In this document: positions 1 to 64,000 of the stretch, in pieces | Layout of the letters: each line of letters starts with the position of its first letter | Numbering within the stretch: position 1 is the stretch's first letter | From: a phage | Length of the DNA: 64,000 nucleotides | Sequence record: MZ956763.1 | Direction: 5' to 3' (one strand) | Made by a program: the position numbers and the translations under genes | Notes under the pieces: model-generated | Seen by the model: the letters and a program-made list of their open reading frames with translations, nothing else | What the model was told of the DNA's origin: nothing | Database searches by the model: none

Positions 1-45
1 GTAAAGTTGTCCCTGTTAAGTCTCGTCGTGTTAATTATTGTGAAT
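1..45 (+). pseudogene. 3' fragment of a ligase-like ORF on the plus strand, running in from the window edge (encodes ...KVVPVKSRRVNYCE*)
   Basis: nt 1-30 are the exact reverse complement of nt 264-293 (3' end of ligase CDS); translated peptide matches ligase C-terminus KVVPVKSRR then diverges. Confidence 0.35.
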
Positions 46-293
46 AGTTTTATGAAACAGATGAAAATATGGTTGTTTCTAATATTTAATGTTGAATTTA
101 AAGTTAAATAAATTAATAATACAAGAAATTGTGTTTTATAAGAAAATAAATCTTTTTTAACACCCCCACCCCGCAAACCCCCAGGCGCGGCTTGGTCTGG
201 TGGGCTCGGACATGTTTAAAACACACAGATCATGAGCTTAAAAAAACTCTACCCAATAATTACCACGACGAGACTTAACAGGGACAACTTTAC
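1..293. repeat. 30-bp perfect inverted repeat (1-30 vs 264-293) flanking a GC-rich spacer
   Basis: direct comparison; arm at 1-30 touches window edge so repeat may extend further left. Confidence 0.7.
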
Positions 294-978
294 AGCCATC
301 TCTAAAGTCATTCAATGGTGAAGTCTCAATGATATCTCTACGCTCAGGCCACGTCTTAGTACTGTCACAGATATCATACCAGTAAAACTTGAGTAGGTGT
401 CTGTCAGGATTGTCTTCATTTTTAATCATGGAGACGATATCTTCTAAGTCCCACCCATGAGCATAAATCTCTCCATCAAATTCATCAACATCTTTGTGGA
501 GCCTTAACATTGCCATAATGTCAGGTATTAGTTCAGTAGGGATTTTGTAAACAGTATTCTCACGAGAATATGCTGTAAATACACTGCCAATACTCAAGTG
601 CCTTGAAATCCTACAACGGACACCATCAAGTTTCGGTTGAGCATCAGCAGGGAACTTTAGATACTTTGCATGACTAACCTTTGCAGCATCATGAGCAAGC
701 TGTACACCTATCTTCTCAGTATTCTGTGCAGACTCTTTTGTGTAAGCATAACCTTTGCGGTCAACCTGCTTTTTATACTTTGCAGCAACTTCAAAGAGAG
801 CTTGCTGTTCAGCGTTACGCTCATTCTTTTTACCGATGTTTTTAGGTTCTGCTGTATACTCTTCAAACATCATCTTGCCATTTTCTTTGCCATAGGTTGT
901 AATAACTTTGTCGCCTACAGCAACGCATGACCAGACGTTAAAAGAGCCATCTTTATTTTGTTTGTACAGTATTGTCAT
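238..978 (-). CDS. ATP-dependent DNA ligase (small, single-domain type)
   Basis: ORF 246 aa; adenylation motif I PKLDGVRC (KxDG) present. Confidence 0.8.
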   Translation of the reverse strand: MTILYKQNKDGSFNVWSCVAVGDKVITTYGKENGKMMFEEYTAEPKNIGKKNERNAEQQALFEVAAKYKKQVDRKGYAYTKESAQNTEKIGVQLAHDAAKVSHAKYLKFPADAQPKLDGVRCRISRHLSIGSVFTAYSRENTVYKIPTELIPDIMAMLRLHKDVDEFDGEIYAHGWDLEDIVSMIKNEDNPDRHLLKFYWYDICDSTKTWPERRDIIETSPLNDFRDGCKVVPVKSRRGNYWVEFF

Positions 979-1057
979 TTATTTCTTGCCTCACAAGCTA
1001 TACATCCTTTTGAGTAGAATGAGTGCCAAGCACATCCACCAAAGTCTTCTTCAGTTA

Positions 1058-1306
1058 TTAAATTGAATTTATTGCTTCCATGTGTTTTTCGTAGAAGTCT
1101 AAACATTTTTCATCTTGCTCCTTTATGTAACTCTCATAAAATTCCGGTGATTCTGGTCTTTCGCCAAAGGAAATAACCTTCAGGTAGTACTTCCCATATG
1201 CTGAGCTATCTAACCAAGAATCAAATAGTAATTTCTTAGTGTTAGTCTTTGGAGGGATTACTAAGCTTTTTTCATACAATTCCTTCATTTCTTGAGTTAT
1301 CTTCAT
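1058..1306 (-). CDS. hypothetical protein
   Basis: 82 aa ORF, tightly packed with neighbours on same strand. Confidence 0.45.
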   Translation of the reverse strand: MKITQEMKELYEKSLVIPPKTNTKKLLFDSWLDSSAYGKYYLKVISFGERPESPEFYESYIKEQDEKCLDFYEKHMEAINSI

Positions 1307-1506
1307 TGCATATCCTTAACCTTACCTAAGAACCTTACACCACAGCTATTACACTCATATATGTCTAAATTTGTGTTATCAGGTTTATGAAAACACTTTG
1401 ACCCGCAACGACACCTGAATAGCTTACCATCAACACGAAGAATGAATGTTTCAAGCTCACCATCTTCTGTAAGGACGGCGTTCTTAAACTTATCTTCTAC
1501 AGTCAT
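1303..1506 (-). CDS. hypothetical zinc-ribbon protein
   Basis: 67 aa; CRCGSKC...CNSCG cysteine pairs; start overlaps upstream stop. Confidence 0.45.
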   Translation of the reverse strand: MTVEDKFKNAVLTEDGELETFILRVDGKLFRCRCGSKCFHKPDNTNLDIYECNSCGVRFLGKVKDMQ

Positions 1507-1724
1507 TTTCTCTTACCACCAATCTCTACGTCGATAACCTGAACATCACCAGCAACATCAAACTTATGAATGATGCTTTCCACAGTGTAAGTCCAACCCT
1601 CAATTCGAACCAACTCACCTTCTCGTGGGACGATTGGGTTACGTTGAGCTACGGTTGTAGTGGAGTGAACAACATCATAACAGTAGATATAGTTTACTAG
1701 GACTTCCATCGTAAAAAACCTCAC
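1503..1724 (-). CDS. hypothetical protein
   Basis: 73 aa ORF in operon-like overlap chain. Confidence 0.45.
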   Translation of the reverse strand: MRFFTMEVLVNYIYCYDVVHSTTTVAQRNPIVPREGELVRIEGWTYTVESIIHKFDVAGDVQVIDVEIGGKRK

Positions 1725-1957
1725 TCAATAACCGTAGTGTGTGATTGACTATTTTTACCATAGATATAAGATGTTGTTGTTTGAGAGTTTGGACATCTGA
1801 CAACAACAATATCTGTGCTTATTGCATCCCCATTTAACTTATAGACTTTGCAATCTTGCATCTCTGGTGGGAGACTATAAGAAGCATTCTTATCTTCATA
1901 AGAAGGGTTGCAGCCAGTTAGAAAAATAACACCAAGTGCAATTACTACTTTCCACAT
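1721..1957 (-). CDS. putative lipoprotein
   Basis: 78 aa; N-terminal hydrophobic stretch ending in lipobox-like LTGC. Confidence 0.45.
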   Translation of the reverse strand: MWKVVIALGVIFLTGCNPSYEDKNASYSLPPEMQDCKVYKLNGDAISTDIVVVRCPNSQTTTSYIYGKNSQSHTTVIE

Positions 1958-2145
1958 AACACATCTCCTGTTTTATTGTTCACGATGTTCTACTTCTCTG
2001 TATGTACGCTGGTAGCTTATGATGAGTTGTGCTAATTCGTTGCTTTTAACATCTGAGCGTAGCAGTTGCCAATCAAAACCTTTACCGACTCTCCCATATA
2101 AGCTAAATAGTTTTACTTTGCGTTTCATTTTGGTATCCCCAATAC

Positions 2146-2373
2146 TCAAAGGTCAATACTGATACGTTCACCTTTAAGGACTCCTGTACGGTCTCTTGCA
2201 ATCTTACCATCAATGATAATGATATGCGCAGACATTAAAGAATCACGATTAAAACCTTTTACGAACTTGCTAGGCATCACTACAATAAGCATCTCCTGAA
2301 TCAACTCTGGAGTATAGCAATTGTCGTGAAGTTGCTGGATAACGTCTGCAAGTGTCATTTTTGGTGTCTCCAA
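2146..2373 (-). CDS. hypothetical protein
   Basis: 75 aa ORF. Confidence 0.4.
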   Translation of the reverse strand: METPKMTLADVIQQLHDNCYTPELIQEMLIVVMPSKFVKGFNRDSLMSAHIIIIDGKIARDRTGVLKGERISIDL

Positions 2374-2564
2374 TATTCAATATCAATAAGCTCTTGTGCA
2401 ATGCTTTTCAGGTTACCTTTCAAGAAAACCTTCTCAGAACCTGAAAGAGATGAATTGTCAATTAGTCTGTTCATCCTCTCAAACAACTTCTGCTTACGGT
2501 TCTTGATAGTTTCCTTTGAAGCACCTTTCATCATCGCTGCATGGGTTCTTCCACGGTGGCTCAT
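2355..2564 (-). CDS. hypothetical basic protein
   Basis: 69 aa, Lys/Arg rich. Confidence 0.4.
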   Translation of the reverse strand: MSHRGRTHAAMMKGASKETIKNRKQKLFERMNRLIDNSSLSGSEKVFLKGNLKSIAQELIDIEYWRHQK

Positions 2565-2615
2565 AAGCCCTCCTATATAAGATATTGTATAAGGTACTCT
2601 TCCATGAGCACCTTG

Positions 2616-3143
2616 TCAACTTAGTTTTGCAAACTCTCCGTGGAGTTTCATAGCAGCTTCACAGTAAGCTTTGTGGGCTTCTTCAGGTGTGTCATAAGTA
2701 CCTACATGTATCTTCCTTTTTTTATAGTTAATTTGTGCAATCCATTTCCCTGTTTTCTTCTTCAATGACACCCCTTTGAATCCTGACTTATTGGTTGCTA
2801 ATTTACCCTTATTCCAAGCACTTTGGAAATCATCAACTACCCTCAAGTTAACAATTCTGTTGTCTAAAGAATCACCATTGATATGTTCAATGATACCATC
2901 TGGTAATTCTCCATAGACATACAGCCATGCAAGTCTATGAGCTTTATAGCTTTTCTTGTCAACAAAAATTACTACTTGCTTATGCCCTGTGGAGTCTACT
3001 TGAACACTCCCAGCTACTTTACCTGCGTACCTGCTGTTAAAAACTTTTGACGACCGTGTATTTCCATTTCTGGGTAGCCAAGTAAAGACCCCGCTATCGG
3101 GGTCATAACTGAGTAGCTCCTTTAAACGATTTTCTGTAAGCAT
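2616..3143 (-). CDS. HNH homing endonuclease with AP2-type DNA-binding domain
   Basis: HNH-like region HRLAWL...EHINGDSLDNRIVNLR; C-terminal AP2-like GFKGVS...GKWIAQI...GTYDTPEEAHKAY. Confidence 0.7.
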   Translation of the reverse strand: MLTENRLKELLSYDPDSGVFTWLPRNGNTRSSKVFNSRYAGKVAGSVQVDSTGHKQVVIFVDKKSYKAHRLAWLYVYGELPDGIIEHINGDSLDNRIVNLRVVDDFQSAWNKGKLATNKSGFKGVSLKKKTGKWIAQINYKKRKIHVGTYDTPEEAHKAYCEAAMKLHGEFAKLS

Positions 3144-3152
3144 TTCAACACC

Positions 3153-5852
3153 TTAGTGAACTTCCAACCAGCTCTTTCCAACTTTACCTGTGCCAGTTAC
3201 CAGTGTTTCACTCTTAAGCCCTAAGTTCTTAGAGGCTTGTCCGTAATACCAATCAGTGACAGCTTTCACCTCTGCCGTCATACTTTCTGGGCATTCCCAA
3301 CTTGTCTCGTCGTGATAGGAGCACAATAAACGAGCACCTATAGCTGGTTTGCGACCGTTTAACTTCATCAAACCTTCGTCAATCATACGACGGCAAGCGA
3401 GGTTAATTGCCTCGTTCTGAATCTGGCTTTCCGAACCCATGAGCAAATAATTCAATAACTTATGTGGAGATTTACACCACAACCAAGCTCCAGCAACCTT
3501 TACAAAACCCCCTTTAGAGATTGCAGCAGTCTTACCAAACACCTCTTCAAGTGCCTTTTTAGTCGCTTTGTAGTCAGCTTCCAAGTCATCTAGCAGTTTC
3601 TTAATTTTAGGCAAACGAATAAAGTAAGTCTGTTTAGTCAGTGCGCCTTCCTGAGTAGTTGCAGCTTTAATCGTCTTAGCAAACTTCTCATCACCTGCAC
3701 CGAACAGCAGTGCATAGATACCATTCTTAGCTTTCTTACGACCCTTGCTAATCTCATGGAGAAGGTTCTCATCCTGAGTAGCTCGACAAGTTAAGATATC
3801 CTGCTCATCATTCAAGCTAAAGTAAATGCTGTTCAATGTGTGTGCATCAGTCCCTGAATAGACAACGTAAAGGTCATTCTCAGAGTCATAGCGAAGGTAC
3901 TTATCAATCTCTGGGTTGAGGTACTCATCAAAGTGTTTGCAGTAATAGCGTCCATCTTCTTGACGAATAAACTCAATCTCTTCTTTACCTTGCGTTACCG
4001 CTTTGGTGAAGTCTTTGTCACCCATAAAGTTACAAAGAAGAACTAGCTGGGCTGAGTTCATATCTACAGAGACAACGTTAGTGCCTTCTTCACAAATCCA
4101 CACTGCCCTCATTGGTTCCCCATAGACAGCAGCACCAGACGGTACGTTTACAATACCATATTGTGTCATACGTCCAGTTGAAGTACCAAACACCATTGCA
4201 CCAGCACTAAGGCGACCATCAGGACGAATCTGGTTCAACCAACCTTTTTCATCATCCTTTGAGTTCTCAATAGTTCTGCGTCGGTGCATCAAAGTATAGT
4301 ATTTCGCAATCTTCTGTCCAAGCTCACCTTCAATCGTATCATAAGATGATTCAGTAAGTTTTGGTGAAGTACGGATTAAGCAAGGCTCAAGCAAATCTGT
4401 GTATTTCTTCACAGACCAGTTATGCTCAATGTACTGGACACCTTCGTGTTCAACATAACTCAAACCACACCGTTCCACCATCTCCTGCCACTTAGGATGT
4501 TTTGTAATCATCTTTTTGTTGTCTTTGAAACGACAAACTTTGACAGGACGACCATCCGAGTCTTTCTTGTAGTTCCAGTCATCTGGAATCCAACCAACTG
4601 ATTTCAGGTAGTCTTTAACAACTGCTACCTGAGTCATACGAGAAACTTCGAACTCAATTGGTGTATATGGTGCATCAATCAAACCTGTGTAGCGACTTGA
4701 CTCAAGTTCAAAGTGGTTAACAACATGACTGTTATAGTACTTCACAGTCTTAACTGTTTTTACTGGCTTCCAGTCTTTGCATTTCTTACCAATCTTTGCA
4801 TTCAACTCATTGCAAATTGCACGAGCATCCTTCATTGCTACAAAGCCTTCCTTGTACTCTTCACCAGTTACAGAGTTGGTTGGTGTGTAGCAATTCCGCT
4901 TTTCAATGTTAAAAATCTTTGTAGTTGGCTTACCAAATGGCTTGATTTCATATGTCTGCATCTCACCGTTACGTACCTGTTGGCGATACTTTGTCTTAGG
5001 GTACTTGGTAATTCTCTTCAGTCCATCTGCATGACCGAATGCTTCAACATACTCATTCCAAGCTTTTGCAAATTCTTCTCCAGTGACTTTACCTTTAGTC
5101 TTAATAGTTGGAGGAAGATGTGGTTCAACTTCTGAAGCAAGCTCGTTAGTCAACTTGTCAAGTTCCTTTACATGAAACTCCATAAGCTCTTTATCAGCTT
5201 TCCAACCATTGATAGCTTGTTGACTCATCCAGAAAGATGTTTCTTTAGCTCGCATGTAGGTTTCATAAGTATCTACGCCACACTTCTTTAACTTCAGATA
5301 TTCATTATCCAATGCACGTTTAGTTTTGGCGTTAATACGGATATCCTCTACAACACGAGTGAAGATTTCTGCATTCCACACACCCCAATGTTCAATCTCT
5401 GGTTTACGGACACCAACACGAGCACCCCATGCAGCCAAACCATGAGCACCTTTATAGCCCTTTGGAGTTGGTCTATCCATCCACTGAACACGAGACTGAA
5501 TAAGAGAATCCTGAAAGAAATTACTCCACGGCTTACACTTTGGATTATCAAAGTTCCACAAATCAGGTGCAATGTGATTGAAAACCCACCAGTCATACCC
5601 CAGACCATTATGGATGCAAAGTCGTTTTGCCTTTAACGCAAACTCAACACCTTCACGCAAGCCACCCTTAATGTACTTGGTATACTTGTGACCGAGGATA
5701 GGCTCATCTGTAAAGACCCATACAGGTGGCTCTTCATCGTCAGATTTATAGTCTGCGAAAGCCATTACGTGCACTTTAGTGAACTCAAGGAGTAAACCAT
5801 CAGTTTCTGTATCACCAACTAAATGTAAGTTTTTAAAATCTACGTTTTCCAT
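3153..5852 (-). CDS. DNA polymerase, family A, with 3'-5' exonuclease domain
   Basis: Exo motif VGDTETDGL near N-terminus; motif-B-like KAKNGIYALLFGAG; motif C YHDE; start set at second ATG (MENVDF) which has GAGGGAG SD; ORF track starts at 5882. Confidence 0.85.
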   Translation of the reverse strand: MENVDFKNLHLVGDTETDGLLLEFTKVHVMAFADYKSDDEEPPVWVFTDEPILGHKYTKYIKGGLREGVEFALKAKRLCIHNGLGYDWWVFNHIAPDLWNFDNPKCKPWSNFFQDSLIQSRVQWMDRPTPKGYKGAHGLAAWGARVGVRKPEIEHWGVWNAEIFTRVVEDIRINAKTKRALDNEYLKLKKCGVDTYETYMRAKETSFWMSQQAINGWKADKELMEFHVKELDKLTNELASEVEPHLPPTIKTKGKVTGEEFAKAWNEYVEAFGHADGLKRITKYPKTKYRQQVRNGEMQTYEIKPFGKPTTKIFNIEKRNCYTPTNSVTGEEYKEGFVAMKDARAICNELNAKIGKKCKDWKPVKTVKTVKYYNSHVVNHFELESSRYTGLIDAPYTPIEFEVSRMTQVAVVKDYLKSVGWIPDDWNYKKDSDGRPVKVCRFKDNKKMITKHPKWQEMVERCGLSYVEHEGVQYIEHNWSVKKYTDLLEPCLIRTSPKLTESSYDTIEGELGQKIAKYYTLMHRRRTIENSKDDEKGWLNQIRPDGRLSAGAMVFGTSTGRMTQYGIVNVPSGAAVYGEPMRAVWICEEGTNVVSVDMNSAQLVLLCNFMGDKDFTKAVTQGKEEIEFIRQEDGRYYCKHFDEYLNPEIDKYLRYDSENDLYVVYSGTDAHTLNSIYFSLNDEQDILTCRATQDENLLHEISKGRKKAKNGIYALLFGAGDEKFAKTIKAATTQEGALTKQTYFIRLPKIKKLLDDLEADYKATKKALEEVFGKTAAISKGGFVKVAGAWLWCKSPHKLLNYLLMGSESQIQNEAINLACRRMIDEGLMKLNGRKPAIGARLLCSYHDETSWECPESMTAEVKAVTDWYYGQASKNLGLKSETLVTGTGKVGKSWLEVH

Positions 5853-6109
5853 TTTTACTCCCTCTAAAATCATTAACCTCATACATTACTGCAAAAAATT
5901 ATAAAAAGCAAGTTGACAATGTGCTTGACAAGGTGTTAATCTTTGCGAAGTGGGTTTTTACTTAAAAGGTTACTTAACAGTTTAACTATACAGATACTTT
6001 AAAACTCTTAAAAGATTATTTAATAGCTTTTAAAAAGCTTTAAAGTATAACGTATAGAATACGTTAAGATAAAAGATTAAAACTTAATAGTTACTTAAAA
6101 GAGGCTTAC

Positions 6110-6532
6110 ATGCAGAAAATGTTTGTTCACCCAGACATAGCTGACTTTGTTAGAGCTTTGCAGAAGTTGGAAGAACTTGACATTGCTGCTCAACGGGAAT
6201 ATGCTCACCATCACAGGAGAATGGTTGATATACAACATGAGATAGAGTTGTCTGAAAACTATGAAGATGACTTAAAATGCTCTGTATTTGAGCATATGAA
6301 AGATGTTGCTACAGCGAGACGTAAAGCTAAAGACACAGTTGCTTTACTAGATTCTCTTAAAAAGAGGTTGCAAAGTGGTACAGACCTGTGTAATCTAGCG
6401 TCACTGATTAACGATGTTGAAACTTCTTGGGATAGACATTACTATCCACGTTCTGAAAAGACACTTGACTTTTCTTCATCAGAAAACTTAAAATGTTCTA
6501 GAAAGAAACTTAACCAACTGAGAGAGAAATAA
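6110..6532 (+). CDS. hypothetical protein
   Basis: 140 aa ORF, first gene of plus-strand block after divergent promoter region. Confidence 0.45.
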   Translation: MQKMFVHPDIADFVRALQKLEELDIAAQREYAHHHRRMVDIQHEIELSENYEDDLKCSVFEHMKDVATARRKAKDTVALLDSLKKRLQSGTDLCNLASLINDVETSWDRHYYPRSEKTLDFSSSENLKCSRKKLNQLREK

Positions 6533-6533
6533 T

Positions 6534-7346
6534 ATGAACACTACTGTAGACCAAATGCTTAAAGAAAAAGGTATTGACGAAGCATTCTTAATCAATGCCG
6601 TAGAAAGCATGGCTATGATTCTTCGTGGAAACAACTACACAGAACGGTTTATGCCTGCAAGCTATAACTTGCCTAAAGACAAGTCTGATAACGGTGCTTT
6701 TGCAGAACAGGTTAACATGATGTTGACAGACACTTCACTAGCTCTGGCATCTATCGCTGTTGGTGTTGACGCACTTGCTGAGTTCATTTTTTATGAAATG
6801 CAAAAGAATGACTATATCAGGATGTCAGACGAAAATAAAGAACTGTTGCTGACTCAGGATAATGATTCCCTTATTGATACAATCATTGCATCAACAAGTG
6901 CTGTTATGGCTGCTCTTGAGAAGCGCATGGAAGAGAAGCTTTCACGATATGAAAAGTTTGATTGGGGTGTAGAAGAGTTAACCCCACGAATCAGAGAGAT
7001 TATCCAGCAAACTAAAGAGTCTTTAGCAGAAGCTGTGAAAGATGATTCTGTAGCTGATGTAGAACCACTACAGGTGAAGGTCGCTCTGATGATTCCAGCT
7101 ATTTCTACAATGATGAATATCGTTGCACTAATCCAACTTGCTCAGATGTTGGGTGTAACCATTGAGTTCGTTGAGGAGATGACTGGTGGTGTCAGTATGC
7201 AAGCAATCAATGATGTTTTGGTAAACATTGGTGCTTCAATCATTGAAGAGAAGCTTCGCATTCACTTTGGTGACGATTTTGTGAAGCAAGTCTCAGCTAT
7301 GGCTGAAAAAGAGCACTCACAAATTACTAGTGAACAACTTCACTAA
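6534..7346 (+). CDS. hypothetical protein
   Basis: 270 aa ORF, followed by hairpin+T-run. Confidence 0.5.
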   Translation: MNTTVDQMLKEKGIDEAFLINAVESMAMILRGNNYTERFMPASYNLPKDKSDNGAFAEQVNMMLTDTSLALASIAVGVDALAEFIFYEMQKNDYIRMSDENKELLLTQDNDSLIDTIIASTSAVMAALEKRMEEKLSRYEKFDWGVEELTPRIREIIQQTKESLAEAVKDDSVADVEPLQVKVALMIPAISTMMNIVALIQLAQMLGVTIEFVEEMTGGVSMQAINDVLVNIGASIIEEKLRIHFGDDFVKQVSAMAEKEHSQITSEQLH

Positions 7347-7364
7347 GCATTTATAAATCTTACA

Positions 7365-7388
7365 AGCCTCCTTAATTGGGGGCTTTTT
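7365..7388 (+). terminator. intrinsic terminator
   Basis: AGCCTCCTTAATTGGGGGCTTTTT. Confidence 0.45.
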
Positions 7389-7406
7389 AGTAATTAAGGG
7401 GATAAA

Positions 7407-8150
7407 ATGAGTAATATTATTGCGTTTACTGGAAAGGCACGTTCTGGAAAAGATACCTCATGTTCTATTGTTAAGAATATCTTAGAAGATGAGTATGGCT
7501 ACAATGTTGCAGTAATGGCCTATGCAGACAATCTTAAGCTGTCTGCATCAAAGATATTTGACTTGACATGGAATGACCTGTACGGTGAAACTAAAGAGAC
7601 TCCACAGGTTTTTGATTTATCATACTCTGAACTGATGTTCAAAGTTACGGAAGCTATGGAGTTCACCTTCAGAGATGAACGTTACCATATGGACTTTAAG
7701 CTTATGTCAGAGTTAACCGGACGATTAATCATGGAACTTAAGAAGGTTGCTAAACCAACCTTATTAACACGTCTGGGATTTAGTAAAAAGTATAAATTCT
7801 CATCAAGACAAATTCAACAGATTTGGGGAACTGAAGTTATCCGTAAAGTTATGGGTGACAAATTCTGGGCTAAAGACCTCGAAAAACGGATGGCTCGATT
7901 CTTTGAATCTTGTTCACTTAGAAATCAAGAAGGTGTTGTTTTAATCAGTGACTTAAGGTTTGACTCTGAAGCTGAGTGGTTGAGCAGATTTGCACACCAA
8001 ACTATTGAAGTAAAAAGAGACAATGTGGATAAAGTTTCATCACATGTTTCAGAAAATGGAATTTCTACCAAATATGCACGTGACATTATCCATAATAATG
8101 GTACTCTTGAAGACCTTGAAAGTAAGCTAAGAGCTATCCTGAAAATTTAA
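7407..8150 (+). CDS. deoxynucleoside monophosphate kinase (P-loop)
   Basis: N-terminal IAFTGKARSGKDT Walker A resembling T4 gp1-type dNMP kinases. Confidence 0.65.
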   Translation: MSNIIAFTGKARSGKDTSCSIVKNILEDEYGYNVAVMAYADNLKLSASKIFDLTWNDLYGETKETPQVFDLSYSELMFKVTEAMEFTFRDERYHMDFKLMSELTGRLIMELKKVAKPTLLTRLGFSKKYKFSSRQIQQIWGTEVIRKVMGDKFWAKDLEKRMARFFESCSLRNQEGVVLISDLRFDSEAEWLSRFAHQTIEVKRDNVDKVSSHVSENGISTKYARDIIHNNGTLEDLESKLRAILKI

Positions 8151-8158
8151 AAGAGAGA

Positions 8159-8359
8159 ATGAAGATGAGAGTAAAAGATAATTTCAAAGTTATTGACCAT
8201 CGTTTAGTGGAACTCTCATCTCTTTCCAATGAGGTAATGATTGAACGTCTTAAGAGAGTTGAATCACGAAGGAAAGAGATTGCAGATGAAATTCATGAAC
8301 TGGACAAGATTGAAAATGGATTGAAGGCAGAACTACAACGAAGAGGTGCTAATGTCTAA
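8159..8359 (+). CDS. hypothetical protein
   Basis: 66 aa ORF. Confidence 0.4.
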   Translation: MKMRVKDNFKVIDHRLVELSSLSNEVMIERLKRVESRRKEIADEIHELDKIENGLKAELQRRGANV

Positions 8360-10337
8360 AGGTCGTAAATTAAAAGAGGCTGGTCAGTTTATTGGTCATT
8401 GTGCATGTCCACGTTGTGGTTCATCAGATGCTGGTTCAATCTACCATCATGACGATGATTCTTATTCAATGACTTGCTTTAGCTGTAACAAAGGTTTCCC
8501 AGAGTGGGATTTTGATAAAGGACAAATCGTGAGCACTTATTCTACCGGTTCAGATAATAAAAACCGTACTTTCCGTGGAATGGATTTAGATGATGTAAAA
8601 GAAAACCTAGAAGCAATGGACTTGAAAGACAGGAAGATTCCTGCAAAAGTCCTTGAGCGTTTAGGCATCAAGGTTGACATTGACAGTGACGGTGAAATTG
8701 ACGCACATTTCTACCCAACTTACAAACGCAATGAAGATGGCAAGCTAGAGCATGTTGGTTACCGTGTTCGTCACCGTTACCCAGAAGACCACCCAAAAGA
8801 ACATCTACGTGGAAAGTTAAAAGACTTTTCAGGTGGTGTTGGAGACATTAAAGGTGAACTGGCAATGTTCGGTTCATGGATTGCTCCAGAAGGTGGTAAC
8901 CGTCTATTCATCTGGGAAGGTGAGATGGAGTGTGCCACGGCAATCTACATGACTTCTCTGGCAATTAAAGATAAGTCTCGTCGTAAGAATTACTGTCACG
9001 TATCTGTTCCATCAGGTGCAAACATTAAGTCTATCAAAGACAACTATCAGTACATCACATCATTTGATGAGATTTACTTGTGCTTTGATAACGATGAAGC
9101 AGGTGCTAAAGCTACCAAAGAGGCTGCTGGTATCCTACCTATTGAGAAGGTTCGTTTGTTCCAGTATCCAGAAGGTGTAAAAGACCTCAATGAATGGTGG
9201 ACAAAGTTCTATAAAGAGAAAGATACAGTTCTGGAAGGATTTAAGCAGCGTATCTACAATGCACCTCGTTACTGCCCTGCTGGTATCAAAAACTTCGCAG
9301 ATGGTTTTGAGGCAATGAAGAATCGTGGTCAGATTCCATTGATTCCTTTCCCAGAGTCTTTCGGAGATTTGAACAGGCTGACTTATGGTGGTTATGGTTT
9401 AGGTGAGATTACAACTATTGCAGCACCATCTTCAGTAGGTAAGTCAGCTTACACTCGTGAGATGATTTATTCAGCTTGGAAAGAAACTGACTATAATATC
9501 GGTGTAATTCCTGTAGAAGATACCTATGAAGAGTTGATGGAGATGCTCTGTGCAATCCACCTGAGCAAACAGATTTCTGAGATTCCTTATGATGAACGGG
9601 ATTGGGATGAATTAAAAGGAGCACACGCAGAACTGTCTAAAGGTCGTCGTATCCATATCGTTGACCATCAAGGGGCAATTGACCAAGATAACCTGCTAGA
9701 GTTTGTTGACTATCTTGTTAACAGTTTAGACTGTAAGATTATTATTCTTGACCCTATTACATTGGCTCTGTCACGTTCAGATACGGATGAAGAGGAAGTT
9801 TTGTCTGAACTATTGCGTCGTTGCAAACGCTACCAGTATGCACAGGTAAACGTATGTCACGTTCGTAAGAGTGCAGGTGGTCAGAAAGCTAACTCTGAAG
9901 GTGGAGATATCTCAGAAGAGGATATTAAGGGTTCTGGTGCGTATTTCCAGATTTCTATGAATAACATCCTGTTAATGCGTAACAAGGTTGACCCAGACCC
10001 TGTTAAGAAAAACTTGACAAAAATCAAGTTAACTAAGTGTCGTCGTCATGGTAAGTCAACAGGTATTGCTGGTCATACTTGGTACAATCCAGATACAGGA
10101 CGTCTTATCAAAGCTTCTGGATGTGGTGTTGATATTGATGGTGCAGCAGAAAATATTCGCCAGCAGTTTGGTATTGGTGAAGCTGAAGACCATTACGATG
10201 ACTCTTTACCTCATTATGAGGATGAAGTGTTTGACCGTGAGACTGGTGAAGTTTATACTGAAGAGCAGCGTCAAAGCTCAACGATTCCACCTGTATTAAG
10301 TGAGGATGCAGATGACTGCCCGTTCGAAACTGAGTGA
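8352..10337 (+). CDS. bifunctional DNA primase/helicase (T7 gp4-like)
   Basis: N-terminal zinc ribbon CPRCGSSD...CFSCNKG; C-terminal DnaB-like Walker A APSSVGKSAY; track start 8346 is GTG, first ATG at 8352. Confidence 0.8.
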   Translation: MSKGRKLKEAGQFIGHCACPRCGSSDAGSIYHHDDDSYSMTCFSCNKGFPEWDFDKGQIVSTYSTGSDNKNRTFRGMDLDDVKENLEAMDLKDRKIPAKVLERLGIKVDIDSDGEIDAHFYPTYKRNEDGKLEHVGYRVRHRYPEDHPKEHLRGKLKDFSGGVGDIKGELAMFGSWIAPEGGNRLFIWEGEMECATAIYMTSLAIKDKSRRKNYCHVSVPSGANIKSIKDNYQYITSFDEIYLCFDNDEAGAKATKEAAGILPIEKVRLFQYPEGVKDLNEWWTKFYKEKDTVLEGFKQRIYNAPRYCPAGIKNFADGFEAMKNRGQIPLIPFPESFGDLNRLTYGGYGLGEITTIAAPSSVGKSAYTREMIYSAWKETDYNIGVIPVEDTYEELMEMLCAIHLSKQISEIPYDERDWDELKGAHAELSKGRRIHIVDHQGAIDQDNLLEFVDYLVNSLDCKIIILDPITLALSRSDTDEEEVLSELLRRCKRYQYAQVNVCHVRKSAGGQKANSEGGDISEEDIKGSGAYFQISMNNILLMRNKVDPDPVKKNLTKIKLTKCRRHGKSTGIAGHTWYNPDTGRLIKASGCGVDIDGAAENIRQQFGIGEAEDHYDDSLPHYEDEVFDRETGEVYTEEQRQSSTIPPVLSEDADDCPFETE

Positions 10338-10407
10338 TAGTTATAAAAGAGAGGGGTTCATACCCTTCTTTGAAGAAAAAAGTTTAAATAAATTTCAGGA
10401 AGAGTGT

Positions 10408-10436
10408 TTGACAAAGGTTGATAGGTTCTATAGAAT
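10408..10436 (+). promoter_or_regulatory. sigma70-like promoter
   Basis: TTGACA, 17 bp spacer, TAGAAT; upstream of small ORF and SSB-like gene. Confidence 0.55.
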
Positions 10437-10589
10437 GCTCTACATGAAATGTGATGGAGGTGTTGAGGTAGAAGAAAAGTTCCATCACAGCCTTATCACA
10501 GTCACTATTACTATACCTCAACATAATATTTGTTGGCTGTTTGTAATAAAAGAAAATGTGTTTGAATATCAAATATATCGGAGAATATC

Positions 10590-10739
10590 ATGAAACACTC
10601 TAAAGCATTTGAAAAAGTTTTTGGGGATTCCTTAAAAGCCACTGCTGGCAAACCAGCAAAATACTATGAAGAGAAGCGTGTAAGAACTGGAAAAACTGCA
10701 CGTAAAGCAGCTTCTAAAGATAAGCACAACTTCCAGTAA
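10590..10739 (+). CDS. small basic hypothetical protein (49 aa)
   Basis: ATG with GGAGAA SD, downstream of strong promoter; below 60 aa cut-off of ORF track. Confidence 0.35.
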   Translation: MKHSKAFEKVFGDSLKATAGKPAKYYEEKRVRTGKTARKAASKDKHNFQ

Positions 10740-10811
10740 TTAATATTTGACAATAGAGTATCAACAAACTAGAATTGGTACTCTTCATAAATTGAGATAG
10801 AGGTTTAAATA

Positions 10812-11669
10812 ATGTCTAAAGTTGTTAAAATGAAAGCTCCGGTAGAGAAGTACAATGGTACTGAACGTCAAACTCTGCGTTACCTGCTGAAAGATGTTTG
10901 GTTTTATTACCTGAACACTTCACCACGTCCGGGGAAAGGTAAATCCATTGATAAGAAATTCCCAGGCAAAGACTGCAACTACAGTGTTTCAATTCTGGCA
11001 GAAGATGGTAACAAACTGTTTAAAGAGTTTACTAAGTCTAAGAAAAACCCAGAAGGTTGGGATAAAGTTACTACTGAAGCAGTTGATGCAGATGACTTCG
11101 AAGAGAAGTTTGGTTGCAAACCACCATTTGAAGCAGACACTTACTACATCCTGAAAGTAAGTCGTGCAGCAGCTTATAAGGATGGTGCTGTGTGGACAGC
11201 TAAACAGTCATTCCCTGTAATGCTGATTGAAGAAGTAAATGGTAAGCGTGTAGCTGTTAAACAGCCGATGAAGAAAATCAAAGCTCAAGCATCTGATAAA
11301 CATGAAGATGACAAGAACTATGATGTAATTCATCCAGATATTGCAGTCGGTAACGGTTCTTTCGGTAGTGTGATTCTTTCTACTCACTTCTACACTTTTG
11401 AGAACAATGTTCTGACAAAACCTATTCAGGAACAGTTTATCATTGATACTCTTGTACCTTACACTGGTGGTAACGGTGCTAACGGTGAACCTGAACTGGA
11501 TGAAGACGAACTGGCTATGCTTGGTCTTGATGGTGTTGAAGATAACGGTGAAATTACTGAAGAAGACGCAACAGACCACAAACCTTCTAATGCTTCTGAT
11601 GATGGCGACGATGAAGACTTGCCAGACCCAGATGATGAAGAAGATGAAGACTTCGATACAGAAGACTAA
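10812..11669 (+). CDS. putative single-stranded DNA-binding protein
   Basis: 285 aa with strongly acidic C-terminal tail (...DEEDEDFDTED) as in T7 gp2.5-type SSBs; placement after primase-helicase. Confidence 0.5.
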   Translation: MSKVVKMKAPVEKYNGTERQTLRYLLKDVWFYYLNTSPRPGKGKSIDKKFPGKDCNYSVSILAEDGNKLFKEFTKSKKNPEGWDKVTTEAVDADDFEEKFGCKPPFEADTYYILKVSRAAAYKDGAVWTAKQSFPVMLIEEVNGKRVAVKQPMKKIKAQASDKHEDDKNYDVIHPDIAVGNGSFGSVILSTHFYTFENNVLTKPIQEQFIIDTLVPYTGGNGANGEPELDEDELAMLGLDGVEDNGEITEEDATDHKPSNASDDGDDEDLPDPDDEEDEDFDTED

Positions 11670-11687
11670 TCTCTAAAAGTTACTTTA

Positions 11688-11716
11688 AAGCCCTGTACTT
11701 AGTATGGGGCTTTTTC
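11688..11716 (+). terminator. intrinsic terminator
   Basis: AAAGCCCTGTACTTAGTATGGGGCTTTTT after SSB-like gene. Confidence 0.55.
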
Positions 11717-11731
11717 ATATGGAGAGTCACA

Positions 11732-12772
11732 ATGGAGAAGTATACGCTAACAAAACTTCCCGATTCAGTTACACATGTCTTTATTGACTCTGACAGTATT
11801 GCCTATAAAGGTGCTTGTGTAGTTGAGAAAGCAAAATATAAATACGTCAATAAACTCACAGCAGAAGAGTCTGAACCATTTGATAATGCAAAAGATGCTG
11901 CAAGATGGTTAGCAGACCAGAGAATCTTTGTGGAAGAGCTTGGCCTAACATTTGATGAGGATGAATGGGAAAGACAGACTTGGAAAGAAGCTAAGAGTGA
12001 AAAAGAAGCTATCATGGCTACTCAGCAGGTTCTTCAGGAATGGCTTAAGGTTGTTGGTAAAGAAAGAATTTGGGTAGGTTACTTAACAGAGAAAGGTGTA
12101 CATAAACATAAAGACGTTAAAGGTCTTGAGCACCAATATCAAGGTAACCGTAAAGATGCTGTCACACCAACACACTTAGTCGCTTGTCGTGAATATCTTT
12201 TATCCAGACCAGAGTTCAAGCTCTTAAGGGGTGGCTTCGAAGCCGATTCAATCGTAATTGCTAAAGCTGAAAAGATGGGTAAGAAAGCTGCTCTTATGAG
12301 CATTGATAAAGACCTTCGACAAGCTGAAGGTACTTATTGTATTGATATGACTTATGAAAAGTCACCACTAATTTTTATTGCTGACAATAACGTTGGTGAT
12401 ATCTGGGATTGCCCAATAAAATCGACACCAAAAGCTAAAAAGACAGTAGGGGTAGGTTTTAAATTTCTTTGCTACCAAGCTGTGGCTGGTGATAATGCGG
12501 ATAATTATTTTGGTTTGAAGGGCGTTGGTAAGGCTACTATAATGAAAGCCCTTGAAGGTAAAACCACTTACAAAGAGTGTCTTGATGCAATTTATGAGCT
12601 TTATGCTAAGAAAGAGTCATACACCTATGTATCGTGGGATGGTCAGACAATCACCAGAACACCTTTAGAATTAATGCAGCAACACTTTTTCTTAGCTTAT
12701 CAGGAAAGAAACAAGAAAGACGATTTCTCTTTTAAGAAATATAATTGGGAGCCGTGTATGAATGAAGATTAA
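11732..12772 (+). CDS. 5'-3' exonuclease / flap endonuclease (FEN-like)
   Basis: 346 aa; H3TH-like GLKGVGKATIMKAL; acidic N-terminal region DSDSIAYKG. Confidence 0.55.
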   Translation: MEKYTLTKLPDSVTHVFIDSDSIAYKGACVVEKAKYKYVNKLTAEESEPFDNAKDAARWLADQRIFVEELGLTFDEDEWERQTWKEAKSEKEAIMATQQVLQEWLKVVGKERIWVGYLTEKGVHKHKDVKGLEHQYQGNRKDAVTPTHLVACREYLLSRPEFKLLRGGFEADSIVIAKAEKMGKKAALMSIDKDLRQAEGTYCIDMTYEKSPLIFIADNNVGDIWDCPIKSTPKAKKTVGVGFKFLCYQAVAGDNADNYFGLKGVGKATIMKALEGKTTYKECLDAIYELYAKKESYTYVSWDGQTITRTPLELMQQHFFLAYQERNKKDDFSFKKYNWEPCMNED

Positions 12773-13259
12773 AGGATTTGGCAATTGCCCTACCTATGGT
12801 CATTGGGTATCTTTATGTGGGGAAGTTGACCCCACTAAACATTTTGGTTTTGTCTATTTAGTACACTGTAAGAAAACCGGACAGTATTATATTGGAAAGA
12901 AACAGCTTAATAGTGTGACCAAAAGAAAAGTTGCTGGCAAGACTCGGAAGAAGGTAGTCACTAAGGAGAGTGATTGGATGACTTATGAGACTTCTTCTGA
13001 GTATATTAAAAAAGATATCGAGAGCTTTGGAAAAGAATTTTTTGACTTTTACATTATCCAAACCTACTACACGAAAGGTGGCCTAGTTTATGGTGAAGCA
13101 AACCTCCAACATAAATTCGATGTAATGACAAAAAGGATTGACTCTAAGCTCAGACTCTTCTACAATGCCAATATTGCAGCAATTAAGTTTATTACTAAAG
13201 AAACTTATGAAGATGCTGAAAAAAGAATCCATAAGGTAATGAAAGCAAACTGTGCTTGA
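12762..13259 (+). CDS. GIY-YIG nuclease (putative homing endonuclease)
   Basis: FGFVYLVHCKKTGQYYIGKK matches GIY-(x10)-YIG spacing. Confidence 0.6.
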   Translation: MKIKGFGNCPTYGHWVSLCGEVDPTKHFGFVYLVHCKKTGQYYIGKKQLNSVTKRKVAGKTRKKVVTKESDWMTYETSSEYIKKDIESFGKEFFDFYIIQTYYTKGGLVYGEANLQHKFDVMTKRIDSKLRLFYNANIAAIKFITKETYEDAEKRIHKVMKANCA

Positions 13260-13280
13260 TAACTATTGAGAGAGAATAAA

Positions 13281-13529
13281 ATGTTTAACAAAAGTAAAGC
13301 TGTGAGTCATGTAGCAAAAGTTGACAGCAAGATTGAAGAACTTGAGCGCCTTCTTGCAAATGCCAGAGAGTCAATAATTAAAGAAGTTGAAGCTGTTGAA
13401 TCTCAAATGCAGCACCTAATGCTTAAACGCCAAGAGCTACGTGAGCATCTGGAATATATTGAAACACGAGAGCTAAAGGTTAACAGATATTTTAAGGAGT
13501 CCGAATGTTTAACTCAAGAGAATCAGTAA
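13281..13529 (+). CDS. hypothetical coiled-coil protein
   Basis: ORF; start moved to ATG with GAGAGA SD. Confidence 0.4.
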   Translation: MFNKSKAVSHVAKVDSKIEELERLLANARESIIKEVEAVESQMQHLMLKRQELREHLEYIETRELKVNRYFKESECLTQENQ

Positions 13530-14260
13530 AAAACTGGAATCTTCGTTGCGGAAACACCCAAAAGCAACCTTACAGTGATGAGTATTGGGAATCTTTGAAA
13601 TCCCAGTCTCTGTGTATGCTTGAAGAAGCAAAAGAGCTTGTAAAAGCAATTGAAGAGAAAGACCCCATTGAGACACTGGATGCTCAGGCAGATTTGCAAT
13701 ATGTTCTTGACGGTTTGATTTACCTGTCACAACATGACCATAACGGTGCTATGAAAGCTGTTTGCCATAATAATGACCTGAAGTACACAGACGACTATGA
13801 AGAAGCTTTAAAACGTCTTGCAGATGTTGAGAAGCGTACTGGTCAAGAGTGTGTTATCAGAATGTCAGTAGTTGATGGTAAAGAGTGGTATGCGATTGTT
13901 CGTGCAGCCGATGGGAAGATTATGAAGCAATCAAATCTCCCTAAAGTACAGCTTGGTGAATACATTGTAGAGCTTGAAAGCCAAGAACTTTTTGTGGTAG
14001 TATCTGAGACATGCGTTATCTGCAAAGGTATTGTAGGTAGCTTAAAGGATTTGGGTGTAGATGGTTTTGTAGAAGTTAATCCAATTACCTCTAAAGCAGA
14101 TAAAGATTTCTGTAAAGAGAATGGACTATGGATTGCAGATATTGTCTACTACGATGGTGAGCAGCTCCATGTAACCTCATACCCGAAACTGAATTATGAT
14201 GCTAATAACCTGAAGTGCTGGTTAAAAGGGGTTGGTTATAATGGATTCACAGAACATTAA
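13505..14260 (+). CDS. hypothetical protein
   Basis: 251 aa ORF. Confidence 0.5.
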   Translation: MFNSRESVKNWNLRCGNTQKQPYSDEYWESLKSQSLCMLEEAKELVKAIEEKDPIETLDAQADLQYVLDGLIYLSQHDHNGAMKAVCHNNDLKYTDDYEEALKRLADVEKRTGQECVIRMSVVDGKEWYAIVRAADGKIMKQSNLPKVQLGEYIVELESQELFVVVSETCVICKGIVGSLKDLGVDGFVEVNPITSKADKDFCKENGLWIADIVYYDGEQLHVTSYPKLNYDANNLKCWLKGVGYNGFTEH

Positions 14261-14564
14261 TAAAGAAGGTGTGGCTCAGAAGAGCCACTTCTCAAACTAC
14301 AATATCTCTATGACGGTGTTTATGTATGACCCGTTACTTGAGAAGTATGGTGAGACTCCAGATACACTTCTGGATAATGAACAAGTTTTAAAAGCAGTCC
14401 TGTACAAATATGGGATTGATATTGAGAAAGAGTATTCATTTGAAATCTGCCTACACAGAAATACTTTTGGGAAAGTTGTGATGGCTCCACTCTTCATGGG
14501 TGTAGAAAGAACTGACTATGGTTGGTTATATCTAAAAAGAAACTTGGAGAAATACCGTGTCTAA
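14232..14564 (+). CDS. hypothetical protein
   Basis: 110 aa ORF. Confidence 0.4.
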   Translation: MVIMDSQNINKEGVAQKSHFSNYNISMTVFMYDPLLEKYGETPDTLLDNEQVLKAVLYKYGIDIEKEYSFEICLHRNTFGKVVMAPLFMGVERTDYGWLYLKRNLEKYRV

Positions 14565-14895
14565 AGCAAAAAAGTTATCTTATGATGACATTATCTCAGG
14601 TGCTAAGTTAGGTGTTGACAGTATCGGACAAGATGTTAAGCACGGAGACACAGTTATGTACTGTGATGACCGAAGAGGTAGAAGTGCAATCTTGTTTGGA
14701 AGAGTTGTTTGCAAAATGCGAGGCAATTACGTTGTTGCAGACATGGATGTGAATGTCACACAAAAACTTGAAACAATTATGGATAATAATACATCATCAT
14801 GGTTCTCCCTGAATTGTATGCACACATCTTCAGTCACAAAGGTAAGTGATAAGTTTTACGATATGTGGCAGAATGAGCAAATTTTCAAGATTTAA
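14557..14895 (+). CDS. hypothetical protein
   Basis: 112 aa ORF followed by terminator. Confidence 0.45.
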   Translation: MSKAKKLSYDDIISGAKLGVDSIGQDVKHGDTVMYCDDRRGRSAILFGRVVCKMRGNYVVADMDVNVTQKLETIMDNNTSSWFSLNCMHTSSVTKVSDKFYDMWQNEQIFKI

Positions 14896-14899
14896 ACTA

Positions 14900-14925
14900 G
14901 GGAGCCTCTTCGGAGGCTCTTTTCA
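14900..14925 (+). terminator. intrinsic terminator
   Basis: GGGAGCCTCTTCGGAGGCTCTTTTC. Confidence 0.6.
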
Positions 14926-14941
14926 TCTGTAGGATTTAAAA

Positions 14942-17176
14942 ATGATTAAGACAATTAAAAAATCAAACGGTACAGTAGTAAACTTTGACCCAGAAAGACT
15001 GAATAAGTGGGCATCATGGGCAGATAAGCGTGGAATTATCTGGTCAGAAGTCACTATGGAAGCCATGAAACGTGTCTACGAGGGTTGCACTACAAAAGAG
15101 ATGCACCAAGCCATGATTGATGTTTGTGTTGATAAACAAACTCAAGAGTACTCAGACATGGCTGGACGGCTACTTCTGGGGATTATCTACAAAGAAGCCT
15201 TTGGAGGCTTTACTAAGGTTCCTACGCTGGTTACCTTCGTTAAAAATATGGAGAGAGCAGGACTTTGGGAGAAGATGGACTATTCTCAGGAAGAGCTTGA
15301 ATATCTGCAAGGGTACATTGTGCACTCAAAAGACATCTCTTACGGTTATGCAGTCCTGAAACAGTTTAGAGACAAGTATGGTATCCGTGATATTAAAACA
15401 GGAAGACTTTTTGAGTCACCACAATTTATGTTTATGGGTATGGCTATGAAAGCCTTTGAGAAGCAACCAAAGCACCGTAGGCTGCAAGATGTGATTAAGC
15501 TGTACACTTACCTATCTGACCTGAAGATTAACGCTCCTACGCCTTATCTGAATGGTTTAAGAGCCACTAAATCAGGTTATGCGTCATGCTGCTTGATTAA
15601 GGCAAATGATACTGCTGAGTCACTTGGTATTGCTGCAAAGGTAGCTTATGATATGACTACAAAGCAAGCTGGTATTGGTATGCTGATGGAGACTCGCACT
15701 ATTGGTGATGGTATCCGTCAAAATACTATTGAGCACATGGGTAAACTGCCTTATTACAAGCTTGTACGCTCATCTGTAGAGGCAAACAAACAGAAGAGTC
15801 GTGGTGGTTCAGCTAACAACTTCTACACTGCTCTAGACCCACAGATTGAAGATTTACTGCGTTTGAAGCACCCTACAACGGTTCCTTCGAAACGTATTAA
15901 CGAGATGGACTACTCATTTGGTACAAATGATTACTTCTGGCAGTGTGTTCAATATGATACAGACTGGTTGTTATTCTCTTACAAGGATGCACCAAAGCTC
16001 TATGACATGTTCTACACAGCATCTGCTGATGAGTTTGCTATGGCAGTTGGTCATGCAGTGCATTCAGGTGTTAAGCACAGACGAGTAAAGGCTCGTGAAA
16101 TTGCTAAACTGTTTATCCAGCAGCGTTATGCAACAGGCCGTGTGTATCCATTCTTCACAAATAATGCAAACACACATACACCATTTAAAGAGCCTTTGAA
16201 GATGTCAAATCTTTGTATGGAAATCGTGTTGCCAGTGTATGGATTTGAGAAGGAGACAGACCTTTACAGAGACGATGCTGTGAAAGAGGATGGTGAGGTA
16301 GCTCTTTGCTTCCTAGCTAGTTTGGTTGCAGGGAGAATTTCAGAAGATGAATACGCTGACGTTGCTTATTATGCTCTTGCAATGGTTGACTCCGTTATTG
16401 ACCTTATGGATTATCCGTATCCGTCGATGCGCAACCATGTTCAGAAGCGTCGTTCTGTTGGTATTGGCCTTACAAATGTGGCTCATTACCTTGCGAAAAA
16501 CTACGTGAACTACTCTTCAAGAGCAGGTAAGACAAAGCTCCATGAGCTTGCTGAAATGCACTCTTACTACTTACACGAAGCCTCTTTAAGACTTGCTAAA
16601 GAACGTGGTGTGCCTGAGTATATGCAGTTCACTAAGTATCCTGAAGGTTGGGTTCCTCCAAAGACAGCTAACAGGAAGATTGATGAGAAGCATGATGCAA
16701 AACTTCGTTATGATTGGGATGACTTAGCACAACGTATTAAAGAAAATGGTGGAATCCGTAACTCTGTATTAGAAGCTTACATGCCTAATGAGAGTTCTTC
16801 ACTGGCAACTAATACGACAAACGGCTTGTATCCAATTCGTGACTTTATTTTAACTAAAAAGTCTGCAACTGGTAACGTACTGTTTATTGTTCCAGATTAC
16901 GAAGAGTTGAAGTATGTCTATGAAATTGCTTGGGATATTGACACCTTTGACCTGATTGATTGTTATGCAATTGTTCAAAAGTTCACTGGTCAAACTATCT
17001 CTTCAGATTTCTATGTTGACTATGCAAAGTCTAAGAAGGTATCATTGGCTCAAGCTTTGAAGTACATGATTTATGCCAACTCAGTAGGTATGAAAACCAT
17101 GTACTACCTTAACAGTCGCATTGGTGTAGGTAAATCTGCACTGCAAGATGCTTATTGCGAGGGTTGTGGTGTTTAG
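14942..17176 (+). CDS. nrdA: ribonucleotide reductase class I large subunit
   Basis: 744 aa; N-terminal ATP-cone-like region; active-site NLCMEIVLP. Confidence 0.85.
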   Translation: MIKTIKKSNGTVVNFDPERLNKWASWADKRGIIWSEVTMEAMKRVYEGCTTKEMHQAMIDVCVDKQTQEYSDMAGRLLLGIIYKEAFGGFTKVPTLVTFVKNMERAGLWEKMDYSQEELEYLQGYIVHSKDISYGYAVLKQFRDKYGIRDIKTGRLFESPQFMFMGMAMKAFEKQPKHRRLQDVIKLYTYLSDLKINAPTPYLNGLRATKSGYASCCLIKANDTAESLGIAAKVAYDMTTKQAGIGMLMETRTIGDGIRQNTIEHMGKLPYYKLVRSSVEANKQKSRGGSANNFYTALDPQIEDLLRLKHPTTVPSKRINEMDYSFGTNDYFWQCVQYDTDWLLFSYKDAPKLYDMFYTASADEFAMAVGHAVHSGVKHRRVKAREIAKLFIQQRYATGRVYPFFTNNANTHTPFKEPLKMSNLCMEIVLPVYGFEKETDLYRDDAVKEDGEVALCFLASLVAGRISEDEYADVAYYALAMVDSVIDLMDYPYPSMRNHVQKRRSVGIGLTNVAHYLAKNYVNYSSRAGKTKLHELAEMHSYYLHEASLRLAKERGVPEYMQFTKYPEGWVPPKTANRKIDEKHDAKLRYDWDDLAQRIKENGGIRNSVLEAYMPNESSSLATNTTNGLYPIRDFILTKKSATGNVLFIVPDYEELKYVYEIAWDIDTFDLIDCYAIVQKFTGQTISSDFYVDYAKSKKVSLAQALKYMIYANSVGMKTMYYLNSRIGVGKSALQDAYCEGCGV

Positions 17177-17231
17177 TTTTAATAACTACGAGGGTCGTAA
17201 AAGACCCTCTAAAATTAACTTTGGAGAAACT

Positions 17232-17489
17232 ATGAAAGACTTAATAGAAAAACATGAGTGGCCTATATACTTGCTCCATAAACCTCGGAAAACGCTATAC
17301 TATGTGAGTAGCACAGATATGATGATAAAACAGAATGATGACTCATGGGTCGCTGGTGTCTCTTACATCTCTACAGCAGATGGTAAAATCTATGCAAGAC
17401 CTTATGACATGTTTAACAAAGAAAATTGGGAAGTTTTAGACAGAAAACAAGCCTTAGAGATGATAAAGAAAGGAGAAATCACACTATGA
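17232..17489 (+). CDS. hypothetical protein
   Basis: ORF between nrdA and nrdB; start at ATG after GGAGAA. Confidence 0.4.
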   Translation: MKDLIEKHEWPIYLLHKPRKTLYYVSSTDMMIKQNDDSWVAGVSYISTADGKIYARPYDMFNKENWEVLDRKQALEMIKKGEITL

Positions 17490-18559
17490 TTAACCAACAC
17501 CCAATCTTTTTAGGTGGTGAGAGAAAAACATTTGACTCACTTAATAAGCACTACCCAAAAATCTTTGAACTCTATAAACAACAAAAAGCACAAGATTGGT
17601 CAGAAGATGAGTTCCCTTTTGAGCAATCACGTCTTGATTTTGAGAGTGTGCCAGCATCAATGTCAGGTGTAATGCTTGAGATTCTTAAGTGGCAGTGGGA
17701 AGCAGACACTCAAGTTGCTAAGAGCTTAGCATTTGCCTTTGCACCATTTATCTCTGATGACATTTATGCAACTGCAATTATGAAGCAGTCTGAGATTGAA
17801 AACCTACATGCTCTTACTTACTCGGAGATTGTAAGACAATGTATTAAAAATCCTGAAACAATCTTAGATGAGATTAACCAGAATATTGCTGTACAAGACC
17901 GATTAAAAACTGTGAATCGTGTTCTTGAAGAATTACTAGATGAAGGTATAAACTATCGGCTAAACTATGTCCGTGACTCACTTCTGGACAAAGACCCTTT
18001 GCACTTCCATAAAGTGATTCTAAAAGGACTATTTGCAGTGACTGCACTTGAAGGCATTTCTTTTATGGCATCCTTTGCATGTACTTTTGCACTTGATGCT
18101 CAAGATAAATTTCAAGGTATTGCTCAAGCTGTCCAGAAAATTATGCTTGACGAAATCCTTCACACTAAAATTGATATTGAAGTTTTAAAAGAAACTTTAA
18201 GAGATGATGAGTGGCAAAAAGCTTTCCAACAAATTCTTCCAGAGATTAAAGTAATCTTAGATGAAGTAGTTGAAAGCGAAGAGAAATGGTCGTATTATAT
18301 CTTCTCCGAAGGACGCGCTGTAGTTGGATTAAATACAAAGCTTCTTCATGAGTGGGTCTACTATAATGCTGCCCCACTGTATGATATGTTTGGCATTCCC
18401 AGAGATTTTGTAGCTCCTAAAGAACCACCTTTGAAGTATATGATTAAGAAGATGGAAATTGATAAAGAGCAGAATGCTAATCAGGAGCAACAGAACGGTG
18501 CGTATTTATTGAATACTGTTGTAGATGATTTGAATAGTGGATTTTTAGAGGTTCCTTAA
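17486..18559 (+). CDS. nrdB: ribonucleotide reductase class I small subunit
   Basis: 357 aa from ATG with AGGAGA SD; position after nrdA; ferritin-like helical protein. Confidence 0.75.
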   Translation: MINQHPIFLGGERKTFDSLNKHYPKIFELYKQQKAQDWSEDEFPFEQSRLDFESVPASMSGVMLEILKWQWEADTQVAKSLAFAFAPFISDDIYATAIMKQSEIENLHALTYSEIVRQCIKNPETILDEINQNIAVQDRLKTVNRVLEELLDEGINYRLNYVRDSLLDKDPLHFHKVILKGLFAVTALEGISFMASFACTFALDAQDKFQGIAQAVQKIMLDEILHTKIDIEVLKETLRDDEWQKAFQQILPEIKVILDEVVESEEKWSYYIFSEGRAVVGLNTKLLHEWVYYNAAPLYDMFGIPRDFVAPKEPPLKYMIKKMEIDKEQNANQEQQNGAYLLNTVVDDLNSGFLEVP

Positions 18560-18801
18560 TGACTTATGTAATTTACTCCAAAACTGGATGCCCTCAGTGT
18601 GAGACTGCAAAGAATTTTGCAAAAGCTCGTGGTATTGACCATGTTGTGAGAATGTTAGGGCAGGATTATGAGCTGTCAGACCTGATGGATATTGCACAGA
18701 TGCCAGTTCGTCAGATGCCATTCATCATGAAAACTGACGGTCAAAACCTAAAACCTGTTGGAACGCTACAGAATTTCATGACAGAGGTGAATAATGCTTA
18801 A
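18559..18801 (+). CDS. glutaredoxin/NrdH-like redoxin
   Basis: 80 aa; N-terminal YSKTGCPQCETAK (CxxC) thioredoxin-fold signature. Confidence 0.7.
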   Translation: MTYVIYSKTGCPQCETAKNFAKARGIDHVVRMLGQDYELSDLMDIAQMPVRQMPFIMKTDGQNLKPVGTLQNFMTEVNNA

Positions 18802-19000
18802 ACGCCTTTGGGAAGGTTTGGTTGTTGATGCACCAGCTATTGTGATTGGTATGCTTGTTGTTAACCTATTTACTGATTTTGAACAAGGTTCGTTGTTCGG
18901 AGCTATGTTACTATGGGTTATCTTTGAGATATTAGAGATACAGTTAGGTATCACTGAAAAACTAAGAGAACTCTTTTCGAAGTTTTCTAAAAAGATTTAA
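18794..19000 (+). CDS. hypothetical small membrane protein
   Basis: 68 aa, hydrophobic. Confidence 0.35.
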   Translation: MLKRLWEGLVVDAPAIVIGMLVVNLFTDFEQGSLFGAMLLWVIFEILEIQLGITEKLRELFSKFSKKI

Positions 19001-19004
19001 AATG

Positions 19005-19030
19005 AAAGGGTCTCTTCGGAGACCTTTTTA
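19005..19030 (+). terminator. intrinsic terminator
   Basis: GGGTCTCTTCGGAGACCTTTTT. Confidence 0.6.
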
Positions 19031-19048
19031 GCATGTAAAGGGGCAATA

Positions 19049-21193
19049 ATGAACAAAGTACAAATTATTAAAAAGAATGGCTCACTTGAAGAACCGGATA
19101 TCAAAAAAGTTTTAGCAGCAGTAACTAAGTCAGCTAACAGGGTTGGATATAAAGAACTGCCACCAGATGTTACCCAAGCTCTTGAATCAGCATTTATGAG
19201 GATTCTGGTAAAGTCCACTAAGCAGAATAATTTACTCATCTCAGTAAACGATATTCACAGCATTGTTGAGGGTGCTTTGGCAGAAGTAAATCACGAGATT
19301 TATGAGTCTTACGCAACATACAGAAATTACCGTAAAGAAGTTGCTCAAAATTGGGATGAGCTTTACCAAAAGACCAGAGACACGCTCTTCTTAGGTGACC
19401 GTGAAAATGCTAACTTTGACAGTAGTTTAATTTCTACAAAAGGTTCAATTATTCGTGGTTATCTGACTAAAGAAATCTTTAAACAGTACCATTTAACACC
19501 AGAGGAACTCGAAGCCATTGAGAAAGGGTTTATCTATATCCATGATTTAAGAGACCTAATTTTTGGTGGTATCAACTGTTGCCTGTTTGACATTGGTAAA
19601 GTGCTGAAAGGTGGCTTTGAAATGTCTGGCATCGAATACTGTGAACCAAAGTCTGTGCTGTCAGCCTTACAGGTTATCGGTGATGTAGTTCTTTCAGCAA
19701 CTGCACAGCAATTTGGTGGTTTTACTTTAGCAGAGATTGATAAGGTGCTTGTACCGTATGCTAAGAAGTCTCTACGCTATCATGCTGAGAAAGCAGCATC
19801 TTACAGTATTCCTAAAGAACATTACCATAATTATGTCATGGAGCAGCTACAGATTGAATTAACTCAAGGTTTCCAGTCACTAGAGATGAAGCTAAACACT
19901 GTGCCTTGTAGCCGTGGTGATTTTGCATTCACAACTTTAACATTTGGTTTACTTGACTCAGACATGTCTAATGAAGACAACCGACTACAATACATGATTG
20001 CAAGTACTCTCCTAGATGTTCGTATGAATGGGCAAGGTAAGAGCAAAAAACCTGTTGTATTCCCTAAACTGGTTTATATCTACGACCAGAAGAGACATGA
20101 TGAAAATATCTGTCAAGGCCACTTGTACAGTAAAGCTATTGAGTGTTGCTCTAAAGCGATGTATCCAGATTTCTTAAGCGTATCTGGTCATGGTGCTGTA
20201 GCAGAAGCTTTTGAGCGTTCTGGCAAGGTAATTTCACCGATGGGTTGCAGAGCTTTCTTATCCCCATATCTTAACGAGAATGGAGAAGAGTTCTACGTTG
20301 GACGTGCTAACATTGGTGCTGTATCTTTGAACTTGCCAATGATTTACCAGTATTCTAAAGAGAATGGTTTAGATTTCTGGAAAGAGCTTGATAAGTACCT
20401 AGAGATGATTCGCAGCTTCCACAAGAAACGCTACGAAATGATTGCTAATATGCCAGCAAGTTCTAACCCTCTTGCATTCACACAAGGTGGTCTGTACAAA
20501 GGGACTAAGAAACCTACTGACAAGGTTGGTTGGGATATCGTGAAGTCCTTCACAGCTTCTTTTGGGGTTACTGCTCTTGATGAGCTGTCTGTTCTTGCTG
20601 AAGGTAAACGGCTTCATGAAGTTGGAAGCTATAGTTTTGCATACGATGTTCTGGCATACATTAACATGAAAACTGAAGAGTTTAAGAATGAAGATGGCTT
20701 CTTGTATGCGGTATATGGCACTCCAGCAGAGTCATTATGTGGAACTCAGCTAAAACAATTCAGAGATATGTTTGGCGTTATCAAAGGTGTCTCTGATAAG
20801 GAATACTTTACAAACAGTTTCCATATGAATGTTGCAGCAGACATCTCACCATTTGAGAAGCAGGACTTAGAAGAACCATTCTTCCATATCTGTAGAGGTG
20901 GCAGAATCCAGTATGTAAGGGTGGCTAACCCAGAAAACTTACCAGCACTTAAAAGTTGTATTACAAGAGGGATGTTGAAGGGTTTTTATCAAGGACTTAA
21001 CTTTGACTTAGCAATCTGTGAGCATTGTGGTAACAGACCAAAGGCTGATGTTGAAGAATGTGAGGTTTGCCATTCACATGATATCTCTGTGATTAATAGG
21101 GTATGTGGGTATCTTGGATGGACTAAGATTAAAGGTGAATCCCGAATGAACGATGCAAAAATCGCTGAGATTCGTGATAGAATTTCTATGTAA
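19049..21193 (+). CDS. nrdD: anaerobic ribonucleoside-triphosphate reductase (class III)
   Basis: 714 aa; C-terminal Cys cluster CEHCGNRP...CEVCHSHD, typical zinc-ribbon region of NrdD. Confidence 0.8.
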   Translation: MNKVQIIKKNGSLEEPDIKKVLAAVTKSANRVGYKELPPDVTQALESAFMRILVKSTKQNNLLISVNDIHSIVEGALAEVNHEIYESYATYRNYRKEVAQNWDELYQKTRDTLFLGDRENANFDSSLISTKGSIIRGYLTKEIFKQYHLTPEELEAIEKGFIYIHDLRDLIFGGINCCLFDIGKVLKGGFEMSGIEYCEPKSVLSALQVIGDVVLSATAQQFGGFTLAEIDKVLVPYAKKSLRYHAEKAASYSIPKEHYHNYVMEQLQIELTQGFQSLEMKLNTVPCSRGDFAFTTLTFGLLDSDMSNEDNRLQYMIASTLLDVRMNGQGKSKKPVVFPKLVYIYDQKRHDENICQGHLYSKAIECCSKAMYPDFLSVSGHGAVAEAFERSGKVISPMGCRAFLSPYLNENGEEFYVGRANIGAVSLNLPMIYQYSKENGLDFWKELDKYLEMIRSFHKKRYEMIANMPASSNPLAFTQGGLYKGTKKPTDKVGWDIVKSFTASFGVTALDELSVLAEGKRLHEVGSYSFAYDVLAYINMKTEEFKNEDGFLYAVYGTPAESLCGTQLKQFRDMFGVIKGVSDKEYFTNSFHMNVAADISPFEKQDLEEPFFHICRGGRIQYVRVANPENLPALKSCITRGMLKGFYQGLNFDLAICEHCGNRPKADVEECEVCHSHDISVINRVCGYLGWTKIKGESRMNDAKIAEIRDRISM

Positions 21194-21202
21194 AACTTGA
21201 CA

Positions 21203-21243
21203 AGGTGATGTGGGTCTTGATAGGCTTACATCACCTTTTTTAT
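21203..21243 (+). terminator. intrinsic terminator after nrdD
   Basis: GGTGATGTGGGTCTTGATAGGCTTACATCACC then TTTTTT. Confidence 0.55.
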
Positions 21244-21347
21244 TGGATGTTAGACATGGCAGAGAGTATTATTGGGTTGTTCATAGGTTCTGTCTTACTA
21301 GGGTTCTTTTTAGGGCTTTCTTATTGTGAATTGAGAGATAAGTTAAA

Positions 21348-21548
21348 ATGTTTAAAATATCAAAAACGTTGATATACATACTCCACATTCTAATCTTCTT
21401 CTTTGGGGTTAGTGTTATGGTATGGGGTTTTTCAGACCCACAATGGAGTTTATCATATCATGGACAAATGGATTTATGGTCATGCTTCAAACCATTTTTA
21501 GGGTTAGCTATAGCATTCAGTGCATTACCAACTAGGGTGAAATTATGA
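21348..21548 (+). CDS. hypothetical small membrane protein
   Basis: 66 aa hydrophobic ORF. Confidence 0.35.
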   Translation: MFKISKTLIYILHILIFFFGVSVMVWGFSDPQWSLSYHGQMDLWSCFKPFLGLAIAFSALPTRVKL

Positions 21549-21940
21549 TTAAGTTGAACCAAAAACAGTTAGAGTGGGTTAAAGACTACGCCTCAGAGTG
21601 TGGCTCTTGCGAAAAGAATCACGTAAAATACTCAACATTCCATACAGTCTTCACATTGTACATCAGCGACAATGTTCTAAGTGATTCCGTAGAAGACGGT
21701 GTAGCATTGCCTAATGAGTTACTTGATAAATTAGCTGTAGTCACTGGAACTTGGTCTGAAGAAGATGGTCATGAATTATCTGACGATGTTGTCTTCTACA
21801 GTCTTGAAAATATTATGAATCCAGAGTACATTATGCTAATGACTTGTGCACAAGACTGTGTGCCATTACAAAACTTCATTAAAGAGCACTGTGAAGAATT
21901 TATTACTAAACAGGTTCCTTGTCAGGTGGTGTTTGAATGA
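21545..21940 (+). CDS. hypothetical protein
   Basis: 131 aa ORF, Cys-rich. Confidence 0.45.
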   Translation: MIKLNQKQLEWVKDYASECGSCEKNHVKYSTFHTVFTLYISDNVLSDSVEDGVALPNELLDKLAVVTGTWSEEDGHELSDDVVFYSLENIMNPEYIMLMTCAQDCVPLQNFIKEHCEEFITKQVPCQVVFE

Positions 21941-22236
21941 GTAAAACAATTCGAAGAAAAGGTTTAAAGAACGTTCATGGACTCTATGAGTGGAGAAATG
22001 AGGTACGTAACAGAGAAAATGCTTCAGATGTCTACTTCCATTCTGATATGATGTCCAGAAAAGGTGGCTCTTATGACTTTACAAGCCAGCCTTGTAGAGA
22101 GATTAAGAAGGCTACTAAACGTCTTACAAGAACACAAATAAGGCAGCTTTCTAAGACATCCTTCTTAGATGAAGACTTTGACATTGATAGCAAGTCTCCA
22201 AAGAAAGCCGCTAATAGCACTTATATGTATTGGTGA
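21937..22236 (+). CDS. hypothetical protein
   Basis: 99 aa ORF. Confidence 0.45.
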   Translation: MSKTIRRKGLKNVHGLYEWRNEVRNRENASDVYFHSDMMSRKGGSYDFTSQPCREIKKATKRLTRTQIRQLSKTSFLDEDFDIDSKSPKKAANSTYMYW

Positions 22237-22245
22237 GGTAACTAG

Positions 22246-22731
22246 ATGAATTACATGGAGATTCGACCATTTGACACAGCTAATGGTGAAGGGGTTCGTG
22301 TGAGCCTCTTCGTAGCTGGCTGTAAACATCACTGTGAAGGCTGCTTTAACAGGGAGTCTTGGAAGTTTAATGCTGGTAAAGAGTTTACCTATGCAAACCT
22401 CTACGGCATCATTAAGCTAATGGATGATAATGCTATCAGTGGACTGTCAATACTTGGTGGGGAGCCTCTTGATGATAGAAACATTCAAGAGGTCACCAAC
22501 ATATGTAAACGTATTAAAACTGTTTACCCAGAAAAATCTATCTGGCTCTGGACAGGTTTTCAGTTACACGAAAAAATTCACCTAGATGTGATGAAATATG
22601 TTGACGTGGTGATTGATGGTAAGTATGATTCTTCTAAACCAACAGTTAAACCATATCGTGGTTCTGATAACCAAAACCTCTGGAGGAAAGAGTATGGGTG
22701 GCAAGGCGATTGTCAATGGCGAGCAGAATGA
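22246..22731 (+). CDS. nrdG: anaerobic RNR activating protein (radical SAM)
   Basis: 161 aa; CKHHCEGC (CxxxCxxC) near N-terminus. Confidence 0.8.
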   Translation: MNYMEIRPFDTANGEGVRVSLFVAGCKHHCEGCFNRESWKFNAGKEFTYANLYGIIKLMDDNAISGLSILGGEPLDDRNIQEVTNICKRIKTVYPEKSIWLWTGFQLHEKIHLDVMKYVDVVIDGKYDSSKPTVKPYRGSDNQNLWRKEYGWQGDCQWRAE

Positions 22732-22969
22732 TTATTCTGGTAAGTGGACTTACGACATCAACAAGTTAGATGCTTGGATGGTTTATACGAGAGAAAAATT
22801 TGGTTCACGTTCATTATGTGCTCTTGCAACGATTGTAAAGAATGTCACGTTTGTCATTCATGAATCAGATAAATTTGGAGACTTCTACAGGATTCAAAAC
22901 ATCAGAGAAGGTGTAACTCCAATTGGTATCACTGAAGAAGAACTTCATAAGTTCTGTATTAAACTTTAA
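22694..22969 (+). CDS. hypothetical protein
   Basis: internal ATG with GGAGGAAAG SD chosen; overlaps nrdG 3' end. Confidence 0.35.
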   Translation: MGGKAIVNGEQNDYSGKWTYDINKLDAWMVYTREKFGSRSLCALATIVKNVTFVIHESDKFGDFYRIQNIREGVTPIGITEEELHKFCIKL

Positions 22970-22984
22970 TGAGAGAGACTAAAA

Positions 22985-23251
22985 ATGGGAATTTTAGGTA
23001 ATATGAAGGCTGGCTTCTTGAAGGCACTAACAAAAGCAGCAGCAGTCATTTCTATGACTGGAAAGCAGGTTGGTGTAGATGCTTCAGCAGTTGCACAAGT
23101 TCTTGCAAGCCAAATTGAACAACAGCCTTACATCCACGTAGGACGTGGAAAAGGTGGTAAAAAACAAGCACATCGACCAACTGGTGCAGCAGCAATTAAA
23201 CGTGCAGCTAAGAAAGCTCGTAACCGTAAACGTAACAAGAAGGCTAAATAA
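22985..23251 (+). CDS. hypothetical highly basic protein
   Basis: 88 aa; C-terminal RAAKKARNRKRNKKAK. Confidence 0.45.
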   Translation: MGILGNMKAGFLKALTKAAAVISMTGKQVGVDASAVAQVLASQIEQQPYIHVGRGKGGKKQAHRPTGAAAIKRAAKKARNRKRNKKAK

Positions 23252-23253
23252 TC

Positions 23254-23574
23254 ATGAGCAAAGTTTATAACACTCGTAAATTACAGATTTTCGTACTGTG
23301 CCAATTTATGGCTAAAGAGTATAACTACTACTACTGCGGTACAGGGTTCATTAGCGATGATGACGGCTCATATCTACCATTCAAAGAGGCTGTAAAACTC
23401 TTCAATGAAGAGGAAAGCTCTAAGAAAGATATTGAAAAGGTCAAGCTAACCTACAGCAAGAAAGATAAGAAGATTATCTGCCTAGATAACTTTGTAAAAG
23501 TTACTGGAGAAGCAAAAGAGTTTATGGATGAGAGTGAAATCTCGTTCACAAGCATCTTGAAAGTAGCCCAGTAA
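23254..23574 (+). CDS. hypothetical protein
   Basis: 106 aa ORF followed by terminator. Confidence 0.45.
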   Translation: MSKVYNTRKLQIFVLCQFMAKEYNYYYCGTGFISDDDGSYLPFKEAVKLFNEEESSKKDIEKVKLTYSKKDKKIICLDNFVKVTGEAKEFMDESEISFTSILKVAQ

Positions 23575-23625
23575 ACAGATACTATAAGGGGACTGTAAAG
23601 GTTCCCTTTTTATTTTGGAGATAAT

Positions 23626-24141
23626 ATGTATCTGTCAAACCTGAAACGTTCGGCTGCAATGTCAGTTCTAAGACTAAGCTTTGAGGAACGTCAAGAGTTC
23701 ATTGACTCCCACCAATACGACCCTTCTAACTCAAATCACATGATTCTCTGGAATCGCGACAGTACTCGTGAAAGAGCACTATTCCGCTATTATCCACATT
23801 ACACCATAGATAACCTGTATGAATGTTTTGTTGTTAAGAACACCATTGCAGTGCTCAATAAGCTTTGTAGGTACACAGGTAACCAGTCCTTCACATTAGG
23901 TCACCACAAGCCTGTTACAAAAGGTGGCGAGCATCACTGTGCAAACTGGTTTATCCAAACTAAAGCCGATAACCAGAAGCAAGGAGATAGTCTTCTAAGC
24001 ATCCCTAAGATGACCTACGAAGAGCAAGAGAAATATATCAAAAATAATATGCCAGATGTGCTTGACAACAACTATACAGATTTGGCAATATCTCTCCTGT
24101 TGAAGTTTGAGACAGTTTATAGGGCAACTTACAATGGCTAA
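23626..24141 (+). CDS. putative HNH endonuclease
   Basis: GHHKPVTKGGEHHCANW...N pattern resembles HNH core. Confidence 0.45.
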   Translation: MYLSNLKRSAAMSVLRLSFEERQEFIDSHQYDPSNSNHMILWNRDSTRERALFRYYPHYTIDNLYECFVVKNTIAVLNKLCRYTGNQSFTLGHHKPVTKGGEHHCANWFIQTKADNQKQGDSLLSIPKMTYEEQEKYIKNNMPDVLDNNYTDLAISLLLKFETVYRATYNG

Positions 24142-24412
24142 AGAGAAGTGGGAGATTTTACCACTAGTCAGTGAGGGTGGCAATGGTTGTGAAATGTACA
24201 TGATACGAGGTCATGTTCCAGAACCAATTGCACTTGAGATGGTAAACAATTTTACAGATGGCTCTTACAAAGACTTAGGAGAACCAACTGTCAAGCAACA
24301 ATGGGTTAAACCTGTACCAGACAGCACAGGTAACTGTAGTGTACTTTATCACGTTGTAGACCCTGCAAAATGCAAATCTGCAATGGCAGTAACAAACGTA
24401 ACTTTTGATTGA
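24134..24412 (+). CDS. hypothetical protein
   Basis: ORF, start at internal ATG (MAKEKW). Confidence 0.4.
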   Translation: MAKEKWEILPLVSEGGNGCEMYMIRGHVPEPIALEMVNNFTDGSYKDLGEPTVKQQWVKPVPDSTGNCSVLYHVVDPAKCKSAMAVTNVTFD

Positions 24413-24421
24413 GAGAAAATT

Positions 24422-24877
24422 ATGATTTTTTGCAGCTTCCAAAAAAGAATTATTGAGATTCTATACAATAAGTTTGGGACAGATAACACATTTGACTCAA
24501 ATGAAGCTATCGAAGCCCTACAAGAAGGAAGTGATTACATCAAAAAACAGCCAATAGCCAACATCAGATACTACTTGACTCAGATGAGAAAGTGGGGTGT
24601 GCTCATCGTGGTAGGACAGATTAAGCAACAAGGGAGGATGCTCATCAACCAATTAAATAGAGGTTTTATTGAGAAGCACATTCAGCTAGACTATTTACTT
24701 AAAGAGCCACGAAATCAACGTGAAGAGCAGCAAAAAGACTTAAGTGATGGTGTAGGTGTGTCTCCAGACATAAAATTCTTTATTGGTGAGTTGATGTTTG
24801 ATACACTCCAAGATGCTGTTGAACACTGCAAAAAGTATATTATCAAAGTAAAACGTGCAAAAATTATTTGGGAGTAA
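24422..24877 (+). CDS. paralog family member A1 (unknown function)
   Basis: 151 aa; shares IEILY..FG.D.TF.S.EAI and C-terminal EHCKK.IIKVKRAKIIWE with three downstream genes. Confidence 0.6.
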   Translation: MIFCSFQKRIIEILYNKFGTDNTFDSNEAIEALQEGSDYIKKQPIANIRYYLTQMRKWGVLIVVGQIKQQGRMLINQLNRGFIEKHIQLDYLLKEPRNQREEQQKDLSDGVGVSPDIKFFIGELMFDTLQDAVEHCKKYIIKVKRAKIIWE

Positions 24878-24881
24878 TAAC

Positions 24882-25277
24882 ATGTTTGAGCTTCTGAAGG
24901 TTCTGTATATAAATTTTGGCTATGATAAAACATTTTCTGGCTCACAGCTAACTAAGGTTTTTAATAAATATCTACCACATGCTTCAATCAGGGATAAAGC
25001 TAATTGGTCTCACAGATTACGTAAAAGTGGGTATATTAGCGTTGTTGGAGCGACAGGCTTTAATAATGAGTATCTTATGAGAATCAATGAAAGCAAAGCT
25101 AAAAAGGTGCTTTTAAATTGTAATAACCATCAACAAAAGGATGAAGAGGTTAGTGTAGGTGAAGTAGGGTACTTCATAGGTGACATACACTTTACCAGTA
25201 TGGAGGCAGCAGTTGAGCATTGTAAGAGAACGGTTATCCAAACAAAAAGAAAGCGTATTGTTTGGGAAGAAGTTTAA
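24882..25277 (+). CDS. paralog family member B1 (unknown function)
   Basis: start at ATG after upstream stop; LLKVLY..FGYDKTF and C-terminal AVEHCKRTVIQTKRKRIVWE. Confidence 0.55.
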   Translation: MFELLKVLYINFGYDKTFSGSQLTKVFNKYLPHASIRDKANWSHRLRKSGYISVVGATGFNNEYLMRINESKAKKVLLNCNNHQQKDEEVSVGEVGYFIGDIHFTSMEAAVEHCKRTVIQTKRKRIVWEEV

Positions 25278-25298
25278 ACATTTGATTAGGAATACACT

Positions 25299-25763
25299 AT
25301 GATTTTTTGCAATTTACAGAAGCACGTAATAGAGATTTTATACAAAACCTTCGGGACAGAAAACACTTTTGACTCTAATGAAGCAATTGACGCATTAAGA
25401 GAGAATAGCCTCTTTATACGAGGCCAGTCAATCAGTAATACCCGTGGGTATCTAACAATGTTAAGACAGTCTGGTGTACTACTGACTGTAGGGCAGGTAA
25501 AAAGCAAAGGTAGACTAAGTATTAATCAATTAAATCGAGCCTTTATGGAGAAGCATATACAACTGTCAAGGATGCTAGATAATACGCGTGAAGAGTTGGG
25601 GAGTTCACAAAAAGCAAGTTCATCTGATGTTAAAGATGTGGATGTACAACCTGATGTAAGATACTTTATTGCTGATGTTATGTTTAAAACACTCGATGAA
25701 GCTATTGAGCACTGCAAAAAGCACCTTATTAAAGTTAAACATGCAAAAGTTATTTGGGAGTGA
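25299..25763 (+). CDS. paralog family member A2 (unknown function)
   Basis: 154 aa; roughly half of positions identical to 24422..24877 by eye. Confidence 0.6.
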   Translation: MIFCNLQKHVIEILYKTFGTENTFDSNEAIDALRENSLFIRGQSISNTRGYLTMLRQSGVLLTVGQVKSKGRLSINQLNRAFMEKHIQLSRMLDNTREELGSSQKASSSDVKDVDVQPDVRYFIADVMFKTLDEAIEHCKKHLIKVKHAKVIWE

Positions 25764-25767
25764 TGCT

Positions 25768-26148
25768 ATGATTGAACTGTTAAAAGTCCTATATAATGAG
25801 TTTGGTTATGATAAAACTTTTACTTGTTCACAGATACGTAGTATCCATGATAAGGAATTTCCAAATGTATCCAAGACAAACAAGTCAACTCGGTTCAATC
25901 GTCTTCGCCAGAGAGGTTACATTAAAATAGTTGGATACAAGAATAACTCTTTCGAGTATGTAATGCAGATTAACAGAGAAGTTTCAAGTAAAATACTTGA
26001 AGAGCCAACAGCCGAAGAACAAAAGATACAAGATGGTGAAGTTCGCTTCTTTGTGGAGAAGGAAAGTTTTGGGTCAATAGATGAAGCTATCGAATATTGT
26101 AAAAAGAACATTATCCAGATAAAGCGTAGAAAGGTTATTTGGGAATAA
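25768..26148 (+). CDS. paralog family member B2 (unknown function)
   Basis: start at ATG after upstream stop; MIELLKVLYNEFGYDKTF and C-terminal AIEYCKKNIIQIKRRKVIWE. Confidence 0.55.
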   Translation: MIELLKVLYNEFGYDKTFTCSQIRSIHDKEFPNVSKTNKSTRFNRLRQRGYIKIVGYKNNSFEYVMQINREVSSKILEEPTAEEQKIQDGEVRFFVEKESFGSIDEAIEYCKKNIIQIKRRKVIWE

Positions 26149-26165
26149 AGAGAGAGAGAGAAACT

Positions 26166-27047
26166 ATGAAAACATCTATCCGTGTTACAGTTCATTCACC
26201 GACTAAAGGGACTCACGAAGAAGAGTTTAACATTATCCAATTCCCTTCTGGTGAGATTGGTGGACACTTTTCACAAGAGCTTGTTGATTTCACTGCTTAT
26301 GCAGCATCATCTATCAACAATGTAATCATGATTGTGAAAGGTTATGATAAGGACACATTGTTTGCTGTGGCACTCGCTAAAGAAGCAATTGATGATTTAA
26401 TTCCTCATGATTATGCCTTAAAGACTGTCATCTTTTACTACTTACCAAATGCACGATATGACCGTCACATGTTTAAAGGTGATGCAGCAGCTTTGAAGGT
26501 TTTTGCTAAACAGGTTAATGCAATGGGGTTTGGTGCAGTCTGTGCAGTTGACCCTCACAGCTATGTACCAGATAACCTGTTTAACTGCTTCCAAAGTATT
26601 CCTCAAAATGAAATTGCAGTCCACTATGCAAATGACCCACTGGTTGATTACTTAGTAGCCCCAGATGCAGGTGCTGCTAAGAAGATTGCAGAGACTGCTA
26701 AAGAGGTGGATAAACCATATATCACAATGTCTAAGGTGCGCAACCTTAAGACTGGCGAAATTACTGGTATGCGAATCCTTGATGATGTTGATTTGACAGA
26801 TAAAACCGTCATGATTCTGGACGATATCTGTGATGGCGGTCGAACATTCATAGAAGCAGCTAAACATCTTCGTGAAGCAGGTGCAAAACGTGTGGAACTC
26901 TATGTAACACATGGTATCTTTTCTAAAGGTGTTGAAAACCTTCTTGACAATGGTATTGACCACATCTACACTACAAACTCTTTAGGGGAAGCTAAAGACC
27001 GTGGTTTAACACATTATGGTCAAGTTACTGTAGCAAACCTTGATTAA
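26166..27047 (+). CDS. ribose-phosphate pyrophosphokinase-like protein (PRPP synthetase family; candidate Adps of NARP1)
   Basis: PRTase-type motif VMILDDICDGGRTF; about 295 aa. Confidence 0.7.
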   Translation: MKTSIRVTVHSPTKGTHEEEFNIIQFPSGEIGGHFSQELVDFTAYAASSINNVIMIVKGYDKDTLFAVALAKEAIDDLIPHDYALKTVIFYYLPNARYDRHMFKGDAAALKVFAKQVNAMGFGAVCAVDPHSYVPDNLFNCFQSIPQNEIAVHYANDPLVDYLVAPDAGAAKKIAETAKEVDKPYITMSKVRNLKTGEITGMRILDDVDLTDKTVMILDDICDGGRTFIEAAKHLREAGAKRVELYVTHGIFSKGVENLLDNGIDHIYTTNSLGEAKDRGLTHYGQVTVANLD

Positions 27048-27093
27048 AACTTTATAGGGGGCTTTTAAGCCCCATTTTGAGAGAGATTAAAAG

Positions 27094-28875
27094 ATGACTA
27101 AATCACTTTATGCAGTACCAGCAGGTTTAAACGCAGATGCTTACAAATCTGGTCATGTTTACCAGTACCCTAGTGCAACAGATTACTTGATGTTTAACCT
27201 GACACCACGTAGTGATAAATGGTTTAACAGCCCTTTAGCAATTGATGGTGTAGTAGCTTTTGGTATTCAACGTTTTGTTAAAGATTACTTGATAGACCAC
27301 TGGAACGCCACCTTCTTTGAACGTGACAAAAAAGAAGCAATTGACGAAATCTTAGAAGTCATGAACGGTGTTCTGGGTAAAGATGCTATTGGTCGAGAAC
27401 ATTGGGAAGCACTTCACGACTTAGGTTATCTACCAGTTGAGGTATACGCTGTAGAAGAAGGTACAGTTGTCCCTATGCGTGTTCCAATGATTGTATTCCA
27501 GAACACTGTTTCAGGTTTCCATTGGGTAGCGGGATATCTGGAAGATGCTTTCTCTGCTGAGATTTGGAAGGCTTGTACCATTGCAACTATTGCATTGCAC
27601 TACAAACGTATCTGTAAGAAGTGGTCTGACCTTACTTGTGACAATGACTTGCATTTACCTTATCAGTGCCATGACTTCGCTATGCGTGGTATGTCCGGCT
27701 TTACCGATGACGCATTTAACGCTGTAGGTCACTTAACCAGCTTTAAAGGGACTGATAGCTTCCCTGCTGTGTATACAGCTAAACGCATCTATGGGCAGTC
27801 CTATCCAATTTCAGATATTGGTGGCTCTGTACCAGCCACTGAACACTCTGTCATGTGTGCAAACATTGCTTGGGAAGGTGGGGATGAGTTGATTGAAGAA
27901 GAAAGACGCTTTAAAGGTGAGTTACAAACCTTCCGTCGTTTCTTAACAGAAACTTACCCAACTGGTATTGTAAGTATTGTTTCAGATACTTATAATTTCT
28001 GGAGAACTGTATCAGTGATACTACCAGAACTCCGTAAAGAGATTATGGAACGTGATGGCAAACTGGTAATTCGTCCTGACTCTGGAGACCCTGTACATAT
28101 TGTCACAGGTTATAAAGCAATACATTTAGAGTGTGCTAAAAAGGCTTATTACGAACACCTAAGCAAGCTGGAAGCCAGCGACACAATGTTGAATGCTGTT
28201 CTGAACATGAAGCTTGAAAACATTAGCTATGGTATTGCTGGGTGGCTACTGTCAGAAGGCTACGAAATGGTTGTTGACAGAGAAGACTTTGAAGTTGCTG
28301 ATACAGTGATGTTGAAAAACGCTTATATGGTTGGTTCTGCAAACGTTGTAACACGTCCTGTAGCAGAGATTGATGGAGCTATCAAGACACTGTATCACAT
28401 CTTTGGAGGAACTATCAACTCTAAAGGTTTTAAAGTACTGGATGAGCACATTGGCCTTATTTATGGTGACTCTATCACGTTGGAACGTGCAAACGAAATC
28501 CTGAAGCGTTTGTATGAAATGGGTTTTGCAAGCTCTAACGTAGTGTTTGGTGTAGGTTCTTACACTTACCAGTACATGACTCGTGACACCTTTGCATTTG
28601 CTGTCAAAGCAACTCTTGCAAGCATTGGTGGTAAAGAGATTATGCTTGCAAAAGACCCTAAAACAGATAGTGGTGTTAAGAAATCTGCCTTTGGTGGTGT
28701 AGCACCTATGTGGGATGGTGATAAGCTGAAAGCTGTAGATGGCTATGGATTCCAGAGTTTTGCAGATGTACTTGACCACCCAGCTTGTGCCTTACGTTTA
28801 GTCTTTAGTGACTCTGAGCAGTTCGGTTACACGACTCTTGGTGATATTCGAAATAATATTGACAAGCAGCTTTAA
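27094..28875 (+). CDS. nicotinamide phosphoribosyltransferase-like protein (NAMPT family; candidate Namat of NARP1)
   Basis: 593 aa; N-terminal LYAVPAGLNADAYKSGHVYQYP typical of NAMPT/NadV family. Confidence 0.75.
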   Translation: MTKSLYAVPAGLNADAYKSGHVYQYPSATDYLMFNLTPRSDKWFNSPLAIDGVVAFGIQRFVKDYLIDHWNATFFERDKKEAIDEILEVMNGVLGKDAIGREHWEALHDLGYLPVEVYAVEEGTVVPMRVPMIVFQNTVSGFHWVAGYLEDAFSAEIWKACTIATIALHYKRICKKWSDLTCDNDLHLPYQCHDFAMRGMSGFTDDAFNAVGHLTSFKGTDSFPAVYTAKRIYGQSYPISDIGGSVPATEHSVMCANIAWEGGDELIEEERRFKGELQTFRRFLTETYPTGIVSIVSDTYNFWRTVSVILPELRKEIMERDGKLVIRPDSGDPVHIVTGYKAIHLECAKKAYYEHLSKLEASDTMLNAVLNMKLENISYGIAGWLLSEGYEMVVDREDFEVADTVMLKNAYMVGSANVVTRPVAEIDGAIKTLYHIFGGTINSKGFKVLDEHIGLIYGDSITLERANEILKRLYEMGFASSNVVFGVGSYTYQYMTRDTFAFAVKATLASIGGKEIMLAKDPKTDSGVKKSAFGGVAPMWDGDKLKAVDGYGFQSFADVLDHPACALRLVFSDSEQFGYTTLGDIRNNIDKQL

Positions 28876-28888
28876 AAGTATATGATAA

Positions 28889-28912
28889 GAGGCTCCTACG
28901 GGAGCCTTTTTT
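28889..28912 (+). terminator. intrinsic terminator after NAMPT-like gene
   Basis: GAGGCTCCTACGGGAGCCTTTTTT. Confidence 0.6.
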
Positions 28913-28929
28913 AATTTCTGGAGAATGCT

Positions 28930-29274
28930 ATGGACAACCTTTCCATATGGTTTAACAAGAAACCTGTGCAACCGAAATACTTACAAGTTGCCTATACAGA
29001 CATCCTTGAAGTTCTCGGTAAAGAAAAGTTTGAAAAGTTTTGTGAAGGTATCTACAATCACCACTGCCAATTTGCTACAAAAGAGGGTATGTTTGTCATA
29101 GAACAGTTCTTTGGCAGAGACCAAGATGACTATGAAGAGATTAGCTTTGTAATGAAATACATGATAGAGTATATTGAAAATCGTGGATTCGAAGTTAATC
29201 CTGAATTTTATGAACATGAGGGTGTACCTTTAGCAAAAGGTTTCGATGGCATACTCGTTAACTGGACTTGGTGA
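28930..29274 (+). CDS. hypothetical protein
   Basis: 114 aa ORF after terminator. Confidence 0.45.
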   Translation: MDNLSIWFNKKPVQPKYLQVAYTDILEVLGKEKFEKFCEGIYNHHCQFATKEGMFVIEQFFGRDQDDYEEISFVMKYMIEYIENRGFEVNPEFYEHEGVPLAKGFDGILVNWTW

Positions 29275-29615
29275 AAATTATGAAAATCAAAGAGATGAAC
29301 ATCAACATTGTCTTAGAAGAACGTTGGGAGAACATTAAGAGAACTGAGGACGGTCATAAGTTCCTCAACAAAATCTTAGTAGCAGCTAAAGAAGAACTGA
29401 CTGGGAAGATTGCAGCAGCAATCACAATAAAGGTGTGTGTAAAAGGTCTTCCAGACAATCACCAATTTGCACTTGACGAGTTTAAAGAGAGCTTCTACAA
29501 TCCAAACAAACAGATGCTTGAAAGTAACTTTGCAGTGTCTACAAGTATCGTCCATGACAGAAGCTTTATCCTTTACAAGAATATGAGAGGTGAGCCATGC
29601 AAGCATATTGGATAG
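29268..29615 (+). CDS. hypothetical protein
   Basis: 115 aa ORF. Confidence 0.45.
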   Translation: MVKIMKIKEMNINIVLEERWENIKRTEDGHKFLNKILVAAKEELTGKIAAAITIKVCVKGLPDNHQFALDEFKESFYNPNKQMLESNFAVSTSIVHDRSFILYKNMRGEPCKHIG

Positions 29616-29773
29616 AAATTTTACTGTCACTTGGTAGTGTAGCAGTATTTGTATACCTTCTTTGCAAGTACTATGCAGAGCACAAAAAATGTGACTTCTG
29701 TGATGGAGAAGGGTACACAAGAGCAGGTTGTTGCCCTATGTGTGGTGGTTCTGGTAAAATGTTTAATAAGTAA
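29597..29773 (+). CDS. small membrane-anchored zinc-finger protein (58 aa)
   Basis: N-terminal TM-like segment then CDFCDGEGYTRAGCCPMCGGSG (DnaJ-type CxxCxGxG pair); below track cut-off. Confidence 0.35.
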   Translation: MQAYWIEILLSLGSVAVFVYLLCKYYAEHKKCDFCDGEGYTRAGCCPMCGGSGKMFNK

Positions 29774-29801
29774 TTTAACAGTAAACTAAGAGGAAAGTAT
29801 T

Positions 29802-32168
29802 ATGCGCATGGTAAACGACCACGCAGAAGTGATTAAGAGTTCAACTTCTTTAGAGACGTCTCAAGCACAGATTACAATGACACCTGAAATGTTCAGCCTT
29901 TTGAGTTCAGGTGTATACACATTCAAAGAAAGGGCAGTGATTCGTGAACTGTCATGTAACGCAGTAGATGCTCAAAAAGAAGCTGGAAAAGAGAACATCC
30001 CATTCCATGTGCATTTACCTACTCGTTTTGAGCCTTACTTTGAAGTTCGTGATTTTGGAACTGGTTTAACCCATGACAAAGTAATGAGTTTGTATCTGAA
30101 CTACGGGGCTTCTACGAAGAATGACTCTAATGATTACATTGGTGCAATGGGTATCGGCTCAAAATCCCCATTTGCAATTGCTCAGTCATTCACAGTATCT
30201 AGCTATGTTGATGGTGTTGCTAATAAGTACTCTGTTTACCTTGAGAATGGTATCCCTCAAGTAACTAAGCTTACTACCAACCAAACAAATGAACCCAATG
30301 GTTTAGCTGTACGTGTAGCAGTTGCTGACCATCGTATTTCAAAGTTCTTTGAAGAGGCTGGTCACGTATACTCATACTTTGCTGTAAAACCAGAAAGTAA
30401 CATTGTATATGATGATGTATTAGCAGATATGAATGTCATTGCCCGTGAAGAGGGTGTTTATGATGCTATGATTCATAAGCAAAGCTGGCGTTCTAGTGGC
30501 AACAGGACAGAGTTTAATGTGGTGATGGGTAATATTGCCTACCCAGTGAACATGGAAGCATTACTTGGTGATGATTTCTTCAAAGTCTTGCCAGAGTTTT
30601 TCCGTAGGAGCGTAGACCTTGTAAACATCTACATGCCTATTGGTTCAGTGGCTATTGCAGCTTCTCGTGAAGCATTGCAGATGAATGACACGACAAAAAA
30701 TGTTATCATTGAGGCTACTAAAAAGATAACTGAAGCCATTACAAAGGATGTTATCAAGAAAGTTAATAGCCAACCTACACTCATGGATGCTGCACAGGCT
30801 TATGCTGAGTTACGTTTGAACTCACGAGAGATGTTTAATGCTGTGTGTCCAAAGCTAGAGTGGGGAGGCGTTAAGCTTGATTCTCTGGAAGAAGAATTAC
30901 TAAATATTCGTCGTGGAATTATCTACGCAGAAGACGGCTCAGTCATTTATGAACGTGACGGTAAAGGTAATATTAAGGTTGATAGGAACGGGAACAATAT
31001 CCCTAAAGTAGATTATCTTTATGACCCAGTTGCTTATGTCAAGTTCAACTCTTTAGAGAGTAAGATTCGTGCAACATCGCTTTCCTACACTCAAGAGGCA
31101 AGTATGTTCAATATCTTTGGCGCAATGCGTAAAAGCCAAATTGAACAGTTTTTGTTTGTTATCAATGACCGTCGCAATAAAAATGGTACTGAGAAGACTG
31201 TAGGACGCAATCAAATCTTGCGTGGTGCATGTCGAGACTATGCCAGTGAGTCAAATCTGTTTCACAGATACAACGGTATTGTCTTTGTATTCTCTACTGA
31301 GAAAGAGTTAGACGACTTAATCAATCTGCACAAACTTGATAAAAGCTTGTTAAAGATTGTGAAGATGTCTGATAAGGAACACCATTATCAGCGTAAAGAA
31401 GCTGTAAGAGGTGTTGTAAAACTCTGGAAAGCTGTTCCAGCAGAAGGTGTAGCTTCATACACAGAGGTGTCAGAAGACTTAGACACAATTGAAGAGCCTC
31501 AACTTTATATCAAGGCAGTAGGTGATACTGTTGATGGTGAATGTTTTTGCTCATCTCCAGATGATGTAGCTAAGTCAGTTGCCAATGTCATTGGAAAGAC
31601 AGTCTATGTTTTCCGAAAAGCAAATTGGAAAAAGATACCAGAAGACTGGATTGAAGTAGATGAGAAGCTCTTGAACGACAGCTTAACTGATGTTCACTGG
31701 ATTAACCATAACAGATATATGACACGTATCTACATGAATGGTGTCCTTGACCTCACAAGCAGTTGGATTATTGCCAGAAACTTTACGTTCAATAACAAGA
31801 AGATTTCTCGTGGCTATTGCTATTCACGAGACACAAACAAAACTATCTTCTTAGAAGGTAATGAAGATGCTGTTGATGCAATGTTTGGTAAAATCCAATA
31901 CGTTGCTGCACCGTTTGCATACACTTACACTATTAGCGTGTTGCAAGATTTGAAAAGTTGTCTTGATAATGATACAAAGCTTTACAAGAAAATTAAGAAA
32001 GCTGGTGACCGCATGGTCATTAAGGTGACAAACTACCTTTCAAAAAGAAAACAAGAAAACTTCTTGCTTTCTCATTTAGATTGGAATAAAGTGTCACCCA
32101 TCGAAGTGAGTAAGTTCTTAGGCTTTGATGTGAAGTGTGTTCCAGAAGGGACTACAATTTACGATTAA
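29802..32168 (+). CDS. rIIA-like protein (GHKL/HATPase_c-type ATPase fold)
   Basis: 788 aa; N-box-like RELSCNAVDA and G1-box DFGTGL near N-terminus. Confidence 0.55.
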   Translation: MRMVNDHAEVIKSSTSLETSQAQITMTPEMFSLLSSGVYTFKERAVIRELSCNAVDAQKEAGKENIPFHVHLPTRFEPYFEVRDFGTGLTHDKVMSLYLNYGASTKNDSNDYIGAMGIGSKSPFAIAQSFTVSSYVDGVANKYSVYLENGIPQVTKLTTNQTNEPNGLAVRVAVADHRISKFFEEAGHVYSYFAVKPESNIVYDDVLADMNVIAREEGVYDAMIHKQSWRSSGNRTEFNVVMGNIAYPVNMEALLGDDFFKVLPEFFRRSVDLVNIYMPIGSVAIAASREALQMNDTTKNVIIEATKKITEAITKDVIKKVNSQPTLMDAAQAYAELRLNSREMFNAVCPKLEWGGVKLDSLEEELLNIRRGIIYAEDGSVIYERDGKGNIKVDRNGNNIPKVDYLYDPVAYVKFNSLESKIRATSLSYTQEASMFNIFGAMRKSQIEQFLFVINDRRNKNGTEKTVGRNQILRGACRDYASESNLFHRYNGIVFVFSTEKELDDLINLHKLDKSLLKIVKMSDKEHHYQRKEAVRGVVKLWKAVPAEGVASYTEVSEDLDTIEEPQLYIKAVGDTVDGECFCSSPDDVAKSVANVIGKTVYVFRKANWKKIPEDWIEVDEKLLNDSLTDVHWINHNRYMTRIYMNGVLDLTSSWIIARNFTFNNKKISRGYCYSRDTNKTIFLEGNEDAVDAMFGKIQYVAAPFAYTYTISVLQDLKSCLDNDTKLYKKIKKAGDRMVIKVTNYLSKRKQENFLLSHLDWNKVSPIEVSKFLGFDVKCVPEGTTIYD

Positions 32169-32173
32169 AGTGT

Positions 32174-32203
32174 TTGACAAGGGGCTTCAAAGCCCCTTAG
32201 AAT
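32174..32203 (+). promoter_or_regulatory. sigma70-like promoter with hairpin in spacer
   Basis: TTGACA, 17 bp spacer containing GGGGCTTCAAAGCCCC, then TTAGAAT. Confidence 0.45.
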
Positions 32204-32247
32204 AGCCTTACAAAATGATTTATTAACTAACAAGAGAGAGTAATAAG

Positions 32248-33357
32248 ATGACTACTAAAACTAAAGCACAGATTGACGCAGAAATTTACGAACTGGTTAA
32301 AGAAGGTAAGCTGACTAAAACAGCTATTGCACAGAAGTTCAATACTTCAACCCGTTCAGTTGGTCGTGCTGTAGAGCGTCACGAAGCAACCTTAAAAGGG
32401 AAGAAGAAGGTGACTTCTAAGCCAGCTAAGAAGACTTTGAAGCAAGTTGCTAAATCAGTTAAAAAGAAAGCTGACAAACCAGTTGAAAAGGCCGTTAAAG
32501 ACGCTGTACAGAAAGCTCCAGTAAATAAACTGCATGAAGCTATGCAGAAAGATGACAAGATTGAGTACATGATTACTGGTGACTCTGTAATTATGACTTA
32601 CGGTTCAGAATCTGAAATTGTTGAGTCTACTCATCCGAACTATCAAGAGATTGTAGTTCATGTTGTGAAAGGTGAGTTCAAGAAAGCATTTGAACTGATG
32701 AACATTCGTAAGTCTATCGAAAACTTCACTCAGGGTGCTATCACAATCAAAGGTGACAAGCTCTTCTACGGTGCTGTTGAGATGCGTTCTACTCTGGTTG
32801 ACCGTATTCTTCATATGATGAAAACTGGTGATAAAGGTTTTGAACGACTTGTAATGTTCTTCGAAAAACTGATGGAAAACCCATCTAAAGATTCTGTAGA
32901 ACAACTTTGGGGATTTGTATCACACCTTGATGTTGAAATTGATGAAGAAGGCTACATCATTGGTTGGAAGAAAGTCTCTACTCGTGAAGGCAAGCTGGTT
33001 GACTCTCACACCTACAAAGTGCCTAATGATTTGGGTAACATTGTAGAGATGCCACGTTGGATGGTTGATAACAACCGTAACGTAACTTGCTCTCAAGGTC
33101 TTCATGTTGGTGCTTGGGATTATGTTCGTTGCTTCTCAGGTGATACCATCCTGAAGGTTCGTGTCCATCCACGAGATGTTGTATCTGTTCCGACTGATTA
33201 CAACGATATGAAGATGCGCTCCTCTCGTTATGAAGTTGCAGCAATCGTTGATAATCAACGTAAAGTGCTGAAAGCATGGGATGGTAAGACTGAAGCTTTG
33301 CATGTCATCGTTGGCACTGCTGGTGAACTCATCTCTCAACGTAAACGTGAAATCTAA
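32248..33357 (+). CDS. rIIB-like protein
   Basis: 369 aa directly downstream of rIIA-like gene; N-terminal HTH-like TKTAIAQKFNTSTRSVGRAV; own promoter upstream. Confidence 0.45.
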   Translation: MTTKTKAQIDAEIYELVKEGKLTKTAIAQKFNTSTRSVGRAVERHEATLKGKKKVTSKPAKKTLKQVAKSVKKKADKPVEKAVKDAVQKAPVNKLHEAMQKDDKIEYMITGDSVIMTYGSESEIVESTHPNYQEIVVHVVKGEFKKAFELMNIRKSIENFTQGAITIKGDKLFYGAVEMRSTLVDRILHMMKTGDKGFERLVMFFEKLMENPSKDSVEQLWGFVSHLDVEIDEEGYIIGWKKVSTREGKLVDSHTYKVPNDLGNIVEMPRWMVDNNRNVTCSQGLHVGAWDYVRCFSGDTILKVRVHPRDVVSVPTDYNDMKMRSSRYEVAAIVDNQRKVLKAWDGKTEALHVIVGTAGELISQRKREI

Positions 33358-33372
33358 TAAGTAATTTCTTAA

Positions 33373-33397
33373 AAGGCTGCTTCGGCGGCCTTTTTTA
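33373..33397 (+). terminator. intrinsic terminator after rIIB-like gene
   Basis: AAGGCTGCTTCGGCGGCCTTTTTT. Confidence 0.6.
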
Positions 33398-33457
33398 TTT
33401 GTATTTTGTGCAGAGTGCTGTATAATTGTTGACACGATAAACTAAACAGGAGAACCA

Positions 33458-34006
33458 ATGAAGAAATTGATTCTAGGATTGTGCTTAATGTTTACAGCAC
33501 ATTTATCTTATGCAGTTGACTGCCCAGAGCTATCAATTAGCCAAAAAGTTAACATGTTAAAAGCTTACCAGTATGGTGAGAACAACATGGGGAAAGGCTG
33601 GGGTATTACTCTAGCAGCTATAGCCTTACAAGAGTCAGAGTTAGGTCTGAAGGTAGAGAATAAAAAGACACATGATTATGGTATTTTCCAGAATCACTTG
33701 AAGACTGTTGTAAAGCGTAACAAAATTAGTCCTAATGTGGCTAAAAAGAAACTCTTAAAAGACTTTGACTATGCTGCGAAGGAAACCCACAAAGAGCTTG
33801 AGTTTTGGACTAAGGTGCATGGTCACCCGAAGTCAAAGAAGACTTTACAAAAAGTTTTAGCATCATATAATGCTGGGTATTCGTACAGAATCCCTAAAGC
33901 TAAGAAATATTCTCAAGATGTCTATAACAACATGAAAGTTATTGCTCAATGTGAATTTGCAACAAACATTTCTAAGGTAAACCATGAAAAAATTAAGAAA
34001 GTTTGA
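33458..34006 (+). CDS. secreted lytic transglycosylase-like protein
   Basis: signal peptide MKKLILGLCLMFTAHLSYA; SLT-like AIALQESELG...DYGIFQN. Confidence 0.55.
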   Translation: MKKLILGLCLMFTAHLSYAVDCPELSISQKVNMLKAYQYGENNMGKGWGITLAAIALQESELGLKVENKKTHDYGIFQNHLKTVVKRNKISPNVAKKKLLKDFDYAAKETHKELEFWTKVHGHPKSKKTLQKVLASYNAGYSYRIPKAKKYSQDVYNNMKVIAQCEFATNISKVNHEKIKKV

Positions 34007-34679
34007 CGAAGTGCTGTGTCATGCTTATGACTTACATCCCCATGAATTAGGTATTGATTCTGACATATGGACTCCAGAGCAGTGTAGAGACTTTGAAGAT
34101 ACTGCAAGAGAGGTTGTATGCTCACTTGAAGAGTTCCACACACCGGAGCCAATTGTGAATGTTATCGATAAAGAGACTGGGAAAGCCATAGGTGTAAGAC
34201 GTGATAGTCTAGTCATAGTCAATAAAGACCTTGTAGAGAAAGGAAATCTTATCCTAGCAGATATTGATGGTGTTCTAACATATTTTAATCACGAAGCTTA
34301 CTCAGCAGAGTTGACTGATGGGTCATTTTCACAGTACACCAACTTACTTGATGCTGTAAGAGCAAAACCAACATATGTTTTCCACATCATTGATGCAATT
34401 GCAAATCATGCAGCCGTTGGGTTCTTGACAGCAAGAGGTGAGACTCAGAGAATACCTACTGAGATGTTTTTAAGACACAATATAGAACATGATTACTTGC
34501 TTTTTATGCGTGGCTTTGGAACAAATTCTCTAAGTGCAGAAAGTTTAAAGGTTAGGATGATTCAGTCTTGCATTCTTCCTTATTTTAATATAGTATGTTT
34601 TATAGAAGATACAGAGAAGAATGTTCAGAAGGTAAACAGAATCCTTCCACACATCAAAACCATGTTAGTTAAACATTGA
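33984..34679 (+). CDS. hypothetical protein
   Basis: 231 aa ORF. Confidence 0.45.
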   Translation: MKKLRKFDEVLCHAYDLHPHELGIDSDIWTPEQCRDFEDTAREVVCSLEEFHTPEPIVNVIDKETGKAIGVRRDSLVIVNKDLVEKGNLILADIDGVLTYFNHEAYSAELTDGSFSQYTNLLDAVRAKPTYVFHIIDAIANHAAVGFLTARGETQRIPTEMFLRHNIEHDYLLFMRGFGTNSLSAESLKVRMIQSCILPYFNIVCFIEDTEKNVQKVNRILPHIKTMLVKH

Positions 34680-34689
34680 GAGAAAACTT

Positions 34690-35154
34690 ATGAACAATAT
34701 CATTACGGTAGCACTGGACGTTACGGCAAACAAATCTGAAGTGGTTCGTAACATTATCAAGAACAACTTCGAGGGTAAAATCTTTCGTGCTGTCAACGTA
34801 AAAGCAGACGGTAACGTTCGAGAGTATCGTGCTCTTTTGAATGTTAAGAAACACGTAAAAGGTTCTGGCTCAACGACAGCACACAAAGAAAACCTGATGA
34901 CTATCTATGATATGGGTATGGCTTCAGAATTAGGTGCTGAAGGTATTGTTAAAGAAGGTGCTCCGTATCGCTCTTTCAATCTGGAAACTGCTCTCATGCT
35001 TTCCTTTACAAGTGGTTCTAAAACAACCACTTATCTCTTTACTGATGCTGCAACGGTATCTGCTATTAAGGATAGCACTGTCAAAGCTGGCGTAGTTGCT
35101 GCTGCAAAAGCTTCTTCGATGGCTGCGAATATCCTTGCTAAAGTCCTCGGTTAA
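34690..35154 (+). CDS. hypothetical protein
   Basis: 154 aa ORF followed by terminator. Confidence 0.5.
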   Translation: MNNIITVALDVTANKSEVVRNIIKNNFEGKIFRAVNVKADGNVREYRALLNVKKHVKGSGSTTAHKENLMTIYDMGMASELGAEGIVKEGAPYRSFNLETALMLSFTSGSKTTTYLFTDAATVSAIKDSTVKAGVVAAAKASSMAANILAKVLG

Positions 35155-35165
35155 GGTTAAGATAC

Positions 35166-35188
35166 AGGCTCCTTCGGGAGCCTTTTTC
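35166..35188 (+). terminator. intrinsic terminator
   Basis: AGGCTCCTTCGGGAGCCTTTTTC. Confidence 0.6.
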
Positions 35189-35206
35189 ATTTCAGGAGAT
35201 TGTTAA

Positions 35207-35554
35207 ATGACATTTAAAGAGTTCTGTCAAGCTACTTTCATAATTGTTTTCTTAGTTGGGGCAGGTGTCTGGGGAGGATACTCTTACAGAGACTACCAAG
35301 TTGCTGAAACTGAGCTAAACAATCAAAAGCTCATAAGTGTTGCTAAAGATGCTTATCAGGAAGGATTAGTCACACTGAGCACCAATTACAAAAATGATTT
35401 GAAAGATGTGCTTGCTAAGAATAAGCATACAAAAGAGGTACTAACATATGAAAAAACTAAGCCAGAGTTTTATAATGTTTGTGTTACTGATAACTATGTC
35501 AGGGTGTTCAACGAACAAAGTGAACAGTACATTCAAAAACTCCCAAGTAAGTGA
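35207..35554 (+). CDS. putative i-spanin (N-terminal TM protein)
   Basis: 115 aa; N-terminal TM helix FIIVFLVGAGVWGG; 3' end overlaps a lipoprotein ORF in another frame. Confidence 0.45.
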   Translation: MTFKEFCQATFIIVFLVGAGVWGGYSYRDYQVAETELNNQKLISVAKDAYQEGLVTLSTNYKNDLKDVLAKNKHTKEVLTYEKTKPEFYNVCVTDNYVRVFNEQSEQYIQKLPSK

Positions 35555-35717
35555 GAGTGATAAGTACACTCAAGAAGAGACAAGATTCATTGTCAAAGGT
35601 AATACTGGCAGTGATGTGGCAGCAGCCCTTGAGTTTTATCGTGATGGTTTTTACCAGTGCACAATAAAAGCTAATAACCTTATTGATATGATTTTATTAG
35701 GAAACAAACAGCAATGA
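35448..35717 (+). CDS. putative o-spanin (lipoprotein)
   Basis: 89 aa; signal peptide with lipobox ITMSGC; overlaps 35207..35554. Confidence 0.45.
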   Translation: MKKLSQSFIMFVLLITMSGCSTNKVNSTFKNSQVSESDKYTQEETRFIVKGNTGSDVAAALEFYRDGFYQCTIKANNLIDMILLGNKQQ

Positions 35718-35983
35718 CAGATAATGAAGACACTTTCTATGTAGAAGGGTACTTACTGCTACCACGACCAAAAGAAACTTATATGCGGTTTGATTTCTCA
35801 CCAACCATTATGGATAATGTGATGTGTCATATCTTTATGCAAGGTGTCACAGCACAGCTTAAGCATGTTGGTAAAGAGTGCAAAATAAAGGTTGACACTC
35901 ATCCAGAAATCAAAGAGAATCACTACACGTGGTTCTTACCAGACTCTAAAGAAATCTTAGCAGTTCTTAAAACGAGGAAGTAA
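35714..35983 (+). CDS. hypothetical protein
   Basis: 89 aa ORF. Confidence 0.4.
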   Translation: MTDNEDTFYVEGYLLLPRPKETYMRFDFSPTIMDNVMCHIFMQGVTAQLKHVGKECKIKVDTHPEIKENHYTWFLPDSKEILAVLKTRK

Positions 35984-35985
35984 CT

Positions 35986-36312
35986 ATGCAGATTAATGGA
36001 AGAGACTTTGTAGCCGTTTACTACGAGAAAGATAAAGAAGTTGGCGTAGCACAAGTATCTTATGGCAATGGTAAGTGGCTATATGGAACAATTGCAGTAG
36101 TCGGAACAAGGAGCGATACAAAAACTTTCAAAGATTGTGTTGACCTTCTTGAAGAATCCATACAGAATCATTGGTGTCTGATATGGATGACTGATAACGA
36201 AGTGATGGAGCGTTTCAAAAAGATTGATATCAACATTGACAGTATTGAGCATGTTGATTTATATGAGCTAACTGAGAAGGTAAACTATGAAAGTAATACT
36301 AGCCAGAGATAA
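35986..36312 (+). CDS. hypothetical protein
   Basis: 108 aa ORF. Confidence 0.4.
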   Translation: MQINGRDFVAVYYEKDKEVGVAQVSYGNGKWLYGTIAVVGTRSDTKTFKDCVDLLEESIQNHWCLIWMTDNEVMERFKKIDINIDSIEHVDLYELTEKVNYESNTSQR

Positions 36313-36514
36313 AAAGACACGAAAGCTTATCAGGTCAGCAGTGTTCATTGGACGAAACGAGGTCATCCCATTTACAGCAAATGATGTGATAGCTTACAGG
36401 GAGAACTTAGTATTCACTGACTGCTTACGTGGCTTCATCTCTGAACCATTGGAAGATTTTAAAAGTCGTTGTGGTAAAGGTATCATCATTCAAGAGGCAA
36501 TTATTCATGGCTGA
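36287..36514 (+). CDS. hypothetical protein
   Basis: 75 aa ORF. Confidence 0.35.
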   Translation: MKVILARDKKTRKLIRSAVFIGRNEVIPFTANDVIAYRENLVFTDCLRGFISEPLEDFKSRCGKGIIIQEAIIHG

Positions 36515-36707
36515 TTTCTGCAAGAAGTGTGCAATAGAACATTTTGGTGTTGATACAGGGGACTTGAAAGGTCTCTTCACCAAAGAAGAGTTTGAATCTG
36601 GTTCAGCTATGCCAGTTATCTGTGAAGGTTGTGGTGCAGGTTATGTAGACCATGAGGGTAACCGTGTAAAACCATCCGAAGACATGCAACGTTGGGAGTA
36701 TTATTAG
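36507..36707 (+). CDS. hypothetical zinc-ribbon protein
   Basis: start at internal ATG (MADFCKKC...CEGCGAG). Confidence 0.4.
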   Translation: MADFCKKCAIEHFGVDTGDLKGLFTKEEFESGSAMPVICEGCGAGYVDHEGNRVKPSEDMQRWEYY

Positions 36708-36708
36708 T

Positions 36709-37494
36709 ATGGGTATTGTAAAAATTATTAACGGTGATATCTTTTCAGCATTTGATAAAGGTAAGTTTGACATCATCGGTCAGGGTTGCAACTGTATGAA
36801 TTTAATGGGTGCAGGTATCGCTGACAAGATTTCTAAACTTTACCCAAAAGCATATGAGACCGATACAGAAGTTTATCTATATGCAGGTGGCATTCGTCAC
36901 AAACCCTGTGAAAATTTACTGGGTAATTTCTCTGTAGCACGTTTAAAACAAGGTCGTATAGCTAACCTTTACACCCAACTTCATACTGGTAAAGATGCCC
37001 GATACAGTGCTTTAGAGTCATCTTTGAAGCAACTTAACAGATACTGTGAAGTCAATCAGTTGAAGAAAGTTGGTCTGCCTATGATTGGTGCAGGTATCGG
37101 TGGACTTGACCCTCAAGCTGTCACAGTTATCATTAATCAGGTGATGAAGGGTGTAGATGTATATCTGTATGTCTACGAGACAGAGATGTACAACGAGTTA
37201 CACTCAGGTTGGAAGAACTACTGTGAACCAGAATACTTTGCAGGTGTAGCAGTGTTCACAGATAACGCAGTTACCCTCTTCAGACGAAGAAAAGGTAAGA
37301 TACATCAAAGTAACCCTCCGGTTGAAAAGATGTCTCTAAGTAACGCTCTAGTTACCCACCTGTCGAAGAGCAATCACAGGATTGCAGTAACATTTGGCAG
37401 TGATGCAGATGCTTACATCTATGCAAGAACTGATGAGGATATCGAGACGATTTTCTCTTCACCAGAAGTTACCTTCTTAGACGCAAAGAACTAA
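36709..37494 (+). CDS. macro-domain protein (ADP-ribose binding/processing)
   Basis: N-terminal IINGDIF...IIGQGCNCMNLMGAGIADKI resembles macro-domain glycine-rich loop. Confidence 0.5.
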   Translation: MGIVKIINGDIFSAFDKGKFDIIGQGCNCMNLMGAGIADKISKLYPKAYETDTEVYLYAGGIRHKPCENLLGNFSVARLKQGRIANLYTQLHTGKDARYSALESSLKQLNRYCEVNQLKKVGLPMIGAGIGGLDPQAVTVIINQVMKGVDVYLYVYETEMYNELHSGWKNYCEPEYFAGVAVFTDNAVTLFRRRKGKIHQSNPPVEKMSLSNALVTHLSKSNHRIAVTFGSDADAYIYARTDEDIETIFSSPEVTFLDAKN

Positions 37495-37570
37495 GAAACT
37501 CTGTAAAATATTCACAATAGACTAAGCCTTTCTTATCTGGTAAATTTTTCAGGTAAGGAGGGCTTTTTTA

Positions 37571-37750
37571 TTTCAGAATTGTGCAGGTAGAGTTCTGTAG
37601 AGAAATCTGTAGAGAAAATTTTGAACTCCAAAGGGAAAATTCATTTTCAAGTTGTGCAGGTAATCTCCAAAGAGCTTTTTCATTTTCAAAACGTGCAGAG
37701 AAAAATCAGGTCGGGCAAGAAAAATCATTTTAGAATTGTGCAGGTAGGTG
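37571..37750 (+). repeat. four direct repeats, consensus about ATTTTCARAAtTGTGCAGGTA
   Basis: copies near 37571, 37643, 37681, 37725, plus duplicated CTGTAGAGAAA; upstream of small-gene array. Confidence 0.55.
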
Positions 37751-38003
37751 GGTGTAGGTGGGGATGTCGCCATTTCTCACAAGGCTACCACATCCGAAAA
37801 GAAAAGTCAACAGAAAAATTTGTAGCGGATTGAAAAATAATTCTTGATTTGTGTTCTGTTTTGTGGTATTCGCGCGCACCCGTTTCATTACATTTTTGCC
37901 AAAAATATTTTTAAAATTTTTCTTGACTATTCGAACGGGGTTATCTAGTATTTGCATCAACGGGGCGACAAGCCCGATAGCCTTAAACTAGGAGAATCTA
38001 AAA

Positions 38004-38210
38004 ATGCTATACGGTCGTGAATTGATGGTTACAACTAACGTTAACACAAATGTAAAACGTTTTTACATGCAAATTTGTGGCGTATGGTCTAGAATATCAG
38101 AGGCTGACTATTGCAACTATGTAGAAACGGCAATCAACTCTGATTGCTACCTTACAAGGAATACAAGAAAGCACATAAGACAGACAGCAGTTTACTACTA
38201 CGATATCTAA
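38004..38210 (+). CDS. small hypothetical protein (array gene 1)
   Basis: ORF preceded by conserved leader CCTTAAACTAGGAGAATCTAAAAATG. Confidence 0.5.
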   Translation: MLYGRELMVTTNVNTNVKRFYMQICGVWSRISEADYCNYVETAINSDCYLTRNTRKHIRQTAVYYYDI

Positions 38211-38298
38211 TAAAGTACTTTACAAGGGGCTTAAAAGTTGATATCTTAAGCCCCAGATAAAGAGCTTTATCAACAACCTTAAACTAGGAGATTCAAAA
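38211..38298 (+). repeat. class-1 intergenic leader repeat (representative copy)
   Basis: TAAAGTACTTTACAAGGGGCTTA..TAAGCCCCAGATAAAGAGCTTTA..CTAAACTAGGAGATTCAAAAATG; copies also at about 38680-38769, 39028-39115, 40096-40180, 40890-40976. Confidence 0.6.
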
Positions 38299-38679
38299 AT
38301 GGCATATCGTGCACCTAAATTCATCAATAAAGACAATTTCCGCAATGCACTGGAAAAATCACTTGATGAGAATTTTACAGGTCGGGTTATTGTTGTACAC
38401 GCATTCAATTTTAAGTATGATATTAACGGGAATAAAATCAACCATTACACGGCAACCATGTTAGATGGTGCGCTTTCAAGTGAAAAAGCCGTACTGAATG
38501 CACTTGCTGGACGTGGTAAAAACCTGATAAAATGCAATAAGAGACGTTATCAGGGCGGCGCATATGGTTACGATGATGCTGTTTATCATCTTGAGAATAT
38601 GGGCTATTCAGTGGAAAAAGCTGGAGCGCCGCAAATCATTGGTAGCGATGGTTATGTAACAATTTTCAAAATTAAATAA
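38299..38679 (+). CDS. small hypothetical protein (array gene 2)
   Basis: conserved leader and SD. Confidence 0.55.
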   Translation: MAYRAPKFINKDNFRNALEKSLDENFTGRVIVVHAFNFKYDINGNKINHYTATMLDGALSSEKAVLNALAGRGKNLIKCNKRRYQGGAYGYDDAVYHLENMGYSVEKAGAPQIIGSDGYVTIFKIK

Positions 38680-38769
38680 TAAAGTACTTTACAGGGGGCT
38701 TATAGTTCGATAAAGTAAGCCCCAGATAAAGAGCTTTACCACTAAATCCTAAATTGGAGAATCTGAAAA

Positions 38770-39027
38770 ATGGCTATTATCAAAAACGTTGTAGTTCCTG
38801 CAAAAACTCGTGATGACGCTCGCGTTATGGCTAAAAAGTTATGTGGGAGAGTGGTTGACAACGGGAAACAATCTGCTGTAAGATGGGGTGTAAAGGTTGA
38901 TAAACATTTAACCTTAAAACGTAGTTCAAACAACCTTTTTAAAGGTGTAAAATCACTCGGTAAAGTGAACGTTTTTACCAAAAAAGGTTATAAAATGCAC
39001 TTATCATTAACTGGCAATTTAATCTGA
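38770..39027 (+). CDS. small hypothetical protein (array gene 3)
   Basis: conserved leader and SD. Confidence 0.5.
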   Translation: MAIIKNVVVPAKTRDDARVMAKKLCGRVVDNGKQSAVRWGVKVDKHLTLKRSSNNLFKGVKSLGKVNVFTKKGYKMHLSLTGNLI

Positions 39028-39115
39028 TAAAGTACTTTACAAGGGGCTTAAAAGTTGATATCTTAAGCCCCAGATAAAGAGCTTTACCACTAAATCCTAA
39101 ACTGGAGATTCAAAA

Positions 39116-39412
39116 ATGAAATTATCAAATAAAGTTAGGGAAAACCTTAGCAAATTACTCAATAAAATTGATTTTATCGAGACATCAAGAAATAGTCATG
39201 ATGTTATGGAATGGTTACACGGCAAAATAAAAGGCCGTCGTGTGGTGATTTGCTTATGGAATAGTTGCAGGGAGTATAAAAAACCTGTATTACAAGTTAA
39301 TATATACGATAATACTTTTAAAAGCCCTGTAAAGTCTAAAAGCGATTTATTAGAATCTTATGAGATATCTGTAAATGGTAAAGTATCACGTAAAGAGGTA
39401 ACACCATGCTAA
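39116..39412 (+). CDS. small hypothetical protein (array gene 4)
   Basis: conserved leader and SD. Confidence 0.5.
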   Translation: MKLSNKVRENLSKLLNKIDFIETSRNSHDVMEWLHGKIKGRRVVICLWNSCREYKKPVLQVNIYDNTFKSPVKSKSDLLESYEISVNGKVSRKEVTPC

Positions 39413-39738
39413 TGACTGGCATCACCGCAATCATAGCCATTATAGCACTTTATAAGGCATATAAAGCCTATAATCTGGCAAGTAAGGCAATCACGCAGCA
39501 GGTTAGCAATAGCCTTGTAGAGAGCTTTCTAGGGCGCCTCAGTGATGAGCAAATAAAGCGGCTAGAGATGAGCTTCAGATATAAAGCGAAAACCTATCAG
39601 ATAAGTGACATCTTCAAAGATGATTTTCAGCTTGTCGATGATTATAATGCTCTGATAAATGCTTTAAATATCAGTGACTTAAAAGACTACTACGCTGTAA
39701 TTGTTCAAGAACTGAGCAAACGAAAACAAAATGCTTGA
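39406..39738 (+). CDS. small hypothetical membrane protein
   Basis: 110 aa with N-terminal TM-like segment; translationally coupled to previous gene, lacks the conserved leader. Confidence 0.45.
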   Translation: MLMTGITAIIAIIALYKAYKAYNLASKAITQQVSNSLVESFLGRLSDEQIKRLEMSFRYKAKTYQISDIFKDDFQLVDDYNALINALNISDLKDYYAVIVQELSKRKQNA

Positions 39739-39822
39739 CACTGGTTTTTAGATAGATTAAATTACACATCAACGGGGGGCGATAACCCCACTACATAAAG
39801 CCCTTAAACTAGGAGATTCAAA

Positions 39823-40095
39823 ATGTATACTACTAACAACGGTCGCACCTTAAACGTAACCCTACGCCACTATGTAAACGGGGTGATGCACTTCGAGGAT
39901 TTACGGGCTGAACAGCATATTTTGGATTGGCAACTTGCAGGACTCCAAAAAACTGCTACAGGATACGGGAAAAAGATTTCAACTAGTTGGAAAGTATACT
40001 ACGAGGGACGTTTGCGCAGAATTTATCAAGATGTGTACAGTAATAGCGCATCAAGTTACATCATGGTAAAAGGTAAAAAACTGCATTTAGTATAA
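39823..40095 (+). CDS. small hypothetical protein (array gene 5)
   Basis: promoter-hairpin-SD leader. Confidence 0.5.
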   Translation: MYTTNNGRTLNVTLRHYVNGVMHFEDLRAEQHILDWQLAGLQKTATGYGKKISTSWKVYYEGRLRRIYQDVYSNSASSYIMVKGKKLHLV

Positions 40096-40180
40096 AGTAC
40101 TTTACAAGGGGCTTATAGTTCGATAAAGTAAACCCCAGATAAAGAGCTTTACCACTAAATCCTAAATTGGAGATTCAAAA

Positions 40181-40585
40181 ATGGCTATTAATAACCGTGA
40201 ATTATCAATCTTAAAAGCACGTTTGACCGTCAACCGGATTAATGTTATTACATCATCAGCCCCAGACGAAACACTGCAAAACATTATTGGGAAGATTCAA
40301 AGTGTTATCTTAGACGTTGAAAGCGTAAAAAACTCACTGGCTGACGTTGCAGCAGGTATCACGCTAGACGGTGCACAATATGAAATGACCGACATGTTAG
40401 GCAAATCTAAGGTAATTAATAGGGAGTTAGATTTGAAAATGTTTCGTTTTGCTGTTAAAGTGTGGCTATCTGTCGAGTATGACGCAAATTTTGCAATCGC
40501 TGACTTTTTTGCAACATGGTTGCAACGTAATTTAACAAATCACGATTTTCGTGATATCTGCGATGTAATTTACGCAGAACTATAA
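40181..40585 (+). CDS. small hypothetical protein (array gene 6)
   Basis: conserved leader and SD. Confidence 0.55.
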   Translation: MAINNRELSILKARLTVNRINVITSSAPDETLQNIIGKIQSVILDVESVKNSLADVAAGITLDGAQYEMTDMLGKSKVINRELDLKMFRFAVKVWLSVEYDANFAIADFFATWLQRNLTNHDFRDICDVIYAEL

Positions 40586-40596
40586 AATTTCTCTTG

Positions 40597-40685
40597 ATTT
40601 TGTTTTTTAAAGCAAGTAAATTACTAATCAACGGGAGGTCATCACCTACCCACTACATAAAACCCTTAAACTAGGAGATTCTAAA
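40597..40685 (+). promoter_or_regulatory. class-2 leader of small-gene array: promoter, 5'UTR hairpin and SD (representative copy)
   Basis: TTGATT, 17 bp, TAAATT then TCAACGGGAGG...CCTACCC hairpin then CTTAAACTAGGAGATTCTAAAATG; similar copies end at about 39822, 41907, 42468, 43064, 43393. Confidence 0.5.
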
Positions 40686-40889
40686 ATGGCTATTATTAAC
40701 GGTTTAAACATTGAGACTACTCACATCAAAGATATCAAAGTCGGTGATATAGTCCTTTTTCACGGCGTAGAAAAAACCGTCACGGCGAAAGATATCAAGG
40801 AGGATTCATTCATGGGCCGAACCCTCTTCGGTGATTCCTATTGCTTAGGTTACCTTGCAGTTTTAAAAGTTGTCAAAAATAATCGTTAA
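40686..40889 (+). CDS. small hypothetical protein (array gene 7)
   Basis: promoter-hairpin-SD leader. Confidence 0.5.
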   Translation: MAIINGLNIETTHIKDIKVGDIVLFHGVEKTVTAKDIKEDSFMGRTLFGDSYCLGYLAVLKVVKNNR

Positions 40890-40976
40890 AGTACTTTACA
40901 AGGGGCTTATAGTTCGATAAAGTAAGCCCCAGATAAAGAGCTTTACCACTCAATCCTTAAACTAGGAGATTCAAAA

Positions 40977-41519
40977 ATGAAATGCTTTCACGGTACTACT
41001 CAAGAAAACTTCATCAACCTGATTAATAACGGTGATAAGCCATCAGGTGCATGGAATTGTTCGGATATGGACGGCAATTTTTACGTGTATCCAGAGAATA
41101 AAATCTATGGCGACGATGAGGAAGAGATAACATCTGAAGGCATCCAGCAAGCGTTAGGCAATGCCACTATCACGGCAGCTTTCCAGATGAAAACCCAAAA
41201 TATTGTTATCTTAGAACTTGATATCCCAGAGGATGACCTGAATGATGATTATTCTTGCGATAATATGTCTGGCGTAGCAAGTTTTACAGAATACTTCGAT
41301 TTGAATTGGATTAAAAAGGTTTACGTAACTGAGTTTAATGCGATGTTTTCGCCTTTTTGTCTTCCTTCATTGGATAACCCAAATTTAAACTATCTTGACG
41401 AGTCTCTGGAACTTCTTGCTAAAAGTGTTCAACAGTCGGACAGTATTCAGGTTTTTTGTGACATCATGGATACACTAACGGGAAACATCGCAGAAGAGGA
41501 TTTAAAGAGCTTTTTTTAA
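40977..41519 (+). CDS. hypothetical acidic protein (array gene 8)
   Basis: 180 aa; conserved leader. Confidence 0.55.
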   Translation: MKCFHGTTQENFINLINNGDKPSGAWNCSDMDGNFYVYPENKIYGDDEEEITSEGIQQALGNATITAAFQMKTQNIVILELDIPEDDLNDDYSCDNMSGVASFTEYFDLNWIKKVYVTEFNAMFSPFCLPSLDNPNLNYLDESLELLAKSVQQSDSIQVFCDIMDTLTGNIAEEDLKSFF

Positions 41520-41585
41520 AAACCTATGCAATCACCTTATAAACACTAATCAGCCCCTTACAGGGGCTTTTAAGGGGCTTAAATC

Positions 41586-41819
41586 ATGCTTATAACCGTT
41601 TATCTTATCCTTTCTATTTGTAATGGCCATTCATGTGATTTTAAAGGGCTTGAGGAGTTCACAGGAAGTAAAGAAAATGCTGTTCAGGTCTGTCAGATAG
41701 CAAGGCAAGACTACCCCGCCAGTGATGACATACAATGTTATTTTAAGACAGAAGATGAAGATGGTATCTATTTCGATAGTGTAGACGGTCAATATGAAAT
41801 AATTATAGAAAAAGACTAG
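41586..41819 (+). CDS. small hypothetical Cys-containing protein
   Basis: 77 aa ORF, no conserved leader. Confidence 0.4.
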   Translation: MLITVYLILSICNGHSCDFKGLEEFTGSKENAVQVCQIARQDYPASDDIQCYFKTEDEDGIYFDSVDGQYEIIIEKD

Positions 41820-41907
41820 ACAAGCCTGATAAAAATCTGTAAATTGTCAATCAACGGGAGGGATGACCTCCCAACTAAACAAAGTCCTTAAACTAGGAGA
41901 TTCAAAA

Positions 41908-42249
41908 ATGGCTTATGTAACCGTAATTACCAATAAAGAAGATTCATCTTGGTCAACTCAAGTAAGTGACAAGATGTCACCTATGCAGTGCCTAAAATAC
42001 TTTGAGCAATGGAACAAAGGTGAGGAAACAAGCCCCTTTCAAGTAATGCAGATTATTCATACAGACAACGAAGGGAATAAAACTGTTTTGAATAGTGAGT
42101 ACTATGCAACCAGATTAGAAACGAGAAGTAAAGCAATGAAGCTCTTACGTGAATCCGGTTATTCTCATATTGCCGCGCTAATCTGGGATGACCTCCTAAA
42201 AAGTCAGCGTATCAGCTATGTAAAACCTGAAAAAATATTCATCAGTTAA
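41908..42249 (+). CDS. small hypothetical protein (array gene 9)
   Basis: start at ATG directly after conserved leader; track ORF begins upstream inside leader. Confidence 0.5.
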   Translation: MAYVTVITNKEDSSWSTQVSDKMSPMQCLKYFEQWNKGEETSPFQVMQIIHTDNEGNKTVLNSEYYATRLETRSKAMKLLRESGYSHIAALIWDDLLKSQRISYVKPEKIFIS

Positions 42250-42468
42250 TCAATAACTTACAAAAAACTTTTAAAAAAATGTTGACAATCCCTCTTGACA
42301 TTGGTAACTTTGTTCGAGGGGGCTTATCTAAAAGGGATTCACTTAAAAGATTCTTTATAGATAAGCTCAAAAATTGCTTGCAATCAGCTATCAAAACAAG
42401 TAAATTACTAATCAACGGGAGGGATAACCTCCCCACTAAGTAAAGTCCTTAAACTAGGAGATTCAAAA

Positions 42469-42999
42469 ATGAACAAGTTCAAAGCTATCAACTTCATTCG
42501 TTCAAATAGTGTTATGTCTAAGCCTGTTAAAGACACCTATGAATTTCGTTGTAATGGTGTACACTTTGCAACCATCACTAAATCAGAAAACGGGGCTTAT
42601 TACATTCATCGTCGTAATGTTGCAACCGTTGTAGTCTCTCACTTTATGCAAGCCGTTGCGGAACTCCTCCCGATGTTTTTAGGGCTTTACTTAGATGAGT
42701 GTAAAAACGTTCACAATCACGTTAAAAACCTTTTAAACAGTTATAAAATGGCTTATGAACGTTCTATCAAGTCCTTAAACAAGTTCTATAAAGCCCCTGT
42801 AAATACTGTTTCAATGGCCTACGCTGCAAATGGTGAAAGAGTAAGCCTATCCGATGTGGAAGATATCGAGCTTTACGACCATCGTCCTAACGGTTACTCT
42901 CAGACCCTCGGTGAAGGTTTATCATTCAATATCAAGAACTTAGAAAAAACTTTAAAAGATATTGAAAAAGATATTGACGAGACAATCAAAAATCTGTAA
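42469..42999 (+). CDS. hypothetical protein (array gene 10)
   Basis: 176 aa; conserved leader. Confidence 0.55.
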   Translation: MNKFKAINFIRSNSVMSKPVKDTYEFRCNGVHFATITKSENGAYYIHRRNVATVVVSHFMQAVAELLPMFLGLYLDECKNVHNHVKNLLNSYKMAYERSIKSLNKFYKAPVNTVSMAYAANGERVSLSDVEDIELYDHRPNGYSQTLGEGLSFNIKNLEKTLKDIEKDIDETIKNL

Positions 43000-43064
43000 A
43001 TTACTAATCAACGGGAGGGATGACCTCCCTACTAAATAAAGTCCTTAAACTAGGAGTTATCAAG

Positions 43065-43328
43065 ATGGAAAACGTAGAATTAACCACACTTTTACAAATT
43101 GCAACCGACAAAGAAAACGTAGCATTAATTCACCGCATCGAAAGTGATTTGTTCAATGGTGAAATCATCAAAGAGTCTTACGAAGTTGTCGGATTCAAAG
43201 ATGGTAAAACGTTTGGATTCTTTGACCTCGAAAAAGGCAACGCTATTACAAAATATGATGTTNTATCTTGTGAGATTCTTACAAAATACAACGAAAAAAG
43301 GCTTGCAACATACGCNAACATGCAGTAA
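43065..43328 (+). CDS. small hypothetical protein (array gene 11)
   Basis: start after conserved leader; contains ambiguous bases (N) at 43263 and 43316. Confidence 0.45.
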   Translation: MENVELTTLLQIATDKENVALIHRIESDLFNGEIIKESYEVVGFKDGKTFGFFDLEKGNAITKYDVXSCEILTKYNEKRLATYXNMQ

Positions 43329-43393
43329 ATTACTAATCAACGGGAGGGATGACCTCCNTACTAAATAAAACCNTTAAACTAGGAGATTCAAAA

Positions 43394-43642
43394 ATGGCAA
43401 CTATCCGCGCAACCGTTAACNAATTNNGCTTCTACTCTCTGGATGTTAAATTTGACCTTGTGGGCACTGATAACGCCTTTGAAATGGTGAAAGGTCTTAT
43501 CAGTCAGACCATCAAAGACTATAATCCTTCTGATGAGTTCTGGAAAGAAACAAAACAGGAAGTTCTTAAAGATGGTTATTCTTTTCACTATTGGGGTGAA
43601 AAAATTGTCTCTCTGTACTACGATAAAGAAGGCACTAACTAA
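43394..43642 (+). CDS. small hypothetical protein (array gene 12)
   Basis: start after conserved leader; Ns at 43421 and 43426-43427; followed by terminator. Confidence 0.45.
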   Translation: MATIRATVNXXXFYSLDVKFDLVGTDNAFEMVKGLISQTIKDYNPSDEFWKETKQEVLKDGYSFHYWGEKIVSLYYDKEGTN

Positions 43643-43680
43643 ACGCCGCAGCGGGGCTAAATAGCCCCAGATACCTTTAC

Positions 43681-43707
43681 AGCCCCTCTGAATAGGGGCT
43701 TTTTTAC
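43681..43707 (+). terminator. intrinsic terminator closing small-gene array
   Basis: AGCCCCTCTGAATAGGGGCTTTTTT. Confidence 0.6.
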
Positions 43708-43710
43708 GTC

Positions 43711-45300
43711 TTATACAATCCTTATACAAACCCTTTCCCTTTCCTTCCTAGAATCTTACTAGACCTTAAAAGCAATAACTCTATAGTCTACTCTATAGCC
43801 TTTTATCAAATCAACTTAAATATAAGCCCATAACCCGAAAGGGAAGGGCAACCATTTAAACGCTCTATAAAGCCCTATAACAACCTTATTAACCCAACTT
43901 AAGGGATTGCATTATCTCACCCTTAAAAGCCCTTTATAAAGCTTCCTAGAGCCTTAAAAGAATCTTATAAGGGTGTAAGCTTTATTATCTCGTTAGCTAT
44001 CTTGTGAATAACTAAAAAGGGCTATGAGATAGATTCTATCGAATCCTATTGTTAGTGTCTTAAAAGTATGTTATAGGGGCTATGAAGTAGCTTAAAAGTT
44101 GCTTAAAAGTTACGTAAAAGAGGTTATAAAGTTACGTAAATGCTAGCCCCCTTAACATTTTCTTAACAATTTCTTAACAATCCCTACATAGTTATGCTTT
44201 TAAGGCACTTGTTAGCAACTTGTTAGCCCCTTGTTAAATCTCTGTTAAGACCACGTAAAAGCCTTGTAAGAGTCTTTGACATAGCCTTAAAAGCTCCTGT
44301 AAAGCCCTATAAAGAGCTATCCATACAGTTGAGGGGTAGATACTAGGAAGAGACTTAAAAGGGCTTATAAGGGGCTATAGAGAGCTTTTAAGAGATATGT
44401 TTAGAGATTCACTAAGAGGAAAGGGAATGATAAGAAAAGAGATAGTGACCATGTTAATAGCTTGTTAAAAAGATTAAACACTTGTTAGGAACTTGTTAAT
44501 TATCTTTACAAAATAACCCTTAAAAATTAACTTGTTAGCTCTTGTTAGTCATCTGTTAAGATTCTGTAAAGCCTATTCAGTACTTGTTAGAAAACTGTTA
44601 CAACCTTGTTAGTTCTGTTAAGAATATGTTAAGACCTCTGAAGAGATGTTAAAGAGATGTAGCAACTGTTAAGAGATTGTTAATGATATTTTAAAATTTT
44701 GCAAAGGGGGTGTTAAGGGGCTGTTAAGGGCTACCAAGCAGATATACATCCTAATCAGATATTTTTGAGTTCCTTCAAAGACCCTAAAAAATGACTTGAT
44801 AGTCCTATTTTATAAAAATTTTAAAATTCTGAATAATTACCTATACAGTCTTCTAAAAATACAGGCATAAACAGGCTTATAAGATACCTTGTTAGTACCG
44901 TGTTAGACCTTGTGAGATAAGGTCTGTAAAGATATTCCTGTTAAGTTTGCTAAAACAGTCTATATAGAGGCTTAGTAATACCTAGTGAACATCTATAGAG
45001 GGTATCATAGGTAACCTAGAGATTAAGAGGTGTATAGGAGCTTCTAAGAGGGTATAGAGAGGTGGTTAAGGTGATTGTATAGGTTGTTAAGAAGGCTTGT
45101 TAGGAGAGTGTTTAGAAGGCTTGTTAGAGGGCTAGTTAGAAGGGTTATACAGAGGGGCTATTAAGACCACTAGATAGTTACTAAGATACTATATAGTACT
45201 ATATAACTATATAGAGAGTAAGATTAAGAAGGTTGTTAAGAAGGATAGATATTTTATTCACATATGATGGTGACCCAGAGGTTGGGACAACCGATAAAAT
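43711..45300. repeat. ORF-free region dense in degenerate short motifs (CTTGTTAG, CTGTTAAG, CTTAAAAG, CTATAAAG)
   Basis: about 1.6 kb with no ORF of 60 aa or more in any frame; dozens of motif copies at irregular spacing; between convergent gene blocks. Confidence 0.6.
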
Positions 45301-45312
45301 TTTATAAAAATT

Positions 45313-45338
45313 AAAAAGCCCCCAATTAAGGAGGCTCT
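45313..45338 (-). terminator. intrinsic terminator closing minus-strand block
   Basis: minus strand reads AGAGCCTCCTTAATTGGGGGCTTTTT; same 23-nt core as terminator at 7365. Confidence 0.5.
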
Positions 45339-45347
45339 TAAGATATT

Positions 45348-45941
45348 TTAAATCAGTGTTTCCAGAACTGTTTTTAATGATGACTTGGTTGTCTGATAAA
45401 AATGAGTAAATCCATTGTTGTTATCAAATACCTGCATCATGATATCATCTCCCTTGATTGGGTACACTCGGATATCATAGTGGAAACCGTTAAAGACACA
45501 AGAACCACTACAGAATGCTCTAAAATCATCCACTGAGATATACTCTTCATGACCTGTGATTTTTATACAAACACCTTTACTCGGCCTCTTAGGGTTGATA
45601 TCTTCCATCACAGACATATTCTGCCCACCAAGAGATACCATAGTGACCACTTTACGGTTCTTCTGTTTAAAGTACATTTTAACTTTCTGTAAAGTGTCTT
45701 CATAGAACGGATAAGACTTCTCTACAAAGATTCCTTCTAATGGCTCTTTACCGTTTACAATACCTCTGGTATGACGTACTGAGAAGATAAGTTGCTCTAG
45801 TATGTCAAGGCTTTCTTCGGAGAGTGCTTCCCGAATATCATTCCAGTCAAGTACTAGGTAGTTACCTTCAACTTCTTTTAAGTTATCTTTTTCCATATCT
45901 ATCACGCCATTATCGTAAAACTTGGTAAGCTGGAACTGCAA
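45348..45941 (-). CDS. hypothetical protein
   Basis: 197 aa ORF; last gene of minus-strand block. Confidence 0.5.
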   Translation of the reverse strand: MQFQLTKFYDNGVIDMEKDNLKEVEGNYLVLDWNDIREALSEESLDILEQLIFSVRHTRGIVNGKEPLEGIFVEKSYPFYEDTLQKVKMYFKQKNRKVVTMVSLGGQNMSVMEDINPKRPSKGVCIKITGHEEYISVDDFRAFCSGSCVFNGFHYDIRVYPIKGDDIMMQVFDNNNGFTHFYQTTKSSLKTVLETLI

Positions 45942-46374
45942 ACTTGTTGCCGTTGTTCTTAATGAGGTCTTCTTCTGTTACTAAGAATGTAATCCCACAC
46001 AAGTGTGTGTAGTGGCTATCATACTCAAATATTTTAAGTAAGTATTTACCATCGTGATAAACAGACTCTACTACACCTTTTGCAACAATCTTTCCAGTCT
46101 TGAAATCTTTAAGAGGGTATGTATTACCGACTCTAGGGACTGTTTTCATCTCAGGCTCTTTTAGCTTATCACCAGCTTCTACATCACCTAGCAAGTGAGA
46201 ACTTTCAAACGCTACATATTGCATATAGGCTTCTGAGCATTCCCAGATAAAGCAATGTACAAGAACCTTAGCAGCATGTCTTGAACAATTCAACTTATCA
46301 CAAATCTCTTTGTACATTTCATCTTTAATTGAGTTGTCAAGCATTGCTTTTTGGACTACTTCTTTAATTTTCAT
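45910..46374 (-). CDS. hypothetical protein
   Basis: 154 aa ORF. Confidence 0.5.
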   Translation of the reverse strand: MKIKEVVQKAMLDNSIKDEMYKEICDKLNCSRHAAKVLVHCFIWECSEAYMQYVAFESSHLLGDVEAGDKLKEPEMKTVPRVGNTYPLKDFKTGKIVAKGVVESVYHDGKYLLKIFEYDSHYTHLCGITFLVTEEDLIKNNGNKFAVPAYQVLR

Positions 46375-46426
46375 TTCGCTACCTTCTAAGTTTCTACAAA
46401 GGGGCTATCAAGTAACCCCTAAGCTA

Positions 46427-46651
46427 TTACTCAGACTTTTCAGTCTTCTTATCGGATTTCTTACTAGTCTTCTTCTCAGCTTTCTGCTCAGGTTCCTTCT
46501 CAGAAGTTGCCTTGATAACCATATCAAGAAGCTCTGATAAGTCACTCTTCAGCAAAGTAACAGGCTGCTCGTTGTAGAAGTTTTTGTCAAGATAAACTTT
46601 AAACTCTTCTATAGAAGGAAATCCAAAAATTGGTACAGGTGTCTTAATCAT
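46427..46651 (-). CDS. hypothetical protein with lysine-rich acidic tail
   Basis: 74 aa ORF. Confidence 0.4.
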   Translation of the reverse strand: MIKTPVPIFGFPSIEEFKVYLDKNFYNEQPVTLLKSDLSELLDMVIKATSEKEPEQKAEKKTSKKSDKKTEKSE

Positions 46652-46727
46652 TACTTAGTTTCTCCATAGGCATCTTTTAAGATTGCCTTGTTAATCATTT
46701 CAGCGATTGCAAAACGAACACATATAG

Positions 46728-47261
46728 CTATAATTGTAGGTTGCATTCTTTACTTACCTCTTCAAGTTTAACCTCAGAATCCTTAAGTCGTTTCTTATGA
46801 ACTCTGAACCTTATTAGTGAGATGATGATACCAGCTAAAGGAACAGCATACAAGTACCAGATATCATGTACCTTTGCAGTAATCTGTGTAATGGTCAAAT
46901 CTTGAGCTATGCAGCTTATTGCTGATACTGCCAGTAACATTGCTAAGAAGAACGCCAGTACCATAACAATACTTAGGCAACCTCTGGCATGGTGTTCATG
47001 CTTAATGCACTTATTCTTTTCGTCAACAACTCTGTTGTAGTCATTTGCAAAGTCTCTGTAGAAAGCTTTCAGGTATTCTTGAGTGTAGCCTTCAAAGCAA
47101 CCTGTACCATACCAATAATCACCACCAAAATGTGCTATGATACCAGTCTCTCCATTTGGTTTCGTCACTCTTAAAGAAGTATGATGGCAAGTATCCTGAA
47201 AATCTATCTTGTATCTTTCTTCGTAAATCATTTTCAAACCCCTCTCAATCGTTTGTTCCAC
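46728..47261 (-). CDS. hypothetical membrane protein
   Basis: 177 aa; two hydrophobic segments. Confidence 0.5.
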   Translation of the reverse strand: MEQTIERGLKMIYEERYKIDFQDTCHHTSLRVTKPNGETGIIAHFGGDYWYGTGCFEGYTQEYLKAFYRDFANDYNRVVDEKNKCIKHEHHARGCLSIVMVLAFFLAMLLAVSAISCIAQDLTITQITAKVHDIWYLYAVPLAGIIISLIRFRVHKKRLKDSEVKLEEVSKECNLQL

Positions 47262-47446
47262 TCAAGGTCAACAAGTCTTTGCAGGACTTTCCCTCTAGGT
47301 GTTACGCCTTTTAAATCTGCATCATAGCAACGGTAAAAGTCACCTTCAGCGTGTTTACCATAGCATTTTCTGATATTCTGGCTTCTACGATACTGTTCTA
47401 ACAGGGAAAGTTTGTAGTAATCTTCAACTGTAGTTAACTTTTTCAT
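47234..47446 (-). CDS. hypothetical protein
   Basis: 70 aa ORF. Confidence 0.35.
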   Translation of the reverse strand: MKKLTTVEDYYKLSLLEQYRRSQNIRKCYGKHAEGDFYRCYDADLKGVTPRGKVLQRLVDLEWNKRLRGV

Positions 47447-47529
47447 TCTTTTACCATGTCTCTTATCTAGAAACTAAAAAGGGAACTACCTCTCGATAGC
47501 TCCCATCATAGTCAATATTGTATACTCGG

Positions 47530-48111
47530 TCAAGAGTATTTTTTAGGCAGTAATGCACTGCGTTTGTTACTCTCTTCACTCAATAGTGCAATGAAGTCAT
47601 CACTTTTACCTTTCCACGGGCTGAATGAAGGGATATGTTCACGGATAGCCTCAATCACTGTTTTAAGTGCTGTGTTCTTCATCCACCAATCAGAATCTGC
47701 TGATGCTACCACGTAGTATCCACCGTCATCAGTTAAAATTGGCTCTGAAATACATGGTGAAATCAAAGTGGTGATAATTGAACCATTGTTCATGTAGTAT
47801 GTACGCTTCATAACCTTTTCAAGAAGCTTGTGAAGGTCACCAAACAGTGTTACAAGTTCTTTGTGGTCGATGTCTTTTTCTAGGCTTGCTCGGTACTTCA
47901 ATAGTGCAGCATCAACCTCTCTGTCATTAAACTTGAAATATTGAACTTCATCAACAAGGCAAACACTGATGTTGTTAACATTCATAGTCAGCTTGCAAAC
48001 TTTTGCAGGAGAGTTGATGCTTGGTTGAAAAAGTGCAACACATCCTTCAATATTTCCAAAGTGTTGTACAAGTGTAACTTGTGGAATGATATCCTGTTGC
48101 TCTTCGGACAT
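47530..48111 (-). CDS. hypothetical protein
   Basis: 193 aa ORF. Confidence 0.5.
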   Translation of the reverse strand: MSEEQQDIIPQVTLVQHFGNIEGCVALFQPSINSPAKVCKLTMNVNNISVCLVDEVQYFKFNDREVDAALLKYRASLEKDIDHKELVTLFGDLHKLLEKVMKRTYYMNNGSIITTLISPCISEPILTDDGGYYVVASADSDWWMKNTALKTVIEAIREHIPSFSPWKGKSDDFIALLSEESNKRSALLPKKYS

Positions 48112-48455
48112 TACAGTTTCCTCATTAAATACTTTTTAAGTTGTGTGTTAGGTTTCTCAAAAACTTCTATAGAAGATATCTTAACAGACTCACCACGCAT
48201 ACCTGTATGTTTGAATATGTAGTACTCTAACATCCCTATATACTTTGCTGGTAAGTCATGCTTGACATATACCGTCACAGAATCTTCAAATTCAACAACC
48301 TTTGTACCATCTTTGTAGTTAAACTCTTTAGGATGGTTGTAGTTATCTATGTCATACATTAAAAAGAGTCTTTTACGTTGTAAGTCAAGCTTATTTGTTA
48401 AAGACTCTTTGATATCTGAGAAGTTTTTGTAAACTGTGACATGGAGCTTACTCAT
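48111..48455 (-). CDS. hypothetical protein
   Basis: 114 aa ORF. Confidence 0.45.
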   Translation of the reverse strand: MSKLHVTVYKNFSDIKESLTNKLDLQRKRLFLMYDIDNYNHPKEFNYKDGTKVVEFEDSVTVYVKHDLPAKYIGMLEYYIFKHTGMRGESVKISSIEVFEKPNTQLKKYLMRKL

Positions 48456-48741
48456 CGTTAAACTCTCTGACGAAGAAATAGTTGACTTTGTTATTGCCTA
48501 CCATAAGGTCAAAGCAGGTATTCTCAAAAGGTTTGTTGTAGGCATCATATGAAACATATGGGTCAGCTACTTGCTTAGTGCTTAACTTCTTACTTGATGG
48601 GTTTAAGAGGCCACCATATAGTTTCTTGATAGCCTCTTCTACAACAGACCAGATAATTTCGTCAGTAATTTCTTCGTACAGGTCAAGTTCACGCTCTAGT
48701 GAGAAGTCACAAATAGGGAAAACAACCTGTACTTTACTCAT
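48448..48741 (-). CDS. hypothetical protein
   Basis: 97 aa ORF. Confidence 0.45.
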   Translation of the reverse strand: MSKVQVVFPICDFSLERELDLYEEITDEIIWSVVEEAIKKLYGGLLNPSSKKLSTKQVADPYVSYDAYNKPFENTCFDLMVGNNKVNYFFVREFNDE

Positions 48742-49136
48742 TAACGAATAACCTGTGATACTTGAATTGCTTCAGTTACAGACAAATCACCAACTTTCTC
48801 TTCTTTGATAAAAGTGAAGGTGATTTCAACAGGCTCTTGCTCTTCTTGCTCAACTGGAATGCCATTAAGCTCATCAAAGATTGACTGAGTTGTCCAGTCT
48901 TCTCCACCATCTGGATAGTGGATTGCATAAAGAGGAAACTCTAAATTATACCAAGCAAAAACAGGGCAACCATCGGCATCATCTCGGCATCTGTGGAGAT
49001 ATGTGTTTGTACCTTCAAAATGCAAATGCAGATTGCCATTCTTCTCAAATAGAAGAGCATCTTGCAGGTCTAGCTCCTCATTTTCGCTGTAACGACTAAC
49101 ATCAACTTTAACGTGGATATGACTGTTATTATTCAT
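48741..49136 (-). CDS. hypothetical protein
   Basis: 131 aa ORF. Confidence 0.45.
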   Translation of the reverse strand: MNNNSHIHVKVDVSRYSENEELDLQDALLFEKNGNLHLHFEGTNTYLHRCRDDADGCPVFAWYNLEFPLYAIHYPDGGEDWTTQSIFDELNGIPVEQEEQEPVEITFTFIKEEKVGDLSVTEAIQVSQVIR

Positions 49137-49527
49137 AAAAACCTCTCTCTGCTTGTTCGATTTTTGCTCTTAAAGCTTCGCAATGTTGTAAATGGTAGTT
49201 AGCTTCTTGTTCATGTGTTGCTAACTGCCTTTCAAGAACAGTTTTATAATAACCTGCAAGTTGCTCTTTTGTCAATGGGTGCTCTGAAATAATATCAAGT
49301 CCACTTTCACCAAGAGGGTTGAATTGTCCATGTTCGTTGACATTGTAAGTCTCAAACTTGAACAGACCATTGTTCACAGACTCAATAGGTGACAGTTCAA
49401 CAAGCTCTACAGTAAATCGTGTATACACCTTATCACCTCTTGAAACTACATTGTTTCCAACAATGCGTACAAGCGAGCCATTACGAGTGTACTTAAAAGT
49501 TCCAAAGTCACTAGCCCAAAGTTTCAT
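49129..49527 (-). CDS. hypothetical protein
   Basis: 132 aa ORF. Confidence 0.45.
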   Translation of the reverse strand: MKLWASDFGTFKYTRNGSLVRIVGNNVVSRGDKVYTRFTVELVELSPIESVNNGLFKFETYNVNEHGQFNPLGESGLDIISEHPLTKEQLAGYYKTVLERQLATHEQEANYHLQHCEALRAKIEQAERGFYE

Positions 49528-49542
49528 AGTTTTCTCCTTAGA

Positions 49543-49570
49543 AAATAAAAAAGGCTCCCGAAGGAGCCTA
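49543..49570 (-). terminator. intrinsic terminator after lysozyme
   Basis: minus strand reads GGCTCCTTCGGGAGCC then TTTTTT. Confidence 0.55.
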
Positions 49571-49578
49571 TGAAGATA

Positions 49579-50043
49579 TTACTTTGGATATACACTGTCA
49601 AGATAAATGTCAGCTTCCATTCTACGTCTGTTTTTCAGACCGTTTGAAGTGACCTTCTTACCTTTGACTGTAACCTTGTTCCACCATTGCATAGCTTCTG
49701 CACAACCTGCCTTATTACCATCGTTGTGGCGCTTGATAAATGTAGAGTCCTGCATAGCTGTGATGCCAATGTTGTATGTTTCACTTACAAGTGCATCAAA
49801 CTCGTTCTGAGAAGTTGGAACCTTGACGGATTTATTCACTGCTGCAACGAACTTTTCAACATCTGCGAGAAGATACTGTTCAGCTTGTTCAGCCGTGATT
49901 CTCATACCCATCTTAACAGGTTTACCAGCAATACGGATTGTCCCATACCCAATTGTAGGGATTCCGGCAGAATCTTCGTAAGCCTCTAGCTTAAGACCTT
50001 CAAAGAACTTAATAGCTTCTAAGCCTTTTCTTGAGAGTTGCAT
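49579..50043 (-). CDS. endolysin, T4-type lysozyme (GH24-like)
   Basis: 154 aa; N-terminal LEAIKFFEGLKLEAYEDSAGIPTIGYGT matches T4 lysozyme catalytic region. Confidence 0.75.
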   Translation of the reverse strand: MQLSRKGLEAIKFFEGLKLEAYEDSAGIPTIGYGTIRIAGKPVKMGMRITAEQAEQYLLADVEKFVAAVNKSVKVPTSQNEFDALVSETYNIGITAMQDSTFIKRHNDGNKAGCAEAMQWWNKVTVKGKKVTSNGLKNRRRMEADIYLDSVYPK

Positions 50044-51428
50044 TATGCCTCCCCTGCTGGGTTAACTGTAACTGTTGCCGCATTAGATGTTACAGAGCCA
50101 CCTGCACCAGTCACTACACAAGTGTAGCTTCCTGAATCAGCAGTGGTTGCACCTTCTTTGGTGTAAGTTGCAGCAGTTGCATCGAGGATGTCTTCCTCAC
50201 CTTTCTTCCACTGGTAACCTGTCGCACCTGTTGCCGCAACATTCAGCGTTAAGGTCTCACCTTCAGTGATTTCTTGATTGGTTGGCTGTTGAGTGATTAC
50301 TGGAAGTGCATTCACAGTAACCGTTGCTGCGTTAGATGTGACTGTTGTACCACCAGCACCAGTAACTACACAGGTGTAGGAACCAGCATCGGCAGGAACT
50401 GCGTTAGCTTTCGTGTAAGTCGCACCAGTTGCGCTAGGGATGTTCACATTGTCCTTTTTCCACTGGAAACCTTCCGCACCTGTCGCCTCAACACTCAGTG
50501 TCAAAGAGTTGCCCTCATTAACTACCTGATTGGTTGGCTGCTTGGTAATAACTGGCAAAGCATTTACCGTGACAGTTGCAGGGCTAGAAGTAACAGAACC
50601 ACCTGCACCTGTTACAACGCAAGTATATGAACCTGCATCTGCTGGAAGCGCACCAGACTTGCTATAGGTAGCGTTTGTAGCTGAAGGAATGTCAGAGCCA
50701 TCTTTCTTCCATTGGTAACCTGTTGCACCTGTTGCAGTCACTTCCAAGTTGATGTTCCCACCCTCATTAACGGTCTGACCAGAAGGCTGCTGTGTAATCA
50801 CAGGCAGTGCGTTGACAGTAACTGTTGCCGCATCTGAGGTAACACTTGTTCCAGCCTCTCCAGATACAACACAAGTGTATGAACCTGCATCAGAAGGTAA
50901 TACAGACTGTTTTGTGTAGGTTGCAGAGGTGGCACTAGTGATATCCTCACCACCCTTTTTCCATTGATATCCAGTGGCATTCGTTGCAACAACACTTAGG
51001 GTAAGCGTACCACCTTCATTTACTGTTTGATTGGTTGGCTGCTGAGTGATTGCTGGTGGCTTGATAGCATCCTTCAACTTAGCATTCAACATTGAGAATG
51101 GTTTAACTCTTGCCAGCCATTCACAATAAACTGTATCAACATCTTTACCATTGATAATTGCATATTGTAAGTCCATGAAGAAGTCAGAAGTTCTCATTTG
51201 AGCACCAATGCTGTAAAGCAACTCATCACTAAATGGAACTTTGTAGTCTGGTTTGTAGTCAAACTCCTCAACTTCTGCAATATCAGCTTCAGGCCAATAC
51301 GAACTATAGGTAAGCGGTAAAATAGCCTCTTGATATGTTCTAAAATCATATCTCTTACCAGCTTTTACGTTTGCAATGAAGCCCTTCACAAACTCTTTGA
51401 AGTCTGGGTAAGTCTTTGCTTTAATCAT
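50043..51428 (-). CDS. Ig-like domain repeat protein (possible capsid decoration or adhesin)
   Basis: 461 aa; N-terminal about 130 aa domain followed by four tandem repeats of about 80-85 aa each (ITQQPTNQ..NEG..LTL.V.ATGATGYQWKK...DAGSYTCVV). Confidence 0.6.
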   Translation of the reverse strand: MIKAKTYPDFKEFVKGFIANVKAGKRYDFRTYQEAILPLTYSSYWPEADIAEVEEFDYKPDYKVPFSDELLYSIGAQMRTSDFFMDLQYAIINGKDVDTVYCEWLARVKPFSMLNAKLKDAIKPPAITQQPTNQTVNEGGTLTLSVVATNATGYQWKKGGEDITSATSATYTKQSVLPSDAGSYTCVVSGEAGTSVTSDAATVTVNALPVITQQPSGQTVNEGGNINLEVTATGATGYQWKKDGSDIPSATNATYSKSGALPADAGSYTCVVTGAGGSVTSSPATVTVNALPVITKQPTNQVVNEGNSLTLSVEATGAEGFQWKKDNVNIPSATGATYTKANAVPADAGSYTCVVTGAGGTTVTSNAATVTVNALPVITQQPTNQEITEGETLTLNVAATGATGYQWKKGEEDILDATAATYTKEGATTADSGSYTCVVTGAGGSVTSNAATVTVNPAGEA

Positions 51429-51796
51429 TTCTTTTTAGCCTCTAAATGTGCGTTTAGTCTAAAATAACCTTTGTGATGCGGAGATACGTCACCAACAACA
51501 ATACCTTTCACCTTATAACCTTTACCAATTACATACTGGATATCCATAAGAAATCTTCCAAGACCAACAATATGGAACATTGGATATAATAGATTCTCAG
51601 AGTCTGGAATATTGATTTCAGGTTTGTAGGTGCGTTGTTCGCTTGTTGGTGTAATATCTTCTTCAGGCCATTTGCTGAGTCTCCATGTCAAAGGTGTTGG
51701 TATAACATCATTAAGGCTGTACCTTTCACCATTTTGCACGGAATTGATATAGGATTGTAGGAAGCAATAAAAGTCTTTTGCACTCTTAGCTTTCAT
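51425..51796 (-). CDS. paralog of the N-terminal domain of the Ig-like repeat protein
   Basis: 123 aa; shares Y.DF..F....I..V..G.RY....Y........W..W with the N-terminus of 50043..51428. Confidence 0.5.
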   Translation of the reverse strand: MKAKSAKDFYCFLQSYINSVQNGERYSLNDVIPTPLTWRLSKWPEEDITPTSEQRTYKPEINIPDSENLLYPMFHIVGLGRFLMDIQYVIGKGYKVKGIVVGDVSPHHKGYFRLNAHLEAKKK

Positions 51797-51843
51797 TAAA
51801 TATCCTTATAAATAGTTAAAGGGGCATCAGCCCCTATTCACAC

Positions 51844-52434
51844 TTAAGCTTTGGTCTTAAGTAGGTTCTTAAGTTTTTTAAGATTCATACTCTCATCAAA
51901 CTTAAAACCAAATCCATTGACATAATCAATGAACTCGGATTTCTTACTGAGTGACAATGCGTAACTCATATCAAAGTTCTTACTCGTTTCTGCGTCTGGA
52001 CTAGAGTTCACATCAAATGAAATTTCTGTAGGCTCTTGCTTACTTTTCCTCATATTATCAACCAACAAACATGTATAGTTTGCTGGATAGAAGTTTACAC
52101 TGCCATCAACGTAGCTGTACTTATTATTATGGATAAGGTTGGAAAATACCTTAAGGAATGTTTCTGAGTCGTGGCAAACAAGTTTGAATTGGCTGCTCTC
52201 TCCAAGCGCAACTAATGAGTACGGACTTTCACTATCAAAGTTATAATTTGGATTTGATGCCGTCACTGTTACACGCATCAAGTTATTAGCAATAGTCTTC
52301 TGTTTAAAAGAATTTTGAACATAGTGAAGACCTCTATCACATTGATTGACTAGCTCTTTAAGTAGGTCATTTGCATATGGTGAATTAATTGATACAGAGC
52401 CATCACTATTGTAATTAAAACTTACTGTTAACAT
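51844..52434 (-). CDS. hypothetical protein
   Basis: 196 aa ORF. Confidence 0.5.
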   Translation of the reverse strand: MLTVSFNYNSDGSVSINSPYANDLLKELVNQCDRGLHYVQNSFKQKTIANNLMRVTVTASNPNYNFDSESPYSLVALGESSQFKLVCHDSETFLKVFSNLIHNNKYSYVDGSVNFYPANYTCLLVDNMRKSKQEPTEISFDVNSSPDAETSKNFDMSYALSLSKKSEFIDYVNGFGFKFDESMNLKKLKNLLKTKA

Positions 52435-52661
52435 TTTTCAGTTCTCCTGCGATTTATAATTTTGCTGCAATAGAGAAACGAAGTAAACTCACTGGAAGAA
52501 ACCATTAAGTGTTGTTCACTAGATTGAGCCATTGCCCTGAAATACATTCCAGTCAAAGCATCATAGTGACTATTCTTTCCAATTGAGGTTATATAGCCAT
52601 GACTCTTTGCAGTTTGATATAAATCTATAATATCTGCGATTTCTAATTGGGAACTACACAT
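52428..52661 (-). CDS. hypothetical protein
   Basis: 77 aa ORF. Confidence 0.4.
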   Translation of the reverse strand: MCSSQLEIADIIDLYQTAKSHGYITSIGKNSHYDALTGMYFRAMAQSSEQHLMVSSSEFTSFLYCSKIINRRRTEKC

Positions 52662-53053
52662 AGATAATCCTCTTGTCTTCTGTAATTTTGAAAGAACAGG
52701 TACAGACCAATTTCAGAGGATGAATAGTAGATTAACTCTACCCTTTTTGATTCCTTACAGTGATTGGTATTCTTACCTTTCTTCGGTTTATTTGATTTTC
52801 TCATTAAGTCTCCTTTGTAGAACAAGGCAGACCTACAGCTTTAAGTAAGATGGTACAGTAATCCATACAACAAGTCAAGAACTATTGCAAGTTAAAAAAG
52901 TTGTTGACAAAGTACTTGACAAGGTGTAGGCTTATAAATACTTAGAAGATAACTTAAAAGGTTCCTCTAAAAAGGCTATTTAAACAGATATCTTTCTGGA
53001 TATCTATCTTTTATCTTAAAAGCCTTTTAAGAGGTCTTATAAGAGGCACACCA

Positions 53054-53425
53054 ATGAAAAACAGAACAAACAAAGGCCAGTTTAAAAAAGGCCAGTCTGG
53101 AAACCCATCTGGAAGACCCAAAGGCTCTCGTAACAAAAGTTCACTCGTAAAAGCTCAACTGACCATTGATAATTCTGCTGAGTTTGCTGCAAAGTTGTTT
53201 GAGGCGATTGTTACAAGGGACGCTGCTAAGCTTGCAGAGTTCGGGTTAAACACAGATGACGTAACCATCAAGAGTATGATTGAGGTCGGTAAAACTATCT
53301 TTACTCACTCAGCAGGTGAGATGAAAGCACTTGCAGCAGACACTAAGAAGACTCCTGATAATGGTGGTCAACAACAGACAGATAACAAACCAACGTTCTC
53401 TGCTGTAGCGACTCTCAAAAAATAA
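53054..53425 (+). CDS. hypothetical protein with basic N-terminus
   Basis: 123 aa; N-terminal KGQSGNPSGRPKGSRNK. Confidence 0.45.
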   Translation: MKNRTNKGQFKKGQSGNPSGRPKGSRNKSSLVKAQLTIDNSAEFAAKLFEAIVTRDAAKLAEFGLNTDDVTIKSMIEVGKTIFTHSAGEMKALAADTKKTPDNGGQQQTDNKPTFSAVATLKK

Positions 53426-53506
53426 TTTTAAAAGGTGTTGACAGACTCTACAAAGTTACTCTAAAGTCTGTCACATCAAACAACAAATGAGAGAAGAGAG
53501 TAAAAT

Positions 53507-54922
53507 ATGAGCGAGTTATTTAAACATGCGCACCTTCATGCAGGTCGAACTGAAAATGGTGCTGTAAACCATACTTCATCAATGTCTGCTCTGGTAGACT
53601 TCTACAAAGCTGCTGGTTCAAGCCGTAGCAATGTAGAAATCTTACCAGACCTGTTCTACAAAGCTTTGCATGAGGATGTTGATGTTGCAGTTCGTATTTT
53701 ACTGCATATGCGAGATGTACGAGAAGGTATGGGTGAGCGTAAAGCCTTCAGGACTGTTTTGCTTCAAGCAATTGAAGATAAAGTTTTAGAGTCTACACAG
53801 GTTCTTCGCATTATGGATAAGATTGCAGAACTTGGTCGTTTTGATGACTTCAAAATCTTCGTAGGTACTCGCTTCGAGACAGATGCCTTCAAACATTTAG
53901 AAGCAGCATTACTAGACCCTGCAACAGCAGGTTTGGCAGCTAAGTGGTTGCCACGAGTCAAACCACGTCACAAACAGTTTGTAAAACGTTTCTGCAAGTT
54001 TGCCAACTTGAGTGAGAAAGAGTACCGCACACTGTTGTCTGCACTATCTGATACAGTTGAGCAAAAAATCTCTGCTAATGAGTTTGGCAAGATTGACTAC
54101 AGCAAGATTCCTTCACTTGCTGCTGCACGTTACCAAAAACTGTTTAACCGTAAAGATGGAGAACGCTACAAAGCTTACATTGAGTCTTTATCAAAAGGTG
54201 AGACTAAGATTAACGCTGGTGCTGTTTACCCATACGATGTGATTAAATCTGTCAAGCATGGTAATGCAGATGTTGCTAATGAGCAGTGGAAAGCACTACC
54301 AAACTGGATGGCAGAAGGTGAAAACATCTTGTGTATGACTGATGTTTCAAGCTCAATGTCTTGGGTGAATTTTGGCTCCATTACTGCTCTGGATATTGGT
54401 GTATCACTTGCATTGTATGTGGCAGAACGCAATACAGGTTGCTTTAAGAATGAGTTGATGGTTTATTCAACAAACCCTCACTTCATCGAACTTAGTGGTG
54501 ATTTACGAAACCGCCATCGTCAGGTGATGCGACATGTTGAATATGGTTCAACTAACTTACAAGCAGCTTTTGACCGTATTCTTGAGACAGGTAAAAGAAA
54601 CAACTTGACTCAGAAAGATATGCCAAGTAAGCTTATCATCTTCTCCGATATGGAGTTCAATCAGGTTGATGGAGCTAACGGTCGTACAAACTTTGAAGCA
54701 ATTCAGAGTAAGTACAAGAAAGCTGGATACGAAATGCCACAACTGGTATTCTGGTACTTAGCAAACCGTAATGGTACTTGCGAAGTGTCTGTTAAGGATA
54801 ACGGTGTAGCAATGGTATCTGGTTTCTCTCCAGCCACTTTAAAAGCTCTGCTTGGTGGTGAGAAGTTTGACCCAATCAGCGTAATGCTCAAAGCAGTAAT
54901 GATTGACCGCTATATCTGGTAA
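53507..54922 (+). CDS. vWA-domain protein, possible Ro60/TROVE-like RNA-binding protein
   Basis: 471 aa; C-terminal MIDAS-like DVSSSMS; sits immediately upstream of the tRNA/ncRNA cluster; TROVE assignment is inference. Confidence 0.4.
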   Translation: MSELFKHAHLHAGRTENGAVNHTSSMSALVDFYKAAGSSRSNVEILPDLFYKALHEDVDVAVRILLHMRDVREGMGERKAFRTVLLQAIEDKVLESTQVLRIMDKIAELGRFDDFKIFVGTRFETDAFKHLEAALLDPATAGLAAKWLPRVKPRHKQFVKRFCKFANLSEKEYRTLLSALSDTVEQKISANEFGKIDYSKIPSLAAARYQKLFNRKDGERYKAYIESLSKGETKINAGAVYPYDVIKSVKHGNADVANEQWKALPNWMAEGENILCMTDVSSSMSWVNFGSITALDIGVSLALYVAERNTGCFKNELMVYSTNPHFIELSGDLRNRHRQVMRHVEYGSTNLQAAFDRILETGKRNNLTQKDMPSKLIIFSDMEFNQVDGANGRTNFEAIQSKYKKAGYEMPQLVFWYLANRNGTCEVSVKDNGVAMVSGFSPATLKALLGGEKFDPISVMLKAVMIDRYIW

Positions 54923-54939
54923 AAAGTTTTAAAAAGGGT

Positions 54940-54968
54940 ATTGACAATGTGTTTGATACCCTTTAATA
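54940..54968 (+). promoter_or_regulatory. sigma70-like promoter upstream of tRNA cluster
   Basis: TTGACA, 17 bp, TAATAT. Confidence 0.5.
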
Positions 54969-55087
54969 TGTTCTACATAGAAACGAAACGAGAGCTTTTC
55001 TAAGATACTGAAAAATATTTTAAAAAAGTTCTTGACAATCACTAAAAAATAATGTTAAAGTGGTTACATAGAGTTTGAAAAGTTTAT

Positions 55088-55164
55088 CTCTGTTTAGCTC
55101 AGCTTGGTAGAGCGTTCCGTTTGGGGCGGTAAGGCCGGAGGTTCAAGTCCTCCAACAGAGACCA
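55088..55164 (+). tRNA. tRNA-Pro(TGG)
   Basis: manual fold: 7-bp acceptor, D-arm TAGCTCAGCTTGGTAGAGC, anticodon loop TTTGGGG, T-loop TTCAAGT, CCA encoded. Confidence 0.65.
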
Positions 55165-55171
55165 AATTAAT

Positions 55172-55249
55172 GTTCCAGTAGACAAAATGGTAAAGTCACC
55201 ACTCTTTCAAAGTGGATATCTGAGGGTTCAAATCCCTTCTGGAACGCCA
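55172..55249 (+). tRNA. tRNA-Glu(TTC)
   Basis: manual fold: acceptor GTTCCAG/CTGGAAC, anticodon stem CCACT/AGTGG, loop CTTTCAA. Confidence 0.6.
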
Positions 55250-55254
55250 GTTTT

Positions 55255-55330
55255 GACAGAAGACCAATTACAGCAAACTTAATCTTATTCATCTGAAGGT
55301 AAATCGGACAAAGAAGAGATTTGGTCTGGT
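55255..55330 (+). ncRNA. stem-loop element A of a 5-member family
   Basis: 5' CAGAAGACCAATTACAGCAA pairs with 3' TTGGTCTGG; between tRNA-Glu and tRNA-Met. Confidence 0.4.
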
Positions 55331-55340
55331 CATTAAGAAT

Positions 55341-55417
55341 TGCGGGTATAGAGAAAGGGCGTCTCACATGTCTCATTAGCATGGTATCGGCAGGTTCGAC
55401 TCCTGCACCCGCCTCCA
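55341..55417 (+). tRNA. tRNA-Met(CAT), possibly initiator (1-72 mismatch)
   Basis: anticodon stem CATGT/GCATG, loop CTCATTA; T-arm GCAGG-TTCGACT-CCTGC; position 1 unpaired. Confidence 0.5.
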
Positions 55418-55420
55418 AAT

Positions 55421-55488
55421 TTACAGAAGACCGTTTACAGCAATATTTATTAAATTTTTAGCGGAAAAATTGAAAGATACGGTCTGGT
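55421..55488 (+). ncRNA. stem-loop element B
   Basis: 5' CAGAAGACCGTTTACAGCAA, 3' ACGGTCTGG; internal hairpin AATTTTTAGCGGAAAAATT. Confidence 0.4.
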
Positions 55489-55500
55489 AATACTAAACAT

Positions 55501-55577
55501 GGTTAGGAAGCACATAAGGTATGTGCGGTCGCCTGTTAAGCGAATGGCACAGGGTTCGAATCCCTGACTAACCGCCA
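55501..55577 (+). tRNA. tRNA-Asn(GTT)
   Basis: D-stem GCAC/GTGC, anticodon loop CTGTTAA, T-loop TTCGAAT. Confidence 0.65.
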
Positions 55578-55646
55578 AATTTAGGAGAGAAGCGATTGCT
55601 CACCGATTTGTAAGGTGCAAGTCCTTAGCCTGAATAGAAATTAAAT

Positions 55647-55734
55647 GTGTCGTTATCCCGTAGATGGTAGCGGTGGGGACTGTAAATCCCTTGTCATTGA
55701 GACTCGGTAGGTTCGACTCCTACACGGCACACCA
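55647..55734 (+). tRNA. tRNA-Tyr(GTA), long variable arm
   Basis: 88 nt; anticodon stem GGGGA/TCCCT, loop CTGTAAA; acceptor GTGTCGT/ACGGCAC. Confidence 0.55.
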
Positions 55735-55739
55735 ATAAA

Positions 55740-55817
55740 GGCTATGTAGTTTAATAGGGTTAAAATACTCCCCTGTCACGGGAGATGATGTGAGTTCAAG
55801 TCTCATCGTAGCCGCCA
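55740..55817 (+). tRNA. tRNA-Asp(GTC)
   Basis: acceptor GGCTATG/CGTAGCC, anticodon stem CTCCC/GGGAG, loop CTGTCAC. Confidence 0.65.
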
Positions 55818-55902
55818 AATTATAATAAGTATTTCAAAATGATGTTTTGAGAGGGCTATTTAGCCCCTCCCTTAAAGAGTTCTTACGAGTATTCTTTAAA
55901 GG

Positions 55903-55979
55903 AGCAGAAGACCAAATACAGCAAGTTACTTAAAATTTCAAGCCAATTTAATTTTGAAAAATTTAAAACTTGGTCTGGC
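55903..55979 (+). ncRNA. stem-loop element C
   Basis: 5' CAGAAGACCAAATACAGCAA, 3' TTGGTCTGG. Confidence 0.4.
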
Positions 55980-55988
55980 TCAACAAAT

Positions 55989-56123
55989 TTACAGAAGACC
56001 GTTTACAGCAAAACTTAAACAATCTATTTCTCGGTAAAGAAAAGGAGAAGGTTCGATTCCTTCACTCGGCAGATGTCGAGTTGGTGTAATGGTAGCACTT
56101 AAGATGGTAAACAACGGTCTGGT
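55989..56123 (+). ncRNA. Y-RNA-like (YrlA-type) tRNA-mimic element D
   Basis: terminal stem AGACCGTT/AACGGTCT encloses T-arm-like GAAGG-TTCGATT-CCTTC, acceptor-like hairpin ACTCGGC-AGAT-GTCGAGT and D-arm-like GTG-TAATGGTAG-CAC, i.e. tRNA modules in permuted order with no anticodon arm. Confidence 0.45.
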
Positions 56124-56271
56124 AATTATCTTTGTAGATAAGTTATTAAGCTTACCTGTGAGTATGCGACCACAAAGGGTGAAAGGGTAAATTCTAGATT
56201 TAAACCCAAAAAGGCACATCGCTACAGACCTTAAGCAAGTCTGGGTAGCTTATCTACAAAGATAATTTAAT

Positions 56272-56347
56272 GGAAGTGTAGCAGAATGGTGATGCGGCAG
56301 ACTTTTAATCTGACAGGCGATGGGTTCGAATCCCTCCACTTCTACCA
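56272..56347 (+). tRNA. tRNA-Lys(TTT)
   Basis: anticodon loop CTTTTAA; acceptor GGAAGTG/CACTTCT; weak T-stem. Confidence 0.55.
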
Positions 56348-56351
56348 AAAT

Positions 56352-56428
56352 GGTTCAGTCGCAGATAAGGTAATGCAAGGGTTTCATAAGCCCTATGAAT
56401 GTGGGTTCGATTCCCATCTGAACCTCCA
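56352..56428 (+). tRNA. tRNA-Met or Ile2 (CAT)
   Basis: acceptor GGTTCAG/CTGAACC; anticodon stem AGGGT/GCCCT, loop TTCATAA. Confidence 0.55.
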
Positions 56429-56430
56429 AT

Positions 56431-56505
56431 TGTGGGTTAGCATAAATGGTAATGCAAACGGCTGATAACCGTTAGAAGAGGGTTCGATACCCTCACCTAC
56501 AACCA
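56431..56505 (+). tRNA. tRNA-Ile(GAT)
   Basis: anticodon stem AACGG/CCGTT, loop CTGATAA; T-arm GAGGG-TTCGATA-CCCTC. Confidence 0.6.
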
Positions 56506-56520
56506 ATTTCAATAGAGTTG

Positions 56521-56549
56521 TTGACATTGAGATGTGACTACTTTATAGT
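56521..56549 (+). promoter_or_regulatory. sigma70-like promoter inside tRNA cluster
   Basis: TTGACA, 17 bp, TATAGT. Confidence 0.55.
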
Positions 56550-56842
56550 AACTAAAATACTTCACAATATGTATAATTCAAACACCAATACATGAGCGTT
56601 AGACGTAACACAATGTGGGGAAATTTGTTGTACATATTCTGAATAGTTTTCGTTGCGTAGCGTCTATTTTGCAAATTTAAAATAAATGCAAACGACAATG
56701 TTTTTCTGGCAGTAGCTTGATAGGCTAAACACCAGTGAGGTCTTCCAATCCCTCATCAAAGAATTTGGCGTACTCGCCCACGGTATGATTAATAAGGTGG
56801 GCATCTTTAAGGGCTTTCTAAGAGAGTCTTTAAAGATAATTA

Positions 56843-56924
56843 CGGGGCGTATCTCAGCGGTCTTCTAAACCGCCGTTAACCGAGTAAGTGGAGTATGCGG
56901 GTTCGAGTCCTGCCGCCTCGACCA
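56843..56924 (+). tRNA. atypical tRNA-like gene, possibly tRNA-Arg(TCT)
   Basis: good acceptor (CGGGGCG/CGCCTCG), T-arm and a perfect hairpin GCGGT-CTTCTAA-ACCGC, but no canonical D-arm and a 23-nt region before the T-arm. Confidence 0.3.
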
Positions 56925-57067
56925 ATTTAGTTAGCAGATTACTTAGACGACCTAAGCGGGTCTTCCTGTAGGGAGGTGGTCTGTATCTCATGTTTTCCAG
57001 AACATGTAAATAATCTGAGAAGGGGCTTTACAGTGTTGAGATAATACGGTAAGCTTCGAATTATAGT

Positions 57068-57150
57068 GTGGGACGATGTTAAGACTCTAAGGCATGAGCA
57101 ACGGCCTCCAAAACCGTTTCAAAGGGGTTCAACTCCTCCGTCCCATGCCA
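57068..57150 (+). tRNA. atypical tRNA-like gene, possibly tRNA-Trp(CCA)
   Basis: acceptor GTGGGAC/GTCCCAT, T-loop TTCAACT, anticodon-like loop CTCCAAA on stem ACGG/CCGT; D region about 7-8 nt too long. Confidence 0.3.
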
Positions 57151-57163
57151 AAGTCTTATTAGG

Positions 57164-57251
57164 GGTAGGTAGCGGCTAATGGCAGCCAAACAGTCTTGAA
57201 AACTGTTGCCACTGTAGAGATACGGTGAGGGTTCGACTCCTTTACTTACCG
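57164..57251 (+). tRNA. tRNA-Ser(TGA), long variable arm
   Basis: anticodon stem ACAGT/ACTGT, loop CTTGAAA; D-loop TAATGGCA; CCA not encoded. Confidence 0.55.
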
Positions 57252-57407
57252 CCTAATAAGATTTAAAGCCAAGCTTCATTCGGATGTCGCTTTGGTATCC
57301 CGCGTGTATTGTCGTACACACTGATAAAACACCTAGTAGGTGTCACGGAGAAGAGATAATATCAAGCTCTCCAAAGGTTCTAGTCACCGGATTAAACAAG
57401 ACTATGC

Positions 57408-57429
57408 AAAGACCTTTTTAGGTCTTTTT
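57408..57429 (+). terminator. intrinsic terminator inside tRNA cluster
   Basis: AAGACCTTTTTAGGTCTTTTT. Confidence 0.5.
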
Positions 57430-57508
57430 AGAGGGCTTCTAAGGTTATTACAGCTTGTTGTGGAACCTTGTTGCTTAGGTTCTTAGAAGTTCTCTAAAAA
57501 GATTTAAT

Positions 57509-57586
57509 GGGAGATTGACGGTAATTGGTAAACCTACCATCCTTAGAAGTTGGTGTTTGAGGGTTCGAATCCCTTGTCTCCTACCA
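57509..57586 (+). tRNA. tRNA-Leu(TAG), short variable loop
   Basis: anticodon loop CTTAGAA; A73 discriminator; T-arm GAGGG-TTCGAAT-CCCTT. Confidence 0.5.
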
Positions 57587-57593
57587 AATTAAT

Positions 57594-57669
57594 GCAGGTG
57601 TAGCAAAATGGTTATGCGGCTGACTCTTAATCAGTAAGACGATGGGTTCAATTCCCTCCACCTGTACCA
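57594..57669 (+). tRNA. tRNA-Lys(CTT)
   Basis: same scaffold as tRNA-Lys(TTT); anticodon loop CTCTTAA. Confidence 0.55.
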
Positions 57670-57675
57670 GACATT

Positions 57676-57751
57676 GGGGTCATAGTTTATATGGTTAAAA
57701 TTCGAGTTTTGCAAACTTGGGAACTGAGTTCAATTCTCAGTGACTCCACCA
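57676..57751 (+). tRNA. tRNA-Ala(TGC)
   Basis: anticodon loop TTTGCAA; T-arm CTGAG-TTCAATT-CTCAG. Confidence 0.6.
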
Positions 57752-57757
57752 ATTAGT

Positions 57758-57832
57758 GCATCCATAGTTTAAACGGGAAAATTACAGTCTTCCAAACTGA
57801 GGTTGAGGGTTCGATTCCCTCTGGATGCTCCA
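57758..57832 (+). tRNA. tRNA-Gly(TCC)
   Basis: perfect acceptor GCATCCA/TGGATGC; anticodon loop CTTCCAA. Confidence 0.6.
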
Positions 57833-57839
57833 AATTAAT

Positions 57840-57915
57840 GCTCCTATCGTATAATAGGCTATTACGGTTGCCTTGTAAGCAACTTATCAGGGTTCGAATC
57901 CTTGTGGGAGCACCA
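57840..57915 (+). tRNA. tRNA-Thr(TGT)
   Basis: anticodon stem GTTGC/GCAAC, loop CTTGTAA. Confidence 0.65.
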
Positions 57916-57916
57916 A

Positions 57917-58006
57917 TTCAGAGGTCAAGTGAAAGACCGCTGGTGTCAACTGAAGACCGTAACAAATTCCACGGAGTTGAGTTAGCGGCACAACTTCAGA
58001 CCTCTT
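57917..58006 (+). ncRNA. stem-loop element E (related to A-D)
   Basis: outer stem AGAGGTC/GACCTCT; contains GAAGACCGTAACAAA resembling the family 5' motif. Confidence 0.3.
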
Positions 58007-58010
58007 TCAC

Positions 58011-58085
58011 ACTCGCTTAGTTTATATGGTAAAACACCACCCTTACAAGATGAAGAAAAAGGTTCAAGTCCTTTAGTGAGTACCA
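58011..58085 (+). tRNA. tRNA-Val(TAC)
   Basis: acceptor ACTCGCT/AGTGAGT, D-stem GTTT/AAAC, T-arm AAAGG-TTCAAGT-CCTTT, anticodon loop CTTACAA on a weak stem. Confidence 0.45.
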
Positions 58086-58086
58086 T

Positions 58087-58164
58087 GTTCCAGTATCCCA
58101 ATTGGCAGAGGATGCAAGCTCAAACCTTGTATTAGTGACGGTTCGAATCCGTCTTGGAACACCA
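58087..58164 (+). tRNA. tRNA-Leu(CAA), short variable loop
   Basis: Leu-like D-loop CAATTGGCAGA; anticodon loop CTCAAAC; A73. Confidence 0.5.
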
Positions 58165-58183
58165 ATTTTAAGAGGCTATTTAG

Positions 58184-58741
58184 ATGAGATATTTGAAGTA
58201 TGCTTCATGGATTTTCCTAGCTTTACTAGAGCCATTTGCAGCAACCCTATCAGTCATCTTAGCACCTTTCGTAGTTCCATTCTACAGTGAGAAGAAAGGA
58301 CACCTACCTTTTGGATTCAGATGGATGGAGACCTATGACAACCCAATTGATGGTGATGAAGGTCACGTTAAAAGATGGGCTAAGATTAGAAAGATTGGTA
58401 AGCTGGGTGTCTACATGCAGAGAGTTGGATGGCTCTGGAGAAACAAAGCTTATAACTTCTCTTACCATGTATTAGGAAGAGATGTAAAAGATGTTACTAA
58501 GTGGAAAGGTAATATCAACGTAAGTTCTGACCCTGAAGATAATCAGACAGGTTATCTCCTAATGTGGAACAACAATGCTTGGGGATTATTCGCTTTTATT
58601 CCGTCAATTAAAATCTTTGGTAAACAGTTTTACTGGAGAATTTATGTTGGATGGAAACTAAAAAGTGTTGTCCCAGAAGAAAGAGCATTCTCAAGGGAAA
58701 GAGTTATGTTGGCATTCTTTATTCATCCACTGAGAAAGTAA
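58184..58741 (+). CDS. hypothetical membrane protein embedded in tRNA cluster
   Basis: 185 aa ORF starting just after a tRNA; N-terminal hydrophobic segment. Confidence 0.5.
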   Translation: MRYLKYASWIFLALLEPFAATLSVILAPFVVPFYSEKKGHLPFGFRWMETYDNPIDGDEGHVKRWAKIRKIGKLGVYMQRVGWLWRNKAYNFSYHVLGRDVKDVTKWKGNINVSSDPEDNQTGYLLMWNNNAWGLFAFIPSIKIFGKQFYWRIYVGWKLKSVVPEERAFSRERVMLAFFIHPLRK

Positions 58742-58749
58742 AGATTTAA

Positions 58750-58825
58750 AGGGGATTAGTTTACAAGGTTAAAACCTCGGTCTTTGAAATCGAAGAAGTT
58801 GGTTCAATTCCAACATCCCCAGCCA
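58750..58825 (+). tRNA. tRNA-Gln(TTG)
   Basis: D-stem GTTT/AAAC; anticodon loop CTTTGAA; T-arm GTTGG-TTCAATT-CCAAC. Confidence 0.55.
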
Positions 58826-58827
58826 AT

Positions 58828-58906
58828 GCTCCATTACTCCAATTGGCAGAGAGGCCAGACTTAAAATCTGTGTTATGTATCGGTTCGAATCCGATATGGA
58901 GTACCA
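58828..58906 (+). tRNA. tRNA-Leu(TAA), short variable loop
   Basis: D-arm CTC-CAATTGGCAGA-GAG; anticodon loop CTTAAAA; A73. Confidence 0.5.
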
Positions 58907-58911
58907 ATTTT

Positions 58912-58987
58912 AGCGGTATAGCATAATTGGCAATGCAACAGTCTCTGAAGCTGTCCTATTAAGGTTCAAATCCTTATACCGCTGCCA
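58912..58987 (+). tRNA. tRNA-Gln(CTG)
   Basis: perfect acceptor AGCGGTA/TACCGCT; anticodon loop CTCTGAA. Confidence 0.6.
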
Positions 58988-59018
58988 CTTCTAAGGGTTC
59001 TTACGAGAGTCCTTAAAT

Positions 59019-59094
59019 GTGGCCTTATCATAAATGGTAATGACCCATGCTGTGAACATGGTCTATACGGGTTCAAATCCCGTAGGTCACCCCA
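59019..59094 (+). tRNA. tRNA-His(GTG)
   Basis: anticodon stem CCATG/CATGG, loop CTGTGAA; C73 discriminator. Confidence 0.65.
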
Positions 59095-59099
59095 ATTTA

Positions 59100-59177
59100 T
59101 AGTCCAAGTAGCTTATATGGTTAAAGCGCGTGTCTGAAAAACATGAGAAGAGGGTTCAAATCCCACTGGACTACCAA
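59100..59177 (+). tRNA. tRNA-Phe(GAA)
   Basis: perfect acceptor TAGTCCA/TGGACTA; anticodon stem CGTGT/ACATG, loop CTGAAAA; 3' end reads CAA. Confidence 0.5.
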
Positions 59178-59192
59178 TTTCAAAGGTGCTTA

Positions 59193-59927
59193 ATGAAAGA
59201 GATGACAGAACAAGGTAAGGAGATTTTTAATCTCTTAAAAACCGGTAAAGGGTTTTCTAACCCACTTATTACTGGTGCAGCAGTTCTCGGTGGAACCGTA
59301 GCTGCCTCTACATCACTTGTAAGCTCTATTAGCTCTGTAACAGACCCTACAATGAATGAGAAACTTGTTGCTGCTGGACTTACAACAGTCCTTCTAAACA
59401 GCTTTACAACAAGCCTGACAAGCACTACAGCAACTACTAAGACCCTAACAGACTATGGTCAAAAGTCTATTGATGAGTTTTCATCACGTATGCAGGTAGC
59501 AAAGGGATACTCCAATGTTATGGGTGCAGCAGGAGAACAAGTTGGTTGTACACCGTTCAGTGGTATTATGGGTGTTGCTACAGAATATGGTCAAAAAGCT
59601 ATTGATACGATTAACAGTACACTAGAGAGTGTTAACGATGTATTAAGTGACTTACAAGACGCTATTGACAAGGGTCTTGATACTGTTTCTGATTTAGCTA
59701 ACCAAGCTGTCAGTAAGATTAATGAAGGTATCTCAAAGATTACAGCTTATGCAGATGAAGTTGTGCAGATGATTGAAGAAGAAGCTGCCCTTATTGCAGA
59801 GTACCTTAAAACGAATATCAATGGGTTCTTAGCAGGTATCTTACCAGACTGGTTTGATGATGCTTGTAAAACTGGTGTGATTGACACTATTGCAACACCA
59901 GAAATGAAGAACGCATTACAGAAATAA
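59193..59927 (+). CDS. hypothetical Ser/Thr-rich protein
   Basis: start set at ATG after tRNA-Phe (MKEMTEQ); track ORF start 59130 would overlap the tRNA. Confidence 0.5.
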   Translation: MKEMTEQGKEIFNLLKTGKGFSNPLITGAAVLGGTVAASTSLVSSISSVTDPTMNEKLVAAGLTTVLLNSFTTSLTSTTATTKTLTDYGQKSIDEFSSRMQVAKGYSNVMGAAGEQVGCTPFSGIMGVATEYGQKAIDTINSTLESVNDVLSDLQDAIDKGLDTVSDLANQAVSKINEGISKITAYADEVVQMIEEEAALIAEYLKTNINGFLAGILPDWFDDACKTGVIDTIATPEMKNALQK

Positions 59928-59928
59928 T

Positions 59929-60021
59929 GGAAGATTAACCCTAAAAGGTAAGGGAGCAGTTTGCTAAACTGCCAGTAGCTGAGAAATCGGTGTACCAGTT
60001 CAAGTCTGGTATCTTCCTCCA
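59929..60021 (+). tRNA. tRNA-Ser(GCT), long variable arm
   Basis: 93 nt; anticodon stem GCAGT/ACTGC, loop TTGCTAA; T-arm ACCAG-TTCAAGT-CTGGT. Confidence 0.6.
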
Positions 60022-60025
60022 ATTT

Positions 60026-60101
60026 GAATCCGTGACAGAAATGGCTATGTGCCTGTCTGCAAAACAGGTTTATAAGGGTTCGAGTCCCTTCGGATTCTCC
60101 A
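60026..60101 (+). tRNA. tRNA-Cys(GCA)
   Basis: anticodon stem CCTGT/ACAGG, loop CTGCAAA; U73 discriminator. Confidence 0.65.
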
Positions 60102-60138
60102 AGTTATTTTACTCTCTCTCAATTAAAATAATAATAAT

Positions 60139-60199
60139 GCCCTGCTATAAGTATTCTTCCTTTCGCTACCGAAGAGTATTTTTAGACAGGGCTTTTTTA
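60139..60199 (+). terminator. long-hairpin intrinsic terminator ending tRNA cluster
   Basis: GCCCTGCTATAAG...TTTTTAGACAGGGC then TTTTTT. Confidence 0.55.
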
Positions 60200-60323
60200 C
60201 AGAGTTATACTTTATAAGAAGACTTATACAGTATGTCTCTGACGTACATTGTGGTTTCTCCTTGACGGTCTCTGTGCCGTCTTTTTTAAGGAGAAACAAA
60301 ATTAATTATTTGGAGAAAACATA

Positions 60324-60524
60324 ATGAGCGAGACCGTTTATAAAGAACTTTATGAAGCTAATAAAAAGCTAGAATTTATGCAGAATACTATCATGGCAAT
60401 TGCAGACAGATTGTCTGTAGCAACAGGTATTGATATTAAAGAAGCATCTATGGATGCACTTCTTGATGCTGTTGATGCAAAGTTCGAAGTTAAGAAAGAA
60501 GAGACTGCGACAGACTCTGAATAA
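60324..60524 (+). CDS. hypothetical protein
   Basis: 66 aa ORF upstream of terminase. Confidence 0.4.
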   Translation: MSETVYKELYEANKKLEFMQNTIMAIADRLSVATGIDIKEASMDALLDAVDAKFEVKKEETATDSE

Positions 60525-60545
60525 TTCTATTTGCGGAGGCGCTTA

Positions 60546-62147
60546 ATGGACTTAAATGCTGTTAAGCAGAAGCGAGTGGAAGATGTTAGGAAAGTCCTAG
60601 CTGGAGAGTTGGGGCTTTCTGATGAAGTAAAAGAAATTATCAAATCATTCGGTAAAGACCCCTCTAAATTCCTTCCAACTCAAATTCTGACTTTATTAAG
60701 ATACACACCAGACCAAGTTCGCCTTATCTTTAAATTGATGACTGATAAGAACTATGTAGCCCCTCAGCCGGGTTCTCAAGAGGTCTTTTTAAACACTAAT
60801 GCTGACTTGGTTCTCTATGGTGGTGCTGCTGGTGCTGGTAAGACTGCTGCATTGTTAATGGACTCTTTAAGATTTATTGAAGACCCTAACTATAATGCTG
60901 TGTATTTCCGTCGAAATACAACACAGCTACAAGGTGGTTTATGGCCTGCTGCAAAGAAACTATTTGGTAAGTTTGGTGGGGTCCCTCACGAGCAGAAAAT
61001 GACTATCACATTCCCTTCTGGGGCAACTATCAAGTTTACCTACCTAGAACTTGAAAAGCACGCTGAAGGTCATCAGGGTATTGAATACTCAGCTATTTAC
61101 TTTGACGAAGGTACACACTTCTCCGCTTCACAGATTTCATACCTACAAACACGTCTACGTTCTGGTGCTGAAGGTGATTCATACATGAAAATTTCCATGA
61201 ACCCAGACAGAGACCACTTTATTTACGATTGGGTAGAACCATTCTTAGATGAAGAAGGTTACCCAGACCCTGAAAAGTGTGGTCGTATTCGTTGGTATGT
61301 AATGAATGATGGTGTGATGGTTTCTGATTGGGAGAGAGACAAGATTCTTGAAATGTTCCCTCTTGAGATTCCTCAAACATATACATTCATCTCTGGTACG
61401 ATTGATGATAACCCAATTCTTGACTTCTTAGAACCAAAGTATCGCGGTAAGTTGGAAAACAACACTCCTGTAAACGTTGCAAGACTTCGTTTCGGTAACT
61501 GGAAGGCTCGTGCAGAAGGTTCAAACTATTGGCAAAGACAATGGTGTGAAATTGTTGATTCACTCCCAGAAGATGTATTCGATGTCAGAGCATGGGACTT
61601 AGCAGCAACTTTACCATCTGAGGTTAACCCTAATCCAGACTGGACAGCGGGTGTTAAGATGGGTAAATCTAAAAAAGACGGTTGCTATTATATCATTGAT
61701 GTAGTAAGATTTAGAGATAGACCCTCTGGAGTCGAAACACAAATTAATTTGACTGCTGAAAGTGACGGTAAGCGAACTGGTATTTTTATCCCTCAAGACC
61801 CAGGCGCTGCTGGTAAATCCTACGCAACATCCCTCATCAGGAAACTTGCCGAGAAAGGCTATCGTGCAAGAGCTAAACCAACAAATAAAGATAAAGTTAC
61901 CCGATTTGCGGGGTTTTCTGCTGCTTCTGAAGCTGGACTTGTAAAAGTTTTGAGAGGTAGTTGGAACGAAGCTTATTTCCAAGAGCTTGAAGGCTTTTGT
62001 GGTGATGGCAAAACTAAAGATGACCAAGTGGATGCTACCAGTGATGCTTTCAACAGTCTTAACGAAGTTAAATTATTCAAGCCACCATCAATGGGTGCTC
62101 ACACAGACTTAGTGAGAGGAAACCCATATGAGGGGCTTAGACGTTGA
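60546..62147 (+). CDS. terminase large subunit
   Basis: Walker A LYGGAAGAGKTAAL near N-terminus; start set at ATG with GGAGG SD; followed by portal-like gene. Confidence 0.7.
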   Translation: MDLNAVKQKRVEDVRKVLAGELGLSDEVKEIIKSFGKDPSKFLPTQILTLLRYTPDQVRLIFKLMTDKNYVAPQPGSQEVFLNTNADLVLYGGAAGAGKTAALLMDSLRFIEDPNYNAVYFRRNTTQLQGGLWPAAKKLFGKFGGVPHEQKMTITFPSGATIKFTYLELEKHAEGHQGIEYSAIYFDEGTHFSASQISYLQTRLRSGAEGDSYMKISMNPDRDHFIYDWVEPFLDEEGYPDPEKCGRIRWYVMNDGVMVSDWERDKILEMFPLEIPQTYTFISGTIDDNPILDFLEPKYRGKLENNTPVNVARLRFGNWKARAEGSNYWQRQWCEIVDSLPEDVFDVRAWDLAATLPSEVNPNPDWTAGVKMGKSKKDGCYYIIDVVRFRDRPSGVETQINLTAESDGKRTGIFIPQDPGAAGKSYATSLIRKLAEKGYRARAKPTNKDKVTRFAGFSAASEAGLVKVLRGSWNEAYFQELEGFCGDGKTKDDQVDATSDAFNSLNEVKLFKPPSMGAHTDLVRGNPYEGLRR

Positions 62148-62154
62148 TAGCTAG

Positions 62155-63630
62155 GTGAGAAGAATGGCAGATATTACAGAAACACAAGAAAGCTTACCAC
62201 CATTTAGAATGGGTGAAGTAGGTTCTTTGGGTCTGAAGGTTAAGAATGGAAGAATCTATGAAGAACCTCGTCAGGCACTAAGGTTCCCTGAAAGTATTAA
62301 AACTTTCCAATTAATGATGCGTGACCCTGCTGTAGCAGCATCTGTAAATATTATTAAGATGTTTGTCAGAAAAGTCAACTGGAGATTCGTACCTCCAAAG
62401 GGAAAAGAGCAAGACCCTAAAATGCTTGAAAGAGCAGACTTCTTTAATTCTTTAATGGATGACATGGAGCATGATTGGGCAGATTTTATTAACTCTGTAA
62501 TGTCATTCTGCACTTATGGGTTCTGTGTTAACGAGAAAGTTTATAAGAAGCGTCAGGGTAAAAAAGGAAAGTACCAGTCAAAATTTGATGATGGTCTAAT
62601 TGGATGGGCTAAATTACCAATCAGAAACCAATCAACACTTGATAAGTGGTATTTTGACGAAGACTTTAGAAAAGTTACTGGTGTTAGACAGAATCTGAGA
62701 AATGTTTCACATATTGCTGGAGCAATTAATCTTGGAGAAAGACCACTAACAAGAAAACTTCCACGAGCTAAATTCATGCTGTTTAAGTATGATGATGAGT
62801 ATGGAAACCCAGAAGGTCGTTCACCATTACTTAATGCCTATGTACCGTGGAAGTATAAAGTTCAGATTGAAGAGTACGAAGCTGTTGGTGTTTCAAGAGA
62901 CTTGGTAGGCATGCCAAAAATTGGTTTACCACCAGATTATCTGGATGAAAATGCAGAACCTGAAAAGAAAGCTTTCGTACAATACTGCAAAACTGTTGTT
63001 AACGATATGATTGCTAATGATAGAGCAGGTTTAATCTGGCCTAGATATATCGACCCAGATACTAAAGAGGATATTTTCGAGTTCTCATTAGTTTCTAGAC
63101 AGGGTGCTAAAGCATATGATACAGGTTCTATCATTGACAGATATTCCAAGCAAATTATGATGGCATTTATGTCAGATGTTCTTGCTATGGGTCAGTCAAA
63201 ATATGGTTCGTTCTCTCTTGCAGATTCTAAGACAAGCCTATTAGCAATGTCAGTAGATATTCTGCTGAAGCAAATTAAGAACGTAATTAACCGTGATTTA
63301 GTTGCACAGACTTACGCTCTTAATATGTGGGATGATGAAGAACATGTACAAATCACATATGATGATATCGAAACTCCAGACCTTGAAGCAATTGGTTCTT
63401 ATATTCAGAAGACTGTTGCAGTAGGTGCTTTGGAAGTTGACAAAGAGCTATCTAACAAACTTAGAGAGCATATTGGTCTTCCTCCTGCTGATGAGTCTCA
63501 GCCAGTATCTGAAAAGCTTTCTCCAAATAGCCAAAGCCGTTCAGGAGATGGTTATAAGACCGCTGGGGAAGGTACTGCAAAGACACCTTCAGCGAAAGAC
63601 CCAAGCACAGCAAATAAGGCAAATAAATAA
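62155..63630 (+). CDS. putative portal protein
   Basis: 491 aa, directly downstream of terminase large subunit; call by position and size. Confidence 0.5.
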   Translation: MRRMADITETQESLPPFRMGEVGSLGLKVKNGRIYEEPRQALRFPESIKTFQLMMRDPAVAASVNIIKMFVRKVNWRFVPPKGKEQDPKMLERADFFNSLMDDMEHDWADFINSVMSFCTYGFCVNEKVYKKRQGKKGKYQSKFDDGLIGWAKLPIRNQSTLDKWYFDEDFRKVTGVRQNLRNVSHIAGAINLGERPLTRKLPRAKFMLFKYDDEYGNPEGRSPLLNAYVPWKYKVQIEEYEAVGVSRDLVGMPKIGLPPDYLDENAEPEKKAFVQYCKTVVNDMIANDRAGLIWPRYIDPDTKEDIFEFSLVSRQGAKAYDTGSIIDRYSKQIMMAFMSDVLAMGQSKYGSFSLADSKTSLLAMSVDILLKQIKNVINRDLVAQTYALNMWDDEEHVQITYDDIETPDLEAIGSYIQKTVAVGALEVDKELSNKLREHIGLPPADESQPVSEKLSPNSQSRSGDGYKTAGEGTAKTPSAKDPSTANKANK

Positions 63631-64000
63631 TGGCTGAAGTTATCTCTATTTCAAATGCTACACGAGTGCATTCGTATAGGGGTGTCCTTATCATTACTGA
63701 CAAGTTATCTGTAGAGGCTGGCTCAAGGGTCAGCCTTTCAGGTTATGTTAGTGATGGTGGAATCTCTGACGTTTTCACTATTTGCAGGTTACTTGATGCA
63801 CCAATGAGTGGAAAACCGTTTATTTCAGGAAATTGTAGTGAAATTGTTAAAATTCCATTTGACAGTTCATGCCTTTTGGGTGTAAAGTTATATAACTGCG
63901 AGAATAAACGTATCAATGTTAATAGCATTGAAGCCGCTTTCATTACCCTCGATACTGCATTTCAATCTCCAATGACAGTTAATAAAGAAACAAACAGACT
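63630..64000 (+). CDS. hypothetical head-morphogenesis protein, 3' end outside window
   Basis: ATG overlapping portal stop; open frame to end of window. Confidence 0.4.
   Translation, partial: MAEVISISNATRVHSYRGVLIITDKLSVEAGSRVSLSGYVSDGGISDVFTICRLLDAPMSGKPFISGNCSEIVKIPFDSSCLLGVKLYNCENKRINVNSIEAAFITLDTAFQSPMTVNKETNR

Follow-up and report, generated by a model that had tools for sequence, protein, structure and literature searches.

An adapter and error-laden read copies very probably underlie an apparent inverted ligase copy at one end of a contig from a Felix O1-like phage

Results

The inverted ligase repeat at the window edge is almost certainly an assembly artefact

The first 263 nt of the window, by which we mean the whole 64,000-nt stretch of phage DNA analysed here, are almost certainly an assembly artefact formed at the contig end of a Felix O1-like phage whose sequencing library was of the Illumina Nextera (Tn5 tagmentation) type. 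Nucleotides 195–228 are a Nextera adapter, and on either side of it nucleotides 229–263 and 31–161 are error-laden, read-like copies of one segment of the phage DNA ligase gene, lying on opposite strands. This arrangement of arm, adapter and arm is absent elsewhere. We infer that trustworthy genome sequence ends at about nt 715 of the ligase gene, at window position 264. A preliminary description of this edge, made from the letters alone, had offered four explanations for it. Three were biological (a tail-to-tail ligase paralog or pseudogene, the scar of a rearrangement, or an element that forms a long hairpin), and the fourth, the only one to survive, was an artefact of assembly at a genome end. 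The three biological options are contradicted by the adapter between the arms, the in-register decay of the copies, their essentially transversion-only mismatches, and the absence of the arrangement in ~140 relatives and in a near-identical independent contig.

The observation that drew attention to this edge was correct: nucleotides 1–30 are the perfect reverse complement of nucleotides 264–293, with both arms reading GTAAAGTTGTCCCTGTTAAGTCTCGTCGTG. A repeat search extended the inverted repeat to 1–64 and 230–293 (64 nt, 86% identity), and the probability of a perfect 30-nt inverted repeat inside 300 nt is far too low for coincidence. The plus strand entering the window does encode the ligase peptide KVVPVKSRR, followed by VNYCE and a stop codon. 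The repeated segment had been labelled the 3' end of the ligase, which is wrong; it corresponds to nt 686–715 of a gene that is 1104 nt long in all relatives, and therefore lies in the middle of the ligase rather than at its 3' end. A ligase copy is indeed present on the plus strand, but it is not confined to the 30 nt first assigned to it, as the BLAST match spans window positions 1–109 at 76% identity and the copy stays in register to position 161. Folded as single-stranded DNA, nucleotides 1–293 give a z-score of -9.7 relative to shuffled sequences. This stability is a consequence of the inverted repeat and so is not an independent sign of function.

The ligase gene is intact in relatives and cut short in the window

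We assign the window to a Felix O1-like phage (Felixounavirus): nucleotides 220–3000 have matches in 259 phage records, and the far end of the window is ordinary terminase/portal sequence at 98% identity. In relatives the ligase gene encodes a phage ATP-dependent DNA ligase of 367 amino acids, compared with only 246 amino acids for the window open reading frame (238–978, minus strand). Nucleotides 264–978 (minus strand) are genuine ligase sequence, comprising nt 1–715 or the 5' two-thirds of the gene with its KLDG motif, at 95–97% identity to relatives, and the right arm of the inverted repeat (264–293) falls within this genuine sequence. The stop codon of the shortened frame, TAA at 238–240, sits in the corrupted stretch at a place where the canonical gene has GAA, so the 246-amino-acid 'ligase' is artificially truncated; the real gene runs ~390 nt further, beyond the window. 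A Pfam search with the 246-amino-acid frame gave no match, nor did exact-protein look-ups with the truncated ligase and the polymerase.

BLAST with the ligase of phage DE17 aligned gene nt 1–759 to window positions 978→220 (95%) and gene nt 686–794 to window positions 1→109 on the opposite strand (76%), and found no counterpart of nt 795–1104 in the 64 kb. Also absent from the window are the genes that lie beyond the ligase in relatives, as far as those for DHFR and thymidylate synthase (TS). With both the ligase remainder and the DHFR/TS block missing, nothing has been relocated within the window. Among the 141 phage records that match window positions 1–109, each contains the segment once, inside an intact ligase gene, and none carries an inverted copy.

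PQ818761.1 (Escherichia phage EcoM2; match at record positions 50–158) starts inside the ligase at about nt 843, and is another assembly linearised in this gene. Two records labelled as Campylobacter phages, MG065664.1 (A132) and MG065668.1 (A126), match window positions 220–2997 at 87.6% identity, and the ligase segment of window positions 1–109 is matched at 76% by GU169904.1 (Staphylococcus phage SA1), which suggests that the A132/A126 and SA1 records are mislabelled, contaminated or chimeric. Elsewhere in the window, a 175-amino-acid HNH/AP2-type homing endonuclease gene (2616–3143, minus strand) lies between the polymerase and a block of small genes; it is present in pSJ21 and L004 and missing from DE17 and CL1, a typical presence/absence polymorphism, and the pSJ21 DNA polymerase is annotated as two coding sequences beside it. 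A cluster of 24 tRNA genes occupies positions 55088–60101 (plus strand), as expected in Felix O1-like phages.

The GC-rich island contains a Nextera adapter

An unusually GC-rich stretch had been reported between the arms, and the base composition bears this out, with 75.5% GC in positions 161–209 and 62% in positions 151–200 versus 38.8% across the window. The core of this island is the Nextera adapter. Read on the minus strand from 228 to 195, the sequence is CTGTGTGTTTTAAACATGTCCGAGCCCACCAGAC, which matches the Illumina Nextera read-1 read-through adapter (mosaic end plus i7 side), CTGTCTCTTATACACATCTCCGAGCCCACGAGAC, at 28/34 positions without gaps. None of the other ~128,000 positions on both strands of the window matches this adapter better than 21/34, and a 28/34 match would be expected by chance about 3e-7 times. 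Exactly this 34-mer is the sequence trimmed from read 1 of Nextera libraries (PMC3906532). The synthetic adapter consists of CTGTCTCTTATACACATCT followed by CCGAGCCCACGAGAC, and its purely synthetic i7-side part is matched at 14 of 15 positions; because these 15 nt have no natural Tn5 counterpart, the sequence derives from a synthetic oligonucleotide and not from a natural transposon end.

The spacing around the adapter is compatible with the layout of a Nextera library molecule. The adapter begins at nucleotide 228, immediately after ligase nt 750 (window position 229), where homology to the canonical gene ends, and it points outward, toward the left window edge on the minus strand. Beyond it on the same strand, the i7 index slot holds 8 nt (CAAGCCGC; 187–194) and the P7 slot a 24-nt G-rich stretch (163–186). 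The index slot agrees with TAAGGCGA, the index found in the record of phage Lambda_ev058, at 5/8 positions and is too corrupted to assign. The P7 slot agrees with P7, ATCTCGTATGCCGTCTTCTGCTTG, at 7/24 positions and is not recognisable as P7; 16 of its 24 bases are G, and we read it as the collapsed tail of the same sequencing read. The 34-nt adapter is thus the one part positively identified among adapter, index and P7. The P7 slot is followed by an A-run, TTAAAAAAG, the sequence there being TGTTAAAAAAG. Counted as insert, 34-nt adapter, 8 nt and 24 nt, the layout ends at nucleotide 163, and the significant ligase match of the plus arm ends at 161, so that a plus-strand piece (1–161) and a minus-strand piece (293→163) abut.

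Searches of other kinds gave no alternative identity for this stretch. Nowhere in the window did the TruSeq adapters, the Nextera read-2 adapter, or P5 and P7 match better than background. Nucleotides 110–229 matched none of the phage records searched, and the island matched none of 5,426 E. coli genomes, against which a host origin was tested. No second occurrence turned up when IMG/VR, GTDB genomes and JGI metagenomes were scanned for exact matches. An Rfam scan of nucleotides 1–1200 (E≤10) yielded sub-threshold noise only; there were no tRNA genes near the region and no terminator-like sites, and the one promoter-like site was weak, with fewer such sites than in shuffled sequences. The fold of the island or spacer was no better than that of shuffles on either strand.

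These results bear on the idea that the edge preserves a real rearrangement scar or a hairpin or cruciform element, be it the breakpoint of an inversion, a palindromic terminus (or telomere) or a segment invertible through its 30-bp inverted repeats. A genuine terminus or invertible segment of that kind would combine a natural spacer with a conserved repeat and its own protelomerase or invertase. A perfect 30-nt repeat flanking a 233-nt spacer, with the very stable single-stranded fold noted above (z = -9.7), is what such an element might look like. Yet the spacer consists of adapter and degraded ligase sequence and on its own folds no better than shuffles, the repeat is not conserved in relatives, the region gives no Rfam, tRNA or terminator signal, and neither ligase nt 847–1104 nor the DHFR/TS block has been relocated anywhere in the 64 kb. 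We give this explanation almost no credence.

The arms carry sequencing-error-like mismatches

We compared both arms with the canonical ligase position by position. The plus arm begins with a perfect copy of ligase nt 686–715 in the orientation opposite to the gene (nucleotides 1–30, the left repeat arm), and continues as a degraded but ungapped and in-register copy of ligase nt 716–846 (31–161). Matches number 29–30/30 over nt 686–715 and then 22/30, 32/50 and 25/51 up to nt 846, all three later values exceeding the 99th percentile of shuffles (15, 22 and 22, respectively). Identity therefore falls steadily, from 100% through 73% and 64% to 49%, and beyond window position 161 (ligase nt 846) it is random (11/59). 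No insertion or deletion relative to the canonical ligase occurs over positions 1–161, and the composition drifts to 85% A+T along nucleotides 31–161. The minus arm turns unreliable at the same place in the gene: nucleotides 229–263 (minus strand) are an error-laden version of ligase nt 716–750, directly preceding the adapter.

The spectrum of these mismatches differs from that of natural divergence. The plus arm has 52 mismatches, of which a single one is a transition; the 51 transversions include 16 G>T, 13 C>A, 12 T>A and 6 A>T changes. All 9 mismatches in the minus arm (229–263) are transversions, and so are all 6 in the adapter. Natural divergence, as seen in ligase nt 1–715 versus DE17, amounts to 24 transitions and 4 transversions, and summed over four relatives to 107 transitions and 16 transversions. 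For the arms and adapter together the ratio is 1:66, against 24:4 for DE17 (Fisher p = 2.5e-17). The arm mismatches are thus sequencing-error-like and do not look evolutionary.

The dominant changes, G>T and C>A, correspond to the G/T and A/C channel-crosstalk pairs. In Illumina reads the A and C channels and the G and T channels are correlated, and G is miscalled as T from about cycle 25, with A and C miscalled as T later (Kircher et al., 2009; PMC2745764). Late-cycle errors of that kind share with the window arms that they are substitutions only, that register is kept, that their density rises along the read and that calls drift toward T. Unlike the published description, the window has frequent T>A changes (12/52) and a P7 slot drifting to G, and since the chemistry described by Kircher et al. 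is older than a Nextera-era run, the parallel is qualitative only. We also considered sequence-specific dephasing (Nakamura et al., 2011) as a reason why errors set in at nt 716 in both pieces, and set it aside because, as judged by eye, the miscalls do not consistently repeat the preceding reference base.

The same comparison speaks to a pair of real ligase genes or pseudogenes arranged tail to tail, with a diverged plus-strand copy entering from the left and both copies truncated. Window positions 1–109 are homologous to the ligase and inverted, and short reading frames on both strands end soon after KVVPVKSRR, as such a pair would have it. Natural divergence between two gene copies would show transitions at least as often as transversions, occasional indels and no positional gradient. 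But a synthetic adapter lies between the copies, and they diverge by 1 transition to 60 transversions, without indels and in a monotonic in-register decay, versus the natural 24:4. No second copy occurs in any of 141 relatives, and the nearest independent contig, described next, runs on canonically. We regard a tail-to-tail pair as exceedingly improbable.

An independent contig continues canonically past the point of failure

The nearest independent contig is a 2750-nt Logan contig (SRR15330241_919, hereafter L006) that is 100% identical to the window from position 3007 down to position 264. Over its full overlap (3007 to 258) identity is 99.93%, with only two mismatches, both in its last 6 nt. 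Those last six bases are canonical (GTGTAAATT) where the window arms read GTGGTAATT and GTGTTAATT. The exact 67-amino-acid protein encoded at window positions 1303–1506 is on record from no sample other than that of L006, whose phage is therefore the same as, or nearly identical to, that of the window; SRR15330241 is a candidate for the run behind the window. L006 breaks at ligase nt 721, and at its other end inside the HNH/AP2 endonuclease gene.

The position of this break raises the possibility that the terminal sequence is artefactual while the break itself, at ligase nt ~716–722, is real: a DNA end or terminal-repeat boundary, a polymorphic insertion (for example of a homing-endonuclease gene), or a mixture of two related phages diverging at this point. 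L006 stops at most 6 nt from where the window turns unreliable, and a real break would, if true, explain why the window and L006 both stop within 6 nt; moreover, PQ818761.1 also starts inside the ligase gene, and homing endonuclease genes are polymorphic in this part of Felixounavirus genomes. Against this, L006 belongs to a fragmented assembly, is short (2.75 kb) and is broken at its other end too, and more than 250 relatives assemble straight through the position. If L006 came from the same read set, the same bad reads would produce the same graph branch, and the agreement between the two contigs would not be independent. We consider a real break at this site unlikely, and favor an artefactual contig end.

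Adapter read-through at contig ends has precedents in public records

The intact 34-nt Nextera adapter is found in 43 GenBank phage records and at least 120 IMG/VR contigs. In IMG/VR, 123 of 124 intact copies among the matches listed lie within 100 nt of the locus end and point outward, an orientation also seen in most listed of the 43 GenBank records. The window shares with this typical Nextera read-through contamination that the 34-mer directly follows genuine insert, lies near the edge and points outward. It differs in that its copy is corrupted (28/34) and that a second read-like piece lies beyond the adapter. Adapter screens of public submissions exist and are meant to remove such contig-end sequence; with only 28/34 positions matching, exact-match or high-stringency screens would miss the copy in the window.

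A closer parallel is the end of LR597651.1 (Escherichia phage Lambda_ev058; record positions 47327–47678), which reads insert, adapter, the index TAAGGCGA, P7 and A10, then ~190 nt of other sequence, and then T12 followed by reverse-complemented P7, index and adapter. A partial coding sequence is annotated over this adapter junk. The structure of this record demonstrates that tail-to-tail joins of adapter-bearing reads at an A-run reach public records. In both cases an adapter-bearing read continues into an A-run, where a second read of opposite orientation is attached. The Lambda_ev058 reads, however, are clean, each with its adapter, index and P7 intact, and the second of them originates elsewhere, whereas both window pieces are of low quality and derive from the same ligase segment, creating a palindrome-like inverted repeat.

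Copies of the adapter also occur deep inside several records described as complete genomes, among them MK327937.1 (110018–110051), MK327945.1 (123962–123995), MK327946.1 (76726–76759), MK373781.1 (146327–146360), MT584805.1 (107552–107585) and MH973725.1 (6673–6706). Some of these internal copies lie under annotated coding sequences, including 'hypothetical protein' and 'baseplate hub subunit and tail lysozyme'.

Discussion

We propose that the contig was extended past window position 264 by a single low-quality, short-insert read that would have run, on the minus strand, through ligase nt 716–750, then the adapter and the slots for index and P7. Abutting it at nucleotides 161–163 would be another read-like piece, also of low quality but of opposite orientation, which starts with ligase nt 686–715 and decays up to nt 846. 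The inverted repeat arises because both pieces start with the same true ligase sequence on opposite strands. On this model the GC-rich island would be the sum of adapter, index slot and P7 slot, and the AT-rich stretch would reflect base-calling drift toward T and A.

The tail-to-tail join was probably made in the assembler, and we can envision two routes. The pieces may have been joined through the A/T low-complexity run TTAAAAAAG after the P7 slot, or the assembler may have followed a hairpin-shaped path through a bidirected de Bruijn graph. With k=31, k-1 would be 30, the length in nt of the perfect arm, which is suggestive only. Two features of the region count against an assembly artefact. 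The P7 slot is G-rich and unrecognisable and the index slot matches a known index at only 5/8 positions, and the adapter sits 195–228 nt from the window edge, whereas in typical cases it lies within 80 nt. The greater distance is accounted for by the second read-like piece attached beyond the adapter, but this means that an extra event, the join to a second read, must be assumed.

The true gene is presumably the usual intact ligase of 367 amino acids, cut by the linearisation point of the contig. On that view the source record would start at window nucleotide 1, and its other end would probably hold the 3' part of the ligase that is absent here.

The relevance of this finding is one of data hygiene rather than biology: about 263 nt at the edge of a phage sequence are adapter and miscalled bases. 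Such an artefact mimics an inverted repeat and a GC island, and it shortens the ligase to a false 246 amino acids where the real protein has 367. Anyone scanning for palindromes, telomeres, pseudogenes or GC islands that look 'novel' can be led astray by such ends, as happened here. We are highly confident that the inverted ligase copy and the GC island at nucleotides 1–263 are not a real feature of the phage. We recommend trimming nucleotides 1–263 and regarding the ligase as a full-length gene that the contig end interrupts.

Follow-up and report, generated by a model that had tools for sequence, protein, structure and literature searches.

A cassette of paralogous genes with predicted winged helices, arranged as coupled pairs and inserted upstream of the prs/nadV genes in a Felix O1-like phage

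The closest described counterparts of the genes analysed here are the small dimeric winged-helix regulators (PadR-s2 type, MarR, SarA/SarX/Rot and STIV F93), the operon regulators of the Aca type and the small-gene cassettes found in the hyperplastic regions of T4-like and other large phages. The four-gene cassette described below, termed A, B, A' and B', lies in a 64,000-nucleotide stretch of phage DNA (sequence record MZ956763.1; hereafter, the window) and resembles each of them in part. With the small regulators it has in common the layout of a winged helix followed by a further helix; in Pfam and in a PDB sequence search, no relationship to any of them was detectable at the sequence level. 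Unlike those proteins, the products of the cassette carry an additional disordered linker, a unique C-terminal beta-beta-alpha module and a basic tail, and their genes come as coupled pairs of diverged paralogs, whereas each of the known regulators comes from one homodimer-forming gene. As with Aca-type regulators, a gene for a predicted DNA-binding protein probably shares a transcription unit with a proven counter-defence system, here NARP1. The cassette differs from the Aca type in its fold, a winged helix and not a plain helix-turn-helix, in its four copies, in that no operator was identified, and in being missing from most phages that bear the same NARP1 operon. Like hyperplastic-region cassettes, it consists of small genes with their own ribosome-binding sites, is precisely inserted or deleted with conserved genes on either side, is horizontally exchanged and is associated with short flanking direct repeats; in contrast to them, all its genes are paralogs of one orphan family and form translationally coupled pairs. 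The fold is thus common, and the category, a small winged-helix accessory protein of the variable early or middle region of a virulent phage, is an ordinary one. What is distinctive is the C-terminal module, the coupled pairs of diverged paralogs and the use of one fixed site immediately before an operon whose counter-defence activity is proven.

The window comes from a Felix O1-like myovirus (genus Felixounavirus), and its cassette region shows 98.9% identity with Salmonella phage vB Seyj1-1 and 95-96% identity with several Escherichia and Salmonella phages. The cassette is placed exactly between the gp134 homolog and the prs-like gene (Table 1). In phage wV8 the corresponding site is empty, with 11 nt from the gp134 stop to the prs start and nothing between. 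The prs- and nadV-like genes have the same Pfam content as genes 79-80 of phage Bas63, and it is from this content that their likeness was judged; Bas63 is likewise assigned to Felixounavirus (PMC12609058). The two Bas63 genes have been shown experimentally to constitute NARP1 (Adps and Namat). NARP1 uses ADP-ribose and nicotinamide to restore NAD+, and it defeats SIR2-HerA along with further defences that deplete NAD+ (bioRxiv 10.1101/2024.02.11.579819).

Table 1. Features of the cassette and its flanks in the window (coordinates count from the first nucleotide of the window).
Feature	Coordinates	Strand	Remarks
Terminator-like hairpin	23586..23608	+	Upstream limit of the probable gp133-gp134-A-B-A'-B'-prs-nadV unit
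gp134 homolog	24134..24412	+	92 aa; PHROG 4726 (no function listed); left flank of the insertion point
Gene A	24422..24877	+	151 aa; long class, subtype A1
A-to-B coupling junction	24867..24884	+	TGGGAG-TAA-TAAC-ATG; gap 4 nt
Gene B	24882..25277	+	131 aa from ATG 24882; short class, subtype B1
Gene A'	25299..25763	+	154 aa; long class, subtype A2; 57% identity with A
A'-to-B' coupling junction	25753..25770	+	TGGGAG-TGA-TGCT-ATG
Gene B'	25768..26148	+	126 aa from ATG 25768; short class, subtype B2; 42% identity with B
prs-like gene (Adps of NARP1)	26166..27047	+	Pfam Pribosyltran, Pribosyl_synth; right flank
nadV-like gene (Namat of NARP1)	27094..28875	+	Pfam NAPRTase, NAMPT_N
Terminator-like hairpin	28887..28910	+	3' of nadV; end of the probable unit

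Because the two hairpins bracket the genes from gp133 to nadV, and between 23586 and 28887 the transcribed strand has just one more terminator-like site, which is weak (3 of its 12 pairs are G-C) and falls within gene B, the four cassette genes are probably co-transcribed with prs/nadV. A search against Rfam returned no match inside the cassette, and the idea of an RNA element was dropped.

The first-pass annotation of this DNA had read the region as four consecutive homologous genes (151, 131, 154 and 126 aa) of two alternating subtypes, and this is borne out by the open reading frames, their common strand and pairwise BLASTP. The A and A' proteins share 57% identity (E 2e-67) and the B and B' proteins 42% (E 3e-37), while comparisons between the A and B classes give 24-30% identity (E 7e-14 to 6e-19). 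All four are therefore related at E 7e-14 or better; they are significant paralogs whose similarity is far above chance, and the long and short classes split in the tree as well. Two sequence blocks are found in all four proteins, N-terminal [IL][IL][EK][IV]LYxxFG[TY][DE][NK]TF and C-terminal A[VI]E[HY]CK..[IV]I..K...[IV][IV]WE. The annotation had recognized both, although the beginning it gave for the first one, I/LExLY, fits A and A' and not B and B', where the sequence is LKVLY. The alignment columns that do not vary across the family hold F, F, A, E, C, I, K, W and E. When the family HMM was run against a six-frame translation of the window, exactly four copies were recovered, namely A, B, A' and B'.

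The junctions within each A-B pair show a highly constrained geometry. The arrangement TGGGAG-stop-4 nt-ATG is present at all five A-to-B junctions examined (two in the window and one in each of the contigs L007, L008 and L009), so that the Shine-Dalgarno sequence of the short gene, GGGAG, is formed by the Trp and Glu codons with which the long gene ends. This last Glu is encoded by GAG in the five genes that precede a B type (5/5) and by GAA in each of the ten other family members examined. At the remaining junctions, spacers of 17-33 nt with separate ribosome-binding sites are found. In phages Mordin and Pr103Blw, both genes are of the long class and are separated by gaps of 29-33 nt, without tight coupling. 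The geometry of the A-to-B junctions indicates tight translational coupling, owing to which the long and short proteins would be synthesized in equimolar amounts. We also considered a programmed +1 frameshift that would fuse B to A, and rejected it, as the reading frame of B extends upstream of its start for only 10-36 open codons and a conserved slippery site was not seen; coupling by termination and reinitiation is a simpler account of the geometry.

To characterize the encoded proteins, AlphaFold2 models of the A and B monomers were obtained, and the two were mutually consistent. Each begins with a winged helix (alpha1-beta1-alpha2-alpha3-beta2-beta3) plus a helix, predicted with block-mean pLDDT values of 82-94, followed by a linker that is disordered and acidic or polar, a beta-hairpin with a long amphipathic helix (pLDDT 67-74, moderate) and a basic tail (pLDDT 39-48, low); in A this order of winged helix, linker, beta-beta-alpha module and basic tail ends in a terminal IIWE. 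Both the topology and the beta-hairpin wing after the recognition helix are those of the winged helix-turn-helix fold, in agreement with the earlier suggestion of an N-terminal winged helix. Among the structural neighbours were the winged helices of kleisins (MukF, JetA) and NLRs, and a structure search of BFVD recovered nothing beyond members of the family and winged-helix proteins of a generic kind. The four window proteins are basic (pI 8.8-9.4), with a net charge of +4 to +8 in the winged-helix part and of +2 to +5 in the last 15 residues. Conservation is distributed unevenly: between classes, the C-terminal 33 residues are 42-55% identical as compared with 13-26% for the winged helix, and these 33 residues are the only part clearly common to the family and its distant singleton relative P0015. 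In alignments, the recognition helices differ among subtypes and are conserved inside ortholog groups.

Assignments of the C-terminal module to known domains were rejected. An HNH or beta-beta-alpha-Me nuclease would call for an invariant catalytic His in the first strand, along with an Asn or His as metal ligand in the helix, and no invariant His is present: the sole His (H135 of A) is replaced by Tyr in B', Pr103Blw_00124 and Mordin_7, and no HNH model of Pfam is matched. PDB matches to the SH2 domains of NCK1 and NCK2 had E values of 0.07-0.11 and covered only 30-35 residues; we regard this insignificant echo of the C-terminal half of the NCK SH2 domains as fortuitous or as convergence on a motif of beta-hairpin and helix. 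At the level of whole proteins, Pfam hmmscan at E up to 1 gave unrelated sub-threshold matches only (none below E 0.01), the MarR (PF01047/PF12802) and PadR (PF03551) models were not matched by any of the four, no model of PADLOC-DB was matched at E up to 1, and a PDB sequence profile search found no regulator. A profile that all four do match is PHROG 29478, which has no function listed. It matches A (E 2e-63) and A' (E 9e-68) over positions 1-150, B (E 2e-14) and B' (E 4e-15) over positions 9-150, and P0015 over the C-terminal 40 positions of the profile; it models the long class and captures the short class from position 9 on, with far lower scores. Family genes are annotated in GenBank as hypothetical proteins, and in the literature searched we found no study of these genes or of their family and no likeness to a described anti-defence protein.

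The distribution of the family is narrow and patchy. Approximately 247 phage records match the flanks of the locus, and by tblastn 16 of these carry the family, with four copies present in 11 records and two in the other 5; the copy number at this locus is thus 2 or 4. The two-copy records are those of Citrobacter phages Mordin (counted twice, from GenBank and RefSeq) and KMM2, Shigella phage Henu11 and Escherichia phage Pr103Blw, while Felix O1 and wV8 have no family copy. In Mordin and Pr103Blw the same gp134/prs site holds an ortholog of A' (Mordin_8, 73% identity; Pr103Blw_00123, 81%), followed by a third long subtype, A3. More distant Ounavirinae-like contigs assembled from metagenomes have A-B alone at this site, and the B' subtype was found solely in four-copy phages among those examined. 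Searches of larger collections yielded few additions. There were 14 family clusters among 5.8 billion proteins, two loci with the family in JGI metagenomes and no relatives in IMG/VR or in GTDB (185,579 species-representative genomes). When 1.84 billion representative proteins were searched exhaustively with an HMM, three family representatives and two additional proteins were retrieved. One of the latter, P0015, is encoded by a single-copy gene approximately 5.8 kb from a NAPRTase gene, and a search seeded with it returned P0015 itself only; the other is an unrelated 1424-aa protein with repeated winged-helix units, which is uninformative on function. As judged from these searches, the family is tiny and confined to Ounavirinae.

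Next, the history of the four genes was examined with a neighbour-joining tree rooted on P0015, in which the two classes received bootstrap values of 95-100 and the subtype groups 67-100. The long class comprises A1 (A and the A genes of L007-L009), A2 (A', Pr103Blw_00123 and Mordin_8) and A3 (Pr103Blw_00124 and Mordin_7), and the short class B1 (B and the B genes of L007-L009) and B2 (B'). A1 is sister to A2 and B1 to B2, a topology in keeping with duplication of an A-B unit long ago; the duplication is ancient, synonymous sites between the paralogs being saturated (pS 0.76-0.84). The existence of both A1-B1 alone and A2-A3 pairs shows a reshuffling of units, and because of such loci the four-gene array may have been assembled by recombination between phages and not by recent duplication in place. 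Of the duplication of a two-gene unit proposed in the first-pass annotation, the unit itself is therefore upheld by the tree, by the occurrence of A-B alone elsewhere and by the constant 4-nt junctions, whereas, given the pairing in Mordin and Pr103Blw, the array could have come together by recombination instead of in place.

Divergence at synonymous sites shows horizontal exchange. Between the window and contig L009, dS is 0.34-0.38 for A and B as against 0.9-1.1 for the flanks, and among four-copy phages, leaving out the near-identical Seyj1-1, it is 0-0.14 for the cassette as against 0.20-0.37 for gp134 and prs. Because cassette dS lies below flank dS in both comparisons, the cassette has been exchanged horizontally and is younger than its flanks. 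Direct repeats lie on both sides of the two-gene cassettes: in Mordin a perfect 37-nt repeat composed of the gp134 end, the ribosome-binding site and the ATG, and in Pr103Blw a 14-nt repeat, AT[TC]GAGAGAGAGAA. Recombination between such flanking repeats would produce the empty site of most phages. Furthermore, approximately 50 kb of the window were compared with phage finno, a carrier, and with the whole genome of wV8, a non-carrier. Just one sizeable segment, the cassette, is common to the window and finno and missing from wV8, and no other segment of at least 100 nt co-varies with it across this comparison, because of which the module appears self-contained. Two smaller segments of about 0.2 kb common to the window and finno and not present in wV8 (36294-36506 and 37966-38203) were rejected as partner genes or cis-elements of the cassette, since they are widespread in cassette-less phages.

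Orthologs have dN/dS ratios of 0.05-0.14 (A-type) and 0.14-0.22 (B-type), compared with 0.06-0.19 for the flanking genes gp133, gp134, prs and nrdG in the same genome pairs, and all four genes are intact in the nine four-copy carriers examined (the window and eight others), among which synonymous changes far exceed non-synonymous ones in A, A' and B'. The orthologs are thus under purifying selection and, because their ratios of 0.05-0.22 are like those of the flanking genes, there is no gene-wide signal of an arms race. It had been suggested that the tandem copies mark genes under host-interaction pressure; the expected rise in dN/dS is not seen, while the patchiness, the exchange and the NARP1 neighbourhood are compatible with such a role. 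In B, very close relatives differ by 4-5 non-synonymous and 0-1 synonymous changes in the helix and linker region, counts that are too small to interpret.

The explanation that we favour, and to which we give an about even chance of being correct, is that the cassette is a horizontally exchanged accessory module encoding coupled pairs of dimeric winged-helix nucleic-acid binders that serve as optional host- or competitor-directed factors. The winged helix would bind nucleic acid with a specificity that varies by subtype, and the common C-terminal module would mediate pairing between paralogs; such pairing would explain both the conservation of this module across classes and the pairwise, coupled order of the genes. 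The long and short proteins, made 1:1 by translational coupling, would act as a heterodimer or a higher oligomer. The genes would be transcribed with the NARP1 operon in the nucleotide-metabolism region, which is assumed to be early or middle, and their products would be optional DNA-binding factors directed at host or competitor, outside the core phage functions. The paralogy, the predicted fold, the basic charge, the junction geometry, the distribution, the purifying selection and the horizontal exchange are observed; that the proteins bind DNA and form heteromers, and what they act on, are the parts of this account that we infer. Against it stand the lack of a sequence-level match to any DNA-binding family in Pfam (E <0.01), the limited model confidence for the C-terminal module (pLDDT 67-74) and the tail (39-48), and the fact that neither operator-like repeats nor candidate targets came to light; against heteromer formation in particular stand the Mordin and Pr103Blw pairs, in which both genes are long-class and loosely spaced, and the single-copy P0015. 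Given the co-transcription with NARP1, the patchiness and the horizontal exchange, a counter-defence or host-takeover role is plausible; weighing against it, the genes as wholes show no arms-race signature and no observation links the proteins to any particular defence system. It is rather unlikely, in our estimate, that the proteins are a new class of factor for counter-defence or host takeover, specifically heteromeric DNA- or protein-binding pairs that neutralise host immunity, each pair (A-B, A'-B', A2-A3) being tuned to its own target and moving as a plug-in cassette at the NARP1 locus.

Other readings place the same observations in a different light. The winged helix and the C-terminal module might dock on host immune proteins and inhibit them, with subtypes covering differing variants of the target, in which case the cassette and NARP1 would form an anti-defence island. 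The position of the cassette directly upstream of, and in one unit with, an experimentally proven counter-defence operon, its patchy distribution, horizontal exchange and precise insertion at a variable spot, the several diverged subtypes maintained side by side and the kleisin (MukF, JetA) and NLR winged helices among the structural neighbours are all in keeping with such protein-protein binding. We nevertheless hold it to be doubtful: adjacency is weak evidence in an early region crowded with small genes, no likeness to described anti-defence proteins was found in the literature searched, basic proteins with a basic tail suit nucleic-acid binding better, and gene-wide diversifying selection is not seen, the dN/dS of 0.05-0.22 equalling that of the housekeeping neighbours. 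Regulator genes are often embedded in counter-defence operons, and the proteins, which have the fold of DNA-binding regulators and are encoded by genes co-transcribed with NARP1, could instead be dedicated Aca-like regulators of their own operon that limit the cost of prs/nadV expression. This is quite unlikely: in over 90% of Felixounavirus records prs/nadV are present without the cassette, and these relatives run the operon without it; JohannRWettstein (Bas63), the phage of the NARP1 experiments, is not among the names of the 16 carriers. Moreover, no sequence of at least 100 nt in which new operators could reside co-varies with the cassette, four regulators for one operon would not be parsimonious, and P0015 is encoded some 5.8 kb away from its NAPRTase gene.

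Competition between phages would accommodate basic accessory winged-helix proteins whose subtype-specific recognition helices are conserved inside ortholog groups, as well as a cassette that is dispensable for most members of the genus; the proteins would then recognise the DNA of mobile elements or of phages infecting the same cell and silence it or block it, as in superinfection exclusion. The cassette has no membrane or nuclease component, however, there is no direct evidence for such an activity and no analogue is known in this phage group, and we regard this role as improbable. The view that the cassette is selfish or decaying functionless DNA, a remnant of tandem duplication kept by hitch-hiking, could draw on its absence from most relatives without obvious consequence and on the short flanking direct repeats, which permit easy gain and loss. 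It is largely refuted by the purifying selection, and highly improbable: the dN/dS of orthologs stays at 0.05-0.22 across deep divergence, the coupling signals are conserved, synonymous changes are in excess in A, A' and B', the intact frames in 9/9 carriers also make non-function unlikely, and no endonuclease or transposase is encoded in the cassette.

If a counter-defence or host-takeover role were true, the NARP1 locus of Felix O1-like phages, which are widely used in Salmonella and E. coli typing and biocontrol, would widen to a small anti-defence island, and the cassette would be an example of heteromeric winged-helix effectors moving as plug-in cassettes. The immediate significance is moderate, as this is an orphan family with a common fold. 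The locus also documents the gain, loss and shuffling of small gene modules at a fixed site in virulent phages, with direct repeats at the level of the ribosome-binding site, coupling built into the last codons of the upstream gene and a cassette younger than its flanks.

A further observation concerns the 3' ends of the long genes. In the last 33 codons, A and A' have a pS of 0.25 as compared with 0.8-0.9 elsewhere, and codon identity is 16/19 in this segment and 27/67 in the remainder (Fisher P=0.0013). This local likeness would reflect either gene conversion over a short tract or a constraint common to both genes and tied to the downstream B gene.

The prs-like and nadV-like genes that adjoin the four-gene cassette on its downstream side (26166-28875) match the NARP1 operon (Adps + Namat) in both Pfam content and gene order. 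In the Felixounavirus Bas63, NARP1 was shown experimentally to rebuild NAD+ and to overcome NAD+-depleting defences (bioRxiv 10.1101/2024.02.11.579819; genus, PMC12609058). The public annotation of the two genes remains ribose-phosphate pyrophosphokinase and nicotinamide phosphoribosyltransferase.

The surroundings of this unit were compared with those in relatives (coordinates in the table below). Two segments beside the operon have no DNA-level counterpart in either wV8, which lacks the cassette, or finno, which carries it; therefore, further variable accessory slots flank the NARP1 unit. In the Salmonella phage fBSPA4 (L004), 247 nt are missing such that gp134 is deleted while the four-gene cassette is kept, hence the cassette is independent of gp134; the same deletion with retention of the cassette is likely in fKMPT1. 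At the head of the operon, the gp133 homolog gave a weak match to an HNH endonuclease PHROG (E 1.6e-4) and contains the motif HHKPVTKGGEHHCANW; this is possibly an HNH gene that has degenerated or diverged.

Features in and around the operon and elsewhere in the window
Feature	Coordinates	Description
Variable segment	22728-23130	spans start of 88-aa gene
Promoter-like site and hairpin	23557-23608	TTGAAA-17-TACTAT, abutting terminator hairpin; just upstream of gp133; operon transcription may begin at this site or come as read-through from further upstream
gp133 homolog	23626-24141	171 aa, PHROG 3500 (function unknown)
Variable segment	28933-29268	114-aa gene right after nadV terminator
tRNA cluster	55088-60101	24 tRNA genes, + strand

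Two phages with a two-gene cassette, Mordin and Pr103Blw, carry direct repeats around it. In the Citrobacter phage Mordin (L005), the cassette lies between the copies of a perfect 37-nt direct repeat (2968-3004 and 3933-3969), made up of the ribosome-binding site, the ATG and, before them, the terminal part of the gp134 homolog, and at the equivalent places in Pr103Blw there is a 14-nt repeat, AT[TC]GAGAGAGAGAA. The Mordin repeat looks like the footprint of a short-homology recombination that would have inserted or deleted the cassette. The only distant member of the family, P0015 (125 aa; L006 8001-8378, Logan contig SRR31815898_117897), comes from a phage that is more divergent and has just one copy; there, its gene follows the rIIB, SLT and PNKP-like genes and does not adjoin the NAPRTase gene. 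A macro-domain gene is located ~2 kb further downstream.

Within the cassette, the last 33 codons of A (24779-24877) and A' (25665-25763) differed far less at synonymous sites (pS 0.25) than the remainder of the genes (0.8-0.9), and non-synonymous differences were not reduced in these codons; this pattern of substitutions could reflect either a short gene-conversion tract or constraint at the nucleotide level. The A' ortholog of Salmonella phage vB_SAg-RPN213 (L015, 1396-1860) is intact at the DNA level and annotated as 101 aa from an internal start, and B' is annotated in several other records as 135 aa from an upstream ATG overlapping A'; these entries are inconsistent annotation rather than biology. 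The tRNA cluster of the window is typical for Felix O1-like phages.

Follow-up and report, generated by a model that had tools for sequence, protein, structure and literature searches.

The question raised by this locus is whether two adjacent phage genes, whose products bear the database names of salvage enzymes, encode a system that rebuilds NAD+ after its depletion by host defences. The window, the 64-kb stretch of DNA analysed here, represents a portion of an 88-kb genome and was identified by sequence comparison as a Felixounavirus. A sequence-only reading of it had proposed that a PRPP-synthetase-like gene and a neighbouring NAMPT-like gene form a NARP1-type pair, with ordinary Prs plus NadV as the alternative. 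[quoted passage not shown] The system itself is already known, and the window pair is a near-identical copy of a characterised operon.

Both predicted open reading frames are indeed present on the plus strand between positions 26166 and 28875 (Table 1), separated by a 46-nt spacer. The mechanically called adps frame, which includes VMILDDICDGGRTF, opens at a TTG codon (26139), and the start was placed at the ATG at 26166, as used in all annotated adps orthologs; the motif AYKSGHVYQYP lies near the N-terminus of the namat product, as had been reported. The strong terminator that begins 12 nt past the namat stop codon (-16.6 kcal/mol, z = -3.19 by RNA folding) closes the two-gene unit. Within the spacer, a smaller hairpin (centroid -11.4 kcal/mol, z = -2.45 versus shuffles) was not called by the terminator scan because its T run is too short, and possibly acts as a leaky terminator or as an RNA-stabilising element. 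Some relatives carry a gene for a free-standing HNH endonuclease in this spacer. The synteny of the region is kept relative to phage Bas63, with nrdA/B/D/G upstream of the pair and rIIA/rIIB downstream.

Table 1. Features of the putative NARP1 operon and of the distal macro-domain gene in the window.
Feature	Coordinates	Strand	Description and evidence
adps	26166..27047	+	predicted ADP-ribose pyrophosphokinase, PRPP-synthetase-like, 293 aa; Bas63 gp79 ortholog; ORF and family matches
small G+C-rich hairpin	27057..27079	+	GGGGGC/GCCCCC stem, UUUU loop, followed by AUUUUG; RNA fold
namat	27094..28875	+	predicted nicotinamide ADP-ribose transferase, NAMPT-like, 593 aa; Bas63 gp80 ortholog; ORF and family matches
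intrinsic terminator	28887..28917	+	10-bp stem with GGCUCC/GGAGCC core, followed by a T run; terminator scan and RNA fold
macro-domain protein	36709..37494	+	261 aa; Adpp-like macro domain and C-terminal beta-rich domain; PF01661, PHROG 335

The family assignments of both proteins, made by profile comparison, are far beyond chance and bear out the homologies proposed earlier. The adps product matches the Pfam families Pribosyltran (1.1e-11) and Pribosyl_synth (3e-09), PHROG 619 'ribose-phosphate pyrophosphokinase' (3.7e-97) and the broad model TIGR01251 (1.1e-34), whereas the namat product matches NAPRTase (1.8e-34) and NAMPT_N in Pfam, PHROG 448 (5e-201) and NF006629 (2.7e-140). At the level of individual phages, exact matches to both proteins were found in the metagenome-assembled Escherichia phage RP3 (UKH47860.1 for Adps and UKH47861.1 for Namat), which also encodes an identical macro-domain protein. 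The nearest sequenced phage is adrianh, with 97.7% nucleotide identity at the locus and an Adps about 98.6% identical to that of the window, as judged by eye from the printed sequence; adrianh is named in the published tables of NARP1 Adps and of 'Adps-associated' Namat (10.1101/2024.02.11.579819). Compared with the products of Bas63 (JohannRWettstein; MZ501086 according to the supplement of preprint 10.1101/2024.02.11.579819), Namat is identical to gp80 at 582 of 593 positions (98%) and Adps to gp79 at 229 of 293 (78%), in both cases with equal length and no gaps. Residues 181-293 of Adps are almost identical between the two phages, whereas the N-terminal part is visibly more diverged. More distantly, the window Adps is 35% identical to each of the listed Adps of Aeromonas phage P19 and Pseudomonas phage vB_VIPPAEUMC01, and closer to SpbetaL1 Adps (31%) than to Escherichia coli Prs (23%). 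Pairwise identities and equivalog cut-offs, set against the published clade table, place the protein in the phage-specific Adps clade and not among cellular Prs. Gene presence, operon layout, orthology to the experimentally studied operon and conservation of every residue published to matter for function are shown for the window.

The function of the orthologous operon is known from experiment. NARP1 was discovered and deleted in Bas63 as genes 79 and 80 (bas63_0079/0080; Osterman et al., 10.1101/2024.02.11.579819); the phage lacking them is sensitive to SIR2-HerA, which the operon counters by making ADPR-PP and NAD+ (10.1101/2024.02.11.579819). PhageMaP provided independent confirmation, with knock-outs plating 10^4-10^6 lower on Sir2-HerA (10.1101/2024.10.10.617714). 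The two reactions, ADPR + ATP to ADPR-PP and ADPR-PP + nicotinamide to NAD+, were demonstrated with enzymes from SpbetaL1, ICP1, DyoEdafos and Paenibacillus, and by metabolomics in Bas63 (10.1101/2024.02.11.579819, PMC12774641, PMC13586617). Biochemically assayed homologs share 31-47% identity with the window proteins, as measured for SpbetaL1 and ICP1. The purified-enzyme biochemistry comes from such homologs, not from the enzymes of the window phage or of Bas63.

The alignment to characterised Adps/Namat and to canonical Prs/NadV enzymes that the sequence-only reading had proposed as a check of the substrate-binding residues revealed the Adps and Namat signatures in the window proteins. The published Namat signature is GSXΦXΦXΦTRD, and the selectivity-clamp loop has Arg, Lys or Tyr at its third position and, when this is Lys or Tyr, a stacking residue at the fourth (PMC12774641). 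The window Namat carries the signature as GSYTYQYMTRD, from G488 to D498 and including Y490 and Y494, and SpbetaL1 R40 aligns with its K42, followed by W43, in a clamp loop that is the same as in Bas63. The corresponding segment of human NAMPT is presumably GSGGGLLQKLTRD. In the published homolog table, an Nampt-type sequence fragment reads GGGLLQEVTRD. The NAMPT-type catalytic core is intact in the window Namat (D15, Y17, F195, R198, D221, H251, R327 and D329), G458-D459 are also among the mapped catalytic and clamp residues, and every NAM/NMN-site residue seen in the structure of SpbetaL1 Namat, the best solved relative (9W5W/9W5X, 3.7e-128), is conserved. The Felixounavirus enzyme is about 96 residues longer than the crystallised one, mainly owing to a 77-residue insertion at 340-427, the window insertions relative to SpbetaL1 being 4, 15 and about 77 residues.

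In the window Adps, K190, R97, H131, D167, D219, D220 and D223 align with K185, R87, H121, D161, D212, D213 and D216 of ICP1 Adps, the residue roles of which have been described (PMC13586617), and K190 aligns with K162 of SpbetaL1 as well. Adenine-contacting residues of ICP1 Adps are supplied by its N-terminal domain (PMC13586617), the part in which the window Adps departs more from Bas63 gp79, a point against the NARP1 assignment; by multiple alignment, the counterpart of F18 is probably F26 in the window. According to the sequence alignment, the C-terminal alpha11-alpha12 regulatory helices of PRPS are absent from the window Adps, which stops where E. coli Prs goes on with AIRRISNEESISAMFEH.

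These signatures bear on the two pathways that could otherwise account for the genes. In ordinary salvage, a Prs would make PRPP from ribose-5-phosphate and a NadV/Nampt enzyme would make NMN for conversion to NAD+ by host NadR or PncC, boosting the supply of nucleotides and NAD+. This is how the Pfam, PHROG, NCBIfam and GenBank names read, and Namat does retain in vitro a residual conversion of NAM and PRPP to NMN, at about half of the NMN-forming activity of human Nampt (PMC12774641), so that a measure of ordinary salvage may occur. However, NAD+ recovery in Bas63 is independent of host pncC and nadR, the ortholog operon countering the defence in hosts mutated in both genes, and the metabolite involved is ADPR-PP, which is seen only with the operon (10.1101/2024.02.11.579819). 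Furthermore, the window Adps reaches no more than 119.7 bits against the broad model TIGR01251 and stays far under every true-Prs equivalog cut-off (for example, 103.6 versus 296), besides lacking the C-terminal helices, and the window Namat has GSYTYQYMTRD where the tabulated Nampt-type fragment has GGGLLQEVTRD. Because the published residues that distinguish Namat from Nampt, and Adps from PRPS, are of the Namat and Adps type, we consider the ordinary Prs plus NadV alternative highly unlikely.

A NARP2-type pathway (Nampt with a phage-encoded NMN adenylyltransferase) or a NARP3-type pathway (PnuC with NadR), building NAD+ de novo out of nicotinamide or its riboside, would agree with the presence of a NAMPT-family gene, and both pathways are known in coliphages and vibriophages (10.1101/2024.02.11.579819). 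The partner gene in the window, however, is the PRPS-like adps, the defining feature of NARP1, and the published table labels the respective Namat clade 'Adps-associated' rather than 'Nmnat-associated' (10.1101/2024.02.11.579819). Moreover, these pathways do not fit because the scanned window ORFs of at least 150 aa (64 kb of the 88-kb genome) yielded neither a CTP_transf_like/Nmnat nor a NadR, Nudix or PnuC domain, and no Nmnat, NadR or PnuC is annotated in the examined regions of Bas63 or adrianh; we assign this possibility a negligible probability, lower still than that of ordinary salvage. The scanned window ORFs also contained no RyR domain that would point to the accessory RyDEP; the RyDEP paper names no coliphage.

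Assignment of the locus to NARP1 suggests how its products would act; what the window enzymes catalyse, and that this allele counters defences, we infer from the characterised systems. Adps would be a hexameric PRPP-synthetase-like enzyme that binds ADP-ribose in the interdomain groove used by PRPS for ADP and ribose-5-phosphate and, with Lys190 as the predicted catalytic-hairpin lysine, moves the beta,gamma-pyrophosphate of ATP onto the 1'' hydroxyl of the distal ribose, yielding ADPR-pyrophosphate and AMP. Namat would be a dimeric NAMPT-like enzyme in which nicotinamide replaces the pyrophosphate through the conserved NAMPT catalytic core to give NAD+ directly, and its preference for ADPR-PP over PRPP would stem from the adenine-binding 'selectivity clamp' formed by the K42-W43 loop and the GSYTYQYMTRD helix. 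Defence NADases (SIR2, TIR, SEFIR and similar) yield precisely ADPR and nicotinamide, the NARP1 substrates, so that the pathway would reverse NAD+ depletion only once depletion has occurred, and a phage with the operon would replicate in hosts bearing NAD+-depleting defences.

The suggestion that the macro-domain protein is functionally linked to the pair is plausible, though unproven. The domain itself is real (PF01661, 1.4e-07 over residues 27-141); it spans approximately residues 1-165 and is followed by a C-terminal beta-rich domain without a recognised fold. The protein matches PHROG 335 'phosphatase' (2.5e-112), and its AF2 model has a pLDDT of 91.4. It is 28% identical (8e-15) to the validated Adpp of Vibrio phage Gary and 34% identical (1e-17) to an Adpp from a Pseudomonas phage, and profile-profile comparison with the Adpp family using hhalign gave a probability of 100% (E 2.4e-46). 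In reciprocal searches, the Adpp profile scored 101.7 bits on the window protein, compared with at most 82 bits on PDB macro domains and 50.5 bits on Poa1p, and the Felixounavirus macro profile scored 108.9 bits on Gary Adpp, compared with at most 64.3 bits on PDB macro domains. At the positions of the TARG1 catalytic Lys and Asp, which we take to be Lys84 and Asp125, both families carry Gln and Gly/Ala, as read from HMMER and BLASTP alignments. The strong reciprocal homology suggests that the protein is a member of the Adpp (Poa1p-like) macro subfamily, but the two-domain Felixounavirus clade lacks the Adpp-invariant Trp (GGDW replaced by GGLDP), the window protein has Q25 in place of an otherwise invariant His, and a second domain is fused. 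The Gln codon stems from a G at window position 36783, where relatives have C, and may be genuine or an assembly artefact; the Bas63 counterpart, gp95, has His25.

Adpp is an ADPR-1''-phosphate phosphatase associated with NARP1, an association formulated as NARP1-AP (10.64898/2026.01.28.702374); the phosphatase activity and rescue from aRES were shown only for the Gary protein (10.64898/2026.01.28.702374). By analogy, the window protein could convert ADPR-1''-phosphate, the product of aRES-type RES NAD+ phosphorylases, to ADPR, and Adps and Namat would thereby overcome aRES by means of a three-enzyme pathway acting in trans. That no solved macro domain comes as near to the window domain as the Adpp family does, and that the two share residues at the TARG1 catalytic positions, argues for such a role. 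Nevertheless, we regard this as rather doubtful: the gene is not within two genes of adps and namat, as in the NARP1-AP layout, but 7.8 kb and about 15 genes past the namat stop codon, with at least three terminator-like sites in between, and the macro proteins published as NARP1-associated include none from a Felixounavirus (10.64898/2026.01.28.702374). The missing Trp, the substitution of the invariant His and the extra domain likewise speak against it, and structure searches ranked DarG, TARG1 and Poa1p equally, so that a de-ADP-ribosylase role is conceivable as well. Co-occurrence with NARP1 gives no independent support, because the two-domain homologs with enough context all lie in the same synteny of a single phage subfamily, the Ounavirinae, and NARP1 is not found close to the single-domain homologs, which are more distant; one contig held no informative neighbours. 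A link to RNA repair, involving a Tpt1-like gp107, PNK and the macro protein, was considered and dropped because Pfam gave no match for the gp107 homolog (40977..41519). A literature search on the role of Poa1p H23 gave nothing relevant. Overall, an accessory role of the macro protein in feeding ADPR into NARP1 from outside the operon is plausible, that is, possible but unproven.

Whereas GenBank, PHROG and NCBIfam name these proteins 'ribose-phosphate pyrophosphokinase' and 'nicotinamide/nicotinate phosphoribosyltransferase', the correct annotation would be the anti-defence operon NARP1. The locus is found in at least 257 sequenced phages of the group, to which candidates for therapy of E. 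coli, Salmonella and Shigella infections belong. Resistance to NAD+-depleting defences of the SIR2, TIR and SEFIR types is expected of phages bearing it, a point relevant to predicting host range. The distal macro protein might extend the pathway to aRES-type defences. Should Felixounaviruses, Bas63 included, run an extended NARP1 with a two-domain Adpp-like phosphatase supplied in trans from 7.8 kb downstream, an idea that we put forward tentatively and with less than even odds, the published surveys, limited to two genes on either side of NARP1, would have missed the phosphatase, and the window phage would be a naturally occurring variant in which Gln has taken the place of the key His.

Among the known systems, the canonical enzymes (E. 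coli Prs, b1207, and the NAMPT/NadV of human, Xanthomonas and the KVP40 NARP2) share folds and core catalytic residues with the window proteins, but Adps is only 23% identical to E. coli Prs and lacks the regulatory C-terminus, and Namat has aromatic adenine-clamp residues at the Gly/Leu positions of Nampt and no Nmnat partner. The NARP1-AP of Vibrio phage Gary (Adps-Adpp-Namat) resembles the window in that both phages encode an Adpp-family macro domain; by contrast, the Gary phosphatase is a single 158-aa domain inside the operon, whereas that of the window, encoded 7.8 kb away, has a second domain fused to it, no invariant Trp, and Gln instead of His25. With ICP1 Adps (Vibrio phage; apo, substrate and product structures; PMC13586617), the window protein shares the hairpin lysine, the acceptor Arg/His/Asp, the DDICDG portion of the PP-loop (DDICDGGRTF aligned with DDICDGAASF) and the absence of the alpha11-alpha12 module, although the identity is 37%, the loop has CDGGRT where that of ICP1 has CDGAAS, the aromatic residue F92 is displaced by one place (it aligns with M102, adjacent to F103) and F223 is replaced by Glu. 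SpbetaL1, a Bacillus phage with crystal structures (9W5W/9W5X; PMC12774641), has the same two-gene Adps-Namat operon; the residues contacting NAM, ribose-phosphate and adenine are conserved or conservatively replaced in the window, and the GS-F/Y-T-Y-Q-Y-x-TRD (SCH) motif is common to both Namat, despite identities of 47% (Namat) and 31% (Adps), the K42-W43 clamp in place of R40, and the insertions in the window protein. The closest counterpart is the NARP1 of Bas63: although Bas63 has a visibly different allele of the N-terminal part of Adps and lacks the four extra phrog_29478 genes that immediately precede adps in the window, the two phages agree in genus, in gene order, in the lengths of both proteins (293 and 593 aa) and in the clamp residues and insertions of Namat.

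The PRPP-synthetase-like and NAMPT-like genes that the sequence-only reading had placed side by side, adps and namat, are borne out by their open reading frames and family matches, and both peptide motifs it had cited are found in the encoded proteins. The adps product matches Pribosyltran (1.1e-11) and Pribosyl_synth (3e-09) in Pfam, PHROG 619 'ribose-phosphate pyrophosphokinase' (3.7e-97) and TIGR01251 (1.1e-34), and scores far under the curated cut-offs of all Prs equivalog models (e.g. 103.6 bits vs 296). The namat product matches NAPRTase (1.8e-34), with its N-terminus corresponding to NAMPT_N (Pfam), as well as PHROG 448 (5e-201) and NF006629 (2.7e-140). A gap of 17 nt separates the end of the preceding gene from the adps ATG. 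Within the adps-namat spacer, a short hairpin rich in G+C (centroid -11.4 kcal/mol, z = -2.45) precedes AUUUUG, and a strong terminator begins 12 nt past the namat stop codon (-16.6 kcal/mol, z = -3.19). The spacer of several relatives (e.g. PP892526, VpaE1 and pinkbiff) is interrupted by a free-standing HNH homing endonuclease gene of 492 bp (locus L010 1191..1682).

Features of the NARP1 locus and of other regions of the window
Feature	Coordinates	Strand	Length	Description
Deoxynucleotide monophosphate (dNMP) kinase	7407..8150			PF21448, 1.5e-22
gp77-like protein	23626..24141		171 aa	96% identity to Bas63 gp77
Four tandem paralogs	24422..26148		131-154 aa	PHROG 29478; directly upstream of adps
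adps	26166..27047	+	293 aa	ATG start
adps-namat spacer	27048..27093		46 nt	
namat	27094..28875	+	593 aa	ORF
Macro protein	36709..37494		261 aa	Macro domain PF01661, 1.4e-07; PHROG 335 'phosphatase'
Macro gene codon 25	36781..36783			CAG (Gln)
DUF2828/DUF7788 protein	53507..54922		471 aa	DUF2828 + DUF7788

The proposal that this pair constitutes NARP1, the pathway in which Adps and Namat rebuild NAD+ from ADP-ribose (ADPR) and nicotinamide, is correct, as indicated by orthology to Escherichia phage JohannRWettstein (Bas63; MZ501086) and by residue signatures of both proteins. The Namat proteins of the two phages are identical at 582 of 593 positions (Bas63 gp80) and the Adps proteins at 229 of 293 (gp79), in both cases at equal length and gap-free. 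Moreover, the NARP1 paper names proteins of phage adrianh in its Adps and 'Adps-associated Namat' tables, and the tabulated adrianh Adps shows about four differences, counted by eye, from that of the window. NARP1 was discovered in Bas63, a Felixounavirus ('genes 79-80'); deletion of the operon increases sensitivity to SIR2-HerA about 20-fold, NAD+ recovery is independent of host pncC and nadR, and ADPR-pyrophosphate is seen only when the defence system and the operon are both present (10.1101/2024.02.11.579819). An independent screen found that knocking out either gene reduces plating on Sir2-HerA by 10^4-10^6 (10.1101/2024.10.10.617714). Adps is mosaic: compared with its Bas63 counterpart (locus L002 27747..28628), residues 181-293 are almost identical, with the N-terminal part visibly more diverged. 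In several relatives, including FelixO1, the DNA match to adps starts only at gene nucleotide 276, which suggests intragenic recombination.

Alignment to characterised Adps and Namat proteins, which the sequence-only reading had called for, supports the assignment at the level of substrate-binding residues. Structures of ICP1 Adps define a catalytic-hairpin lysine (Lys185) and acceptor residues Arg87, His121, Asp161, Asp212, Asp213 and Asp216, and show that the PP-loop is conserved and that the PRPS alpha11-alpha12 regulatory C-terminus is lost (PMC13586617). The window protein carries the counterparts K190, R97, H131, D167, D219, D220 and D223; its PP-loop reads DDICDGGRTF, and it stops before the C-terminal extension of E. 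coli Prs. K190 also aligns with K162 of SpbetaL1 Adps, mutation of which abolishes activity. The aromatic adenine contacts are assigned less certainly than the catalytic residues: ICP1 F18 is probably equivalent to the invariant F26, and the F92 column is occupied by M102, with F103 adjacent. For Namat, the SpbetaL1 structural study defines the features that set it apart from Nampt, and gives Arg, Lys or Tyr as the third residue of the clamp loop (PMC12774641). Mapping onto the SpbetaL1 sequence revealed the Namat-specific motif (G488-S-Y-T-Y-Q-Y-M-T-R-D498), a clamp loop of the Bas63 type (K42-W43) and an intact catalytic core (D15, Y17, F195, R198, D221, H251, R327, D329 and G458-D459).

Three findings contradict an ordinary Prs plus NadV salvage pair, to which the retention of some PRPP-dependent NMN synthesis by Namat in vitro might point: the genetic results on the near-identical operon of Bas63, the signature residues of Namat and scores below threshold on true Prs models. 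As for the other reconstitution pathways, NARP2 requires a phage Nmnat and NARP3 requires PnuC and NadR; none of these domains was found among the scanned ORFs of at least 150 aa in the window (64 of 88 kb), and none is annotated across the examined regions of Bas63 and adrianh.

The locus is matched by 257 phage records, nearly all Felixounavirus (phages of Escherichia, Salmonella, Shigella and Citrobacter), the closest at the nucleotide level being Escherichia phage adrianh (97.7% identity). Adps, Namat and the macro protein are, residue for residue, UKH47860.1, UKH47861.1 and UKH47876.1 of Escherichia phage RP3, a metagenome-assembled genome of 88,328 bp. The gene order (DNA polymerase, primase-helicase, nrdA/B/D/G, adps-namat, rIIA, rIIB, PNK, macro protein, lysozyme, terminase, portal) agrees with annotated Felixounavirus genomes. 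The four tandem paralogs upstream of adps all end in ...K/R-I/V-I/V-W-E; Bas63 and adrianh lack genes at this position, and at least the final 66 nt of the region are matched in other relatives. Since gp77, the homologue of a further upstream neighbour, was reported from a knock-out screen to counter retron Ec67, the surroundings of NARP1 may form a small anti-defence cluster. The Kongming defence reportedly uses a phage dNMP kinase for its activating signal and then depletes NAD+, so that the phage, with its own dNMP kinase, may encode both a trigger and, with NARP1, a counter. The DUF2828/DUF7788 protein may be the counterpart of the Ro60-like Bas63 gp130, which was reported from the knock-out screen to counter the ppl defence system.

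NARP1 is unable to use ADPR-1''-phosphate, the compound that certain defences with RES domains (aRES) make from NAD+; the pathway is restored, as 'NARP1-AP', by the Poa1p-like macro phosphatase Adpp, encoded within two genes in 15% of NARP1 operons (10.64898/2026.01.28.702374). The macro protein of the window might act likewise in trans. Although Felixounavirus is absent from the published list of NARP1-associated Adpp (10.64898/2026.01.28.702374), homology is strong and reciprocal: the entire macro domain of the window protein can be aligned with Gary Adpp, whose function is validated (28% identity, 8e-15), and with the Adpp of a Pseudomonas phage (34%, 1e-17), and profile-profile comparison of 30 Felixounavirus-type homologs with 12 listed Adpp proteins gives 100% probability (E 2.4e-46). 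With database size equalised, the window protein reaches 101.7 bits on the Adpp profile, compared with no more than 82 for solved macro domains and 50.5 for Poa1p; on the Felixounavirus profile, Gary Adpp reaches 108.9 bits and solved macro domains no more than 64.3. As we read the alignments, Gln and Gly/Ala stand in both families at the positions of the catalytic Lys84 and Asp125 of TARG1. However, the gene lies 7.8 kb, about 15 genes, downstream of the operon, with several terminator-like sites between, its two-domain clade lacks a Trp invariant in Adpp, DarG, TARG1 and Poa1p come out roughly level in fold searches, and co-occurrence with NARP1 is confined to one phage subfamily. For these reasons, we consider a NARP1-AP acting in trans possible but less likely than not.

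Codon 25 of the macro gene encodes Gln, whereas Bas63 (CAC), the remaining 29 aligned family sequences and the 12 full-length members of the cluster that were read all have His there. In the Adpp family this position is the invariant His24, and its equivalent in Poa1p is probably His23. The deposited H23A chain of Poa1p scores about 5.5 bits under wild type on both profiles, unlike the S30A and F152A chains. Because the genome is a metagenomic assembly, the Gln may be an assembly error; alternatively, it may be a real and possibly inactivating variant.

Compared with the crystallised SpbetaL1 Namat, Felixounavirus Namat contains a 77-residue insertion (about 340-427) and further ones of 4 and 15 residues, of which we found no discussion in the sections consulted in the papers. 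These insertions are common to the window phage and Bas63. The pathway itself is already known and was first described in the same genus, Felixounavirus.

Follow-up and report, generated by a model that had tools for sequence, protein, structure and literature searches.

Direct repeats that act as replication origins are known from several phages: the lambda origin has four iterons bound by the O protein, T4 has oriE with RepEB, and lactococcal and streptococcal phages carry non-coding arrays of this kind. The sopC centromere of the F plasmid consists of twelve 43-bp tandem repeats with inverted-repeat cores, is bound by a ParB-type dimer, and works with the sopA and sopB genes. Repeats of another sort are found in T4-type phages, in which promoter/stem-loop cassettes (PeSL) stand between small early genes. 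In phage T5, the first-step-transfer DNA makes up 7.9% of the genome and ends in a conserved untranslated repeat region (bioRxiv 10.1101/866236), while the ORFs of this segment are poorly conserved (bioRxiv 10.1101/866236). The T5 region, iss, contains inverted repeats, palindromes, and paired DnaA boxes (Davison, bioRxiv 10.1101/866236).

We compared these systems with an array of direct repeats in a 64,000-nt stretch of phage DNA (record MZ956763.1), here called the window. Many phages of Escherichia and Salmonella that belong to the genus Felixounavirus (myoviruses like Felix O1, ∼87 kb) are 92%–97% identical to the surroundings of the array, and the window is assigned to that genus. Some matching records bear unexpected names: those of Campylobacter phage A132 and of a Staphylococcus phage match Felixounavirus DNA, and PP892526.1 (phage I14.1) has a Tequintavirus taxonomy line yet is Felix O1-like at the array locus. 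Synteny is kept, running from a macro-domain "phosphatase" gene (36709–37494) through a gene-free 509 bp (37495–38003) to an array of small genes. An earlier note, made from the letters of the window, had described a non-coding stretch after a macro-domain gene, and both parts of that description hold: there is no credible gene in 37495–38003, and the upstream protein matches PF01661. In this protein, the Pfam match and the alignment with the Erwinia phage homologue cover only the first ∼160 residues. The C-terminal ∼100 residues belong to no family and have internal repeats in their DNA (37297/37327 and 37269/37350/37467); a homologue search with the last 102 aa returned nothing, and relatives with the macro domain alone exist (155–163 aa).

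The terminator of the macro-domain gene is the element called t13 in the Felix O1 paper and is annotated as a terminator in the record of phage ASO1A; its T-run doubles as the A/T tract of the first repeat unit. On the other side, the small-gene array has ∼14 genes (38004–43642) and encodes no protein >180 aa. All 14 of its proteins fall into PHROGs families without known function, and Pfam and PHROGs recognized no initiator-like or DNA-binding protein among 18 flanking proteins. The last cassette of the small-gene array contains ambiguous bases (N) at about 43316, 43358, and 43374.

The pattern ATTTYMRRRWYGTGCAGRKA has exactly four matches in the 64 kb, at 37570, 37643, 37682, and 37727, all on the + strand, which bears out the four same-direction copies that had been claimed. 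The chance expectation is 0.15 matches per window, and none of 100 shuffles reached four. The minimal core, TYATT-N8-GTGCA, finds the four units and one stray match at 33395, against 0.44 expected in the 64-kb window. The repeat block spans 37568–37746 on the + strand, with GTGCA-to-GTGCA distances of 73, 39, and 45 bp, in line with the ∼40–70 bp first given. Also as first described, CTGTAGAGAAA is duplicated between copies (37595–37605 and 37607–37617). A related sequence, (G/T)GTAGAGAAA, stands after the first and last units of L139, a distant relative, and in Erwinia phages the last unit is followed by TAGAGAA.

The motif of the earlier note is present in the copies, but its length was understated, as the unit is really ∼37–40 bp. 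Each unit has a left arm (e.g., CTCCAAAGRG), a 5-nt A/T tract, and then TCATTTTCAAnnnGTGCAGGTA; the left arm takes the form of CTCCAAAGRG, GTCGGGCAAG, or the 3′ arm of the terminator. The core that follows the A/T tract is bipartite and asymmetric, TCAT-N9-GTGCA(G/T), 18–22 bp long, and in the window N9 is followed by GTGCAGGTA. R4 has almost the same sequence as unit 3 of Erwinia phage phiEa104. There are no further good motif copies in the complete 87.6-kb genome of UAB_Phi87. The units and their surroundings are listed in the table.

Table. Positions in the window of the repeat units (R1–R4) and of neighboring features
Feature	Position	Strand	Details
Rho-independent terminator of the macro-domain gene	37524–37569	+	Terminator scan; hairpin 37524–37565 plus T-run
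R1	37550–37589	+	Core TTAT-N9-GTGCAGGTA at 37568–37589; left arm is the 3′ arm of the terminator
Two CTGTAGAGAAA copies in the long R1–R2 gap	37595–37617	+	12-bp period
R2	37626–37662	+	CTCCAAAGGG-AAAAT-TCAT-TTTCAAGTT-GTGCAGGTA
R3	37665–37701	+	CTCCAAAGAG-CTTTT-TCAT-TTTCAAAAC-GTGCAGAGA
R4	37710–37746	+	GTCGGGCAAG-AAAAA-TCAT-TTTAGAATT-GTGCAGGTA
Variable tract after R4	37747–37800	+	Diversity 0.324 (18 felixounaviruses)
Near-invariant 48-bp block, AAAAGTCAAnAGAAAAATTTGTAGnG..AAAAATAATTCTTGA	37801–37848		Diversity 0.028
Sigma-70-type promoter P2 of the first small-array gene	37923–37951	+	TTGACT-17-TAGTAT; promoter scan
First small-array gene	38004–38210	+	68 aa; phrog_5293, no known function
Direct terminal repeat (physical genome ends)	44144–44737		Annotated terminal repeat of sister phage UAB_69 aligns here

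Conservation in related phages had been named as the check, and the array was kept, with three to six copies in the same orientation, in seven of the seven lineages examined: Felixounavirus, Mooglevirus, Suspvirus, Kolesnikvirus, and the metagenomic lineages L139, L143, and L138. The more distant contigs were retrieved via homologues of the macro protein, and three of them, which represent these last lineages, carry the array. Between array-bearing lineages, the flanking proteins are 33%–45% identical or non-homologous. TCAT and GTGCA, 9 bp apart, are invariant in all seven, except that R1 of the window reads TTAT, and the units always point the same way as the flanking genes. L139 has four units (spacing 91, 35, and 45 bp), L143 five, L138 six, and a Si3-like lineage three. 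The R3–R4 spacing is always 45 bp, though the spacer sequence varies, and the R2–R3 spacing is 39–41 bp in the four genera with enterobacterial hosts and 35 bp in L139. In a sensitive DNA search, Erwinia phages (Kolesnikvirus) matched the window through the repeat block only; their macro protein is 44% identical to that of the window, and their next gene is unrelated.

In relatives, the order of the module is terminator, array, C-rich tract, short conserved block, host-type promoter, and small genes. Between the macro gene and the array lie 0, 1, 4, or 5 genes, depending on the lineage; because this number differs, it is the non-coding module that is conserved as a unit, and not its linkage to the macro gene. 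IMG/VR was scanned for paired motifs and gave nothing comparable outside this phage group, and matches from elsewhere (e.g., L117 and L054) were set aside as chance or unrelated repeats.

Within the genus, nucleotide diversity was calculated from 18 distinct felixounaviruses. Third codon positions of the macro gene had a diversity of 0.139; the spacers had 0.060, the repeats 0.039 (3.5 times less than the codon positions), and the terminator 0.020. On this comparative evidence, the repeats are under purifying selection within Felixounavirus. Across lineages, three have GTGCATAG in place of GTGCAGGTA in every copy. Within a genome, the copies are alike in N9, in the left arm, and in the 3′ extension (GGTA or TAG), and all of these vary from lineage to lineage. 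We read this lineage-specific alikeness as concerted evolution.

Stop-free stretches run through the repeats on both strands, and a coding repeat was considered and rejected, as the frames differ among copies and genera. The unit spacings (37, 41, 73 bp, etc.) are not multiples of three, and the open stretches of the repeat region have no ribosome-binding site like the CCTTAAACTAGGAGA of true genes; short ORFs annotated over the repeats in some GenBank records are probably spurious. Searching the repeat region against Rfam gave a best E-value of 0.5, with all scores far below the gathering thresholds, and RNA folding compared with shuffled sequence gave no signal on either strand (z of −1.23 and −0.13). 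A scan with 16- to 18-bp spacing detected no sigma-70 promoter within 37566–37746 on either strand, and no suitably spaced TAnnnT was seen by eye. Nor did sigma-32, sigma-E, or MotA-type promoters match consistently, in a scan or by inspection. In a virulent phage, a site for partition is unlikely; the units have no internal inverted repeat, and there are no partition genes among the annotated genes of UAB_Phi87. The array does resemble sopC in its tandem ∼40-bp units, in having one (here putative) protein-binding core per unit, and in forming a single array, but its cores are asymmetric, no partition genes are seen, and the phage is virulent.

The DNA between R4 and the first small gene has a structure of its own. 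The variable tract directly after R4 (37747–37800) exists as two alleles, a G-rich one (GGTGGGTGTAGGTGGGGATG...) in the window and about half of the felixounaviruses, and in its place a ∼35-nt polypyrimidine tract, CCCCTCTCCCCCTCTTACTCCCCC, in the other felixounaviruses and in the other genera. The G-rich allele often holds an extra GTGCAGGT half-site, and the C-rich allele is, in + strand RNA, a plausible candidate for a Rho loading site. Assemblies often break at this tract. Just downstream of R4, breaks occur in two GenBank records and in several metagenome contigs; we considered and rejected these as genome ends, as they are technical or stem from allelic variation in the C-rich tract (an assembly overlap of 77 nt, a Nextera adapter, a chimeric contig). 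Nextera adapter ends were seen in IMG/VR contig 3300045988_009833 (L021) and in Logan contig L137, and contig 3300045988_004180 (L025) is a chimera whose sequence beyond repeat 3 looks bacterial.

In the near-invariant block that follows, a leftward TTGACT (37810–37805) stands back-to-back with a rightward TTGATT (37844–37849), which starts in the block. In the window allele, the leftward hexamer has TGgTAGCCT 17 bp downstream; the rightward one has an odd −10 element, TATTCG or TAGTCG, without the final T. A consensus promoter scan passed neither hexamer. The block corresponds to two ATTGTTAA motifs in L138 and L143, which have ATTTGTTAA..GATTGTTAA in place of ATTTGTAG..GATTGAAA. The region 37801–37872 may be a divergent promoter pair, a function that we infer, or a second protein-binding site. 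Farther along, an A/T-rich, UP-like stretch (37895–37922) precedes P2, at whose position the ASO1A record annotates a promoter, and P2 resembles the class-2 cassettes of the small-gene array.

Between 38188 and 43400, the small-gene array is made of two classes of repeated inter-gene cassettes, at which relatives swap genes. One class (five copies, ∼116 nt) has TTTACA-17-TATCTT overlapping a GGGGCTTAA/TTAAGCCCC hairpin, the other (five copies, ∼82 nt) has a GGGAGG/CCTCCC hairpin at its 5′ side, and both end in the ribosome-binding site CCTTAAACTAGGAGA. The neighborhood is like the PeSL of T4-type phages, with small genes separated by repeated promoter-hairpin-RBS cassettes, and AAAGAGCTTT is common to these cassettes and the left arm of the repeat units. 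The four units themselves differ from PeSL in being without a promoter, a hairpin, a ribosome-binding site, or a gene behind them, and the core TCAT-N9-GTGCA is absent from the small-gene cassettes.

The physical ends of the genome lie beyond the small genes. A direct terminal repeat of 608 bp was mapped experimentally in UAB_Phi87 (PMC4837284), and in silico digestion of that genome with SpeI yields a 6568-bp fragment, which fits the published Bal31-sensitive fragments (4322 + 2819 − 608 = 6533; PMC4837284). Several GenBank records end at 44735. The terminal repeat is 6.4 kb downstream from R4, and the array is 7.0–7.2 kb from the right end, or ∼8% of the ∼87.6 kb; the array as terminal repeat was rejected, as the true repeat maps elsewhere (see the table). 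The whole 1.7 kb of the terminal-repeat region (43650–45350) has no genes. It is rich in YTGTTAR, with 16 same-strand copies in the terminal repeat (19 in the 44- to 45-kb bin), some of them exactly 11 bp apart (44209, 44220, 44231, and 44242), compared with ∼0.5 per kb elsewhere; this cluster is likely a recognition array for terminase or end processing. GC skew beside the terminal repeat is −0.54 on the left (43700–43900) and +0.5 to +0.6 on the right (44900–45300). Two matches to the DnaA box TTATTCACA lie in opposite orientation at 44003 and 45254, a count not above chance.

We consider it likely, on comparative grounds, that the repeats are a functional protein-binding array. Whereas the existence of the repeats, their uniqueness, their conservation across genera, and the selection on them are observed facts, protein binding is what we infer. 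The iteron-type reading is preferred because the array is at a single locus, has oriented, asymmetric, bipartite sites and conserved spacing, varies in copy number, and evolves in concert. The repeats would then be a cis-acting array of double-stranded DNA sites (iterons) for one sequence-specific DNA-binding protein, each site being a bipartite TCAT-N9-GTGCA(G/T) beside an A/T tract, and sites ∼35–47 bp apart would load a multi-protein complex over ∼180 bp. The binder is more likely encoded by the phage than by the host, because N9 and the flanks change together in all copies. The general idea of the earlier note, an iteron-like protein-binding array, gains strong comparative support; of the three uses it proposed, an origin is possible, partition is unlikely, and direct control of promoters is a poor fit. 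Operators lie at or near the promoter that they regulate, and here 97 bp separate the end of R4 from the nearest −35-like hexamer and 177 bp separate it from P2.

Among specific roles, we rank first that of a replication origin or initiator-loading site, as a tentative conjecture that we would not call probable. The bound complex, shielded by the terminator from upstream transcription, would mark the start of replication, and the polypurine/polypyrimidine tract and A/T-rich early promoters would flank it. As in iteron origins, at least three direct repeats of ∼17–22 bp lie at one locus, here as putative protein-binding sites. The likeness to the lambda, T4, and lactococcal origins extends to several same-orientation sites of ∼18–22 bp at one locus per genome, to a copy number that varies among relatives, to copies that evolve in concert, and to adjacent promoters and A/T-rich DNA (the stretch at 37895–37922 is 150 bp from R4). 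In contrast to plasmid and lambda iterons, whose period is usually 20–24 bp, the period here is longer (35–47 bp). The array also differs from iteron origins in lying outside the replication module, in having no recognized initiator nearby, and in that the adjacent DNA is not the most meltable.

Several measurements bear on these differences. The array is ∼27–34 kb from the polymerase and primase-helicase genes, which counts against an origin. An iteron origin would be expected to have its cognate initiator nearby, and none was found among the macro protein and its small neighbors with Pfam and PHROGs. The replisome consists of a T7-type primase-helicase (with Toprim and DnaB domains only) and PolA, and a replisome of the T7 type does not need iterons, a further point against an origin. 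GC skew shows no switch at the array and follows gene orientation. The best local 40-bp window of duplex stability is at the 0.7th percentile, but 100- to 200-bp windows are only at about the 5th. A stability minimum at the array was rejected, and this too counts against an origin, as stability is lower elsewhere (5.9–6.1 kb and on either side of the terminal repeat). In the whole window, the duplex is weakest at 5883–6109, where the DNA polymerase gene (− strand) and the genes that follow on the + strand diverge; this gap includes a 27-nt A/T-rich inverted repeat at 5994–6048. It is an alternative candidate for the origin, or for the divergent early promoters that the Felix O1 paper postulated.

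A second role, which we regard as doubtful, is that of a transcription boundary or control element, in which a protein bound to the array would be a roadblock or insulator behind the terminator, or a later silencer of the first early promoters. In the boundary version, the long upstream operon would be kept from reading into the terminal early-gene array. This would suit the position of the array, which in 7/7 lineages is between a terminator and the first sigma-70 promoter of individually promoted small genes, and its orientation, constant in all seven. Unit 1 overlaps the terminator T-run in four genera, although the array is separated from the terminator in L138, L143, and L139; in L143 and L138, genes are tightly packed upstream of the array and have promoter-sized gaps downstream. 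Expression points the same way, as ORFs 16 and 20–22 of the Felix O1 small-gene array peak at 5 min and ORF14 at 25 min (Felix O1 paper), but the RT-PCR was not strand-specific, and ORF14 is placed in this intergenic region presumptively, by its number alone. Against such a role, the sites are ∼100–300 bp upstream of promoters and not over them, and 10 or more other promoters of the small-gene array resemble P2 yet carry no motif copy. A different view of the binder, that the phage has recruited a host protein (DnaA or a nucleoid protein) to the array, seems unlikely to us. TCAT and GTGCA are constant in phages of different hosts, the T5 repeat region keeps clustered DnaA boxes, and in lineages of the GTGCAT type the reverse complement, CTATGCACA or TTATGCACA, agrees with the DnaA box TTATNCACA at 8–9 of nine positions. 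However, phages of E. coli, Salmonella, and Citrobacter read ACCTGCACA there (6/9), the consensus box TTWTNCACA is absent from 37495–38003, and the best-conserved half of the site, TCATTTT, is outside any DnaA box. No IHF or CRP site was matched by eye (not a formal scan), and the lineage-wide concerted changes better fit a co-evolving phage protein.

The remaining explanations concern the genome end and the history of the repeats. By analogy with the T5 injection stop, the array might bound a first-entering segment, the small-gene end entering first and pausing at the repeats until early proteins are made, a reading that we find quite improbable. We give very little credence to its two-stage form, in which the 7-kb end would enter first and the array, bound by a host or virion protein, would hold back the remaining 92%. 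We know of no report of two-step entry in Felix O1-type phages. The parallel is in the layout: as in T5, conserved non-coding repeats form the border of a terminal block whose early genes are small, are poorly conserved, and have host-type promoters. The array is ∼8% from the right end (cf. 7.9% in T5), which end enters first being an assumption; its non-coding repeats are conserved while the small genes are swapped among relatives, and these genes are early and have their own host-type promoters. On the other hand, there are only direct repeats here, with no inverted repeats or palindromes and no TTWTNCACA in 37495–38003. The T5 region lies in a terminal repeat of 10 kb and acts together with the A1 and A2 proteins, and neither feature was found here: the terminal repeat is 0.6 kb and 6.4 kb away, and none of the 14 small-array proteins is in a PHROG of known function (T5 A1 and A2 were not compared directly). 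That the array is a packaging site recognized by terminase is hardly credible, even though it is a single-locus, oriented direct-repeat array in a phage with fixed ends and no small terminase subunit is known for Felix O1 (Felix O1 paper); such a site would adjoin the terminal repeat, and the genome ends are 6.4–7.2 kb away, where the dense, oriented YTGTTAR motif of the terminal repeat itself is the better candidate. Finally, the repeats could be functionless debris left from tandem duplications, since decayed, of the terminator and the cassettes between genes, which we consider very improbable. Their left arm does resemble the 3′ arm of the terminator, GGAGGGCTTTTT, as well as AAAGAGCTTTACCA, which is 3′ of the hairpin in five cassettes of the small-gene array, and because of this double resemblance the units probably arose by local duplication. 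Yet neutral DNA would not keep three to six copies, the core, the orientation, and the spacing at 33%–45% protein identity, and a diversity 3.5-fold below that of third codon positions would be unexpected; after their duplication, the units were probably fixed by selection.

In the literature searched, we found no published description of these repeats and nothing on origins or iterons in the Felix O1-type group. They are missing from the Felix O1 genome paper, which catalogs terminator t13 and direct repeats ≥24 bp long, and they are also not mentioned in the papers on UAB_Phi87 (PMC4837284), Pr103Blw, and Bas63; the main text of the gene-essentiality paper on Bas63 gives no result for this intergenic region. 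Judged from the sequences compared here, the array appears to be a previously undescribed cis-element that is conserved subfamily-wide and beyond. As the best-conserved non-coding element beside the early region of Felix O1-type phages, it offers a concrete and cheap target. These phages are widely used in Salmonella typing, biocontrol, and therapy, and their engineering is under way (Bas63). When cargo is placed into the surrounding "non-essential" region, the array should stay intact.
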